A model generated the notes under the pieces. That model was not told where the DNA came from. It did no database searches and worked only from the letters and a program-made list of their open reading frames with translations. The translations under genes were made by a program, and so were the position numbers. From Octopus bimaculoides (lineage: Eukaryota), in contig NC_068982.1 of NCBI RefSeq assembly GCF_001194135.2, forward strand, positions 121,485,844 through 121,549,843: DNA of 64,000 bases, read 5' to 3'. This document shows, in pieces, positions 1 to 64,000 of this stretch (the stretch's first letter is position 1; every line of letters starts with the position of its first letter).

Positions 1-1159
1 TATAAAAATCCGAGAAAACAAGTTGTAAAAATACTAATAAAATTATCTAAATATGCTAAGGAGACATAAATAGTCATGAATATTTTTCTGGGATATTGTG
101 TTGATTTTATTTAGATCTTTACAAACCACTACAAATCATACAAGTATAAAACTATGAAAAAGAAAAATTAAATATGGAAATATTTTATTTACATAAATAA
201 AATTCTCTTTAATGTTTAATTTGTGATAGAAAAAGATACAAAATGCATTTGATCATCCCTGTTTTTAATCAGGTTTGCCTGTGTTTTGGAGCTATCATTT
301 CAATGGATTATTCCTTTGGAAAAAAAAAAGAAATACAAATGATGTGGTGTGGTACATTGCAGAAATAGTAGCAATAGTAAGACAGTAGATAAAAGGTAAT
401 GTAGTATCTAGTTGTGTGTGTGTGTGTGTGTGTGTGTGTTTGGCATGTGGCTGTGCATAGGTAGCTATAGAATAAAATCCAAACTATGGCTTCATGTAGC
501 TAACTGAATTAATATTAACGTTTCTCATCAAATGTGAAGCAGCTTTACACTGACTGAAGATTGCTAGAATCAATTCAGAAACATGCATGAAACCATGGTG
601 TAGCTAAAGTTACATGACTATCACTATATGCACTACATCATAGTTTTATATTATGCAATTTAATACACACACATAACCCAGGCGCAAGCCATGACCAACC
701 CAGCTTTATATTTCAGATATAGTGTATCTAAGACTGCACAATTCTATATTTGTATTTCCTGTTTTAAGATGCCATGATGTGATTTGATGGAGATTTGGCT
801 GCTCATTTGCTCACAGAAGGAAATAAATGTTAAGAAATTTTAAACAATTGAATATCTTCTACAGAGAAGAGCTAGACTGAAATAATTTCCCTATTTGTTC
901 AGAGTGGCATAACATTTGCCAAAATTGTAATTTTACGTTAGGAATTTAGCTGCCATGTCACAGCTGTCAGATATCATTGACATAAACCATATTTGGAAAT
1001 GTCAGTTGATTTTCCTTTAAAAATCATGTTTATTCTGACGTAAACCACTTCTTTTACTTCTCTCTCACCTTCACATCACTCTCAGCTGTGTCTCATTCCT
1101 TAGACACTGTGGCAACCATCTTCTTCAGTCTGTCTTCTTTAAAACTGTATTGAGACATA

Positions 1160-1745
1160 ATTGCACATGTGAGTGTGTAATAATACACAAGTGTGTAATG
1201 ACATATATGAGTGTGTCATAATATGTGTGTGTATGTAATGATATATATGTGTGTGTAATAGTATATATAGATATGTACGGGTGAGTAATAGCATATATAG
1301 GTCTATATGTGTGTAATAACATACATAAATGAGTAATAATACACACAGGTGCATAATAACGTATCTGGGTGTGTAATAACATATATGGGTTTATAATGAC
1401 ATATGGGTATGTGTAATAACATTCACAAATGTGTAATAATATTCTTGAGTATGCAGTAATATGCATGAATGTATCATAATATTCACGGATGTGTAACGAA
1501 ATACCTGAGAGTATATCCAACATACATGTGTGTATAATGACATATATGGAAGTTTAATAATAGTTGAGTATGTAATAATAAACATGGATATGCAATAGCA
1601 TACACAAATGTGTAATAACATTGATGGGTATGTAATAACATACAGTAGTGTAACACAGATGATAGTATTATAGTGTAAATGGAAGCATATAGTAATATAA
1701 CAACATACATGGTAGTGTGTTACAACATACATGAGTGGTTAATAA
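1160..1745. repeat. Degenerate minisatellite of about 22 bp (gtgtgtaataacatacatatga-like); a satellite patch at about 2140-2310
   Basis: Recurrent gtgtaataac at about 22-nt spacing. It generates the spurious Y/H/T-rich ORFs. Confidence 0.75.
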
Positions 1746-2493
1746 TATTCCTGGGTGTGCAATGTTCTTATTTAGCCTCAGGTAAAACTTGATTGGGCAG
1801 ATTATCCTAAATACAGAGAATCCAGAGCCACATTTTCAATGTTCTTTTTCAAGATAATAGTATATGATTTATCCCTTTAGCATTCAGATTACTGTCATAT
1901 GTAATACTTATTTACTCACATTCCTTTGAATTAATCATGCATTACCTCATAGCTTTGAGAGTTTGATGATGTGACGGTTTATTTTTAGATTGACATTGTA
2001 AGGGAGGTACGAGAGGCCAGATCTGGCCAGTTTAAAATAAGTAGAACATTTGAGCCTGATATGGCTGGTTAAAATACTAAAGGGTTAAGGGAATGCTTCC
2101 TGTAAATAAAATACCATGTAGTGCTCCTTTGTTGGCTTAGTGGATGTGGGTGTATAATAACATACATGTGCAATAATATACATGGATATATATTAAAATA
2201 AATAAGTACATAATATCAAATGTGGGTGTGTACCATGCTACGCTAATATTCATGGGTGTAATATACATAAGTATGTAATAACATACATGGGTATGTGAAT
2301 CTACCCCATGACATGCACACATTAACTTGATCAAGAGAAAAAGGACAACATCCATGACTTTTACAGCCTTTCACCCACTGAACTGACAAGATCTTTGCAT
2401 TTGATACCCTGTCTGACTATCTACAGGTCTATAATGGGAGGCAAGGTTCACGATATTGGATGAATATCACCTTCTCCCATTAAAATTGTTCTT

Positions 2494-2932
2494 TGTGTTG
2501 TTTCAGGCTCCAGCAGGTGAGGAAAGTAGTCTCAAGTGGAAATGCAAATTCACAACCAGTTTTATTTACATAGTTACACAGAATAAATGAAATGTGTCGC
2601 TCTCAGTAGGCCATCTCAAGCTGTGTATGTTTCATTGTATCTCTGTAAACGCGGGCCCATCACCTCTGGAGATACGATGTGCAGACAGGACTAGCCAGGA
2701 GACCCAGCCAGCGAATATGTGTGTTTAGCAAGCGCTTGCGGTGAAGAAGAGATAGAATCTGTTTGTTGAGCCCTTATATCCAGTTTGCCATCGCGAGCCT
2801 CATTGTGATCTCATGCATGGCAAATGAATGCAGGTAAGATCTCGCTCCAGTCTTGGAGATGGCAATGGTTGCCAGCGAGATCTCATCCAATATGGAACTG
2901 ACTGTTTGTGCTGCTACGGGTCAATATCTACA
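2494..2932 (-). mobile_element. Possible solo LTR
   Basis: GC/CpG-richer island with TG...CA ends and a minus-strand AATAAA near 2561-2566. No target-site duplication found. Confidence 0.3.
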
Positions 2933-3854
2933 GAGAAAACAAAGTTATTGAAAGACCCAAAAATACTAAACCAAATGCTTGCTGCTGAGTAAAATTATGT
3001 ACATCCAAGGAGCAAGTGTTGCTCTTAAACTAGGAGTATGTGATGCGAGTTATATGGGTTTGTAAAATATATAGATGACACACTCTCCTGTTGATGACAG
3101 CATGAGTGCATTCTGTTATTGTGCTATTGTGTTATATCACAAAATGTAGAGTGTGATATAGTGTGTGAAGGTGCATAGCAATCTTTAGGTTGTGAGTTCA
3201 GTTCTTGGTGGTGCATTGAGTCCTTGAACAAGATACTTTATTTCAAGTTTCTCCAGTCCATACAGATAGCAAAACTTAGAATCATAATGCTTACCAGAAC
3301 TTCTTAACTACATGGTTATTCCAATACTTGGATATTACTTCAAAAACATCTCTGGGAACTCTGGAACCTGTTTATTTTTTTATGCTCTTTCATCTATTAT
3401 CCCTATATAAACTAGTCACACTATAGCCATAATCCCATCAGTTACCCTTATGCAAAACCACTATTTTTTTTTACCCTACTGCAATATCTTCTATTCTTGT
3501 CATGTAGCTAACTATATAACTGTAAACCCTCTCCACCCAAACTCATACATCTAACCTATCTCTCCTCCTACCATCACTTCCATAGTTTCTCCCCTCCCAC
3601 CATAATTTTCACAGTATCTCACTCCTGGCACCCTTCTTTATTTATCCTCTTTCTCTCACTCTCCATGAATTTTTTCCTCTCATCTTCCACACAAATATTT
3701 TTCTTACTTTAGAACTCCAGTCTTCTCCCATCATTCACATTCCAACAGACAGTGACTTTGAAATGTTCAAGTTGGAAGTCAGCAACATCATTTCCACAAA
3801 ATCTCATACTCTTTTCCTTCAATATTAGCATATAAATGTTACTTCTCTGCACAC

Positions 3855-4960
3855 TATGGATCATCCCATACATATGCACAAATATTCTCTAAGGATTGGT
3901 ACCGAATCCTCTCTGAATCACTTCTACATGCTCTATCTATCACTCCCATATACTCTATGGATCCCATATGTTCTATGGATCACTCCTATATGCATTATAG
4001 ATCACTCCCACATCTCTTTTACTCTTTTACTTGTTTCAGTCATTTGACTGCAGCCATGCTGGAGCACCGCCTTTAGTCGAGCAAATCGACCCCAGGACTT
4101 ATTCTTTGTAAGCCTAGTACTTATTTTATCGGCTCTTTTGCTGAACTGCTAAGTTATGGTGACGTAAACACACCAGCATCGGTTGTCAAGCGATGTTTGG
4201 GGGGAAAAACACAGACACACAAACATACACACACACACACANNNNNNNNNNNNNNNNNNNNNNNNNNNNNNNNNNNNNNNNNNNNNNNNNNNNNNNNNNN
4301 NNNNNNNNNNNNNNNNNNNNNNNNNNNNNNNNNNNNNNNNNNNNNNNNNNNNNNNNNNNNNNNNNNNNNNNNNNNNNNNATATATATATATATATACATA
4401 TATACGACAGGCTTCTTTCAGTTTCCGTCTACCAAATCCACTCACAAGGCTTTGGTCGGCCCGAGGCTATAGTAGAAGACACTTGCCCAAGATGTCACGC
4501 AGTGGGAATGAACCCGGAACCATGTGGTTGGTAAGCAAGCTACTTACCACACAGCCACTCCTGCACTGGAATCACTTTCACATGTTCTATAGTTAGCTTC
4601 AATATACTCTATAGATCATTCTTGTATGCTCTATGATCTTTCCTGCATGGTCTATGATCACCTTTGCATGCTCTATAGATGACTTCTACATGCTCTAAAG
4701 CTTACTCACCCTGATCTGTAAGTCACTGTCATATTTCCTCTGAATCATTCACATATGATCTAGAGATCATTCACCCATACACTACAAATCATTCTCACAT
4801 GTTTTTTGGATCACTTCTACATACACTATAATGTATACATCACACCCACATGTTCTATGGATAACTTCCATATTCTTTATGTAAAATCACTTCCACATGT
4901 CTGTTGATCATTCCTATATTCTAGATTACTTACACATTCTCTAAGTATAAATCACTCCTA
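3855..4960. repeat. Degenerate minisatellite of about 22 bp (atgctctatggatcactcc-like), split by a SINE
   Basis: Recurrent ctatggatca / ctatagatca units on both sides of the SINE. Confidence 0.7.
4023..4562 (-). mobile_element. SINE family A (spans an N gap), inserted into a 22-bp minisatellite
   Basis: Reverse complement of the family A head and tail. Confidence 0.85.
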
Positions 4961-7359
4961 CATAATCAGCTGAGTACTTCTTTATTATAGCAAAACCCCG
5001 TCAGAGCTGGCAAGATCTATGAAACTACAACAGTAGTTGACTGCAGTAATAGACTGCATTGACTGCAATAACTGGTACTTATTTTGTCAACCTCAAAAAG
5101 ATGAACAGCAAAGTCAACCATGGCAGGATTCCACCTTGCAATGTATTGATGTAACTAAATATTGTTAGACGTTTGGTAAGTGCCTTAAACATTTGGCAGG
5201 ATTTCAACTCATAATGTAAATTGTCATAATTAAATACTTTGAGGCAAGATACTTTACCACTTCTGTCAACTCACTGTTCAGCCTTCTAACCAAGTATCAA
5301 TTTATTTGAACTGAATAGTTAAACTTGCCAAAACAAAAATCACCCTTGACTTCCACCAAAGGCCATAATTTCTACCCTTACTTTTCAGACTAGCTTTAAG
5401 AAAATAGTATTGTTCACCTGAAATCAATTTTTAATTAACTTTTTTCACCTGAAGCATCTTTCATTCACTTCTCAACTAAAGTCAATAATAAAAGTATCGG
5501 ATTATATTTTCCGATATATCAACATATATTCTGCCAATATAGCCAACAGTAGATTAGAGTTTCATTTCACTTATAAGACTTCTTAAATCTATAAACCAGA
5601 AACAAATTTATCTGAAAACTATTCTACTCTTAAAAAGAATTCAAACTTATAAAAGAGATGCTTTTTAAATGATGTTATCCAACAGACAATTGAAGTCTGG
5701 ACAGCTCCCTGGCTGGCTAAGTCCATGTCAAACAGTCCAACCCATGCCAGCATGGAAAAAAAGACGTTAAATGATGATGATGATGATGATGGTGTTCTTT
5801 CAATTATTTAAAGATTTGGAAGTTTTTACAACATTATCCTTAACACTGTCATCCTACAGAAGATTGTGTTTTGGGATTCATTCTTGGCAAAACAAGTGTT
5901 CTCTAATTCTTCGTTTAAATACAGACAAAATTCATTGGCTAAACAAATTTTTGTCCAAAATTCGAAGACATAGCTGTCATTTTGTCTCAAGCCATTTCTT
6001 ATCCAGCAGAATTATAATTAAAAGTTTTCACCCATGGCAATCCAAGAGAAATTTTTACACAGTACTCACACTAGCTTACCTAGTCACTGCACATCATGAC
6101 TGTGATGCATATTTATATTCTAAATTCACCCCATCCCACCTGATTAATTCTAAATCATCCAGAGGAGGAGCAGTGTTTACAACTTTGGGTTCAATGTAAG
6201 CTTATAGTTCATAGTCTTAAGTTCCTTGTAATTTCATACGCTAAGAATACTTTTCACGTAATTGCATGTAGTTCATATCAAAGGGCAATTATTTTACTGT
6301 ATCTCTTGTTTGCATAGTCTGTCATATAGTTGCAGCTAGTGGTATGGGAATTTATTATTCTCTTTGCATCTACTGATAATATCCAAATGTCTGGAGTTTT
6401 TCATGAGTCTGTTTTCTTTTTTGACACAAGTAATCTATTTTGGTTATGTATTATCATTTTAATCAAACTCTGTTACTACATCTATTGGCAGACAGTAATT
6501 GCAACACAATTGAGTGGGACATTCAATGCCCTAAAGCTGCAAGCTTCAATTTGTGTTAGGTGTTCTTTAACAACTTGAGTGATCACAGATAACATCAAGT
6601 CTGTAGGTTTTCTGTTGACTCAGGTCATAATCATTCTTTCATACAGTGGTTTGTTGATGTACATAGTGAAGTTCTGCTTAAATCTTGCTGTGAGCTGTGT
6701 TTTGAGCTGTTTGTATTCTTCACTCATTTCTATACATTTGTTAGCATGTCCATGTAATGTCAGCAGCCCTATCTTTGCATTATTGTAATAATTTTTGCTT
6801 TGCTTATTTTTAGTATCTTTTTTGAGAACAGAATTCACTGGGTTGTTGATAATGTTATTTGCTGCACATTTTTTAATAGTTTTTGTTGTTGTTGTTACTG
6901 AGTAATGTAACCTATTTCTTCTCAAGTAACATAACTGACTGCTGTAATTGTTTAACATTGAACAGTAAATGGACCTTTGACATCTCAGGGGTTCATCATC
7001 TCCCCTTGGTCAATAACCAAGAGATTTTCCCTCACATTTCTATAGAAGTGATACAATTTCCGATTCAGTTTAAAAGTCCACTGGAACTTCTGTTGATGGT
7101 ATCACCACTTTGATAGCTTAATCCTATTTCTAGTCTTCCCGTGGGCTACATTGTAAAAATTACCAGTTTAAGTTCACCTCTTGATTACTGCCATGATTTT
7201 TCTCTAAAAAATGTGCTTTTTAGCATTTTTTAAAAACACATTTGTATAATGATAAAAGCTTTTAGGAATAGAAATCAGTACAGAAAAGAATGCTTTTCCC
7301 CCTTTGCCAACATGACTGACTTCAATGTTATGTATGAATACATGAATATATATATGTCT

Positions 7360-7715
7360 TTATTCAGTTTCATTTCAAGATTTCTTACCGATAGAGAAAG
7401 ACCCCGTTTCTAACCTAGATCCAAGGTTCTTTCATTGGAATTTCAACAACATCAACAGGGTATTATTGTACGTATGCATACATGCAGATCTGTATATTTT
7501 GTTCTATGTTTTGTTTTAGTTGCAACTCTAGACATGCTATACTTAAATGATAAACTTCTGCAAAGTTTTACAGATTTTTACAGTTCCAGTGATGGCTTGG
7601 TTCTGTTGTCCTTCTCCTTTCAGCTTTCTCCTTTTGGGTTTTGAGAAGCTTAATTACTCGAGATTGGTATAAAGGCAGTGTGTTATATATCTGAGTGCTC
7701 CAATAATTACAGGTA
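7360..7715. repeat. Dispersed repeat of about 330 bp, second copy at about 51820-52195
   Basis: Shared blocks ttcaagatttctt..gtttctaacctagat..ggaatttcaac and aagttttacagatttttacagttccagtgatgg. Confidence 0.75.
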
Positions 7716-8059
7716 TGTATGTATGCATGTATGTATGTATGTATGTATGGAAGTATATGCATGCATGCACACACATGCATACGTGCACGTGCGTGTGAGT
7801 GTGTGAGTATGTGTATGTATGTGAGTGTACATTTGTACATATGTATATGTATTCAGAATAGAACTCATTCAAAAAGAGATCAAAATGACTGAAAATAAAA
7901 AGTAAAATGCTGCTTACTATCACACCTTTACTTTGTATGTGTCTCTGCTTTCATATATACATCCTAGTACTTGACTGATATGCTATTTTATTTTGCTCTT
8001 AGCAGGATTTGAATTCAGATCATAAAGATCCACAATAAATACCACTCTAATGCCACCTC

Positions 8060-8114
<55 letters not shown>

Positions 8115-8308
8115 TAGAAAGGATTGAGGTAACTCCTCCTGAAGATATAGAGTCAAAATTTAAAGAAGAGTGCCATTTGCTATCTTGTGAACAATATTTC
8201 GACATGAAAATGAAGTAGATTGACAAATTTATTTTTTGAACCAGTGGAAGACACGCAAGATGTCAAAATATTGTTCACGAGATAGCAAATGGCACTCTTC
8301 TTTAAATT

Positions 8309-8340
<32 letters not shown>

Positions 8341-8341
<1 letters not shown>

Positions 8342-9235
8342 CTTGAAGAGGAAAAGAACACAAAAAAAGAAACAGCATGGAAGGAGAAAAAAATGTATGG
8401 TCAGTTTGCAAGAAATACAAATGCTAAGACAGATACAGAAGACCAGTGGCTGTGGATGAGGAGGAGTGACCTGAAGACAGAGACAGAAGCAGTTATGTGC
8501 ACAGCAAAAGAACAAACATTAAGGACTCAGTATGTGAAATGCAGAATTGACAACACTACCAACAGCAACAAATACAGAATGTGTGGTGAGAGGGGTGAAA
8601 CAGTATGGCACATCATTAGCAAATGCTTGAAAGTGGCACAATACAAATACAAAAGATAACATGACAACATTGTAAGAATGATCCATTTGGAGCTCTGGAA
8701 ATTACGGCCTACAAAGAGAAAAGATGTGGTGTGAACAAACCCTCAGAAGGAGTCACCGAGAATGAAGACTGCGAAATCCTGTTGGATGCAACAATTCAGT
8801 GTGATCACCTGACCAGACATTGGACACTGGACATTGTTGTGGTGAATAATAAAGAAAAAACTTGCATGATAATTGACATAGCATGTCCCAATAACAACAG
8901 GATCAAAGAGAAAGAAGGGGAAAAACCGAACGATTACTAGGATTTGAAGTGGGAAATACAAAGGTTGTGGTCAATCAGAAGAGTAGATGTGGTACCAATA
9001 GTAATTGGTGCACTTGCAAGCATCGGCACTCAACTACCAACATGGCTCAAAGAGATTGGTGCAAATGTTAAGATAGAACACTTACAAAAATCAGCACTGC
9101 TTGGAACTGCAAGAAATCTTTGCAGGGTTCTTGAACCATGACCTGTGAACAAGTATCACCTAAGTCTGCTGGCTGTGGACAGCTGATACTTTCCATCATA
9201 CCCAGGAAAATAAGCTGAGAGTTTTCATAAAATAA
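8341..9235 (+). mobile_element. R4/Dong-like non-LTR retrotransposon 3' end (CCHC knuckle plus restriction-like endonuclease), decayed
   Basis: CRMCGERGETVWHIISKC, RHDN, (P)DIVVV...IIDIACP and VPIVIGALASI...LQKSALLGTAR. Bounded by (TAA)n on both sides. Confidence 0.8.
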
Positions 9236-9259
9236 TAATAATAATGCTAGAGTCAAATG

Positions 9260-10575
9260 AATAAGAAGATAAAAAATAATAAACCAGATATAACAATAAT
9301 AGGCCAGGAAAAGCAAATTTGCTTACTATTTGATTCCAGGATTATGAAGAAAGAAGATGAAAAATTTAAAATAACAAAACAATCCCATAAAATTTTGAAT
9401 TGCAAGAATTTGGAATATCATACTGTATTAATTGGTGCATTAGGGACTGTGAGCGATGTTATAGACATATAGTTGAGAGATTGGAATGGAATGTCCAGTA
9501 GAACTTCTGCAAGAAGTTTGCCTCTTTGGAACAGGAAAGATTATCAGTAGGGTTTTGAGCATTTGAAAGATTATTGAAAGTTTGTGGATATCAAAGATTA
9601 CAAGTAGTAACCCACTACCCACATAAATTCTACTAGGAATAAGACCAATCCTGAGTCAAGTTCAATAATAATAGAACAGGTGATAAAGCGCATGATAGGA
9701 GAAAAGGACAAGAATAAAATACAAAGAGAGCATGTCAGACAGTTCAAAGAGAAACCTCTGCATGGTTAATTTTGGAGAGCCACTGAAGATGTATAAGGAA
9801 CAAAATCCTAGGCTTGGTTGAATAAAGAGGCAATTAAAAAAAGAAACAGAGAGCCTAATTGTAGCAGCTCAAGATCAAGCGATAAAGACAAACAACTTGA
9901 GAGAAAATATGTATGGAGAGAATGTGTCAGAAAAATATAGAGCCCGCGGAATGAAATAGTGGCATACATTGTGACAGAATGCCCCAAGTTGGCACAGGAA
10001 GAATATAAGAAATGGAGGCACGACCAGGTTGTAAAAATTTTACACTGGAAACTGCCAGAAATGGGGATTCGAAGCTGGAAACACATGGTACAATCATCAA
10101 GTTGAAAGAGTACTGGTGTCAGTAAAATGTAAGATTTTGTGGGACTTACCTATTCAAACGGACAAGAAGTTAGAAAATAATAGGTCAAACATAACAATTA
10201 TAGATAAGAAATAGTGAAATTTCTTATCGACCAATCATGCCTGTTTGATTCCAGGATTGTAAAGAAAGAGGCAGAAAAACAAAAAAAATACAATCCCTTA
10301 AAATTTGAAATAGGAAAAATTTGGAGCATGTGAACTGTAAAGGTCTTGCTATAATAACTGGTGTGTTGGGAACAGTAAGCAAAGATATAGATAAATGGCT
10401 GAAGGGGATTGAAATAGAATGCCTGCTAGATCTCCTACAGAAAGTTTATCTCTTAGGGACAGCAAGAATTATCAGGAGGGTTCTAAACTCTTGAATGACT
10501 GCTGAAAACTTGTGAATACAGGAAGTAACCCGCTACCTACATAAATCCTACCAGAAATAAGACCAAACCTGAGCC
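9260..10575 (+). mobile_element. Two further decayed R4/Dong-like 3' fragments in tandem
   Basis: KPDITII...IGALGTV (9260-9650). SWLNK...ETESLIVAAQDQAI...HIVTECPKLAQEEYKKWRHDQV...GTARIIRRVL (9790-10495). Confidence 0.7.
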
Positions 10576-11499
10576 AAGCCAAAATGATAATAGTACTAAT
10601 AATAAATAAATGATAATAATAATCAAATAAATAAATAATTAAATAAGCAATTTTCAAAGTGTTGCAAACATTTCCTTGTCCACATGGGTGAAGGTATGTG
10701 ACCTAGTGGTTAAGATATTGCACTCTTGATTGTAAGATTGTGGTTTCACTTCTCAGATAAGGCAGTACATTGTGTTCTCGAACAGAACACTTTATTTTAT
10801 TTTACTCAGCTGTAAATGAGTTCCAACTGTCCTGTTTAGTGGAGAGTAATTGTAATTTCAGTCAATTATACACCATGGAAATTGGGTTAAACTTTCGCTT
10901 CAGGAAATGTAGGGATCATGACAGACTTATGTCTAAGTATGCTAACATGGACTTAGACTATTACATCTAAGTATTAATATTAATGATTAATGCGCTGTAT
11001 GGAAATAAGAGAAATGGGAATTCAACACCATTCCATGTAGATTTGGACTTGTGTTGAATTCTTAATTCTTTTACATCTGGATGATACATTAATTATCAAT
11101 ATTAAGACTTGCACTTGGTTGGTAGACTGGTAGAATCATTAGCATGCCTGATAAAATATTTAGTGACATTTCGTCCATCTTTATGTTCTGAGTTCAAATT
11201 CCGCCAAACTTGACTTCACCTTTCATGTTTGCAGGGTCAATTAAATAAGTACCAGATGAGCCCTGGGGTTGATGTGATTAACTTAGCCCCTCCCTTGAAA
11301 TTACTAGCCTTGTGCCCAAATTTGAAACAAATATTAAGACTTAAACTATCTCATTAATATTCCATGGTACAAGTGCCACTTTAAGGTTGTTGTACTTAGA
11401 ACTTATTTATATAAACGTGGTTTGCCTTTTTTTTCTCTCTTTTCTGGCTTCAGTAAAAATTTACATATTTGTTTACCTTTTAACAGAACCACTTAGTGA

Positions 11500-11931
11500 T
11501 GGCACCACTGTTCGGGCATGATCGTTACCAGTGTCACCTTCCTGGCACTTGTGCCGCAGCTTCATGTTCCTGGCACTTGTGCCGCAGCTTCATGTTCCTG
11601 GCACTTGTGTCGGTGGCACATGAAAAGTCATTCGAGCGAGATCGTTGCCACTGCTGCTGGACTGGCTCCAGTGCAGGTGGCACGTAAAATACACCATTTT
11701 GAGCATGGCTGTTGCCAGTACTGCCTGACTGGCCTTCGTGCCGGTGGCACGTAAAAGCACCCACTACACTCTCAGAGTGGTTGGCATTAAGAAGGGCATC
11801 CAGCTGTAGAAACTCTGCCAGATCAGATTGGAGCCTGGTGCAGCCATCTGGTTCACCAGTCCTCAGTCAAATCGTCCAACCCATGCTAGCATGGAAAGCG
11901 GACGTTAAATGATGATGATGATGATGATGAT
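11500..11931 (+). mobile_element. RTE 3'-UTR copy with an internal 28-bp tandem duplication (11541-11610)
   Basis: ...ccaacccatgctagcatggaaagcggacgttaaa(tga)n. Related copies lie near 5720-5790, 23040-23280, 29800-29932, 34920-35060, 37310-37420 and 39360-39590. Confidence 0.85.
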
Positions 11932-13194
11932 TGCAGAAAAACTGGCATAAGAAGGCTTTTATTGCCATCTCCTGAACACCAAAAAAATCAAGGATACAAG
12001 ATAAATTTTTGATCAATGAACTGAAGTGATCTGAATGCAGGCAGGTGAATAATTCTCTTAATAACTCTAAATTTGATATATGATGTTGTAATTATGATAT
12101 CTATCAGGGGAATCAGCAGCAGAATATTAGATATCATGTTATGTATAGTTTACTTTTATTTTTGTTAGTGTTGTTGACTTGTTGCAGTTTTACTATAGAA
12201 TGGGACAACTGGGCACAACTGTTTGGGTGCTAAACTATTTTGGTGATGACACTTTTAATGATATACATTTTGCATTGAAAGCAGACACACACACACACAC
12301 ACACACACACATGGAAACACACATATACAAAAAGAAGGAGAGAGAAAGAGAAACATTAATAGACTACACTTGGTAAAAAAGAGATAGAGAAGCAAAGGGG
12401 AAGAGAAAAACTCTTAAATGGATTGAAAAATTAACCTAATAGACACAAACACGAAAACATCTGTCTCTACATACACAAAAAAATATATGCATACACATGA
12501 AGACAGAGTGAGAAAGAGAGAGAGAGAGANNNNNNNNNNNNNNNNNNNNNNNNNNNNNNNNNNNNNNNNNNNNNNNNNNNNNNNNNNNNNNNNNNNNNNN
12601 NNNNNNNNNNNNNNNNNNNNNNNNNNNNNNNNNNNNNNNNNNNNNNNNNNNNNNNNNNNNNNNNNNNNNNNNNNNNNNNNNNNNNNNNNNNNNNNNNNNN
12701 NNNNNNNNNNNNNNNNNNNNNNNNNNNNNNNNNNNNNNNNNNNNNNNNNNNNNNNNNNNNNNNNNNNNNNNNNNNNNNNNNNNNNNNNNNNNNNNNNNNN
12801 NNNNNNNNNNNNNNNNNNNNNNNNNNNNNNNNNNNNNNNNNNNNNNNNNNNNNNNNNNNNNNNNNNNNNNNNNNNNNNNNNNNNNNNNNNNNNNNNNNNN
12901 NNNNNNNNNNNNNNNNNNNNNNNNNNNNNNNNNNNNNNNNNNNNNNNNNNNNNNNNNNNNNNNNNNNNNNNNNNNNNNNNNNNNNNNNNNNNNNNNNNNN
13001 NNNNNNNNNNNNNNNNNNNNNNNNNNNNNNNNNNNNNNNNNNNNNNNNNNNNNNNNNNNNNNNNNNNNNNNNNNNNNNNNNNNNNNNNNNNNNNNNNNNN
13101 NNNNNNNNNNNNNNNNNNNNNNNNNNNNNNNNNNNNNNNNNNNNNNNNNNNNNNNNNNNNNNNNNNNNNNNNNNNNNNNNNNNNNNNNNNNNNN

Positions 13195-13234
<40 letters not shown>

Positions 13235-13324
13235 GCTCTTGTACTGTATTGAACCTGTACTACACAATTCAGCCTTATTATATTATCTTCTGATTTCACC
13301 TGAGAATAAATAATGTTAAAAATA

Positions 13325-13740
13325 TAGGAGTGGCTGTGTGGTAAGTAGCTTGCTTATGAACCACATGGTTCTGGGTTCAGTCCCATTGCGTGGCATCTTG
13401 GGAAAGTGTCTTCTACTATAGCCTCGGGCCGACCAAAGCCTTGTGAGTGGATTTGGTAGACAGAAACTGAAAGAAGCCCGTCATATATATGTATATATAT
13501 ATATGTATGTGTGTGTATATGTTTGTGTGTCTGTGTTTGTCGCCCTAACATCGCTTGACAACCGATGCTGGTGTGTTTACCTCCCCTTTACTTAGCGGTT
13601 CGGCAAAAGAGACTGATAGAATAAGTACTAGGCTTCCAAAGAATAAGTCCTGGGGTTGATTTGCTCGACTAAAGGCGGTGCTCCAACATGGCCACAGTTA
13701 AATGACTGAAACAAGTAAAAGAGTAAAAGAGTAAAAGAGT
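13325..13740 (+). mobile_element. tRNA-headed SINE family A (central TA/TG microsatellite, (GTAAAAGA)n tail)
   Basis: ggagtggctgtgtggtaag...gggttcagtccc head; ends actgaaacaagtaaaagagtaaaagag. Confidence 0.85.
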
Positions 13741-14440
13741 GCCAATACATTGTATTTAGTCTAATGTCCAGTCAAATTTTGTTTGTTTGGTGATGGGGAC
13801 AAGTGAAGTGGACTTAGGCAGCCAAGGTATAACAATTGTTTTTCTGCACTGCAATCTGTGTTAATGGTGAGAAAATCTCTATCTACTAGAAATAGCAGAT
13901 AAATCTCTCTCATATGACATGCCTTCTGTTTTCATGAAAAAAAAGAAAAAAAAGAAAAGTAAGACTGACCTGATAGTGTAATTCTAAATGCACAATAACT
14001 GAGTAAAATAGATGGGATGGTCATAGCTGGAGTGATTCTGACCATAAGTCTGCTTGATATGGCTTTGCTTGAGATTAAACAAATAACACAATACAAAGAT
14101 TCACAAGAACAGCAACAGCAAAAATAAAAAGAGCATCATTATTGGATAGTGTTTTTTTTTTACAAAAATACCTGAATGTTTCCATTATTGAAAGAGATGT
14201 GTTGTAATGAAGACATTCTTCACCATAACGAGGAAGAGGAGATTGTAACAATAGATCAGTAACAGACATTAGTCTCTCTAGAATTATCTCTTCTATTTTG
14301 TATTGACAGCATTATCTGGGTCACAGTTGCAATGGTATGGAACTAATCACCTTATACACCCACACATACCTGCATGTGTACTTGTGTGCAAACACACACA
14401 TGCATGCATGTGTGTGTGCACACACACGACTACGTGCACT

Positions 14441-14474
<34 letters not shown>

Positions 14475-15339
14475 TTTGTTATCATGTATGTATAGTTCTA
14501 GATAAAAATCAGTTGAGTATTAAATGGAAGGATCAATCAATGCGCTACAGTACCATATTCGATCTATTTGTACAAAGAAAGGGTTGACGGTATCTTCAAA
14601 GTTTCAGTTTACTAGCTGTCTTCAGATTTGATTTTCCAAGTGTAATATATACACTTTGGGGGCTTCATTTAGTAGGTGGAGGTCATACCCCCATCTGTGA
14701 ATATGTCCATATATTTGTATTAGAAACATTTGGGTGTATAAAATTTATGTTAACATCAAATAATAATACCCATCTTTATTCACAAAGCAAGCAGAAGACT
14801 TCTTAGAGGCAATTCTTTGACAAAAACCACTAAATTTAATTTTTGTTTTTTTATTTATCTTTGATCTATACTCCTACACAAATTTGGCCTGTCACAGCTA
14901 CATATATATATACACTTGAATGAAACCAAACAATAGCATAACACTAACTTCTTACATAATATTAATTTCTTATGTTTAATATGACCAACCTAGATGAAAT
15001 CCCAATTGGATTCAACAGAATTTTTAATATGAACCTTTGAATGTGACCAGTCTTTGACATTCACTCCTATACAAATCTATTTTCAAGACCAATTCTTACA
15101 AATGAAACCAAACAAGAACATATACACAAAAAAGTTTTTCAGACTAAATATAAACAACGTACCGGTTGTCACCAAACCATTTTAAACACACCTTTTATTG
15201 TCATACCTGGAAAATGCTGCACATTTGCATAAAAAATTTCACACACAATCACATACGTCCTCTCTCTATCTTTCTCACACACACATACATACATGCACAC
15301 ACACGAATACTCCCGGCTACATATACATGCACACATACA

Positions 15340-15560
15340 TGCTATTTCTTTACTACCCACAAGGGGCTACACACAGAGGGGACAAACAAGGACAGACAAA
15401 CGGATTAAGTCAATTACATCGACCCCAGTGTGTAACTGGTACTTATTTAATCAACCCCGAAAGGATGAAAGGCAAAGTCGACCTCGGCGGAATTTGAACT
15501 CAGAACGTAGCAGCAGACGAAATACCGCTAAGCATTTCGCCCGGCGTGCTAACGTTTCTG
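15340..15560 (-). mobile_element. SINE family B, 50 bp downstream of the NHA stop codon (probable 3' UTR)
   Basis: Reverse complement of the family B core. Other copies lie near 11140-11335, 36110-36300, 45850-46060 and 46850-47025. Confidence 0.8.
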
Positions 15561-15609
15561 CACACATACATGCACACATACATGCACACATGCACATACA
15601 AACAAGTTA

Positions 15610-15834
15610 TTACAAGCTGATATCCATAAACTGTTGTTCAGCTTCAGAAGTTACATCATCCCCATTTAATGATTCCACAGAATCTTCTGATGACTTTCTT
15701 CTTGTAACGAGTGCTATGTTACTCTCATCATTGCTCTCTGTTGGGGTCTTCAAGAGGTAACGTCCTGATAGATGCAACAGAGTGGCCCCAAATGGTGCAG
15801 TTAAAAGGATGGCTAACACTGTCATCTTCAAAAC
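15610..15834 (-). CDS. SLC9B2-like: SLC9B/NHA-like terminal coding exon (VLKMTVLAILLTAPFGATLLHLSGRYLLK...MDISL*)
   Basis: Acceptor ctgctttgcag, 225 nt ending in TAA followed by a second TAA. Matches NHA2 VLTVAFLSILITAPIGSLLIGLLGPRLL. Confidence 0.92.
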   Translation of the reverse strand, partial: VLKMTVLAILLTAPFGATLLHLSGRYLLKTPTESNDESNIALVTRRKSSEDSVESLNGDDVTSEAEQQFMDISL

Positions 15835-16244
15835 CTGCAAAGCAGAACAACAACAACATAAACAATAGATATACATTCTTAGTTACATTCAAACACAGAA
15901 ACAACTCAGCTATATTGGTGACCCTGATGTGATAAAGGTAGTGAGAGGTTTAAACAGACTACTTAGAGGCTTTATTGCATGGTGCAGAATTATATGAGAA
16001 AGAAGACAAGTTTGAAGATGACCTTCAGGATTACAAAAAGATTGTTGAAGTGGATCAGTCTCAGCAAAGTGCTCATACAACATGTTTAAGACTTCCTAGA
16101 CAAATAGAAGAAAGAAATGAAAAGCTAAAAGCAGAAATAAAGTGGAGTTATGTGGTGAGCCAAGGAAGTGCTATTTGGTTGTTGCATATTAGCACAATAG
16201 TGTTACAGCAACTTCAGCCAATTAAAGTTGGCTGTGGATTAACG

Positions 16245-17184
16245 GTTTTACTTATGTAATGACATCTGTGTTCTCATCAGCACAACCATTCTAGAATCAA
16301 TATAATTTTCAGAACTGTACACGAATTGTCTTCATGAAATAAGACTTGCATACAGTTCTACTGATTACATTGGGGATATTTTTCAAAATGCCTCAGCTCT
16401 GGCACACCAAATTCCGGAAACAATTCTGCAGAGAATAATTCACTGCAGTATATGTTGCCGGCTGGAGAACATAACTATTTAAATTATCATTTATATAGAT
16501 AGGGTGATAAATTGAATATTAATTCAATTTAAAACCAAGTGGCCTAGCATATAAAAAAATCTGAAAATTCAGAAAAATTGTATTACACGTGTATAAGGGA
16601 TGACCACGAGGTGGACATCCAATATGCTAGAAAGAAGTCATCAACGACCCAACCACAAAGAAAAATAATGTTCTCCAGATGAAATTTCAAAAAACACCAG
16701 AACAGGAAAAAATGAAAAATATACAGAATAAAGAATTAGTTGTGTACTGCAGTTTCGAACATTAATGTTTTTACTTATGTAACCAGATCCGTGTTATCGT
16801 CAGCACAACCGTTCTAGAATCATGCTAGGCCACTTGGCTTTAAATTGAATTCATCATCATCATCATCGTTTAACGTCCACTTTCCATGCTAGCATGGGTT
16901 GGACTATTTGACTGAGGACTGGTGAAATGGGATGGCAACACCAGGCTCCAATCTAATTAATATTCAATTTATCACCCTATCCATACAAATAATAATTTAA
17001 ATAGTTATGTTCTCCAGCCGGCAACATATACTGCAGTGAATTATTCTCTGCAGAATTGTTTCCAGAATTTGGCGTGCCAGAGCTGAGGCATTTTGAAAAA
17101 TATTCCCAATGTAATCGGCAGAACTGTACGCAAGTCTTATTTCATGAAGACAATTCGTGTACAGTTCTGAAAATTATATTGATT
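16245..17184. mobile_element. Non-autonomous Penelope-like insertion (about 523-nt unit plus inverted arm), interrupted by an RTE 3' tail at 16852-16954
   Basis: Direct repeats about 16245-16299 and 16766-16821. Arm 16295-16550 is inverted to 16822-16851 plus 16955-17184. An aatt duplication flanks the RTE tail. Confidence 0.6.
16739..16809 (-). ncRNA. Type I hammerhead ribozyme motif of a second family (long stem-loop II)
   Basis: Minus strand reads GUUGUG CUGACGA UAACA...UGUUC GAAA CUGCA GUA CACAAC. The partial upstream copy (about 16245-16286) has CUGAUGA GAACA, which restores the G-C closing pair of stem II. Confidence 0.65.
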
Positions 17185-18794
17185 ATTATATTACCATTCA
17201 ATCTGGTGGTGTCAACAGCACTAAAATAAGTGTTGTTTGGGAACAAACATACCAAAGAAACCACAACTTTCAAACACATTTACCCTATGTACAACGGTAT
17301 CTGTAAATAAATTCAAGAAGTAAATCAATAACCAACTCCTAAATATGTAACTAAACAGCAACCAAACCTTTAAGTCATACATTTTATTACCTACAGTCTT
17401 CCATAGTATAATAAAAGTGAAAGCTTAACAGCCTCATTCATTCAATCTGAATACAGGTAGGATTAAACATTAACTTTAAAATTAAACTACAAGAAACACA
17501 TAAATCTATGTACATCTGTATCGGTATTAATAGTAAACCTACAATAACTAAATAATATACTAAATAGTGACCAATCTTCAAGTCCATACAAATAATAATC
17601 CTACCTGTCTTCCATAGTTACTACTATAATAAAAAAATTGAAAGCTTTATTTCAATTATCTCCAAAACAAAACACGATTGAATTTAATTTAACAAATAAT
17701 ATAATAATTATGAGTGAAATACATTACTTCATAATTCAAAAGTTAATAAAGACACTACATACACCTTAATATATATTACTCTTACAAGCTTTTATGTAAA
17801 CTTACCAGTAACTAATAGAAGCATTAAATTTATTAAATAGGAACCAATAAAAGTATACTTGTAATTAACTATTATTATGAACTTGCTACGATTAAAGCTA
17901 AATTAAAACTGCTTAAAAGATAATAAAATTACAAAGTATTAAAACTTACATATTTTTTCAAACCACTTGGTACCATCACTTCTAGAACTTAAATGATTAT
18001 CTTACATATATGTAAGATAATCTTATTATCTTATATATATATTATCTTATATATATATCTATATACAGTATATGTGGAACCCTATTTGAGAGATTGATAT
18101 CTCTAAAATATGAAGGTAGTGTGATGCTTTGAGGTTTGTATTGATCAGGATTACAAGTATTTTACCACTGTTTGTTGTATATATTTTTTATCCTTTAGCT
18201 AGTAGAGAAGGTGGTGTTCATGGTCTTTTACAGGGTCCCCAAGAGCTGTGGGACAGAGGGAAGAAAAAGTATCCTCTAACTGGAGATTTGACCTGAATGT
18301 CTGCAACAGAGTGGACTCTGTAAAGATGCTAGCTGGTGAAGTTAAACCAGGTAATAAATTAAGAAGTCTTCCACCCTAGTAGGGTATGGCAAGATTTGAA
18401 CCAAAATTAATACTGCTTGGCATCCAGGCCAATATTTTTACAGTTTTGCAAATCTACCATCCTAGACAGGTACTTTTGGTATTGATCTTGAAAGGATAAA
18501 AGGTAAATTTAATCTCAGTGAGATTTGAATTTGAGTATAGAGTCATATACTAAGAGTCATTCTATCTAATGCTCTACTCTGCCAATTCTCTGGCTACTAT
18601 GAACAAGTACCAGTGTAGTAGTACTGTTGAAGTAGTTGTATGCTGTCAGTTTAATGTGACAGTACTCTGAAGGGAATAATACTACTGTTGGTTAGACATA
18701 GGAAGTTGCACCGCTTCGTGTCAGCCTTGACACATTTCCTGTGTCCTTATGTTTACAAGGGGGAGACAAGCACCTCCACCCAGCTAAGCCTGCA

Positions 18795-18837
18795 TCCAGA
18801 GACATGTTTCTGAGTCCTTTCTCGTCATCAGTCTGGA
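18795..18837 (-). ncRNA. Type I (Penelope/retrozyme-type) hammerhead ribozyme motif
   Basis: Minus strand reads UCCAGA CUGAUGA CGAG AAAGGA CUCA GAAA CAU GUC UCUGGA: 6-bp stem I, both core boxes, short stem II, palindromic CAUG stem III, GUC cleavage triplet. Confidence 0.75.
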
Positions 18838-19021
18838 GTAGCATGACTTGCTAGTTGAAGATGCATGTCAAGCTCTTGTAAACATGTAATAATTCTAGTG
18901 AAATACATTCACTGATTTCAAATTTAGAAATAATACATTTCTAAATCTCTCTGAGAGATTTATGCAGTAGGGATACGATGAAGTAATAGTATGTTGTCAA
19001 CTTAATGTGACAGTCCCCTAC

Positions 19022-19062
19022 TCCAGACTGATGACGAGCAGACTCAGAAACATGTCTCTGGA
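19022..19062 (+). ncRNA. Type I hammerhead ribozyme motif (inverted second copy)
   Basis: tccaga ctgatga cgag caga ctca gaaa cat gtc tctgga. Differs from the minus-strand copy only in loop II. Confidence 0.75.
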
Positions 19063-19496
19063 TGTAGGCTTAGCTGGGTGGAGGTGTTTGTCTCTCCCTT
19101 GTAAACATAAGGACACAGGATATGTGTCAAGGTTGACAGGAAGTGGTGCAGCTTCCTAGGTCTAACCAACAGTAGTTTTATTCCCTTCAGGGGACTGTCA
19201 CATTAAGTTGACAGCATACAACTACTTCAGCATATCACTACTGCATAAATCTCTCTGAGAGATTTAGAAATGAATTACTTCTAAATATAGTAGTTCTGTT
19301 GCTGTACTATTCAGGGGGATAATAGTATTGTTGTTATCCTGTTGTACTGCCTAAGAGTATAATAGCACTGTTGTTATCTGTTGCATTGTCCAAAAATATA
19401 ACAGTACTGTCACTAACTGTTGTCTTCTAGAATTCTTCATTTTTCAACATTATATCAGAAGCTGATGAGAACAAAAGAAATGGCAGATTCACTTAC

Positions 19497-19568
19497 TATA
19501 TAACCATAGGGTTGTAGAATTTCATCCCCTAGATCAAGGGCATTTTGTAGAATATATGCAGCTAGAAC
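19497..19568 (-). CDS. SLC9B2-like: SLC9B/NHA-like exon (VLAAYILQNALDLGDEILQPYGYI)
   Basis: Acceptor ctctctatctgtttcag, donor |gtaagt, 72 nt, phase 0 to 0. Positional match to NHA2 AAIGSVALDTARSHGEKQLEDYGMD. Confidence 0.85.
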
Positions 19569-20959
19569 CTGAAACAGATAGAGAGACAGAGAGAGACAGA
19601 GAGAGATGACATTAGGGTCATAGATCAACAGAGGTCAACATTTGTTGATGTATGTTGCTCAGCATAGTTATTCTTTAAAACCTATATGGGTATCCTTTAG
19701 ATTATGTAATAGTAGGGGCTGCATTGCAGGATTCTAAATAACACAGCCACATTTGTGCCTGCATGTATACATGTGTTACAAAAATCTTTTATTCCAGGGA
19801 TTTTCAGAAACCTTATATTACTTTTTGCTTCACTGTCATTTGTAAAAGAGATCTTAGCTAAATAAACTCATTCTTCAGAAAGACATGACACTGAGTGAAC
19901 AGATATTTGGATTGTTGAAATTTCACAGTGAAGAAGACTTTCATATGTCCATACTTGAAAGTTTCTTCTGTTTATATTGACTATGGAAATAGTCAAATTT
20001 TGATGCAACTGTAGCTTACCTCAATACCTTATATACTAAATATCTTTTGATATTCAGATCTACTAAGAAAATTACAGCAATAGTGGGATGAACATTTAAA
20101 CTATATAGAGGATTATACCATATACTATTTCATTTCATATTTTTGCATAACCTGGAAGGTGGCCACATTTTGATTTATATAAAAAGAAGCAGTCAGTTAT
20201 TCATCAGCACTAAAATTGCAATGATAGCTTGCTTTGTCTTTTTTAAGCATGAAATACTGCAGACATGAAAATATTGTTTTGCATTTCAATAGATGAATAT
20301 TTCATGTATTCTATGTAATGAATTTTCTAAGTTATATTTTATAGGGGTGGTGGTGGCAGTGAGGGGGAACAATAAAATCTCAATGACTAATAATCATTAC
20401 TTGATGTGTTTACAAATGATTTTGTTTTGGTGCAGGTGTACTTGTGTGAAAAGAAGTTTGCTTCCCAACTGCATGGTTCTGGGTTCAGTCTCACAACATA
20501 GTACTTTGGGCAAGTGTCTTCTACTATTGTCCCAGGTCAACCAAAGCCTTGTGAATAGATTTTGTAGATGGACACTGAAAATAGCTCCTCATTGTGTTTG
20601 TGTGTGTGTTTATATATATAAACACACACACACACACACACACATACACACACATATATTTATGTATGTCTGTGCATTTATATATATATTATATCATAAA
20701 GTATTATATTATAAATAATCATACTTTATATATTTATACATCTATCTATTAATACAATATTATTTTGGATGTATCTCTTCAGTGATGATTTTTTGATGTA
20801 ATTTTCCTGCTCTTATTATATAATATAACATATAATCCCTCTTATTAAATGTCTAAATACCTTTAATGTTTTAGACATTTCCCTACCAAGACCACTAATT
20901 AGAAATTTAGTATATTGTATTCTCATTGAATGTATTTGATTAACGATATATATATATAT

Positions 20960-21337
20960 TTTTGTTGTTGGCATTCCGTCGCTTACAACGTCGAGGGTTC
21001 CAGTTGATCTGATCAATGGAACAGCCTGCTCGTGAAATTAGCGTACATGTGGCTGAGCACTCCACAGACACGTGTACCCTTAACGTAGTTCCTAGGGATA
21101 TTCAGCGTGACACAGTGTGACAAGGCTGACCCTTTGAATTACACGCACAACAGAAACAGGAAGTAAGAGAAAGTTGTGGTGAAAGAGTACAGCAGGGTTC
21201 GCCACCATCCCCTGCCGGAGCCTCGTGGAGCTTTAGGTGTTTTCGCTCAATAAACACTCACAACGTCCAGTCTGGGAACCGAAACAGCGATCCTATGACC
21301 GTGAGTCCGCTGCCCTAACCACTGGGCCATTGCACCT

Positions 21338-21339
<2 letters not shown>
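20960..21339 (-). mobile_element. tRNA-headed SINE family C
   Basis: Minus-strand head ggtgcaatggcccagtggttagg...tcggtttcgattccc. A diverged plus-strand copy lies at 38662-38990, and a related head at 26466. Confidence 0.75.
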
Positions 21340-21414
<75 letters not shown>

Positions 21415-22370
21415 AGCATGGAAGGTGGACATTAAACAATGTTAATGATGATGATGTATGTATGTATGTATATGTACAATGAACATGTATGTGTGCATGC
21501 ATATAGCTATGTGTATGCATCTTTGTGTTGATGCTTGTCCTCTACCACCACATGACAACCTGTGCTGGTTTGTTTATGTCCCTGTAAGTTACTGGTTCAG
21601 GAAAAAGTGCTGCAGTTGATTTGTTTGACTAAATCCTTCAAAGCAGTACTCCAGCATGGCCTAAGAACAATGACTGAAACAAGTAAAAGGCGTAGTGTAA
21701 ATGATATAACCATTCTTACTTCTCTATTACATGTGTTTGCATAATCAGCAGAGTAAAACTCAATAAAGATTCAAGAATCTACAGCTTCTAATGAAATATG
21801 CAGATTCTTCTTGATATGTTGAGTGTACACTTTTTCTTCATTCGTAAACTCAACATGCACTGATCTATATAAATACGTAAGTTTGTATACCAGCATGCAT
21901 ATTTGCATATGTCTGTTTTTGTGGGACTGTGTGTGTGTCTGTGTCTGTGTGTGCATGTATGTATGCTAGCATGGATAATGCAATTTAAAAAGGAAGTGTT
22001 TCTGTTACGCATTCTAGAATAAAACAAAAAAAAAATTAACATACATCATGCATGTGTGCATACACATGCATACATGCGTGCTCACACACACACACACACA
22101 TGCAAACACACAGACATGCACACACACTCACATACTCACACACATCCATACATATTACTGAAACTTCAGATATATTTTCCAAGCCACATGTATGTTATGT
22201 TTTCTATGAAAGTTTTATTGAACTGACATAAATTAACACTATTCCTCTCAATTTATATATACTTACATATGTGTGTGTGTATACATACATACATACATAC
22301 ATACATACATACATACATAAATACATACATGCATACATTCATACATCCATACATATATATNNNNNNNNNN

Positions 22371-22433
<63 letters not shown>

Positions 22434-22444
22434 ACATACATACA

Positions 22445-22590
22445 AATGTGCGTGTGTATGTGTATATATCTGTGTATATTTCTATATATGTGTGTGTGTA
22501 TGTGTATATATCTGTGTATATTTCTATATATGTGTGTGTGCATGTGTATATATCTGTGTATATTTCTATATATGTGTGTGTGTATATATT
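22445..22590. repeat. Tandem repeat of about 36 bp x4 (gtgtgtatgtgtatatatctgtgtatatttctatatat)
   Basis: Direct inspection. Confidence 0.8.
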
Positions 22591-23811
22591 TATGAAGATC
22601 TCTGTGTATATTTGTGTCTACATATGTTTTATATCTATGTATATTTTATAAATGTACATATTTTATATATGCCTATATATGTATATTTGTACATGTGTGT
22701 AGATATAAATGTTTAAAAGCATTTAAGTTTACATGCAAATTTATCTATATATATATGTATGTCTCTTTCACTTTTTATTCTTTGAATTTTTTTCTATAAA
22801 GTGGAAGCAGGTTTCTAACTAAGAATCAAAATTCTGTTATTCAAATTTAATTTTAAGCATCAACAAAAGAGTGTGATGCATGTTGCAAGACTTGCTGCAA
22901 AGCAAGCAGAATGAAGTAGCTAGGAATGTTGCATAGTATGTATGTATGCACATACAAATGTACATATAGGCATGTGTGTGTGTATATATATGTATATGTG
23001 TGTGTGTGTGTGTGTATATACATATATATATATATGGTGCTGGTGCCATGTAAAAGCATTAGTGCTGGTGCTATGTGAAAAGCACTTGTGCTGGTGCCAC
23101 ATAAAATGCACCTAGTACACTTTGTAAAGTAGTTGGTGTTAGGAAGGGCATCCAGCTGTGAGGGACCATGCCAGAACAGACAATGGAATCTGCAGCCCTT
23201 AGCCTTACTAGCTCCTGTCAAGCCATCCAACCTACGTCAGCATAGAAAGCGAACATTAAATGATGTTGATGATGATGATATATGTACATATATATGTATG
23301 TTTATGTACATATGTATGTATGTTTATGTATATATAAATGTTTGTGTGTTTGTGTGTATGTGCATATATCCCCATGATCATTGTCATCATCATCATCACC
23401 ATCATCATCATTACCACTATCATCCTTATTTCAAAGTCTACTTTTCTATGCTGGTGTGGGAGACATGATTCCAATGAGGCAGAATTTTCTGCAGCTGGAT
23501 ACCTATTCTGTCACCAACCTTCACCTGTTTCCAAGCAAGGTAAAGATGCTTCAGTCTGTTAAGCAACAAATGACCCAAACTACACGCATATAACACAATT
23601 TGTGAGAACAGTCACACATTATTTACAATCACTGTGTGCACATCAAGCCAAGGAAAGCATACACTCAGTCACACATGTGCACACACACACACACACACAT
23701 ACGCACACACACACACACACACACGTATGCACGCATGCATGCACGTACACACACACACACACAATGCTGATGCATTTTCTCTGAATATATCTATGGAAAT
23801 GTAAAGAGTAC

Positions 23812-23948
23812 CTGACTTTCAGCTTTTGGTAGCAAAGCCAAACTGCAGTAGACCCGTTCCCTCTTGGTGATCTGAGTCCTAACCATCACAACATACGATA
23901 TCACAAACCGCACTAAGAGACCAGTGAACAAACATACAAATACAAAAC
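23812..23948 (-). CDS. SLC9B2-like: SLC9B/NHA-like exon (G-FVFVCLFTGLLVRFVISYVVMVRTQITKRERVYCSLALLPKAESQ)
   Basis: Acceptor ttcttcttgtag, donor CAG|gtactc, 137 nt, phase 1 to 0. Matches NHA2 GIAVLIRILTTF...KEKIFISFAWLPKATVQ. Confidence 0.92.
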
Positions 23949-25654
23949 CTACAAGAAGAACAAAGATATTAACTGTTATTTCTTTAATTGTCAAAGCATG
24001 TACCCTAGTTGTTAAGTGTTGCACTCACGATTGTGAGACCATGGTTTCAATTCCCAGATCAGTTGTGTGTTGTGTTCTTAAGCAAAATATTTCAATTCAT
24101 GTGGCTCCAGTCCACTCAACTGTAAATAGGTAACCTTTTCATGAATTGGCAGGCAAGGATGAGATGGTGGCAAAGGAAAATGGCCTGAATAGAAGTTTTG
24201 CAAGCCACAATCCAGCAATTGAAAGGATGAATAGTACCTCAACTGTGTAGCCCAACCAGTTGGAATAGGTTGTTCAACTACATCAAAGGTTAGTTAGTCA
24301 TTTTTTTTCATTAATGCATGAAAGATGTTAGTAAGATGCTTCATCATACATGAATCATAGTTCTCAGTTATGACATGTAACAAATAACTTCCTAGATTCT
24401 AAGTCAGGATTCGAAATTGAATCTAAATTTTTCTACCAATTCCTTCCCCATTGTTCTCAGATTTTTCTCTGAGAAATATTTGAGAGTTAACTGCCACACT
24501 TAGTTAAGTTCTATTGTTTAAGTTAACATTCTTAGATTAAATGGGGTTCAGGAAGAGAAGAGAAATACTTTGTCTAGCCTGACCTAATTCAGTTTTAAAA
24601 AATATGAATACAGAACCCAAAATTGATTCTTCTTCTTTCACTTGGCCCCTCACTAGAAGAGCACTTCAGGTATGGTTTGTCTCCATCTGACTGCATAACT
24701 TTCACCCTCACTACTTGTCTAAATTATTTTGCTCTTTCTCTCTCCTTCTTTCATCCATCCTCCTGGCAGTCAGCAGTCAACAAAAGATGAAGTTAACCAT
24801 CTACAGAATGGACAGCAGAACTGCAAATTATCAATGCATGACATCAGCTTGAAGAAGTTGTATGTTACTTTGTTGCAATGTAAATAAAAGGCCATTTCAA
24901 TAAATAATATTTTTCTTCTGCAGTCATTTATATGCTACATACATTCATTATAGATATTTTAAGAACGGAAAGTTTTCTTCATTGAGATTGATTGATTCAT
25001 GGATCCTGGCTCATGAATTTTTGTGAATCTTGGCTGAGATAGACCTGTGGTGCAGCCATTTTTGTGACATCACTTATGACAGGAAAGACTGCAACCACAT
25101 ACACAAATAAACAAACATTTGTACACACTAGAGGTTTACATATGTGTTGACTATATGTGGATGTTACCCACGATGATGAGAAACAGTAGGTAGTATCCAT
25201 GTGCATAAGGAAGAGAGATAGTGATTGCCAACACATTAAGTAATCAAAGGTAAACGTTACCCATGGTTAATGACTTAAGGAAGTCAGTACTAATACAGAG
25301 TTACCAGAGGTAAATATTATTCACAATAATTACTAAAGGGTGCTATTATTCAAACAAAAATTAAGAGACTATGATGACTATGGTGTACATAATAGACAAT
25401 AATAGACAAATGCATCAGCCTGAGAAAGATAAAGATACTATATTCACTTAAGTACAATGCAGATATAAGATAACTCTCCAGACTGTATTTAAAACTCAGT
25501 AACATTTTTTAGATGTTTTGCATTAAGTTTTTCACATTGTGCACATGTAAATACAGTAGGTCAAAAATAGATAAAACATAGTTCAGAGGTTAAGAGAACC
25601 AAATTTTCAGTCATAGATCAGACCAAATAAATACAATAAAGAAATTAAATTTAC

Positions 25655-25772
25655 CAAGTATTCTGGCATTGATCACAGATAAGTTGACATCACAGCCCAT
25701 GAGGCCAAACAGCAGTGTCTGACAAAATAGCCAGAGTGTATTCAGTATGGCATCCACTTTATGCAAGAGCAT
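25655..25772 (-). CDS. SLC9B2-like: SLC9B/NHA-like exon (MLLHKVDAILNTLWLFCQTLLFGLMGCDVNLSVINARIL-G)
   Basis: Acceptor ttttgttgcag, donor G|gtaaat, 118 nt, phase 0 to 1. Matches NHA2 VEKIIAVAWDIFQPLLFGLIGAEVSIASL. Confidence 0.92.
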
Positions 25773-26877
25773 CTGCAACAAAATAATCCATTTTAACAAC
25801 ATAGAATTAACAGAGACTTAAAGGGAAAATTATTTCCTCCCTTCCTCTCATCTGTCACAGAGGAGTATTAAAAGGGCACTGCACTCCCGCCATTAACAAA
25901 GCCATTACAAAAAAAAAACCCAAAGAAGAACAACAAAAACTGGATGTAAATAAATGAAGATAAAATATAGGCACAGGCATGACTGCACGATTAAAAAGTT
26001 TGCTTCAAAACCCCGAGGTCTGGGGTTCAAGCCCACTGCAGGGCCTCTTGAACTTCAAATTGATTTTGCTGGTGACAGTACTGTGAATATACCAGAGTAC
26101 CACTATTGTATATTAAAAGTGAATGTATTGAGGTACTCACACTCTTAATCAGTTTTATAGTATTTTGTCTCCAATAAATTTGCAATTGAGATACATTTGT
26201 TAAATATTTACCTTCAGTACAATGGCGAATTCATGCCTCCACGACAATAGTGAACACACACATTGAACAAACTAGGGAATATGTTTCTACAGTGCATTAG
26301 TAAATGCATACCTCTTGCACATTGGTGAATATATACTTCCAATACAAAGCCTGGTAAATATATACTCTCAACACAAATATAGAAACATGCTTATTATAAT
26401 GTTAGTGACAACATATCTTCCATATAATAGTGAATACAACTCTAACCCATTAGTAACTATGTAATCCTGAAACAAGGTGCATGACTCAGTGGTTAAAGCA
26501 TTGGACTCACAATCATGAGGTGGTGAGTTCAATTCCCAGACTGGGCTGTGTGTTGTGTTCTTGAGCAAAACACTTTATTCCATGTTGCTCCAATTCACTC
26601 AGCTGTAGAAATGTGTTGCGACGTCGCTGGTGCCTTTGGATAACATCGGTAGTGAAGAGAGGGGAGACTGCTATGCATGGGTGACTGCTGGTCTTCCATA
26701 AACAACCTGGATTTGTGCCTTGGAGGGGAACTTTCTAGGTGCAATCCTATGATCGTTCATGACAGAAGGGGGTTTTTACCCTTTACCCTTTACTTCCAAA
26801 CCAATAGTAAATACATTCAATACCAAAGTAATCAAAGATAGCTCTCTGTACCAAAAAGCACAGAAGAGATTACATAC

Positions 26878-27039
26878 CTGATTGGTCTTAAGTCCTTTCT
26901 TCCACCCCCAGGCTGCTACATAGCTGAGAACGAGGACAGCAAGGTGACCAACAAATGTCTGGTGAACGGCAGAAAGGGTGAACAATACCAAAGCACTGGA
27001 ACCAACCAGAAAGACACAACGGAAGAATAAATTGTGAAC
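26878..27039 (-). CDS. SLC9B2-like: SLC9B/NHA-like exon (VHNLFFRCVFLVGSSALVLFTLSAVHQTFVGHLAVLVLSYVAAWGWKKGLKTNQ)
   Basis: Acceptor cttctacttccag, donor CAG|gtatgt, 162 nt, phase 0 to 0. Matches NHA2 KRTFLVLGLSVLAVF...LCTLVMAFLAGMGW. Confidence 0.88.
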
Positions 27040-27299
27040 CTGGAAGTAGAAGTTATCCTTTTAAATATAAGCTTGTAGTAAGAGTATTGGCAGAGTCCCA
27101 AATTCCAACTCATTGCCTAGAAATAAAACCCCAAATTGCTGTGTTCAAGCAAGTAAATATTTGTGAACACCCAATAGTAACTAGTTGGGGACTGATGATG
27201 TCAGCAAGCAACTAACCATCCAGATCACTAGTAAACACATTAAGAACTTGCTGGGCTCACAGTTGATGTAAACAACTGAAACATTTGAGGATAAATAAC

Positions 27300-27645
27300 A
27301 TAGGCACAGGCATAGCTTTGTGGTAAGAAGCTTGCTTCCCAACCACATGGTTCTAGGTTCAGTCCCACTGTATGGCACCTTGGGCAAGTGTCTTCTACTA
27401 TAGCCTCAGGCCAACCAAAGCATTGTGAGTGGATTTAGTAGTTGAAAACTGAAAAGAAGCCCATTATACATGTGTGTGTGTGTATGTGTGTGTGTACATG
27501 TTGGTGTCAGTGTTTGACTCCACTGCTGCTTAACAACTTGTCTTGGTGTGTTTACATCCCCATAGCCTGGGGGTTGATTCATTCGACTAAAAATTCTTCA
27601 AGGCAGTGCCCCAGCATGGCCACAGATTAATGACTGAAACAAGTA
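27300..27645 (+). mobile_element. SINE family A
   Basis: Head and tail match family A. Confidence 0.75.
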
Positions 27646-28922
27646 ATGTCATTCACAATATTTCTTTTCTTTGACAGATCATTGTATTTATATAAATGGT
27701 TTGCCTGGTAATTGACAAGTGGTTGTAACATAGCAAAAGCAAATTGTTGCAGGAACTTATGCCACCCACTTTGGCCATGGAATTCAACAACTTCAATAAT
27801 CTACTATCATTGCTGACACACACATTATGCAGTGACTCGCACAAATTAACTCATTAGGTGAAAATATCTTTTTTGCTGTCATCATTACAAGAACAGCATT
27901 TTTTGTCAATGATTTATAACAGAAGCATGTTCACCGTTTGGCTCTTTAAGTAGCCACATTTTGGCTCATCACAAGATGGTTAAATCCTTCTAGCTTTACA
28001 TAGGCTGTCTATCCCATTGTGACAGACCAGTTGAGTGCAGGAAATTCATGTCTGTCCACTGAGAGCCTACCATCACCTATATCAGGAAGCTTTTTTCTTT
28101 TATTTCTTCATTGAGGTGGGTTTGCACAATGGAGTTTGGATCTTTGGCTGAGAGCAAGTTTTATTCTACAGGCAGCCTCAGCTATCCTTTGACAAGTATG
28201 TTTGTTCCTGTCTTCCAGCAGAAGTCATGCCTCGTATTTGTTCTTCCTATTCTACATTGCATACATCATCATTATGTACCAACTGCATGTTAAACCATTG
28301 TGTATATATTCTGATCATTCCTTCAAGATGTATCTCAACAGCTTTGCTGTGTCAATGCTTTTTAATGGGTTGAATAAACCATCGCATTTAATCCTGGTTT
28401 CCTCATCCTTCCTTTATCTATACACACAGCCTTACTCAGCTTTGTCCATCATCTCAACCTTCAGAGATTAAACATTAATAAATATCTTTTGTATTTGGAT
28501 TTTACACAGATTTTTGCTCTTCTGTCAATCAACTGAATGTTTTGTAATTACAACTCTTTTATATATTTAGTTAGATGAGTGAAGGCCCAGGAGCAACCGT
28601 TTTGGTTTGAGTGATTGAGTTAGTCATACGTGATGTTTCTGATTCCTGTTTAGTTATTTCACTCCAGTTACTTTATTAATGATCTTTGAAAAAGCACGAA
28701 CGTCATGAAATTTCATTTTTTTTCCTCTTCTCTATAAGATATCAATAAGATGTAAGATATCAAAAATCTTTATTTCTTTTAATGACAGTATTGTTTTTAA
28801 TGACATTATTTCTTCTGGCTGACAAAAAATCTATTTGACAGAAGGACACTCAAAGATGTACCATCATCATGACCATCACTACTACTAGTACTACTAACAA
28901 TCATCATTATCCCCACCACCAC

Positions 28923-28966
<44 letters not shown>

Positions 28967-31287
28967 ACTTGTTTATATAGTTTAAATAAAAATCTTAAAA
29001 AATTTTTCTACTCATTGATCCTCATATACTTTAAATATGAAATCAAATTCTTGAGCATTTTCCCAATTATTTGACCACTTTAATTTGCTCTGTATAGGAT
29101 AACTTACTTCCTTTTCGGTCAATCTTTGTAACTCACTTCATCCATGGCCAGTCTAGTTAAATCACCTCATTTGGGTGAACTTAGCTTATCTTTGGTCAAT
29201 TTTAGCTATCTCACTTCACCTTCGGTGAGCAATATATAACTTACTTCATCTTTAATCAACCCTAGTTATTTTATCATATCTCTTGTTATATCCAACAAAA
29301 TTACCTTAAGTTTACCACAGCTTTCTACCGCCCTAGCTGATCTTATCATCCAGTCTTCACTTACATCATGCAATATTATCAGTTTACTACATCTGATCCG
29401 TTAGTCAACCTTCACTAATCTGTTGACACCACCACTGATTCATAAACTAATTCTTTGTTTTTGGTTATAGTAGATGAAATTCAGATCATCTCACTAACAG
29501 CTTACCTCTACTCAATGAAAGTTGTTGACTTTTAAAGTACTTCACTAAATCTATTAAAACAAATGTCTATACTAAACCGCTACACTGAACTACTATAGTG
29601 AACCACCACACTTAGTTACTATATCCAGCAATCAGTATCTACAATCAGTAGATACAGGTTCCCATTATGACTGTACCGATTTAATCAATATATTCTGAAG
29701 AATATCTCAATATTTCTAATAAAATCATACACCCATTCTAAACAATTGCATCATTGGCTCTAAGAACCCTTTTTCTTATGATCCCTGATTAATGTACCCT
29801 GGGCATCCAACTGTAGAAACTCTGCCAAATCAGATTGGAGCCTGGCGTAGCCATCTGGTTCACCAGTCCTCAGTCAAATCGTCCAATCCATGCTAGCATG
29901 GAAAGCGGACATTAAACGATGATGATGATGATTAATGTTCCCTATAAAGTGATCCAAAAATCACTTTACATGGCACAATTCCCTTCCACAGTTCTCTTGC
30001 CTACTGTTTCCTATTTTGCCATTCCTGTTCAGCTTCCAATCACCCAATACTCCCTTAAAAGGTTATTCAGTACAACAATTCACATATCTCTGTAGAAAAT
30101 TACAAATGTTCGCATCAGCATGCTGTGACAAATGTATAGGAGAGAGATGATTTAGTTGATTGAAAAGGACCCTAATAGTATGACTTGTATTAATCTAATC
30201 ACACTTATTGTTATTAGATTGATGATGATGAAAAGAAATGTTAAACTCTGATGTGATTTGAATTCAGAATTAAAGGTAAATGCAAAGGAAAAACTGTTCA
30301 ACATTTTGTCTCTCGCTCCATAATATCCTGCTACAACTCCACCACTTTATCACTATGGAAGATCATAAGACAATATATATAATTTTACAATTATAGAAGA
30401 CAAAAAACTACATATTCAGAATAAAATTACAACTTCTTAATTAGTTTAATAAATTTAACAGAATTACGGAACTTAAATCTGTGATGCTAGCTTTCTGAAG
30501 TGTGATTATACAATTGATGTCACCATGTGATTCTAGATTTTTACAATGTGATAGTCATTTAGCATCATTCCAACACCTAGCACATTTAGTATCTTCTTAC
30601 TATGCAAATGTTTAATTAATTTAATAAAACTGATGAACTATATCCAGTGTTACTAGCTTTAGAAAAAAAATCTCTAAATTGAGTAAAGTCTTATTGTGAT
30701 TAACTAATAACTTGTACAGTAAAGTTTCTCAATGCAAAGCTAATGCCTTTCCTTAGCAACACCTCTGTTAGATTTTAGTGTACCCCCAAGTTAATCTCTT
30801 CTATAACCAATAAGAACCACCTACTTTAGAAGCCATAGCTCCAGCAATTCAATAATTTTCTTACCTCACTTGATACTTTTCTCTATCAGATATGGTAAGA
30901 TGGAAATAAAAACCTGCAGCAGATTTAATAAGAGAAGAGAATCTTGTGATAATCTGTCGAAGAAATCCCTGAATCTCATTCACTGTCATCTAAGATTATT
31001 GATTTATTTTCACTGTTGCAGTATCTTGGAGAAGAAAAAAGAAAAAAAAAATTCTCTCTCAAAATAATTTCACCTAAATTCTACAATATGAATTTCCTGG
31101 TTTTATTCCATTCCAGTCGCTTTTCGTGTCATTTTATCTCACTGTCTTTCCCAATGCACATATAAACACACACACATTATGCACACTCACATATGCACAC
31201 ACATATGCATACACCCACCCACATACACCACTGAACTCTTTCTACATTTTCTACCATTGATTTATATTTTCTCCATCTCTTTCCGCT

Positions 31288-31299
31288 ACCACCACCACC

Positions 31300-31369
<70 letters not shown>

Positions 31370-31465
31370 GTGCCGCTGCCTCCACCGCTGCCTCTGCGCC
31401 ACCGCCATGCCACCACCACCACCACCACCACCAATCACTGCTGTTACTGCTGCTGCTATTACTAC

Positions 31466-31496
<31 letters not shown>

Positions 31497-31541
31497 ACTA
31501 CTACTACTACTACTACTAGTACTACTACTACTACTACTACT
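31288..31541. repeat. Compound in-register trinucleotide tract (CAC)n(TAC)n(TGC)n...
   Basis: Direct inspection. It produces a homopolymer-rich spurious ORF. Confidence 0.9.
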
Positions 31542-32015
31542 ATGAAGGAAGAAGACTACCTTATGGTATTATGGTCATGTTCTCTTTTACTTTCTAAGAT
31601 CAAATTCCATTATGGGACCCACTTTGATTTTTGTCCTTCATTAAAATAAGTAGCAGTCAAATGCTAAAAGCAATACTAAATTTTGGGACATAATACTTGT
31701 TAGGAATAATTATTGTGAAAGATGTTGTTGTTTAACCCCAAGTCACCCTGGTTCAGTAAGCCTATTGTCAAAGGCCTTCCAGCCATGACTACTCTGCTTT
31801 GTTTTAAGGATATCTAGGATTACATTATCTAATGTGTTCTTTGCTTATTTAAGTTTGTAGCATGCATTTCAAGAGTGATTTTGCTACTTTGTCTAGCAGG
31901 TCAAGTGACCACTTAGTCTTCATTGGCATATGATTATAAGATGTAGTAGTTGTTGTTGTATAGTGCCAGGCTGGCTCTGAATGAGAAGATATATGATAAA
32001 AAAAAAATGTCCGGC

Positions 32016-32416
32016 AGGCGCAGAAGTGGCTGTGTGGTAAGTAGCTTGCTTACCAACCACATGGTTCCGGGTTCAGTCCCACTGCATGGCACCTTGGGCA
32101 AGTGTCTTCTACTATAGCCTCAGGCCGACCAAAGCCTTGCGAGTGGATTTGGTAGATGGAAACTGAAAGAAGCCCGTCGTGTATATGTGTATATATATAT
32201 ATATGTATGTGTGTTTTTCCGCCCCACCATCACTTGACAACTGATGCTAGTGTGTTTACGTCCCCGTAACTTAGCGGTTCGGCAAAAGAGACTGATAGAA
32301 TAAGTACTAGGCTTACAAAGAATAAGTCTTGGGGTTGATTTGCTTGACTAAAGGTGGTGCTCCAGCATGGCCACAGTCAAATGACTGAAACAAGTAAAAG
32401 AGTAAGAGTAAAGAGT
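32016..32416 (+). mobile_element. SINE family A, full length
   Basis: Near-identical to the 13325 and 54425 copies. Confidence 0.85.
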
Positions 32417-32975
32417 ATCCATCCCGTGTTTCCTTTTTTTCAGATTTCATCATATCTAACAGAACCTTATATAAGTAATCTTAGATGATCATCATTTTTA
32501 AAAGAGTAGTAAGTGATGTAAGGGAGAGTTAGCTTCTATTTCTGTCAGATGCAACAACTATGTAGAGAATCTCCTTTAGATGGAAAGAGGTGGTCAGCCT
32601 CTATGACCTTAGCAGTCTCTCTGCATTTAACATCTGCTTTAACATCTAAAAATATTCTGATCAAGATATGATGAAGATGAAAGTAAAAAGAGAAGCTTTG
32701 TTAAAGAGAGGAAGCTGTTGGTTTAAATTTCTTCAATGGATGTTTCTATTTATATGTATGAAATAAATGTCACATCGAATGCTGCTGGTAAAATGTAATC
32801 CAATACAACCTGCTTCATTGTTGATTGTCAACAACTGAATGAGTATCTCACAGAGCTTGGTTGCTGAAATGGGTTGTGGTGGGGAGTTGCTGGAAATTCA
32901 GTAAGACAAAAACAAAATCTTTCAAAAGACTGGATAACCCAACAAAGGGTCAGTAACTATCTTTAATTTTATCTT

Positions 32976-33181
32976 CTTTTCCTTGTTTCAGTCAGTAGAC
33001 AGCGGTCATACTGGGGCATCATTTTGGAATGTTTTAGTTGAGCAGATATCAACCCCAGTATTTCTTTTTATGTCTAGCACTTATTCTATCATTCTGTTTT
33101 GCTGAACTGCTATGTTTTAGAGTCATAAACAAACCAACACCAGTTGTCAAGCAAAGCAAGGGTCAAACACAGACATAAACA

Positions 33182-33227
<46 letters not shown>

Positions 33228-33385
33228 CTGATGATGAGCTTTTACACCATTTTTGTCCACCAAATTCACTCACAAGGTATTGGTCTGTATGGCACTATAG
33301 TTGAAGAGATTTGCTCAAGGTGCAGCATTGTGGGACTGAACCAAAGAGCCACATGGTTGCAAAGTGAATTTCTGAACCATACATC
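32976..33385 (-). mobile_element. SINE family A, older copy in inverted orientation
   Basis: Diverged reverse complement of family A. Confidence 0.7.
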
Positions 33386-34118
33386 CATGCTTAGAAATAC
33401 TTTGAGATAGTAAAAGAGTTTACTTTAGGAGCACTTTTGGAATGATAGGCCCCCCCTACTTCTTGTTAGAACTTCTATCTATTCTAGAGAGGGAAAGATA
33501 GGGTTCTTTAGCCACAATGAGCTACCTGCTATGCACTGTTGCCTTATACATGAATCTAGGAAAACAAAGGATAAGGGAATAAAAGCTATGAGGATCAGTT
33601 TTCAGTAAGTTTCTGACAGACTGCTTTCCCAGTAGTTAGGAGGTACAGTACCAGTTGTCTCCCTTTTCAGTGAATCCATCTCCTTCACTGTGAAAGTAAT
33701 GATACTGAGAAATGCAGTCCAAACACTTCTATAAGGCTTTATTATGTAAATAAATTCTGTAATGTGGATCATGGCATTAGGGATCACATATATATGTGAT
33801 ACTGAAATACTGCAACATCATTTATGAAGAGACACAGTAGGTGTAACATAGATGGTGGCAATGGCTGCAATTCTCCAGTTATGCATAGAGCTGTATCTTC
33901 CATTGTTGCTGATCTTTAAAAACCACAGCCATCAAACAATCCATAATTGAAGAAGCTGATCATCAATTTTGAGGGACAGCCATAAGCATGTGTGTATATA
34001 CGTCTGTGTGACTATACATGTGTATCTATCTGTATATGTATGTATGTATATATGTATGTATGTATATATGTATGTATGTATGTATATATGTATGTATGTA
34101 TATATGTATGTATGTATG

Positions 34119-34152
<34 letters not shown>

Positions 34153-34185
34153 TGTATGCATATGTATGTATGTATATCTATCTGC

Positions 34186-34216
<31 letters not shown>

Positions 34217-35179
34217 TGTATGTATGTATGCATGCATGTATGTATGTATGTATGTATGTATGCATGTATGTGTTTGAAGATGTGTGTATGTCTCCATGCA
34301 TATGCGTATGTGTGTATGCACATGGAAGTGTGTATATGTTTGTACTTGTATATATGTTTAGAGGTGTGTATGTGTTTGTACATGAATGTGTGTATATATA
34401 TGTATATGTGTTCATGTGCATGAGTATGTGTGTAAGAAGGTGTGTGCATGCATGTGTTTATGCACATGTGAGTTTGTTTGAATGAGTTTGTTTGTTAGTA
34501 TAAGTCCATATGCATGTGTTTGTGTTCTTGCATATATGTGTGAGATGAAGTAATGGAAATAACAATAGTCACAACAACAGTTAGCAACAACTACAGTGGT
34601 AACATTAGCAACAGTAATAATAACATCAACAACAACAACAACAACAGCAACAAATTAACTGCTGTATTTTCAGATTGATTAGCTTTTCAAAGAATCTGCT
34701 TAGTTTACTAATGAACTATAATTACTAATACAGTGTCGATACAACATGGGTTCTGAATAAATTATGCAAAATTGTCTTTAAAACAATGAAGAATATTCCA
34801 GCAGGATGCAAACCCAAAAGCAGACTTTACATAATAAAGGAGGCTGAGGTCGTTCTTAAAGAACATGGTCAGTTGAGACATACATATTCTAAATCTCCAC
34901 AAATTAGAAGAATCAATTGTTTTAATGTCCACTTTTCCATGCTCACATGGGTTGGATGGAATTTCTTTGAAGCATATTTTTTTAGAGCCAGATGCTCTTC
35001 CTGTTGCCAACCCTCACTTGTTTCTATGTAAGGTAATATTTCCCCATGATCTGACATGTTTTCACAGCAGATTGGAAATGAAGGACACTACTTACATGAC
35101 AGAGACATTCATTTACAACTGACACATAATGTCAAGAGAAAGGGACAGTGACACACATACATACACACACAAATGCATG

Positions 35180-35232
<53 letters not shown>

Positions 35233-37182
35233 ACACAGGCACACACAAAAAGTTTTCACTAAGTTTGGTTGAACCAGGGCTAGTGTAGAGGACACCCAAG
35301 GTGTCACACAGTGGGATTGAACTTGGTATCATATGATTGAAAAGTAAACTTCTTGCCACACAACCATGCAAATCTTCCAAATAATAAAACAATCAAATCC
35401 ATGCAATTGCTAGAATGTATTTAGTGTTTCAATTTTTGCACAAAACTGAGAAGCTGGAAAAAACAATGAAAACATTGAACAAACAGAGCAACTACTTTCT
35501 GAATATTGTCATTAAATTCAGCAAAAAATCCATTTCTAATCCACAAAAGTTGGTGGACAAATTCAATAAGCAATTTGTAGTTTGGGGTTTAAATCAAATT
35601 TGGTCACCAATAAATTAAATAAATACCTATCTATCAACCTTACTGGCATTTCTTGCAAGGAAAGCATTGCAACTCTCAGTACCTAAATAGACAGTGGCTT
35701 TGTTCAGTCCTAAACCCAAGCCCGTGTTCCTAGAGTAATATCTCAAGATACAGGGAATCATACTCAACCTAATTTTCACTTCTTCACTGAATTAATCCAA
35801 ATTTTTTAAATCACTGATTGACAGTATTGGTGGACAGAATGAATTTACTATTACAACAATCTGCAAACTAATCAGTTAACCAATTCTCAATTATGCATGC
35901 CCAGGAAGGATACATAATAAAAGCAAATGCATGACTTACAAAATGCAGTTCATTTTTGTAACCTCAGCTTTCAGGAAAATAGTAGCTGGAGACCATCTCT
36001 AATATGAACAAAAAAAAAATTAATGAGCTGTTAGTGAGAAGGATAACATGCCTGATAGTAGATAAGCAGACTCCAGGTTCAACATCTGCTGAGCTTGAAT
36101 TTTATATTAGCAAGTTGGGCAAAATGCTTTGTGGCATTTCATGTCTTTATGGTCTGAGTTCAAATTCTGCTAAAGTCAACTTTGCCTTTCATCATTTTGG
36201 GGTCAATAAAATAAGTACCGGTTGAGCTCTGGAGTCAATATAATTGACTGAAACCTTCTTCGAAATTAATGACCCTGTGCCAAAATTTGGAACCAAAAAT
36301 GCTGAAAGTGCAGTAACACTCATATTTGCTGCCCTTCATAATATCTCGTTCAATATCGTAGCAGAAGTCATTCACATCATCTCTCATCTTTAATTTCAAA
36401 TTTTAAAAAAAAGTTGTCAACTCTATTCATTAAATTCAATGAAAAACTCATACCTAAAGACAGGAGATGACAAAAAAAAAATACTTCACTGTTAGGTGTT
36501 GGAAAATGTGATTTAGGTTACCAGCCTAGAATAGTACAATACTACATAATAGCTAATTATCATCAGAACAGTTCATAAACAAAAATGAAGAATGCCAACC
36601 ATAGAAAACAAGGTGTACACTAGCAAAATTTCTCTCCAGTTTCTGGTCTCTGCTAAATATTAATCAAAGTTGAAGAGATCCAGAAATCACCAACATATGT
36701 CAAGATTACAATGATACTCTACATGTCCCACATCTCTTCTACAGTACAGCAAATCCTCTTTATTTAGATATACTAGAATTATGAAACAATCCCAGGAAAG
36801 AAGCAAATATCTTCAACAGGAATTGCAACAGTGAACTTTATTGAGGCAACTACAACAACAACAACGACAATAACAACAAATATACTGTTATATCCCATAT
36901 ACATGTAGTCCCATTGTGAAATTGGTCCTCCATGGAAGACTTGTGAACAGTTTAGAATGAGTATTGGATCAATTACTCTCATTGTTGTTCAACAATATAC
37001 TGAATGTGCTTACCGTCCTTTCCCAAAATGTCACATATTTGTAACATAGAGCTACTGTACTTATTAAATATGTAGATGAGAATGTCTAGAGACTCTTCAT
37101 TTACATAATAATAGAAGTTCATGGCTGAAATTGATAGCTGGGTTTTAATAGTAAGACAGTGTGATGATATAGGATAAATTAT

Positions 37183-37213
<31 letters not shown>

Positions 37214-37267
37214 CCATTCTATCAATGTATCTATCAATCTATCTATTTGTTTGCATACATACATACA

Positions 37268-37298
<31 letters not shown>

Positions 37299-37598
37299 GT
37301 TGTTTGTCATCATCATCATCATTTAACATCTGTTGTCCATGCTGGCATGGGTTAGAGGGTTTTACCAGGGCTGGTAAGCTGAGGGGCTGCACCAGACTCC
37401 AGTCTGATTTGGCATGGTTTCTAGACAGATATGTGATATTACATAATGTCACTGCTTGTTTCTAACTAATGGATCAACTACAAAGAGGCTTCTTCAGTTT
37501 AATGTAATCAAGTAAGTTTCATAAATGAAGAAAGCAGTTAAAAATGGTTTTATGTTACAAGGAATTTTGTTTCAAATCATTGATTGTTGGTAACTTAC

Positions 37599-37705
37599 AA
37601 AATCTTCAGGTGGAATATAGCACAGAAGAATTCCTACAATAACTCCAACAAGAATTTCTCCAAATGGTTCCAATAATTTCAGAATGATGTTTGCCGCATT
37701 ATTTT
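37599..37705 (-). CDS. SLC9B2-like: SLC9B/NHA-like exon (E-NNAANIILKLLEPFGEILVGVIVGILLCYIPPEDF)
   Basis: Acceptor tctcccttctaag, donor |gtaagt, 107 nt, phase 1 to 0. Matches NHA2 ...LEVVIGVATGSVLGFFIQYFPSRDQ. Confidence 0.88.
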
Positions 37706-38602
37706 CTTAGAAGGGAGAGTAAAAGAAAATTAGTTTTCACAGGTTAAACATGATTAAAACTTTAATTAAAATATCTATAACTTCATCAACAGTACCAATA
37801 AATAAGATTGGCCTTTTGAAATATTATTAAGAAATAAATTTGTTCACATTTAGCACATTCTTTTATGAATCTATTTCTGTATATTTACTGGAATTGTCAT
37901 TATAGACAGGACAATTGATTAACAAATATTACTTGTTCAGTCTCCTTATTTACAAAGTTTATCTACTACACAATGTGTATAATTATCCAGTTAACATCTA
38001 TGCACACACGCGCGCGCGTGCACACACACACACACACACACTTGTGTATGCATATCTATCTATCTATGTATATATATATGAAATTTATTGAATGTTGGAA
38101 TTTGTATGAACATTTGTTTTTCTGAATCTTTTCTTGAACCTTTAAATGTTGAAACTGGTCTGATATTTTATTAAATTTGTTAAAAAAATTCAAAGCTATA
38201 GACTCAGGTACCCAAAACTAACTCTCCTATATCCTTTCTTGCATGAGAATAAGCCTTTTTCTCCATATGTCATCATTATCATCATCAGCATTTAATGCTC
38301 ACCTTCCATGCTAGTATGGGTGGGACATATAAATAAATATATATATATATATATAAATTAAAACAGTAGGGTAAAAAATTGGATATTAATTAATATCAAT
38401 TTAATACCAGGGAACAAGCACATTAAATGAATCAAGGAGATTCAGAAAATATCTGTTTCTCATCAGTATGGACTGCCAAATAAATATAATTCCCAGAATC
38501 GCATACTAGTTGTTCCCCATGCATTACATGTGATCTTCTTCTAGCACATTAACAGTCCACCTAGTGGTCTCCTTTATATATATNNNNNNNNNNNNNNNNN
38601 NN

Positions 38603-38635
<33 letters not shown>

Positions 38636-39001
38636 CATGAGGATTAGGGTTAGGGTTATTAGGGAAGGCACATGGCTTAGTAGTTAGGGTTTGTAGCTTA
38701 TGATCATAAGGACGTGAGTTCAGTTCCTGGCAACACAATGTGTCCTTAAGCAAGATACTTTATTTCACACTACTCCAGTCCACTCAGCTAGCAAAAGTCA
38801 GTAGTACCTGCATTTCAAAGGGGCCAGCCTTGTCACACTCTGTGTCATGCTGAATCTCTCTGAGAAGTGCATTAAGGGTATACGTGTCTGTGGAGTGCTC
38901 AGTCATTTGTATGTAAATTTCATGAGCAGGCTGTTCCCTTGATCGAATCAACTGGAACCGTCATTGTCATAAGTGACAGAGTGCCATTTTTTAAAATATA
39001 T

Positions 39002-39106
<105 letters not shown>

Positions 39107-39819
39107 TGGGGAGAATATGTGTTATACATTGGCGGAGACAATATATGTTATTATTTAGTTCCAGGTCAGCTCTGATGAAGGAAACCAAGAAGCACATCAT
39201 TTTATCCTATCCTTATTTCTTCAGACACAGTTATAAATTGTGATGCCATTTCTCTGAGATAACATGATGTGGTTTGAAGGACTTCTTGCTTTTATTTCTA
39301 GCTGGTTAACTGATCATAAAGAAACTTACTTATTGGCTATTTGTATATATATATATACACCATTTTGAGCGTGACAGTTGCCAGTACCGCCTGACTGGCC
39401 TTCGTGCGGCAGACACGTAAAAGCACCCACTACACTCTCTGAGTGGTTGGCGTTAGGAAGGGCATCCAGCTGTAGAAACTCTGCCAAATCAGATTGGAGC
39501 CTGGTGTTGCCATCCGGTTTCACCAGTCCTCAGTCAAATCGTCCAACCCATGCTAGCATGGAAAGCGGACGTTAAACGATGATGATGATATATGCATTGT
39601 GTGTGCATGTTGTATGCATGTGTGTGTGTCTGTGTGTCTGTGTCTGTGTGTCTGTGTCTGTGTATGTGTTGCAATTATGAGTAACAGAGAGACTTAATAG
39701 GATAGAAAGTGACAGAGATGTTCACACAGTAGCAAAAAGAGATAGAAATAAAGAGAGAAAGGAAGGAGAAAGAAAGAGGGAGAAACAGAAAAGTGTGCAA
39801 GTATATTTATGATCGTGTG

Positions 39820-39850
<31 letters not shown>

Positions 39851-39902
39851 CTGTGTGTGTGCATAGAAAGAGAATGAGAAATGTAGAGAAGTAATGTTAT
39901 AC

Positions 39903-40060
39903 CTGTAGACCACGTGATTGCAACAATTACTGCAGCAAAGATATTGTTGACAATGAGTGCAGCAGCAATTTGTGACTGAATGCTGTTGGTATGTCGCAGG
40001 TTCTGTATTTGAAGCAGCAGTGTTAATATGATGGATGGCGATACTGAACTGATAATACTT
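39903..40060 (-). CDS. SLC9B2-like: SLC9B/NHA-like exon containing the ion-binding motif ([52 protein letters not shown])
   Basis: Acceptor tttctctgttgacag, donor G|gtataa, 158 nt, phase 2 to 1. VSP motif present; AAALIVNN aligns to NHA2 MAAGSFDD. Confidence 0.9.
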
Positions 40061-40091
40061 CTGTCAACAGAGAAACACGTGTGTGTGTGTG

Positions 40092-40176
<85 letters not shown>

Positions 40177-40266
40177 TTATATATATTTGAATTCTTGTTC
40201 AGCCAAAGTCATAAACTTTGGCACCAAATATATATATCTATATATATATATATATACATATACATA

Positions 40267-41370
40267 CAGGGTGTGATGGATAAATTGTTGCCATTTTATA
40301 TTTTTAATTTCACGGATGCACAGTGTTTGTTTTTATTTTTGTTGACTACACAGTATAGTAGGGTCAGTTGGACACCATCTGTGAGAAAAACAACACCATG
40401 ACATAATTCACTCTGTCAGAAATTTGGAAACATGTACTACTTGGCATTCATGCTGGAAGCTCTAATGCTAGCATTTCAGAGTATTTGGGTGTCAATCTGA
40501 GGACAGTGCAGAGGATTTGGAAAGAACTGGATGAGTCTGATGGTGATTACAAAGGTACAGCAGCTTGGAAAACTCACTCTGATCGTTCTGACAAGAAAAT
40601 AACTCTGGAATTTGTTGGTGAGATCTAGGCCATAATTGACAACGATCCCTCCAAGTCAATCAGGTCCATCACCAGGGACATGGGAGTGACTGAGCTTCTT
40701 ATCAAGCAGGTAGTGCATGAAGACATTTGGTATTCCTTATACAAGATAAGAAAGGGCCAATTTTTAGCCCAAGCCATGAAGGACAAGGGGAAAGACTGCA
40801 CTACAAAGTTTCTGAACAAACTCAGGTATCTTCTCCAACTGAACATGCTTTGTTTTTTTCTCAGACGAGAAAATTTTCTACCAGGATCAGATGGTGAACA
40901 TACAGAACAACTGTTGGCTTGGTGTGTCCCCAAAACATGTACCAAGTGTGATAAAAATCAAATATCCAGTCAACATCGTGGTGTTTGGAGTGATCACTAG
41001 TTATGGCAAAATTATGCCTCCATTCATCTTCCCACACAGACTGGAAGAGGTAGTATTGTCCTGGGTCAAGAGGGTGGCTGCTGGAAGACCCTACATCTGG
41101 CAACAGGACTCTGCACTATGCCACACAAGCAGGAGAACCCAGTCATGGCTGTCAGACAATTTCTGTGACAACACAACCCCTGAAATCTAGCAACCTAACT
41201 CCCCAGACTGCAACCCCCTTGATTATTATGTGTGGGGCACAGTTGAGTGAGAGACCAACAAACTCCTTGTAACACCAAAGATGAACTGAAGGCAAGAATT
41301 ATGGCAACATTCACCAACAAGAAGACCACCCAGAAGAGTTGCAGGAGATTCCAAAGTTGTCTCAAGGCAC
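40267..41370 (+). mobile_element. Decayed Tc1/mariner transposon, DD37D (maT) family
   Basis: TA|cagggtg left end. FSDE, QQD and SPDCNPLDY motifs with 37 residues between the 2nd and 3rd Asp. In-frame stops, frameshifts and a deletion; no right TIR seen. Confidence 0.88.
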
Positions 41371-42309
41371 CAGCAAGACCAGTAGTTGGTTATTTTGTAA
41401 TTTTTAAAACATTTTCTATTGTAATGAGTAGGATAGGTTTATAGCACTTTATAACTTCTCTTTCATAACTTGTCCTTTCTTTTATACATAAAGCTCAATT
41501 CTTATTACCTTCTTGACAAGCACCCACTGCTAATATACCACCCTCTACCTCCAACCTTTGTGTTCATCCAACTAGCTAAAAATAGCACCCTTGATAATAA
41601 TTTTGTTTTTTGTGGCTTCCTTGCAAATTGGCAAAACACAGGATGGTTATGGGTGGCATGTTCTTGATCATATGACTGCTTGTTGAAGCCTGACCTGGAG
41701 CTAAACAACAGCAACAACCATCTTCTACAACCACCTCAACACTCCACCATTGTCTACACTACTGTCCCCAACTCTTTCCATGCCCAACCACAATCATCCA
41801 CTCAAATCCACTTTAACTGCTACCTTACACTCTTCCCGGCATTAATCTTTTATATACACACAACATCCATTACAAGTAAATCTACAGTTTAATCCTCCAC
41901 CACTGCTTTACTTTCATCTCCAAACCATCATTATAAGTACTTGAGAATTACAACTAAGGAATGGTCTGTCTTTGAGGAAGTCCAAGACTTGCTATTGCAG
42001 TAGATATGAATATTTCATAATTTCACTTGTTGTAGGTTTGGCGACAAGAATTAATTGAAGACATTCCTTACAGATCAAGTGTGATTTGAATGTCACAAAC
42101 TAATAAACATGAATTATGGAACAGAAAAATAACAGTTCGATAATCATTTCTAATTTCCTGTCTTTCGATAATTTTGTTCAATACCAGTTTCTAAAGGCGT
42201 CATTGATTGAATAATATTTCAGTAAGATAAAATTGTTAATGTGCTCTGGGAATCTTCAATTCTATTATTATTCTATTTCTCTGTTTGTATCTAGTTTACA
42301 GTTTATTCA

Positions 42310-42442
42310 TTCCATTCTCTCTCTCCCCCTCTTTCCTGCTTCACTCTCTCTCTCCCCCTCTTTCCTGCTTCACTCTCTCTCTCTCCCCCTCTTTCCTGCT
42401 TCACTCTCTCTCTCCCCCTCTTTCCTGCTTCACTCTCTCTCT
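42310..42442. repeat. 33/35-bp tandem repeat x4 (ctctctccccctctttcctgcttcactct)
   Basis: Direct inspection. Confidence 0.85.
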
Positions 42443-44463
42443 GTTTTATGTTTTTAGATCAATGTTCTTCTTTCTTAGGGGTTTTATCTTTACATTCTAC
42501 ATTTGAATTCCTGTTCAGCCAAAGTCATAAACCTTGGCACCAAATCTCAGTTTACCAAGCCATTAAGGTTGGTATTCACTTCTCAGTTTATTTTCATTTG
42601 AAAAAGATTATTTTTCCAGAAAACTATGAGATATTGCAACTAATAGAAACAGATCTCATTTTCAATTATATTATCTCAGTCATCCTTATATCTCTTAGTC
42701 TCCAGTGTACCATCTGTTTTCTTATCCACTTGGATGTCATTACAAGTAGGATCATCTGCCTTGTACACTTCAACTATATTCTCTTATTCCATTGCTTTCT
42801 AAGCTCATTTTCTCATAATTTCCAACTTAAGATTATTCTAAACAACAAAAGAACTACATTCATATTATTCTATTACACATTTCTATATTTTTGCCTTAAC
42901 AAAAAACCATGGACAAATAAATCATAAAGCCCTTCCAGTCATACAACAATTGCTTCACTAAAACATTCATCATACTGTCATTACGTGTCCTCAACTGTTA
43001 CTGCCATACAACATACTGCTTAAACATACAGCATTTAGTTTTTCCAATCACAATATGTTCTCAACTTTCATAGATATATAATATCTTTCCACTAATTCAT
43101 ACACTGTACTGTCTTTCCAGTCACTACAGATTATCTACTTCCACTGTCATACACCATCACTGACACACATTACAACCTCTCCAGTTCACTACAGGTCCTT
43201 TCTTTGCTATTATACAACATCACAACTGACACATATACCATAGTCCCACCAGTCGTTAGAGGTCTGCCTCGTTCATTGCCGTATAACATCATCCAGCTGA
43301 CACAAACAATCTCTCCAGCCATTACAGATTTTCTACCTTCATACATACATCAAAACACTGATATATACACCATACAGTTCAGTCTCTCTAGTCATAACAA
43401 CATCTCTTTCTTCACTGGCATCCACCATTAATACGTTTAACTGCTTCTCTTTACTACTCCCTATATAACTTTATATTTTCAGAATAGATATTTAATATTT
43501 TGTGTTTTGAATGAGCAAAAATTATTTGTTCCAAACAGAGACAGCAGTTACATGAAATTCCTCTAAACATTTTATAACCTAGTCACTATATGAACAATAG
43601 CTTCTATGCCAACACTAATTGTATTGCATAATTGGCAGAAATTACATACTAACCAGTGAATAAGTTAAGCTACTATAGTCATTAGAACTTGGTCGCTGTA
43701 TAATCTTTTGGTGAGATATTTAACTCAAAAGTAACCCATTCTTATAACCTGCTCATTTTCTGTAAAGACATTGTGGTGAAGAACATTTTACTTGTAAGCT
43801 GTAAAAGAGACATTGCTTAGAATACATCATCTTTTTGTATGTATGGAAAAGATAATGTCTTAATGAAACTATCTTATATGATGACTACAGTATCAGCCTC
43901 AGAACATGACTGATACTTATTTTATTGATCCTTGAAAAGACTATCTTAAACTAAATCAAGACCTCTGTGAATTAACCTTTTGCTGCCAACCTGAGACTAC
44001 CTGTGACTCTTTGAAGCAAAACTTTTTATTTTAAAGTGTTTGCATTTAAATTGAAACATCCCATCTTAATTTTATTTCAAACCCTTTTGTTCATTCTTCA
44101 AAAACCGAATTCTTAATTATTTTCAAAATTAACTGTATTACAAAGCCAGTACATTTCATTGAAAATCTGGTTGAAATAGTGAAGATGATCTTATAAATTA
44201 TCTCATATAAACCATCATAGGGATATCATAGGCAGTTATATTTACATCTCAACAAGATAATGAATGTTGACTAATATAATTCTATTCACATTTGTTGTTT
44301 GAGTAAATCTTTCTAGGTTTGTGTGAGGTTTTTGTTTTGTGTGTTTCTGAGTATGCTTAATTTTAGTGTTTGTGTTTGTTTTCTGAGCTTTTTAGGTGTG
44401 CTGAACATTCATATGTTTAAAGCCAAGATAAATAAGACATCGACAATACAGAAGATAACTTAC

Positions 44464-44643
44464 CCTAAAGATATACTCCATGACCAAGGTAATTTTGTAA
44501 TAAATCTGTACATACAAGCAGAGGTGAAAAGTTCAACTGCAAATGGCAATGAATGCAGGCGATAGAAGATATTGCTAGAACCTCTCCGAATTGACATTAT
44601 CTTGAAACCAGTTCGAAGAAGCAGAATGGTTAATGCAAAGTTC
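44464..44643 (-). CDS. SLC9B2-like: SLC9B/NHA-like exon (R-NFALTILLLRTGFKIMSIRRGSSNIFYRLHSLPFAVELFTSACMYRFITKLPWSWSISL-G)
   Basis: Acceptor ttcatcttctttag, donor GG|gtaagt, 180 nt, phase 2 to 2. Matches NHA2 RSIALSIILVRAG...PCIVEACT...LPWQWGFILG. Confidence 0.92.
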
Positions 44644-44747
44644 CTAAAGAAGATGAAAAAAAAAAAAGAAAAGAGAAGGAAAAAGATAAAGGAAAAAAAC
44701 AAGAAAAGTGATCTTCATATTGAATAAAACATAAGAGACAATGTAAT

Positions 44748-44787
<40 letters not shown>

Positions 44788-47340
44788 GAGGGTAGTGTAT
44801 GAATGAGTAAGACTAAAACACAATGTAGTGTGTAATGTCCTTTTATAGTCTGAATTCAAAACTCATTCGAGGTTGGTAAAATACGTAACAGTCAAATACC
44901 GGGGTCAATTAGATCAAGTTTTTTATTTCATAGTCCAGGGAAAGGTCTTGCAAAATTGGTGAAGTTGCTGTTCTTTTTATTGTTGTTTGGCATCAGGTCA
45001 ATTCTGATTTGGCAGATCTATGACCAAAGCCCGTTTCATCTATAACCATCCCCTCTTTTTATGTACTAAGGTTACCTTGTCCAATGTGTCCTTCGATTAT
45101 TTTAAGGAATAGGGTTGATTTAAGAGGCTTTAGTTACTACTTCAAGCAGATAGAGTGACCATGTGGAAACTTCTACATTGGTTTGACTGTTATGGTAGGT
45201 ATGGTTGATGATAATGCCCTCTGATTAATTTAAATGCCTGTGAGGATGATGTTCTCTTATTAACTTAACATCTATAGAGTTCATGTCCTCTAATTAACTT
45301 AAAATTCTGTAAACTGATGTCCCTGCTTCTCTCTGGATATATTTTCTTATGGCACTATAAGAAATCAATATTTTTTTCTTGAAAATAGAAAATTCTAGAG
45401 GTTAATTTCCTATCAGTCAAACCTATATTATTTGCGATTGTAGCTTTGAGTCAATTCACTTCAATTATATAATATGCTCTGGCAAGAAAAGCATGAACAT
45501 CCTACAGTTTCATACCCGCATTTCAAGGCCCTGCACTAGACATTATTCCTAATCTTGATGTTGTGATATTATACATTATGCCTGATGGACATTGAAACAT
45601 TGAGTAAAAAAAGTCTTCTACCATGGCCTTAGGTCAACCAAAACCTTGTGAATAAAAACTGGCAGAAGGAAACTATGTGGAAGCCTATCTGCAATACTGT
45701 TCTGTTTTTAGGTGAAGGAATTAAGCTTTTGTCCAAATTAACACCACTACCACCACAGCAACAACTGCAACAACCTAGCTCAGAGTTTGTCAAGTATTAA
45801 AAGATAGTAAGAAATTATTATTATTATCATCATTATTATTATAATTATTAAGGTGGCGAACTGGTAGAATCGTTAGCATGCTGGATGAAATGCATAACAG
45901 TGTTTTGCCTGTTGCTCTATTCTGAGTTCAAATTCTGCTGAGCTCGACTTTGTCTTTCATCATTTTGAGGTCAATTAAAAAAAAAAGTACCAGTTGAAAA
46001 CTGGGATCGATGTAATCGACTCACTCCCCCTCCCAATTCTTGCACTTGTGACAAAATTTGAAACCATTATTACTATTATGTATAGGTATGCTCACTTTGC
46101 CTTTTATCCTTTCAGGGTTGATGAAATAAGTAGCAGTTACATACTAGGGGTCGATGTGATCAATTAGCTTCATTTCCCCAAATTTGCTGGTCTTGTGCCA
46201 AAATTTGAAACCATTATTATACATAGGCATATCATATACTGCATTTAAGAAAGAAAAGAAATGGAATAAAATTTTTTAAAACAAGGAAACTGAAAAAGCT
46301 TTAAAAGTTGTTGGGAACAGTTACGTGCTTTTGGGGGTTAAGACTCACAGCAAATGAATTAAATCATATTTTTTGAAACATATATCATAATTTCGATTGA
46401 TGGTTAGCGGATGTTGTTTTAAATTTACATGAAGGATTGTGTTAACCTATGCACATATAAACTCATTTATACAAATTCACATGTAGATTTGTGCACTCAC
46501 ATAAACATATGGAACTGTAATAGTAGATAAATATGAAAGGTTTACAAATGATAAAATATATTTCAAGCAAATTGTAGATGTTATGTATATAATATAAAAT
46601 GTAGAATATATAGGCAAATTATATATGTAGTGTTATTAAGTCTTGAATAACTCTTTATATCATGCATATTGCAAAACAAATGAAACTTTAAGCTATATAC
46701 ATAAATTATCAATCACTCAAAAAATCATTATTAAAAACTTGGTCAAAAATATTTCAGTCAGACTGTCTAAATTATCTTCTGACAAACCAATTTTACAGAT
46801 TCATTGGAATACTCTTTTCTACTCTAGGCACAAGGCCCGAAACTTTTGGGGAGGGGGCTAGTTGATTAGATTGACCCCAGTACGTAACTGGTACTTAATT
46901 TATTGACCCTGAAAAATGAAAGGCAAAGTCGACCTCAGCGGAATTTGAACTTAGAACGTAAAGATAGATGAAATACTGTTAAGCATTTCGCCTGGCGTAC
47001 TAACATTTCTGCTAGCTCGCCACCTTAGACCCATTGGAATATTACAGTGGTAGATTTGAAAGAAAAAATATATGACTAGATATGACTAGAAATGCAACTT
47101 TGGTAGAATTCTCTTTTAATTTAGCTATAGCCATCCCATTTCCATCTTTGAATTTGTACAGGGAACACTTTTAGTGAGTGAAAATATCACAGTATTTTTA
47201 CTCTTCCACATCCAATTTTGCACAATTTCTTGCCTCATCTAAACAATTAAGTTAAATGAACATGCATCTAACCTATCGATTAATTATTGCAGTAATTGTC
47301 CCTTAAAAAACTGTTTAGATTAAAAATATAAATAGTAAGT

Positions 47341-47630
47341 TCACTATCATCATCCTCATCATCATCATCATCATCATCATCATTTACCATTCATTTTCCA
47401 TGCTGGCATGGGTTGGACGGTTTGACTGAAAACTAGTAACCTGGGGAGCTGCACCAGGTTTCAGTCTGATTTGGCATGGTTTCTAGAGCTGGATACCCTT
47501 CCTAATTTCAACCACTCTAAGTGTATAGTGGGTGCTTTTTATGTACCACCAGTACAGGTGCCATTTACAAAACACTGGCATTGGCCACTACTATGATCTC
47601 ACTTGGCTTGACAGGTCTTCTCAAGCACGG
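47341..47630 (-). mobile_element. Older 3' fragment of the same RTE family
   Basis: Same 3' UTR and (GAT)n tail, more diverged. Confidence 0.75.
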
Positions 47631-47631
47631 T

Positions 47632-50010
47632 CATCATCATCATCATTATCGTTTAACGTCTGCCTGCCATGCTAGCATGGGTTGGACGATTTGACTGAGG
47701 ACTGGCGAACTAGAAGGCTGCACCAGGCTCCAATCTGAGCTGGCAGAGTTTCTACANNNNNNNNNNAGGCTGCACCAGGCTCCAATCTGAGCTGGCAGAG
47801 TTTCTACAGCTGGATGCCCTTCCTAATGCCAACCACTCCGAGAGTGTAGTGGGTGCTTTTACGTGCCACCGGCCCCAACTACGATTTCACTTGCTTTGAC
47901 GAGTCTTCTCCCGCACAGCATATCGCTCAATGTTCAAAGGGTGCTTTTTACGTGCCGCCAGCATGAGTGCCAGTTACACGACATTTGGATTGGCAATGAC
48001 TGTGATTTCACTTGGCTTGTTGAGTCTTCTCAAGCATGGCATATCGACAAAGCTCTCGGTCACTTGTCATTGCCTCCGTGAGGCCCAACGTTCAAAGATC
48101 ATGCTTCATCACCTCGTCCTATGTTTTCCTGGGTCTACCACTTTCACAAGTTCCCTCCACAGTTAGAGATCAGCATTTCTTCCCACAGCTGTCCTCGTCA
48201 ATATGCCTTACATGACCATAACTGCACAGTTGTCTCTCTTTCACACCACATCTGATACCTCTTATGTCCAACTTTTCTCTCAAGACGCTTACACTCTGTT
48301 GTACATGCACACTGACATTGTACACCCAGCAAAGCATACTAGCTTCATTTCTTTCATGACTTCGCATGTCCTTGCTGATCACAGCCCATGTTACACTGTC
48401 GTGTAGCATGGATGTTCGCATGCAGGCGTCATACAATCTGCTTTTCACTCCGATGGAGAGACCCTTTGTTACCAAAAGAGGTAGGAGCTCTCTGAACTTT
48501 GTCCAGCCTATTCTTATTCTAGCACCGATGCTCTTGGAGCATCCACCTCCGCTACTGACTTAGTCACTTAGGTAACAAAAGCTATCAACTATTTCTAATT
48601 TTCCCCGCCTGACATTTGGTGAAGTCTATTTTTTGTACATTTTTAGTGTTAATTGTACCTGTGCACATTCCACACACAAAAGCTATTTTCCCTGTTAACC
48701 TTCCTCTGATATTGCTACACCTCTTATGTGTCCATAGCTTATACCGGGTACATCTTGTGGAATTACTACCTATGCTTTTTCTACAGTTCAAGTAGGGCCA
48801 TCTACGAGAAGGAATTTGTGATTTGTCTCCTTTCTTTCTACCTAAGACTTTCGTTTTTGCTAGCTTTTTGATTCTAGACCTTGCTTCCACACCTGAAATT
48901 TCTTCTCTAGTTCTGGTAGTGGCTATAAGAAGAAGGTCATCAGCATAGAGGAGCTCCCAGGGCAGCCCACCTTAAATTCCTCTGTTATTGCCTGGAAGAC
49001 TATGATGAACAAGAGGGAGTTGATCCTTGGTGAATCCCTACTTTTACCCTGAATTCTTTGCTATACATGTTGCTAACCTTTACCTTACTGACAGCATCTC
49101 TATACATGGCTTGTACAGCTCTCACCAATCACACATCTATCCCTAGCTTTCACATTGACCACCAGATAAGGGAGCGGGGGACTGTGTCAAAGGCTTTCTC
49201 CATGTCAACAAAAACCAGGTACAAAATTTTATTTTTGGCTAGATATTTCTCTTGCAGTTCCCTAACCAGGAGTATAACATCAGTTGTGCTCCTGCTTAGC
49301 ACAAATCCGAACTGCATCTCATTTACACTAACTCTCACCCTAATCAATTGAGCTATGACTCTTTCTGTGTCTTTCATCACCTGGTCTAGCAGTTTGATGC
49401 CTCTGTAATTATTCCTAAGGCGTCACCTTTGCCTTTGTAGCAGTTGACTATGATGCTGCTACACCAGTCGTTGGGTATGACTCCCTCATGGACAACCTGG
49501 TTAACTATACAGGTGACTAGGCTATAACCTACTCTACCAGATATTTTAAGCATCTCATACGAGATTCCTGATGGGCCCGGGGCTTTCCCTGTCTTCATGT
49601 CCTTAATTGCTTTATCTATTAAGCTGCTGTCGATTCGGATAGCTGGTCCCTCAGTTGGGTCAGTCTCTCTTTCTCCCATTCATTCTCCACATTCAGCAGT
49701 CTTTCATAATGGCATCTCCAAGCCTCTTTCTTTGCAGAATCATTAAACGCGGACACGTTTCTCTCCTATGACATCACGATTTTCTCTCACACACTGTCTT
49801 GCAATCTGGAACACTTCAAGTCTCAGGTCCTCACGTCGCACAACATAGACAAACTCCTTCTTTTCTGCTTCTCCCTTGGCTAGATATACCTGTCTCCTAG
49901 CTTCCCTTCTGGATCTCTGATACAGTTCTCTGCTACCCCCACACTGCTAGTTCTTTCAGGCCTGTTTCTTTGCTCTAACGGCCTTGTCTACAGTATCGTT
50001 CCACCATTTG
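47632..50010 (-). mobile_element. 5'-truncated RTE-clade LINE (ORF2 RT region, frameshifted)
   Basis: WWND, GKAPGPSGI, QFGF, FVDMEKAFDTV and LLYADDL motifs. 3' UTR ends in (GAT)n. Confidence 0.92.
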
Positions 50011-51544
50011 TAAGATGGTGATTCGTATTAATATTCATTTATAGTAAAAAAAATTACAGAACATTAATATTCTGTATTTTTTAGATATTATATATAGTGA
50101 TTATCTTTAAATATTATACATTATATTTTAAATTATCTCCAAATATAGTTTGTGATTTATAAATCTTTCCCAAATTTGCTTCAATCTTTCTTCAGATGCA
50201 CTCTTTGTTCATAATGGCGCGCGTATGCTTGTAAAATTGTTTGCATGCATGCATGAAGTCATGTTATTCACACAAATACATACACAAACATATATAGACG
50301 AGCGTATGAAGAACAGAAGAACGTAGTGCTCAGCACATTTAGTTGAAGTTGTATAGGTCGACCTAGCCACACATTACTTAAAGTTTCCTGCGCACAAAAC
50401 ACATCCACATCATCAGACGTACGGAATCAGAGAAAGAAAATTTTAAATAGCTTTTAGGTAAGAATATTTAGGTATCCACTGGTCAACTCACGTCACATAA
50501 GTGTATTTCAAGATTCAGAGACATCAATTTTTTTTCAATACTTGTACCTGGTGACCCAGCTGAGTGCATGTTGCCGTCATTTAGTCAGCATTCTGAAGGA
50601 AGTTCGGCGACAGAAGTTGCCATGTAGAAAGGTTACCGGTTTGGTGATGTTAGGTTACATATAAGTTTCCGTAACAATTATGGATGGTGGGTAATAGTAG
50701 ACTGTAATCTCTCTACAGGCGGGGGTACTTACCCTGTAATTGTCAATTAGTCAACTAGGCCTAGGGTAACATTTCCTCGTTATCAACAGCTAATATCTAG
50801 AAGTTCTTTGATAGAGTGCATCTCTGGTTACAATAATAGGATAGTTGGTTTTCATATTGATAAATACTGCGGGCAACTGAGTATGTGCAGTCTCTCACAG
50901 AAGTAGAATTACCAATTGAGAACTCTAGATGAGCAAGGAGTGGCCTTGTCAAGGATGCCCCATGTAATACTGGGAATATTCTTTCCATGTTTCTGGTGTC
51001 TCCTGATGAAGCAGACAGGGTCGGGGATTTTTGCCTGTTACAACACTCAAAGAAGTGCTTGTTTTGCTTAAAACTTCCTTCAAAGTTACTAGCTGTTATA
51101 CATGTGTAGTGTCTTGAGAACCCATCGAGTAGAATCAGAGTAGACCACAGCCTTAGAGGGGAAGGATTCTCCCAGTGGTAGGATTTCAGTAGCTACAGTC
51201 TAGAATGTAGGGTGAAAACAGTGTGGGTATGTGTTTGCTTCTGTGGCGTGGTATGTTGGAAACGATATTATTTAAACGTAGACTTTGTGAGAATTAGAGT
51301 TTATGATATCTATGAATCAAATTCGCATAAGAAAGCTCCTAACTATATTAGATGCCATAACTCTATGATAGATAAAGGTACAGGCAGAACAAATTTTGTT
51401 CATTAAATCGAAATATTTAATTAGAGTGCGCAGTGACTCATTTGGAATATATGATGGTTGTCTACTCCTTATGCAGAGTCTGACCGCCCCGTGCACTTGC
51501 ACCTTAGATTCATCATGGCGTCTGATGTGGCTTTTTAAAATTAA

Positions 51545-51640
51545 CTCTAGCCTTCATATCTTGATGCAAAGCCCTGGTCATGTTTACAAATTTTTGGGGG
51601 CAACCTATTTTCCTTAGAATTAGCCACAGGACAGGTCATT
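51545..51640 (-). mobile_element. Short RTE RT fragment
   Basis: LWLILRKIGCPQKFVNMTRALHQDMKARVNF. Confidence 0.6.
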
Positions 51641-53411
51641 CGGAGTTTTCTTTCCTCAGTCGAGATCCAGATTATCTTTTCAATTTCGGCTGGTTATTCT
51701 CGATATTGCTCCAATCTGGCCAGCCCCAAGGAAAAACTAAGCTATGAGCTGCCATGGAAGAAAGCAGCGAATGTATACAAAAACAAGGACGGAAAAAAAT
51801 GTATGTATGTATGCATGTCATTGTTCAGTTTTATTTCAAGATTTCTTGCCAATAGAGAAAAATCCAGTTTCTAACCTAGATTCAAGGCTCCTTCATTGGA
51901 ATTTCAACATCAACAACAGGGTATTTTGTTTGTTTGTTTGTATGTATGCATGTATGTATCTGTGCAGATTTGTACGTTTTGTTTTATGTATGTATTCTCA
52001 TGCATATAGTTGCATATCTAGACATGCTCATTTATATTTAAATGATAAACTTCTAGAAAGTTTTACAGATTTTTACAGTTCCAGTGATGGATTGGATCTG
52101 TAGCCTTCGAATTAACTTTCTCCTTTCTGGTTTTTAGAAGCTTAATTTCTCAAGATTGGTATTTAGGCAGTATGTTACATATCTCAGGGCCCGTATGTAT
52201 GTATGTATGTATGTATGTATGTATGTATGTATGTATGTATGTATGCATGCATGCATGTATGTATGTATGTATGTATGTAAACTTATGTATATACGCACAT
52301 ACATATTGATGTCGACAGAGCAGCGTGAACATGTAACAGGTGTGATATACGGACGCTACACAGTATTATAGCTAGAACTGAAATGTTCACATTAAAATAT
52401 TTGTACGCATGTGTGCTAGAATGTTGCGAGTGCTTGAATAATGCGTGCGAGTAATTGCAGATATACACACCCGCACACACTCACACATAAGGGTACTGTG
52501 TGTATATTTCACTGGCCTGTCTATTTATTTCCTCTTCGGTGTGTATCTAGGCATGTGTATATGCAAGTTGATACAGTTATATTTTCGTGTGTGCATTTGC
52601 TGTATCCTTTAGTTGTGGGTGGGCTATCCAGTTATGTAATTGGCTATTGTTTATATAGCGTGACATAATGGTTATGAAGTGCATTCGCTAGGTGGTTTCA
52701 ATGTAATTTCAATATTATTAATTTGGGATAAGGTATGCAGTGCATTATGGAGAAGTATGTGTCGACCTGTGTGTGTTTGTGCGTGTATACGCACGCGCCC
52801 GCGCGCGTGTGTGCATGTGTATGTGTATGTTTAGCGAGTGGAGTCGAAGAGTATGGAAGTGCCCTAAGGTTTTCCATTGGTCATCCCCCCCGTACTCTCA
52901 GATATCACTCGCTGCACACACAAACACAAACACACAAACACAAACACACACACATACACACACGCACACACATACACACACACACACACACACATACACA
53001 CACATGCACATGCACTCGTAGTTTTCATCAGTTTTTTGTTGTTAATATAAAGTTCTCAATATTTTATATGATGATTATTAATATTCGCATGAAACCATTG
53101 GTATCTTATTAACAGCACTCTATTATTAAAAGAATGTGTGTGTGTGTGTGTGTGCGTGTGCGCGCGCACACGCGAGTATATNNNNNNNNNNNNNNNNNNN
53201 NNNNNNNNNNNNNNNNNNNNNNNNNNNNNNNNNNNNNNNNNNNNNNNNNNNNNNNNNNNNNNNNNNNNNNNNNNNNNNNNNNNNNNNNNNNNNNNNNNNN
53301 NNNNNNNNNNNNNNNNNNNNNNNNNNNNNNNNNNNNNNNNNNNNNNNNNNNNNNNNNNNNNNNNNNNNNNNNNNNNNNNNNNNNNNNNNNNTATATATAT
53401 ATATATATATC

Positions 53412-53906
53412 ATCGACCGCACATAATGTATGTGATTTGTTTGTTCGTTGCGCTATTGCGCTTGCGGGACAACCCCCTCATAACGCTGGGTGTTAAAACA
53501 CTTGCAAGTCATAGACAGGCGAGACAACTCGCCTCCGATCGAATTCAGGAGTGAAGGATATCGACATTTCGCTATTTTTGTGACTTATCAATATCACGTA
53601 CCCGAATCGAACCTGGGACGATTCGAATCGCCACTCTATGGCCATATATAAGTCATTGAATTTTGTGTGCATCACCGTAGTATACCAGCAAATAGCTCAT
53701 CCCCGTTTTGATTCGCATACGTGATATTGGTAAGCCATAAAAATGGTGAAACATCGATATCCATCACTCCTGAATTCGATCGGTGGCGAGTTGTCTCGCC
53801 TGTCTATGACTTTTAAGTGTTTTAACATCCAACATTATGAGGGGTTCGTCTCTTAAGCACAATAGTGCAGTGAATAAACAAAGCACGTACATTGTATGCG
53901 GTCGAT
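53412..53906. mobile_element. Foldback/MITE-like element, inverted arms of about 197 bp with a spacer of about 100 bp
   Basis: 53412-53608 is the reverse complement of 53710-53906 (e.g. gtcatagacaggcgagacaactcgcc / ggcgagttgtctcgcctgtctatgac). Confidence 0.8.
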
Positions 53907-53948
53907 AATGTTTGCAGCACTAGCGCTGCTTTTAATTCGTTATTGAAC

Positions 53949-53987
<39 letters not shown>

Positions 53988-54292
53988 CACGCGCGCGCGC
54001 ATGTATAGTTTACAGATGAGATCCAGAGATTCTCAGTATAGAAGACACTTAGTAGTATTCAAAAAATTCAAACTAGATTCTGATGTCTTTACAAGGGATC
54101 ATTATACAAGGTAAGGAATAGCTAGCTATTAGAGGGATCAAGTCGAGCGGGTATAGAAGCAATTATGCGGATAAACAAATTAGATACATCAAATATGTTA
54201 AATGCATCAACTACAAAGTATGTATGCATGCATGTATGTATGTATATATGTATGTATGTATATATATGTATGTATGTATATATGTATGCATG

Positions 54293-54323
<31 letters not shown>

Positions 54324-54424
54324 GTATGTATGTATGTATGTATGTATACATGCAAAACTAGAGAGAGTAAAAGGTGGAAACTTTCAGCTGATGAATGTTT
54401 TAAGTATATATATATATAGGCGAA

Positions 54425-54820
54425 TGGGGTGGCTGTGTGGTAAGTAGCTTGCTTACGAACCGCATGGTTTCGGGTTCAGTCCCACTGCGTGGCACCTTGG
54501 GTAAGTGTCTTCTACTATAGCCTCGGGCCGACCAAAGCCTTGTGAGTGGATTTGGTAGACGGAAACTGAAAGAAGCTCGTCGTATATATGTATATATATA
54601 TATGTATGTGTGTGTGTTTGTGTGTCTGTGTTTGTCCCCCTAGCATTGCTTGACAACCGATGCTGGTGTGTTTATGTCCCCGTAACTTAGCGGTTCGGCA
54701 AAAGAAACCGATAGAATAAGTACTAGGCTTACAAAGAATAAGTCCTGGGGTCGATTTGCTCGACTAAAGGCGGTGCTCCAGCATGGCCACAGTGAAATGA
54801 CTGAAACAAGTAAAAGAGTA
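54425..54820 (+). mobile_element. SINE family A, young (CpG-retaining) copy
   Basis: Full head-to-tail match with CpGs intact. Confidence 0.85.
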
Positions 54821-54833
54821 AACGACATTTGCA

Positions 54834-55192
54834 TTAATAGGTTCAACTTACACAGAGTACAAACGATAGAGAAAATTATAGGGGTGGGAGAAATGTGTTG
54901 TAAGTCCAACAGCTGTTTCTGGGATCTCGGCGATCCATAATAATGTCGGTAGATTTAGCTCTTCATATGCATATGGATGCAATTAACATTGGATGAGACG
55001 AGCCTCCGTCATCAGGGTAGAGAAGATCTTACATTTCAGATCTTAAAATTATCTTAATGACGAGGAACTAAATTTACCAACATTATTACGGATGACCGAA
55101 TTCCCAGAAACAGCTGTTGGACTTATAACATCTTTTTCCCACCCCTTTAATTTTCCCTGTCTTTTGTACTCTGTGTAAGTTGGACCTATTAA
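54834..55192. mobile_element. MITE-like element, inverted arms of about 130 bp with ATTAAT at both ends
   Basis: taataggttcaacttacacagagtacaaa / tttgtactctgtgtaagttggacctatta. Confidence 0.75.
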
Positions 55193-55540
55193 TATAAATA
55201 TCTATATTTTCTTACTTAAAAAAATTCATCATCTAAAAGTTTCTACCTTTTGCTTTCTCTTGTTTTGCATGTACACACACACACACACACACATATATAT
55301 TGTATTTGATGTGCTTAATATATTTAATATATTTGNNNNNNNNNNNNNNNNNNNNNNNNNNNNNNNNNNNNNNNNNNNNNNNNNNNNNNNNNNNNNNNNN
55401 NNNNNNNNNNNNNNNNNNNNNNNNNNNNNNNNNNNNNNNCGTACTTATGTATGTTTGTATGTGTATATGAAGTAGGCACTTATTCTAGCGAGGAACATTT
55501 TACCCTGTTCTGCCATATTTATTATTATTATTATTACTAC

Positions 55541-55613
<73 letters not shown>

Positions 55614-56375
55614 CCCAACTACTTTTTTTAGTTAACTCATAAAATTTTTCCTTTTGAAATTTGAACATTAGGGTTTTAGAATCTTCAACAAAAATTTCCT
55701 TCTTATGAAATCATAGAAAGTGTACTTTAAAACTATAAAACAATAGGGAATCATTTACAATATTTTATAAATATATTTATACATTAATTACATTAAAAAG
55801 GATACAAATTACAAGCTATATTAGTTTTCATAATAATGAACCTAATGAGTATTGAATAATGAAAAGATTTGTTTTGTACTGTTCTATTTTGCGGAAATTG
55901 AAAATGCTGTTGTTTATATCTATTAAGGATGAAAATGTAATTACAAATGCAAGCATAATATATTTATTTATACACTTCAAGCGCGAGCGAAATATTTTTA
56001 TGCGCAAAAAAAAAAAAATATATATAGTCGTAAACGCACAACATATTAAGTAAAAATAGAAGCAGCTGCAAATCCCTTAACCTTAACAATTTTCTTATTT
56101 AACAACAGCATAAATGAATAAACAAATAAATAAATAGATAAAGAAGTTAATAGAAAAAGATAAGGGAGAGAAGGAAAATTGCAAATTCTGAATCTTTAAT
56201 ATTCAAAATTTAGATATCAAGTGACCTGTTTCTACAAAAAAATAATGTTCAGAAGTTATTGGGTTGGGTTAAAATACACGCGTAAATGAATAAAAAATGG
56301 TAGAGAGAGAGAGAGAGAGAAAGAGAGAGAAAGGCGGGAAGGAGAGAAAGAAAAAGGAAAGATAGATAGATAAAT

Positions 56376-56409
<34 letters not shown>

Positions 56410-56686
56410 GGAGAGTAACACAAACACAGAGACACGGACACACACTTGCACACTTACATAAGCTACTAGATACGAAGCTGTAGCAAGAATATTTCACTAT
56501 AACCACGGCGGCAGTCCGTATCAACCAATATTCAATATTGGAACTCTTGCATTCTGTTAAATCCCACAGTAAGTGGAAATGGAATCAACATTTCTATTAC
56601 TCTTCATTGCATCAGCATTTTATGCAAAATAATTTTTAGTGTCTATGTATGTATGTATGTCTGTGTGCGTGAATGTGTACATATGC

Positions 56687-56744
<58 letters not shown>

Positions 56745-57346
56745 GCNNNNNNNNNNNNNNNNNNNNNNNNNNNNNNNNNNNNNNNNNNNNNNNNNNNNNN
56801 NNNNNNNNNNNNNNNNNNNNNNNNNNNNNNNNNNNNNNNNNNNNNNNNNNNNNNNNNNNNNNNNNNNNNNNNNNNNNNNNNNNNNNNNNNNNNNNNNNNN
56901 NNNNNNNNNNNNNNNNNNNNNNNNNNNNNNNNNNNNNNNNNNNNNNNNNNNNNNNNNNNNNNNNNNNNNNNNNNNNNNNNNNNNNNNNNNNNNNNNNNNN
57001 NNNNNNNNNNNNNNNNNNNNNNNNNNNNNNNNNNNNNNNNNNNNNNNNNNNNNNNNNNNNNNNNNNNNNNNNNNNNNNNNNNNNNNNNNNNNNNNNNNNN
57101 NNNNNNNNNNNNNNNNNNNNNNNNNNNNNNNNNNNNNNNNNNNNNNNNNNNNNNNNNNNNNNNNNNNNNNNNNNNNNNNNNNNNNNNNNNNNNNNNNNNN
57201 NNNNNNNNNNNNNNNNNATATATACATACATGTATTTACATATCTATATATTGCGTGTGCGTGTGTGTGCACGCGTGTCTATGAATGTACATACGTGTGT
57301 GAACATATATATAATATAATATATATGTATGTATGTGTATATATAT

Positions 57347-57392
<46 letters not shown>

Positions 57393-57674
57393 ACACACAC
57401 ACACACACACTCACTCACATATACATGAACAACATAGTCAAGTACAGATACATTAAATACCATGCGACATAAATTCATGATTTATTTAAAATATTTCTGT
57501 CTCTAGAGGATGTCACAATTGCCAAATGGTGATTGAAATCAACCCCGTATTTGAAATGGAGATAACATCATGAATCAAGAATTTTCTAAATTTAACAATC
57601 CATTAAGGAAAAAGACTGGCTTATATTTATTAGAGAAAAAGGCTGTCGTGGACACGTGTTTCCGCTGCAATAGA

Positions 57675-57900
57675 CATCATCAGTAACGCATTTGATGGTG
57701 TCAACAAAAGGTCCATGTTACACATCCTGTCGGACTATTGTATCCCAAATAAGACTGCCAAAGCCACCAACGTCATTTATAAAAAAAAAATCATCAAACA
57801 TTATGCAAAGCATAGACGGTCCCACTAAAGTGTTTTCAGCGTTTGTAGGAATCGTTTAGGGAGACACCCTAGACCCTTTTCTCTTGGTGATTTTAGTGAG
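57675..57900 (+). mobile_element. Decayed LINE reverse-transcriptase fragment
   Basis: Translates as ISNAFDGVNKRSMLHILSDYCIPNK...GDTLDPFLLVIL, which resembles the KAFD and QGDTLSP motifs. Confidence 0.6.
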
Positions 57901-57993
57901 TTACATACCTAGGAAAAATCTTGGCACTAACAAAGACTAAAGCTTCGCTATCAAGCAGAAGCAATCCTGATGCTAGAAGAGCGTAGTTCGGCA

Positions 57994-58038
<45 letters not shown>

Positions 58039-58186
58039 ATATTCGGTGGAACTAAGTCTTGCCTGATGATCACAACGGTGTAAAACTCATGTCGCGAGAC
58101 AAACTCAGTATTAATAAAAAGATATGATTCCTCTCCGACATGTATTGAACACTTTTCTCCCATTCGTCCGACATTAAACAACGTAC

Positions 58187-58242
<56 letters not shown>

Positions 58243-58329
58243 CATATAATATAATGATAATATGATATAATATAATAATACATAATATGTCCCCATACAC
58301 ACATGCACGTACAATATATACATAGGTAG

Positions 58330-58740
58330 GGCGGCGAGCTGGCAGAATCGTTAGCACGCCGGGCGAAATGCTTAGCGGTATTTCGTCTGCCGTTACATTC
58401 TGAGTTCAAATTCCGCCGAGGTCGACTTTGCCTTTCATCCTTTCGGGGTCGATAAATTAAGTACCAGTTACGCACTGGGGTCGATGTAATCGACTTAATC
58501 CGTTCGTCTGTTCTTGTTTGTTCCCTCTATGTTTAGCCCCTTGTGGTCAATAACGAAATAGGTATTTCGTCTAGCGTTACGTTCTGAGCTCAAACTCCGC
58601 CGAGGTCGACTTTGCCTTTCATCCTTTCGGAGTCGATTAAATAAGTACCAGTTACGCACTGGGGTCAAAGTAATCGTCTGAAATCCTTTGTCCTTGTTTG
58701 TCCCCTCTATGTTTAGTCCCCTGTGGGCAATAAAGAAATA
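58330..58740 (+). mobile_element. tRNA-headed SINE family B (Deu/Nin-type core), with an internal tandem duplication of about 185 bp
   Basis: ggcggcgagctggcagaatcg...gagttcaaattccgccgaggtcgactttgcctttcatcctttcggggtcg. The core occurs at about 58400 and again at 58585. The family assignment is from recall. Confidence 0.75.
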
Positions 58741-58837
58741 AATATATACATAGGTAGAAAGACATGTAAATATATTTTAACATATTTCAATGTTAGGTGA
58801 AAAATCATAGAGGTTGCAATAAACTGGGTATATATAC

Positions 58838-58925
58838 CTGAGACATGATGTCCAGTGGGGTAGAATATGTTGGGCAATGTTAATATGGGGTACATTTCTC
58901 ACAAGTACCCCGACCAAAAACATAC
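58838..58925 (-). CDS. SLC9B2-like: SLC9B/NHA-like antiporter, most 5' exon found (G-MFLVGVLVRNVPHINIAQHILPHWTSCL-R)
   Basis: Acceptor ttttgcctgtag, donor AG|gtatat, 88 nt, phase 1 to 2. Aligns with human NHA2 GMLLAGFLIRNIPVINDNVQIKHKWSSSLR (recalled sequence). Confidence 0.9.
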
Positions 58926-59288
58926 CTACAGGCAAAAGAAAGAATTACATCATTACCATATACTACGACATAGATAACTGGTTTATATCGTGTGGTGTGT
59001 TTATATGTGAGTGGGTATGTTTCTGTACTTGTGTTCTCATATATGTGTGTGCCTGTGTATGCGTGCGTGTGTGTGTATGCATGCGTGCGTGTGTGTATTC
59101 CTGTGTAACTGTGAATGTATGTCTGTATGTATCCCATTTCTGCGAGATGTTTCTGTGTAACTGTGTATATTCTTATATGCGCGTACTTGCATGTATGAGT
59201 GTGTATGTATGTGCGCGCGCACGCATGTGTGTGTGTGTGTGTGTGTGCACGTCTGTGTGTGTGTGTGTGTGCGCGCACATCAGTGTGT

Positions 59289-59326
<38 letters not shown>

Positions 59327-59964
59327 CTATAAGACACCCAATCAAGCAACTAGAGAAGAGGAATAGTTGAAGGACTTCAAAAGAAAAAAAAAAAAAAATG
59401 AAAATATGACTGTTTATGGCAGTGTTTGTCTCTTTATCATGTCTCTTATTTTATCTCATCTCCCACCTTCCTATCTGTCTTTATCTTACTCTATTATCAC
59501 TGTAAACTGCTGGCACTTATTTGTCTAACAAAGAAAGTCAACAAACACCCCCCCCCACACACACACACTAAATAAATAAATAAATACATAAATAAAACAG
59601 ACTATCGCACAATGCAATACCAAGTATGATAATAATTCTGAGATTTGAGTGTTTATCCAATATCAAACAAAAGAAAGCACAGAATAAGTAGGAGTAGCCA
59701 GCAGGAACTCGCAAATATAAAACAAGGTAACAAATACTCACTAAAACATAAACTAAGACAAATCATTAAAAAAAAGAACGGAAGTACTGCTGATGTCTTC
59801 CGCTAAGTGCTTGGCTCCAAACAATGATCTTTTGCCTCACGAAGCTGCACGGCAGTCAAAAGAACGAAGAACCATCAGATAACAACCAACACTCGAAAAG
59901 GCAAAGACAGCACATCCACAACGATGCAACCTTTGTTTTGTATGTATGTATGTATGTATGTATG

Positions 59965-60022
<58 letters not shown>

Positions 60023-62309
60023 CACACACACATGCTACTACACACATGCTACCACACACATGCTACCACACATATGCACACACATCTCATATAAGTATGT
60101 AAGTATGTATGTATGTATGTATATTATCAACCTACAAATCTCTCTTTGAAATTCACTAAATTCAGCCACTACTACACTTATATTACGAACTCGATACGAA
60201 GAACATACGGCGGCTATAAAAACACCAACAACAACACTCTACACACCATACTTGTTTCTTTTGGGATCGAACACGAGATGCTATGATACACATGTCCATA
60301 CACACACACGCATGCGCACGTACACACGTGCACACACATTAGGATATCTAATGTATGCACGTATACCCACGATATAACATGACTGCATTACACGCATATA
60401 AAGGGCTATATTATTAATGTGCCATTTAAGAGTGTGTCATTTAAGGTAAATTCAATTCTTATATCTAGCAAGTCGAGCAACCATGTAGATATTCCCTTGT
60501 AGTCTCGTACGAAGCTTATATGAGGACCAAGAAGAAATAAATCAGTATTTTCAAGAATGTCATTCTTAGGAATTGAAATACTCAGTTTTTTAGCGATATG
60601 ACATTCTTGATGAAAACAAAAATGGTCATAAGAGTGGGAAAAGGGCTAAGCTGCCTTAGGAACTTTTGAACCCAGAACCCAGAGTAACAGTTATTCACTG
60701 GGACAGGAACCGTCATAAGTGATTAATTTATATTTATAAATGAGATTGTGTGGTATTCTTGCATTTCTTAGGAATATCAGTGCTGAAAGTGAATCGAAGT
60801 CGCTTCTGATCGAAAGCAAAACTACATCACAGTCTAGTCTTGTCGGCTTTTAGCTCTTGGGCACCAAATTTAGATACTTGTTTTACGAAGTACTAAAGCC
60901 TTATATTTTGGAACAGCTCAATAAATCGATCCCATTATTCTCTAGAATTATATTTTATCGACACCGGAAGGATGAAAAGCAAAGTCGACTCCCCAGCGGG
61001 ATTTGTATTGAGTGAACATTTTAAGGAACTTAACTATATAGCGCATGGCCTTTTATCTGTGGATTTTGCTCTCCATCATTCTCCATTGATATAACAGGAA
61101 TAATTTCTTTTGTTAGTAGAAGACCATAAGTTTTGTAAAGAAGAAATGGTCAATTCTATTGAACAAGTACACAAGTGGCACTGCTTGTTTTATCGACCTT
61201 GCATAAATGAAAGACTAATCCGTCCCTAACAGGACTTGAACTCAGGATGTTGGTAGATGAAGCCAAATCCTCTAAATCATTTAGTTCAGCACACTATCAA
61301 TGGTGTGTTTCCATATCTCTTTCTCTACTATTTTCATTTGTTCAGGAGATACATTCTGTGATATTGTTATATTTCGGGACGGTCACTTTTTTTTTTTGCC
61401 AAATAAATACACGCACTATATATTCGTTCTTCACTTCAGCTTTATTATTGTTTTTATTTTAGTGTCTAAAATAAGAACAATAATAAAGCTGAACTGGCAA
61501 AAAAAAAAAATTATCATCCCTAAATATAACAATATCTGTTTCAACATACGATTTCACATGAAGAATCTTGCAAAATCCTATGATATCTGTCTTTTCATGA
61601 GCTTCAATAAATTCACTGAACTGAATTTGTATTCAACTAGGAAACAAAACTATGTCACAGACTCACATAGGGCTTACATCAATCCAACAGCACTTAAAAC
61701 AGATGAGGATTAGATTCATATGCAGCAAACCCCACATCATATTGAGTGATATCTGCAAGTAATGAGATTTGTATTTGATTTATACAAAATTCAACACTGC
61801 TATGATTCTGGGAAGATTAGGATAACGCTCTTCTGAAATAAGAATAAGGACAACTAAAAAATGACGTTTCCACGAAGGAAACAGCAGGAAGTGAAAGTTA
61901 TAGTCGTATTTAACTGTGATCGGAAATATTACGTCAACGATATTCTTGTTCTATGCAAATTAGCATTTTTTTTTGGGGGGGGGGGCAAAGCACATATAAA
62001 TTGACGGAATTACAGATTGAGGTTGGGGAATCATATTTTGCTGGGAAACGATTTAGTATTAAATTCTATTTAAGCAGTTTCTTCTTTAAACATGAAGAAA
62101 AAAAATTTCCCAGAGGTTTGTCAGTTTTAGAACAGAACTACAATATTTGGTGTTCTATGAGATTAACTGTTGAAGAATTAACGGAAGATAAGAAGCTGGG
62201 GCGGAGCAACAGTAACAAACAAAACTATAACGACATATAGAAGTTGCTACAGAAATATCAGCATTATATTCAGTAACAAAGAGACGACGACGACGGTGAC
62301 GGCTGCGGC

Positions 62310-62432
62310 GAAGAAGAAGAAGAAGAAGAAGAAGAAGAAGAAGAAGAAGAAGAAGAAGAAGAAGAAGAAGAAGAAGAAGAAGAAGAAGAAGAAGAAGAAG
62401 AAGAAGAAGAAGAAGAAGAAGAAGAAGAAGAA
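62310..62432. repeat. (GAA)n microsatellite. Other long ones: (AG)n 39006-39102, (TAT)n 55520-55610, (TATG)n 34030-34270
   Basis: Direct inspection. Confidence 0.95.
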
Positions 62433-63463
62433 ATCAACACATTGAACAAGAAAAAATGCAATAGGAACAACACAAAATAGAACTACAACAACAGCTCCAA
62501 TAAAAATTGGTATATCAGATATTATCTATCAGTTATTAATAAATGGCTGGGGGCAGAACGAAACGGAGCACGTATCATTTTCTTTATATTTTATTTCCAA
62601 GAAATCAGAAAAAAACCCAGAAATGCTGAAGTATTATGACAATGAACAATCACTGTTTCAGAAATATTATATCAATCGTCTCTGATTGGCCTGACTGACT
62701 CAAGCAAAGGCAATCTGATTGGTTACCAATATGGAAGCAGCTGATTAGTAACTATTTTAACATGCTATATATTTTACATTATTTCTTGTACTTTTATATG
62801 CATTATTTTTTTTTATTTTAGTAGGATAAGAAATGTGGGAGATGGAAGAGTATGCTTAAAAAAAAATTTCCAACTAGGTTGGCGTATTTAGTTATATAAG
62901 AAAATAGGATCAATTGTTGATTAAGGATCATCCAAAGCAGATTGTGCTTTAAAAATGGACAGAAAATTAGATTTGATTAGAGGAAAAGAAGTTTCTTTGA
63001 AATCTGTCAGATGTAAAGATAATATATATATTTTACCCCTTTTTATTCCTTGAAAAGAGCCTAATTTTCTGTGATATGGAGTCATGGTAGGACTCTTTTG
63101 TCTGGAGGTTATTTTCTTGTAGCTTCAAACATAAATACTTTATCCATTCTCTTTCACAAACGTTTCTTTTTTTTTGTCTGGTTGTTTTCTTGCATGTTTT
63201 TTTTTTGCTCTCTTTTCCTCGTTCACTTATCCAATCTCCCTTTCATTCTCTCAGTCTCTCTCTTTATCTAGATGTTTCTCCTTTTATTAACATCTTTTCT
63301 TTTATATTTGACTTCAAAGTCAAATTTTATTTTTTACCAATAATAGTTACTGAACTACGTTGCAAGTATAGCATATGAAGGAAAAAATTATAGCATACAT
63401 ACATACATACATACATACATACATACATACATGTAAATGCATATTCATGTATACATACATATA

Positions 63464-63499
<36 letters not shown>

Positions 63500-63893
63500 T
63501 AGATAGATAGATATAGATATATATATAGATAGATATAGATATATAGATAGATATAGATATATAGATAGATAGACATATATATANNNNNNNNNNNNNNNNN
63601 NNNNNNNNNNNNNNNNNNNNNNNNNNNNNNNNNNNNNNNNNNNNNNNNNNNNNNNNNNNNNNNNNNNNNNNNNNNNNNNNNNNNNNNNNNNNNNNNNNNN
63701 NNNNNNNNNNNNNNNNNNNNNNNNNNNNNNNNNNNNNNNNNNNNNNNNNNNNNNNNNNNNNNNNNNNNNNNNNNNNNNNNNNNATATATATATATATATG
63801 CAGAGAAGGAGGGAAAAAGAGAGAGAACATATGGAAACGGGCACTGTATATTAATATATATGTATACGTGTGTGTGTGTGTATGTGTATGTAT

Positions 63894-63962
<69 letters not shown>

Positions 63963-64000
63963 ACCGAAAGGCCATGCATTTATATAAAAAGAAAATTACC

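What the first reader, a model, noticed from the sequence alone, without database searches (positions are those of the whole stretch)
39943..39948. NHA/SLC9B paralogue with both ion-binding aspartates replaced (DD to NN)
Seen: codons AAC AAT (minus strand) give [10 protein letters not shown] at the position of NHA2 MAAGSF-DD-IL, 30-31 residues after the conserved VSP. Established: this DD pair (E. coli NhaA D163/D164, human NHA2 D278/D279) is the Na+/Li+/H+ binding site and is needed for exchange. Drosophila Nha1, with one Asp replaced by Asn, was reported to act as an H+/Cl- cotransporter. Inference: an NN protein should not be a conventional Na+/H+ antiporter. It may carry an anion, NH4+/NH3 or a neutral solute, or act as a non-transporting regulatory subunit. 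That would be relevant to cephalopod acid-base and ammonia handling.
Basis: partly seen in the sequence, partly recalled or inferred. Interest (0 to 1): 0.82.

Follow-up and report, generated by a model that had tools for sequence, protein, structure and literature searches.

The report
Cephalopod NHA transporter lacking both aspartates
Octopuses and cuttlefish share a fast-evolving but still selected copy of the NHA2 sodium/proton exchanger in which the two ion-binding aspartates are asparagines and an acidic residue has appeared on a neighbouring broken helix, so its binding site looks rebuilt, not decayed; what it transports is unknown.

Summary
Minus-strand codons AAC AAT at 39948-39943 encode N246/N247 of Octopus bimaculoides XP_014780639.1 (533 aa, auto-named "sodium/hydrogen exchanger 9B2"). 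They align with human NHA2 D278/D279.

The window holds nine clean exons, residues 119-533. NN is not an artefact:
- O. vulgaris and O. sinensis orthologues carry the same codons.
- The only close outside relative (41% identity) is a spliced 539-codon mRNA from Sepia esculenta larval RNA-seq, and it also has NN.

The gene is under purifying selection. dN/dS is 0.21-0.25 (p = 7e-7). Residues 236-343 show 7 synonymous and 0 non-synonymous changes.

AlphaFold (pLDDT 86) gives a complete NHA2 fold, with a TM-score of 0.90 to 7P1K.

The Thr at the TM12 helix break (bison T461) is Glu in Octopus and Asp in Sepia, so the site is not acid-free.

Of 113 aligned relatives, about 37% depart from DD. All of them keep at least one carboxylate except this clade. 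The clade also evolves unusually fast.

Most likely this is a working protein with a remodelled site that no longer performs DD-based Na+/Li+-H+ exchange. Its substrate is unknown. I class it as a new variant of a known family.

The parts
58838..58925 (-). Coding exon, residues 119-148 (end of TM2 and the loop, GMFLVGVLVRNVPH...SCLR). It is the first exon of the gene inside the window. Upstream exons (residues 1-118) lie beyond 64000.
   Evidence: Canonical tgtag|GT acceptor and CAG|gtatat donor; 100% match to P0001.
44464..44643 (-). Coding exon, residues 149-208 (TM3-TM5a). Contains E185 (44534-44532), which aligns with NHA2 E214/E215. RAGLGLD is changed to RTGFKI.
   Evidence: E185 is 99% conserved in the family.
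39903..40060 (-). Coding exon, residues 209-261. Contains the TM5 crossover V214-S215-P216 and TM6 with N246-N247.
   Evidence: The AF2 DSSP assignment shows a helix break at 213-215 and TM6 as helix 230-257.
39943..39948 (-). The finding itself: codons AAC AAT = N246 N247, at the position of the ion-binding DD (human NHA2 D278/D279).
37599..37705 (-). Coding exon, residues 262-297 (TM7). Contains E277 (37658-37656), where 96% of relatives have Gly. It is Glu in both Octopus and Sepia.
26878..27039 (-). Coding exon, residues 298-351 (TM8-TM9).
25655..25772 (-). Coding exon, residues 352-390 (TM10).
23812..23948 (-). Coding exon, residues 391-435 (TM11 and the TM12a crossover). Contains R403 (aligned with NHA2 R431/R432), L428 (aligned with W456), K431 (aligned with K459) and E433 (aligned with T461).
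23818..23820 (-). Codon GAA = E433: the acidic residue gained at the TM12 helix break (PKAESQ versus the family's PKATVQ). It is Asp (GAC) in Sepia.
   Evidence: The role of bison T461 is described in PMC8850199.
19497..19568 (-). Coding exon, residues 436-459 (TM12b and the loop).
15610..15834 (-). Last coding exon, residues 460-533 plus the TAA stop (TM13 and the C-terminal tail).

Best explanation
**Shown**
- The codons belong to an intact, selectively constrained gene for a divergent SLC9B/NHA (CPA2) paralogue. So far it is known only from coleoid cephalopods: Octopus bimaculoides, O. vulgaris, O. sinensis, Sepia esculenta and a fragment from S. pharaonis.
- It keeps the whole 14-helix NHA2 elevator fold. 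That includes the N-terminal TM-1 helix, the two discontinuous crossover helices, the E185-R403 pair (NHA2 E214-R431) and K431 (K459).
- Its ion site has been rebuilt by a set of changes fixed before octopus and cuttlefish split:
  - TM6 DD to NN
  - the TM12 helix-break Thr to Glu/Asp
  - W456 to Leu
  - altered TM5 and TM12 crossover sequences
  - a 4-residue shortening after the NN motif
  - a new Glu in TM7

**Inferred**
- The TM6 carboxylates are the shared Na+/Li+/H+ binding groups in every characterised CPA exchanger (ND, DD and QD motifs all keep an Asp). The protein therefore should not perform the canonical DD-based Na+(Li+)/H+ exchange.
- The acid gained at the TM12 break offsets part of the lost negative charge. 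It restores the helix-dipole-neutralising residue seen in NapA and KefC.
- The pocket is then roughly charge-balanced and polar: Asn, Asn, Ser, Gln, one free carboxylate and one Lys.
- I think it most likely still works as an elevator-type carrier with a changed substrate or coupling. That could be a cation/H+ cycle on the single TM12 carboxylate, or transport of an anion or neutral polar solute.
- I put about 0.95 on the identity and conservation statements and about 0.45 on 'still a carrier, with altered substrate or coupling'. The substrate itself is unknown.
For: **Gene model and identity**
- Nine canonical exons with 100% identity to XP_014780639.1.
- PF00999 scores 67.6 bits against a cut-off of 26.2.
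- The best PDB sequence hits are NHA2 structures 7b4l and 7p1i, with whole-protein E-values of 3e-28 and 1e-26 and NN aligned to DD.
- The AF2 model has pLDDT 86.4 and pTM 0.82, with helix breaks at 213-215 and 427-434.
- The best Foldseek hits are NHA2 7p1k (TM-score 0.90 normalised to the target, rmsd 2.5 A) and 7p1i, which includes the N-terminal extension helix.

**Conservation**
- NN is present in O. vulgaris and O. sinensis and in Sepia.
- NN codons are AAC AAT in Octopus and AAT AAT in Sepia.

**Selection**
- dN/dS is 0.25 (O. bimaculoides vs O. vulgaris) and 0.21 (O. bimaculoides vs O. sinensis), with all splice sites conserved.
- Fisher p = 7e-7, and dS (0.108) is close to the intron divergence of about 8%.
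- Residues 236-343 show 7 synonymous and 0 non-synonymous changes.

**Transcription**
- At least 12 independently assembled spliced contigs, from runs including SRR19578114 and SRR20545808, carry the intact 539-codon ORF.
- Those runs are Sepia esculenta juvenile RNA-seq (PMC9538352).

**Site remodelling**
- 23 of 86 family-conserved columns are changed in both lineages, clustered at the TM5 crossover, the DD motif and the TM12 crossover.
- D246N, D247N, G277E, W428L and A436V are identical in both lineages, and T433 is E in one and D in the other.
- No other of 113 aligned relatives lacks a carboxylate at the pair. The states are DD 71, DN 19, ND 7, with single or double cases of DS, DA, DG, DQ, DT, DE, EN, ED, VD and CD.

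**Literature**
- The DD double mutant is inactive, neutral aspartates do not admit Na+ in MD, and T461 is drawn as part of the ion-binding site and equals NapA E333 (PMC8850199).
- KefC has a QD motif, with E337 and K307 neutralising the half-helix dipoles (PMC11150392).
Against: - There is no functional, tissue or localisation data of any kind.
- I could not read model coordinates, so the distance from E433 to N246/N247 is not measured. Its place in the site rests on alignment to bison T461 and on the predicted helix break.
- The acid is Glu in Octopus and Asp in Sepia. That fits an electrostatic or dipole role better than precise ion coordination.
- In NHA2 itself, T461E is non-functional (PMC8850199).
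- The clade evolves much faster than other NHAs. Octopus and Sepia share 40.6% identity in the TM core, against 43-55% between canonical NHAs of different phyla. dN/dS of 0.25 is high for a transporter. Both fit relaxed constraint after loss of transport.
- No Octopus transcript was found in the collections searched. Only the annotation models exist.
Confidence: 0.45

Rival explanations
1. Non-transporting 'pseudo-transporter'. The protein has lost ion translocation and survives as a regulatory or scaffolding partner. For example, it could heterodimerise through the retained TM-1 and dimer domain with a canonical DD-type NHA, or act as a sensor or chaperone.
For: - Both essential carboxylates are gone.
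- Evolution is strongly accelerated relative to every other NHA: 29-36% identity to all others, which share 43-55% with each other.
- dN/dS of 0.25 indicates only moderate constraint.
- The fold and the dimerisation helix TM-1 are retained.
- The TM12 acid varies between E and D, which suggests a structural, charge-balancing role.
Against: - Polar and charged residues buried in the core (N246, N247, E185, R403, K431, E/D433, Q435) are kept across the octopus-cuttlefish split, while about 60% of the other positions changed.
- The TM6-TM9 block has zero amino-acid changes among Octopus species, against 7 synonymous changes.
- Both crossover helices and their Gly/Pro framework are kept.
- No partner protein is known.
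Confidence: 0.22
2. Functionally ordinary. It is still a Na+(or K+)/H+ exchanger, with E433 (Asp in Sepia) at the TM12 break taking over as the single alternating H+/cation-binding carboxylate and the two Asn side chains serving as neutral ligands.
For: - Helix-break acids are conventional in CPA exchangers, where they neutralise the half-helix dipoles next to the ion site (NapA E333, KefC E337; PMC8850199, PMC11150392).
- The acid was gained together with the loss of DD and has been kept as an acid in both lineages.
- The E185-R403 pair and K431 are retained.
Against: - Every characterised CPA exchanger motif (ND, DD, QD) keeps the TM6 Asp.
- The Asp-to-Cys double mutant of NHA2 is dead, and T461E in NHA2 is non-functional (PMC8850199).
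- E/D interchange is unusual for a residue that coordinates the ion directly.
- The fast evolution of the clade is not expected if the ancestral function were unchanged.
Confidence: 0.12
3. H+/Cl- or other anion-coupled transport, as was proposed for Drosophila Nha1. Removing two negative charges next to the positive helix dipoles, K431 and R403 would create an anion site.
For: - Drosophila Nha1 was reported as an H+-Cl- cotransporter (review PMC9174904).
- The pocket loses two negative charges.
- Variants with a lost second Asp (DN) are frequent in arthropod and bivalve NHAs.
Against: - The simultaneous gain of E433 and E277 restores negative charge, which is the opposite of what an anion site would need.
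- The Nha1 claim rests on a single oocyte study, and the review treats it with caution.
- The residue basis of that claim could not be checked.
Confidence: 0.1
4. A-to-I RNA editing restores Asp. AAC and AAU become GAC and GAU when the first A is deaminated, so the genomic NN could be recoded to DN, ND or DD in some tissues of coleoids, which recode mRNAs massively.
For: - Both codons are one A-to-G change from Asp.
- The clade is so far known only from coleoids.
- The 5' neighbours (C, or U in Sepia) are not the disfavoured G.
Against: - All assembled Sepia larval transcripts read AAT AAT.
- Folding about 400 nt of mRNA around the codons gives z of about 0 in both species, so there is no sign of a double-stranded substrate.
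- No SLC9B entry was found in the supplementary tables of two editing papers that are held.
- The co-evolved TM12 acid makes a DD site unlikely to work, since T461E kills NHA2.
Confidence: 0.04
5. Decaying pseudogene, or an assembly or sequencing artefact.
For: - The gene is highly divergent.
- No Octopus transcript was seen in the collections searched.
- The window has nine assembly gaps.
Against: - Intact ORFs and conserved splice sites in three Octopus assemblies.
- dN/dS significantly below 1 (p = 7e-7).
- An intact, expressed orthologue in Sepia after a deep split.
- A high-confidence fold prediction.
Confidence: 0.01

Closest known systems
Mammalian NHA2 / SLC9B2 (bison and human cryo-EM structures 7P1I/J/K, 7B4L/M)
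   Same: - Best sequence and structure match: 29-30% identity, TM-score 0.84-0.90 normalised to the target.
- 14 TM helices, including the domain-swapped TM-1.
- Discontinuous TM5 and TM12.
- VSP in the TM5 break.
- E214-R431 pair (E185-R403 here).
- K459 (K431 here) and the PKAxxQ motif.
   Different: - DD (D277/D278) is NN.
- T461 is Glu (Asp in Sepia).
- W456 is Leu.
- RAGLGLD and GIPT are changed.
- There are 4 fewer residues after the motif.
- Gly is replaced by Glu in TM7.
- The clade evolves much faster than other NHAs.
Bacterial CPA2 antiporter NapA (Thermus) (4BWZ, 5BZ2)
   Same: Same NhaA fold. It has an acidic residue at the helix break (NapA E333), which the cephalopod protein has regained at the equivalent TM12 position.
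   Different: NapA keeps the DD pair and a Lys salt-bridged to the first Asp, and is electrogenic. It has 13 TM helices and shares only about 15% identity.
KefC K+/H+ exchanger (QD motif) and CPA1 exchangers NHE/NhaP (ND motif)
   Same: Both show that the first residue of the pair can be a neutral amide (Gln or Asn) in a working exchanger, with the helix dipoles neutralised by an acid and a Lys/Arg.
   Different: Both keep the second Asp, which is the H+/cation carrier. The cephalopod protein has no carboxylate at either position.
Invertebrate NHA paralogues with DN, ND, DS and similar motifs (e.g. Mytilus XP_052079843.1 DN, chiton XP_064597395.1 ND, Physella XP_059167523.1 DS; Drosophila Nha1, reported as an H+/Cl- cotransporter)
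   Same: They belong to the same metazoan SLC9B radiation and depart from DD. About 37% of the 113 aligned relatives do so.
   Different: - All retain one acidic residue in the pair.
- Nearly all keep a neutral residue at the TM12 break: Thr in the great majority, otherwise Ser, Ala, Gly or Ile. The one exception is the thrips protein P0143, which is DD and has Asp there.
- They evolve at the normal family rate: 44-55% identity to other NHAs, against 29-36% for the NN clade.

Membership tests
SLC9B / NHA subfamily of CPA2 (Pfam PF00999 Na_H_Exchanger) | Significant match to the Na_H_Exchanger transmembrane domain | tested here: met
   PF00999 scores 67.6 bits (cut-off 26.2) for Octopus and 77.7 bits for Sepia.
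SLC9B / NHA subfamily of CPA2 (Pfam PF00999 Na_H_Exchanger) | Closest characterised relatives are NHA1/NHA2, not NHE, NhaP or Kef | tested here: met
   The only PDB sequence hits at E<=1 are human and bison NHA2. The Foldseek top 5 are all NHA2, and NhaP, SOS1 and SLC9C1 follow with E-values about 11 orders of magnitude weaker. Nearest database relatives are annotated 9B2-like.
SLC9B / NHA subfamily of CPA2 (Pfam PF00999 Na_H_Exchanger) | 14-TM NhaA fold with an extra N-terminal TM-1 helix and two discontinuous crossover helices (TM5a-b, TM12a-b) | tested here: met
   This is a prediction only. The AF2 model has pLDDT 86.4, with helices 59-81 (TM-1) through 453-486 and breaks at 213-215 and 427-434. 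TM-score normalised to the target is 0.90 to 7p1k and 0.86 to 7p1i, which has the extension helix.
SLC9B / NHA subfamily of CPA2 (Pfam PF00999 Na_H_Exchanger) | DD ion-binding motif in TM6 (human D278/D279) | tested here: not met
   N246/N247 occupy this position in the phmmer alignment and four MAFFT alignments. The same is true in four other cephalopod sequences.
SLC9B / NHA subfamily of CPA2 (Pfam PF00999 Na_H_Exchanger) | NHA2-type site residues: E214-R431 salt bridge, K459, neutral T461 at the TM12 break, W456 | tested here: inconclusive
   E185, R403 and K431 are present. T461 is replaced by E433 and W456 by L428. So three of the five residues are kept.
SLC9B / NHA subfamily of CPA2 (Pfam PF00999 Na_H_Exchanger) | Na+/Li+-H+ exchange activity | not testable with these tools
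   This needs yeast complementation, liposome flux or SSM electrophysiology.
Working CPA cation/proton exchangers in general (ND, DD or QD motif) | At least one carboxylate (the second Asp) in the TM6 pair that alternately binds H+ and the cation | tested here: not met
   The pair is NN. Among 113 aligned relatives, this clade is the only one without Asp or Glu at either position.
Processed or unitary pseudogene | Frameshifts or stops, lost splice sites, dN/dS near 1, no orthologous ORF | tested here: not met
   The ORF is intact with canonical splice sites in three Octopus genomes. dN/dS is 0.21-0.25 (p = 7e-7). The Sepia orthologue is an expressed, intact ORF.

The most novel reading that the evidence does not exclude
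The genomic NN is an 'off' state of an RNA-editing switch. In coleoids, ADAR deamination of the first A of AAC/AAU (39948 and 39945) would recode Asn to Asp. Tissues or temperatures with high editing would then make DN, ND or DD versions of the transporter from a gene that encodes an inactive site. That would explain why the clade is so far known only from coleoid cephalopods. Present evidence leans against it: Sepia larval transcripts are unedited at these codons, and no double-stranded structure is predicted. Low-level or neural-specific editing was not examined.
Probability: 0.04. Interest if true: 0.9.

Novelty: new variant of a known kind. Interest (0 to 1): 0.6.

Why it matters
The two TM6 aspartates are treated as the invariant heart of CPA2/NHA exchangers, and the second Asp is kept in every characterised motif (ND, DD, QD).

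This is a natural lineage that has lacked both for the whole time since octopus and cuttlefish diverged, yet it is still under selection and expressed. It also carries a co-evolved acid at the neighbouring helix break.

It offers a ready-made test of two questions:
- whether the NhaA/NHA2 elevator scaffold can work with a relocated carboxylate;
- whether the scaffold can be retargeted to another substrate, or kept as a non-transporting subunit.

The survey also shows that DD is much less invariant in invertebrate NHAs than the vertebrate-centred literature implies. About 37% of the nearest family representatives depart from it, so automatic names of the 'sodium/hydrogen exchanger 9B2-like' type may hide several transport modes.

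Any link to cephalopod ammonia or acid-base physiology remains speculation.

Tried and rejected
- **Exon-only searches.** The 53-aa exon alone found nothing in the 5.8-billion protein index or in PDB. The peptide was too short for the index, so this is not evidence of absence.
- **Profile search.** A third index search with an 11-sequence profile returned only 3 proteins and added nothing.
- **First AlphaFold job.** The 5-sequence alignment gave a useless model (pLDDT 35). The second job, with 113 sequences, worked.
- **Drosophila Nha1 paper.**
- **RNA-editing resources.** Liscovitch-Brauer et al. 2017 (PMC5499236) is not held. The supplements of two other editing papers contain no SLC9B entry.
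- **Literature.** Searches for cephalopod NHA or 'exchanger 9B2' with octopus found nothing relevant.
- **N-terminal exons.** They were searched for in 58945-64000 and not found. An apparent 'LFMYLFIYLVCVCGGG' ORF at 59500-59601 is low-complexity noise, not an exon.
- **Other features in the window.** No second NHA paralogue, tRNA or Rfam family is present.
- **Rejected readings.** Pseudogene and assembly artefact are rejected on selection, synteny of exons and the Sepia transcripts.
Full report
**1. The observation**

The window is AT-rich, microsatellite-laden animal DNA with nine assembly gaps. The reverse complement of 39943-39948 is AACAAT.

These codons lie in an exon (40060-39903, minus strand) with a canonical acceptor and donor. 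It reads [52 protein letters not shown].

I located the other exons with a tblastn lead from the NHA2 sequence and inspected the splice sites. That gave nine minus-strand exons:
- 58925-58838
- 44643-44464
- 40060-39903
- 37705-37599
- 27039-26878
- 25772-25655
- 23948-23812
- 19568-19497
- 15834-15610

All have AG/GT boundaries and compatible phases, and there is no internal stop.

The joined 415 aa are 100% identical to residues 119-533 of XP_014780639.1, 'sodium/hydrogen exchanger 9B2 isoform X1' of Octopus bimaculoides (533 aa). Residues 1-118 are not in the window. The NN pair is N246/N247.

**2. NN sits at the DD position**

phmmer against all PDB sequences finds only human and bison NHA2 (whole-protein E = 3e-28 and 1e-26). 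It aligns ...[11 protein letters not shown]... with ...aagsfDDilai..., that is human D278/D279 and bison D277/D278.

MAFFT alignments of 5, 11, 113 and 151 sequences give the same register.

An AlphaFold2 model built on the 113-sequence alignment is confident (pLDDT 86.4, pTM 0.82). It has the NhaA-fold hallmarks: a helix break at 213-215 (V-S-P) and another at 427-434 (P-K-A-E-S). N246/N247 lie in the middle of helix 230-257.

Foldseek places the model on NHA2 structures with a TM-score of 0.84-0.90 normalised to the target and an rmsd of 2.5 A for 7p1k. The next families (NhaP, SOS1, SLC9C1, NapA) have E-values about 11 orders of magnitude weaker. Pfam PF00999 is matched well above threshold.

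**3. NN is real and conserved**

The 90%-identity cluster of the protein contains orthologues from O. vulgaris (CAI9716944.1) and O. sinensis (XP_029655218.2, partial). Both have IVNNIF.

I fetched both loci. All exons are found at 92-99% nucleotide identity, with the same splice sites and the same AAC AAT codons.

An exhaustive HMMER search of 1.84 billion cluster representatives gave one relative at 41% identity, P0016. Everything else is at 37% or below over full-length matches; one weak hit (P0149) reaches 40% only over short partial stretches.

P0016 and its full-length form P0171 (539 aa) are uninterrupted ORFs on 2-3.4 kb contigs assembled from many sequencing runs. Two of those runs (SRR19578114, SRR20545808) are listed as Sepia esculenta juvenile RNA-seq in PMC9538352. 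The same cluster holds a fragment annotated in Sepia pharaonis.

This cuttlefish protein shares the N- and C-terminal sequence features of the octopus protein and has VINNAF (AAT AAT) at the motif. NN therefore predates the octopus-cuttlefish split, and in cuttlefish the gene is transcribed and correctly spliced.

**4. Selection**

| Comparison | dN | dS | dN/dS |
|---|---|---|---|
| O. bimaculoides vs O. vulgaris | 0.027 | 0.108 | 0.25 |
| O. bimaculoides vs O. sinensis | 0.027 | 0.128 | 0.21 |

The excess of synonymous change is significant (Fisher p = 7e-7). dS is close to the intron divergence of about 8% measured next to the exons.

The 108 residues from 236 to 343 (TM6 with NN through TM9) carry 7 synonymous and 0 non-synonymous differences. 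The gene is therefore not a pseudogene.

The clade nevertheless evolves unusually fast. Octopus and Sepia share 40.6% identity in the TM core and 29-36% with any other NHA. NHAs of molluscs, echinoderms, tunicates and vertebrates share 43-55% with each other. In a neighbour-joining tree the four NN sequences form one clade on a long stem, and its position in the metazoan radiation is unresolved.

**5. What else changed**

Of 86 columns conserved in at least 75% of the other 109 sequences:
- 45 are kept in both lineages;
- 23 are changed in both;
- 11 are changed only in Octopus;
- 7 are changed only in Sepia.

The shared changes cluster in the core ion-binding region:
- the TM5 crossover, VSPAVVVP to VSPSIILT (Octopus) or VSTAAVLS (Sepia);
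- the GIPT loop;
- DD to NN, with 4 fewer residues after it;
- the TM12 crossover, WLPKATVQAA to LLPKAESQV (Octopus) or LMPKADMQVA (Sepia).

Changes identical in both lineages are L121F, I155L, V220L, D246N, D247N, G277E, W428L and A436V.

The most telling change is at the position of bison T461. It is Thr in 92% of relatives but Glu in Octopus (GAA, 23820-23818) and Asp in Sepia (GAC).

The NHA2 structure paper explains that position. Other NhaA-fold exchangers have a negatively charged residue there (NapA E333) that neutralises the half-helix dipoles next to the ion site. NHA2 has Thr instead, and T461E in NHA2 is non-functional (PMC8850199). KefC has E337 in the same role (PMC11150392).

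The cephalopod protein keeps E185 (aligned with E214), R403 (R431), K431 (K459) and Q435. The site has therefore been rebuilt in a coordinated way: two carboxylates lost on TM6, one gained on TM12 and another acid gained on TM7.

**6. Context in the family**

Among the 113 aligned nearest representatives the pair is:
- DD in 71;
- DN in 19, for example Mytilus, Potamilus, a crinoid, a springtail, a thrips, a mite and an ostracod;
- ND in 7, for example a chiton and a tunicate;
- DS, DA, DG, DQ, DT, DE, EN, ED, VD or CD in the rest.

Departure from DD is therefore common in invertebrate NHAs. Every one of those variants keeps at least one acidic residue, nearly all keep a neutral residue (mostly Thr) at the TM12 break, and they evolve at the normal family rate. 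The one exception at the TM12 break is the thrips protein P0143, which is DD with Asp there. The cephalopod clade is the only one with no carboxylate in the pair.

**7. How it most likely works**

Established points:
- The TM6 Asp is the shared H+/cation ligand in ND, DD and QD exchangers.
- The NHA2 double mutant is inactive.
- Neutralised aspartates do not admit Na+ in simulation.

Inference: the canonical exchange cycle on TM6 cannot run in this protein.

Several features are retained and selected:
- the elevator scaffold and both crossovers;
- the buried polar and charged residues;
- an invariant TM6-TM9 block within Octopus.

For these reasons I favour a working carrier with altered substrate or coupling (about 0.45). 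One version is a cation/H+ cycle on the single TM12 carboxylate with Asn ligands. The other is a polar, roughly charge-balanced pocket for an anion or neutral solute.

The main rival is a non-transporting regulatory subunit (about 0.22). The accelerated evolution and the E/D interchange at the new acid favour it. Retained ordinary Na+/H+ exchange through E433 (about 0.12) and anion-coupled transport of the kind claimed for Drosophila Nha1 (about 0.10) are less likely.

A speculative reading specific to coleoids is that A-to-I editing recodes AAC/AAU to Asp codons. The assembled Sepia transcripts are unedited at these codons. No stable duplex is predicted around the codons (z about 0). The held editing tables have no SLC9B entry. 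I give this reading about 0.04.

**8. Limits**

- There are no functional, tissue or localisation data.
- No Octopus transcript was seen in the collections. The NCBI isoforms X1-X3 are models.
- Squid and Nautilus could not be searched.
- Whether cephalopods also keep a DD-type NHA was not verified.

**9. Verdict**

The physiological link to ammonia handling has no support yet.

I class it as a new variant of a known family: a cephalopod NN-type SLC9B clade. It is of real interest to transporter biologists as a natural experiment on the NhaA-fold ion site.

Noticed in passing
window 23818-23820 (-), E433; Sepia L003 PKADMQ: The Thr of the family-wide PKATVQ motif (bison NHA2 T461, TM12 helix break) is Glu in Octopus and Asp in Sepia. 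An acid was gained together with the loss of DD.
   Followed up: yes
window 37656-37658 (-), E277 in TM7: A Gly conserved in 96% of relatives is Glu in both Octopus and Sepia. This is a second acid gained in the clade. Its position relative to the cavity is unknown because model coordinates could not be read.
   Followed up: partly
window 23833-23835 (-), L428: The Trp that the NHA2 paper describes as connected to the E214-R431 salt bridge (bison W456) is Leu in both Octopus and Sepia.
   Followed up: partly
alignment A4 (113 nearest NHA representatives): About 37% of metazoan NHA representatives depart from DD. DN is frequent in bivalves and arthropods, ND occurs in a chiton and a tunicate, and there are also DS, DA, DG, DQ, DT, EN and others. 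The 'strictly conserved' DD is not strict outside vertebrates.
   Followed up: partly
window 40060-39903 and 44464-44500 (-); proteins P0002 and P0006: NCBI isoform X3 (312 aa) begins MEYIFR in a shifted frame at the end of exon 2 and joins an internal acceptor (atacag|AACCTG) inside exon 3, so it lacks TM-1 to TM5. Isoform X2 (414 aa) starts at M120. Whether these are real transcripts was not checked.
   Followed up: no
window 39400-39590, 11734-11922, 29801-29929, 16856-16958, 47370-47539, 47639-47865, 37254-37423, 23098-23362 and others: An interspersed repeat of about 190 bp (SINE-like) occurs in at least 10 intronic copies on both strands, at 70-95% identity.
   Followed up: partly
window 4242-4379, 12530-13194, 22361-22370, 38584-38602, 47757-47766, 53182-53391, 55336-55439, 56747-57217, 63584-63783: There are nine runs of N (assembly gaps). 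All are in introns or flanks, and none touches an exon of the gene.
   Followed up: yes
window 40080-40170 and 39820-39870: Long (TATG)n, (TA)n and (CA)n microsatellites lie directly next to exon 3 on both sides. Similar simple repeats fill much of the window and produce most of the long spurious ORFs.
   Followed up: no
locus L002 (O. sinensis VCDQ01000291.1), protein P0007: The O. sinensis model (332 aa) starts MCFSVDR, which is translated intron sequence just upstream of exon 3. The contig ends before the upstream exons, so this annotation is truncated and its start is artificial.
   Followed up: partly
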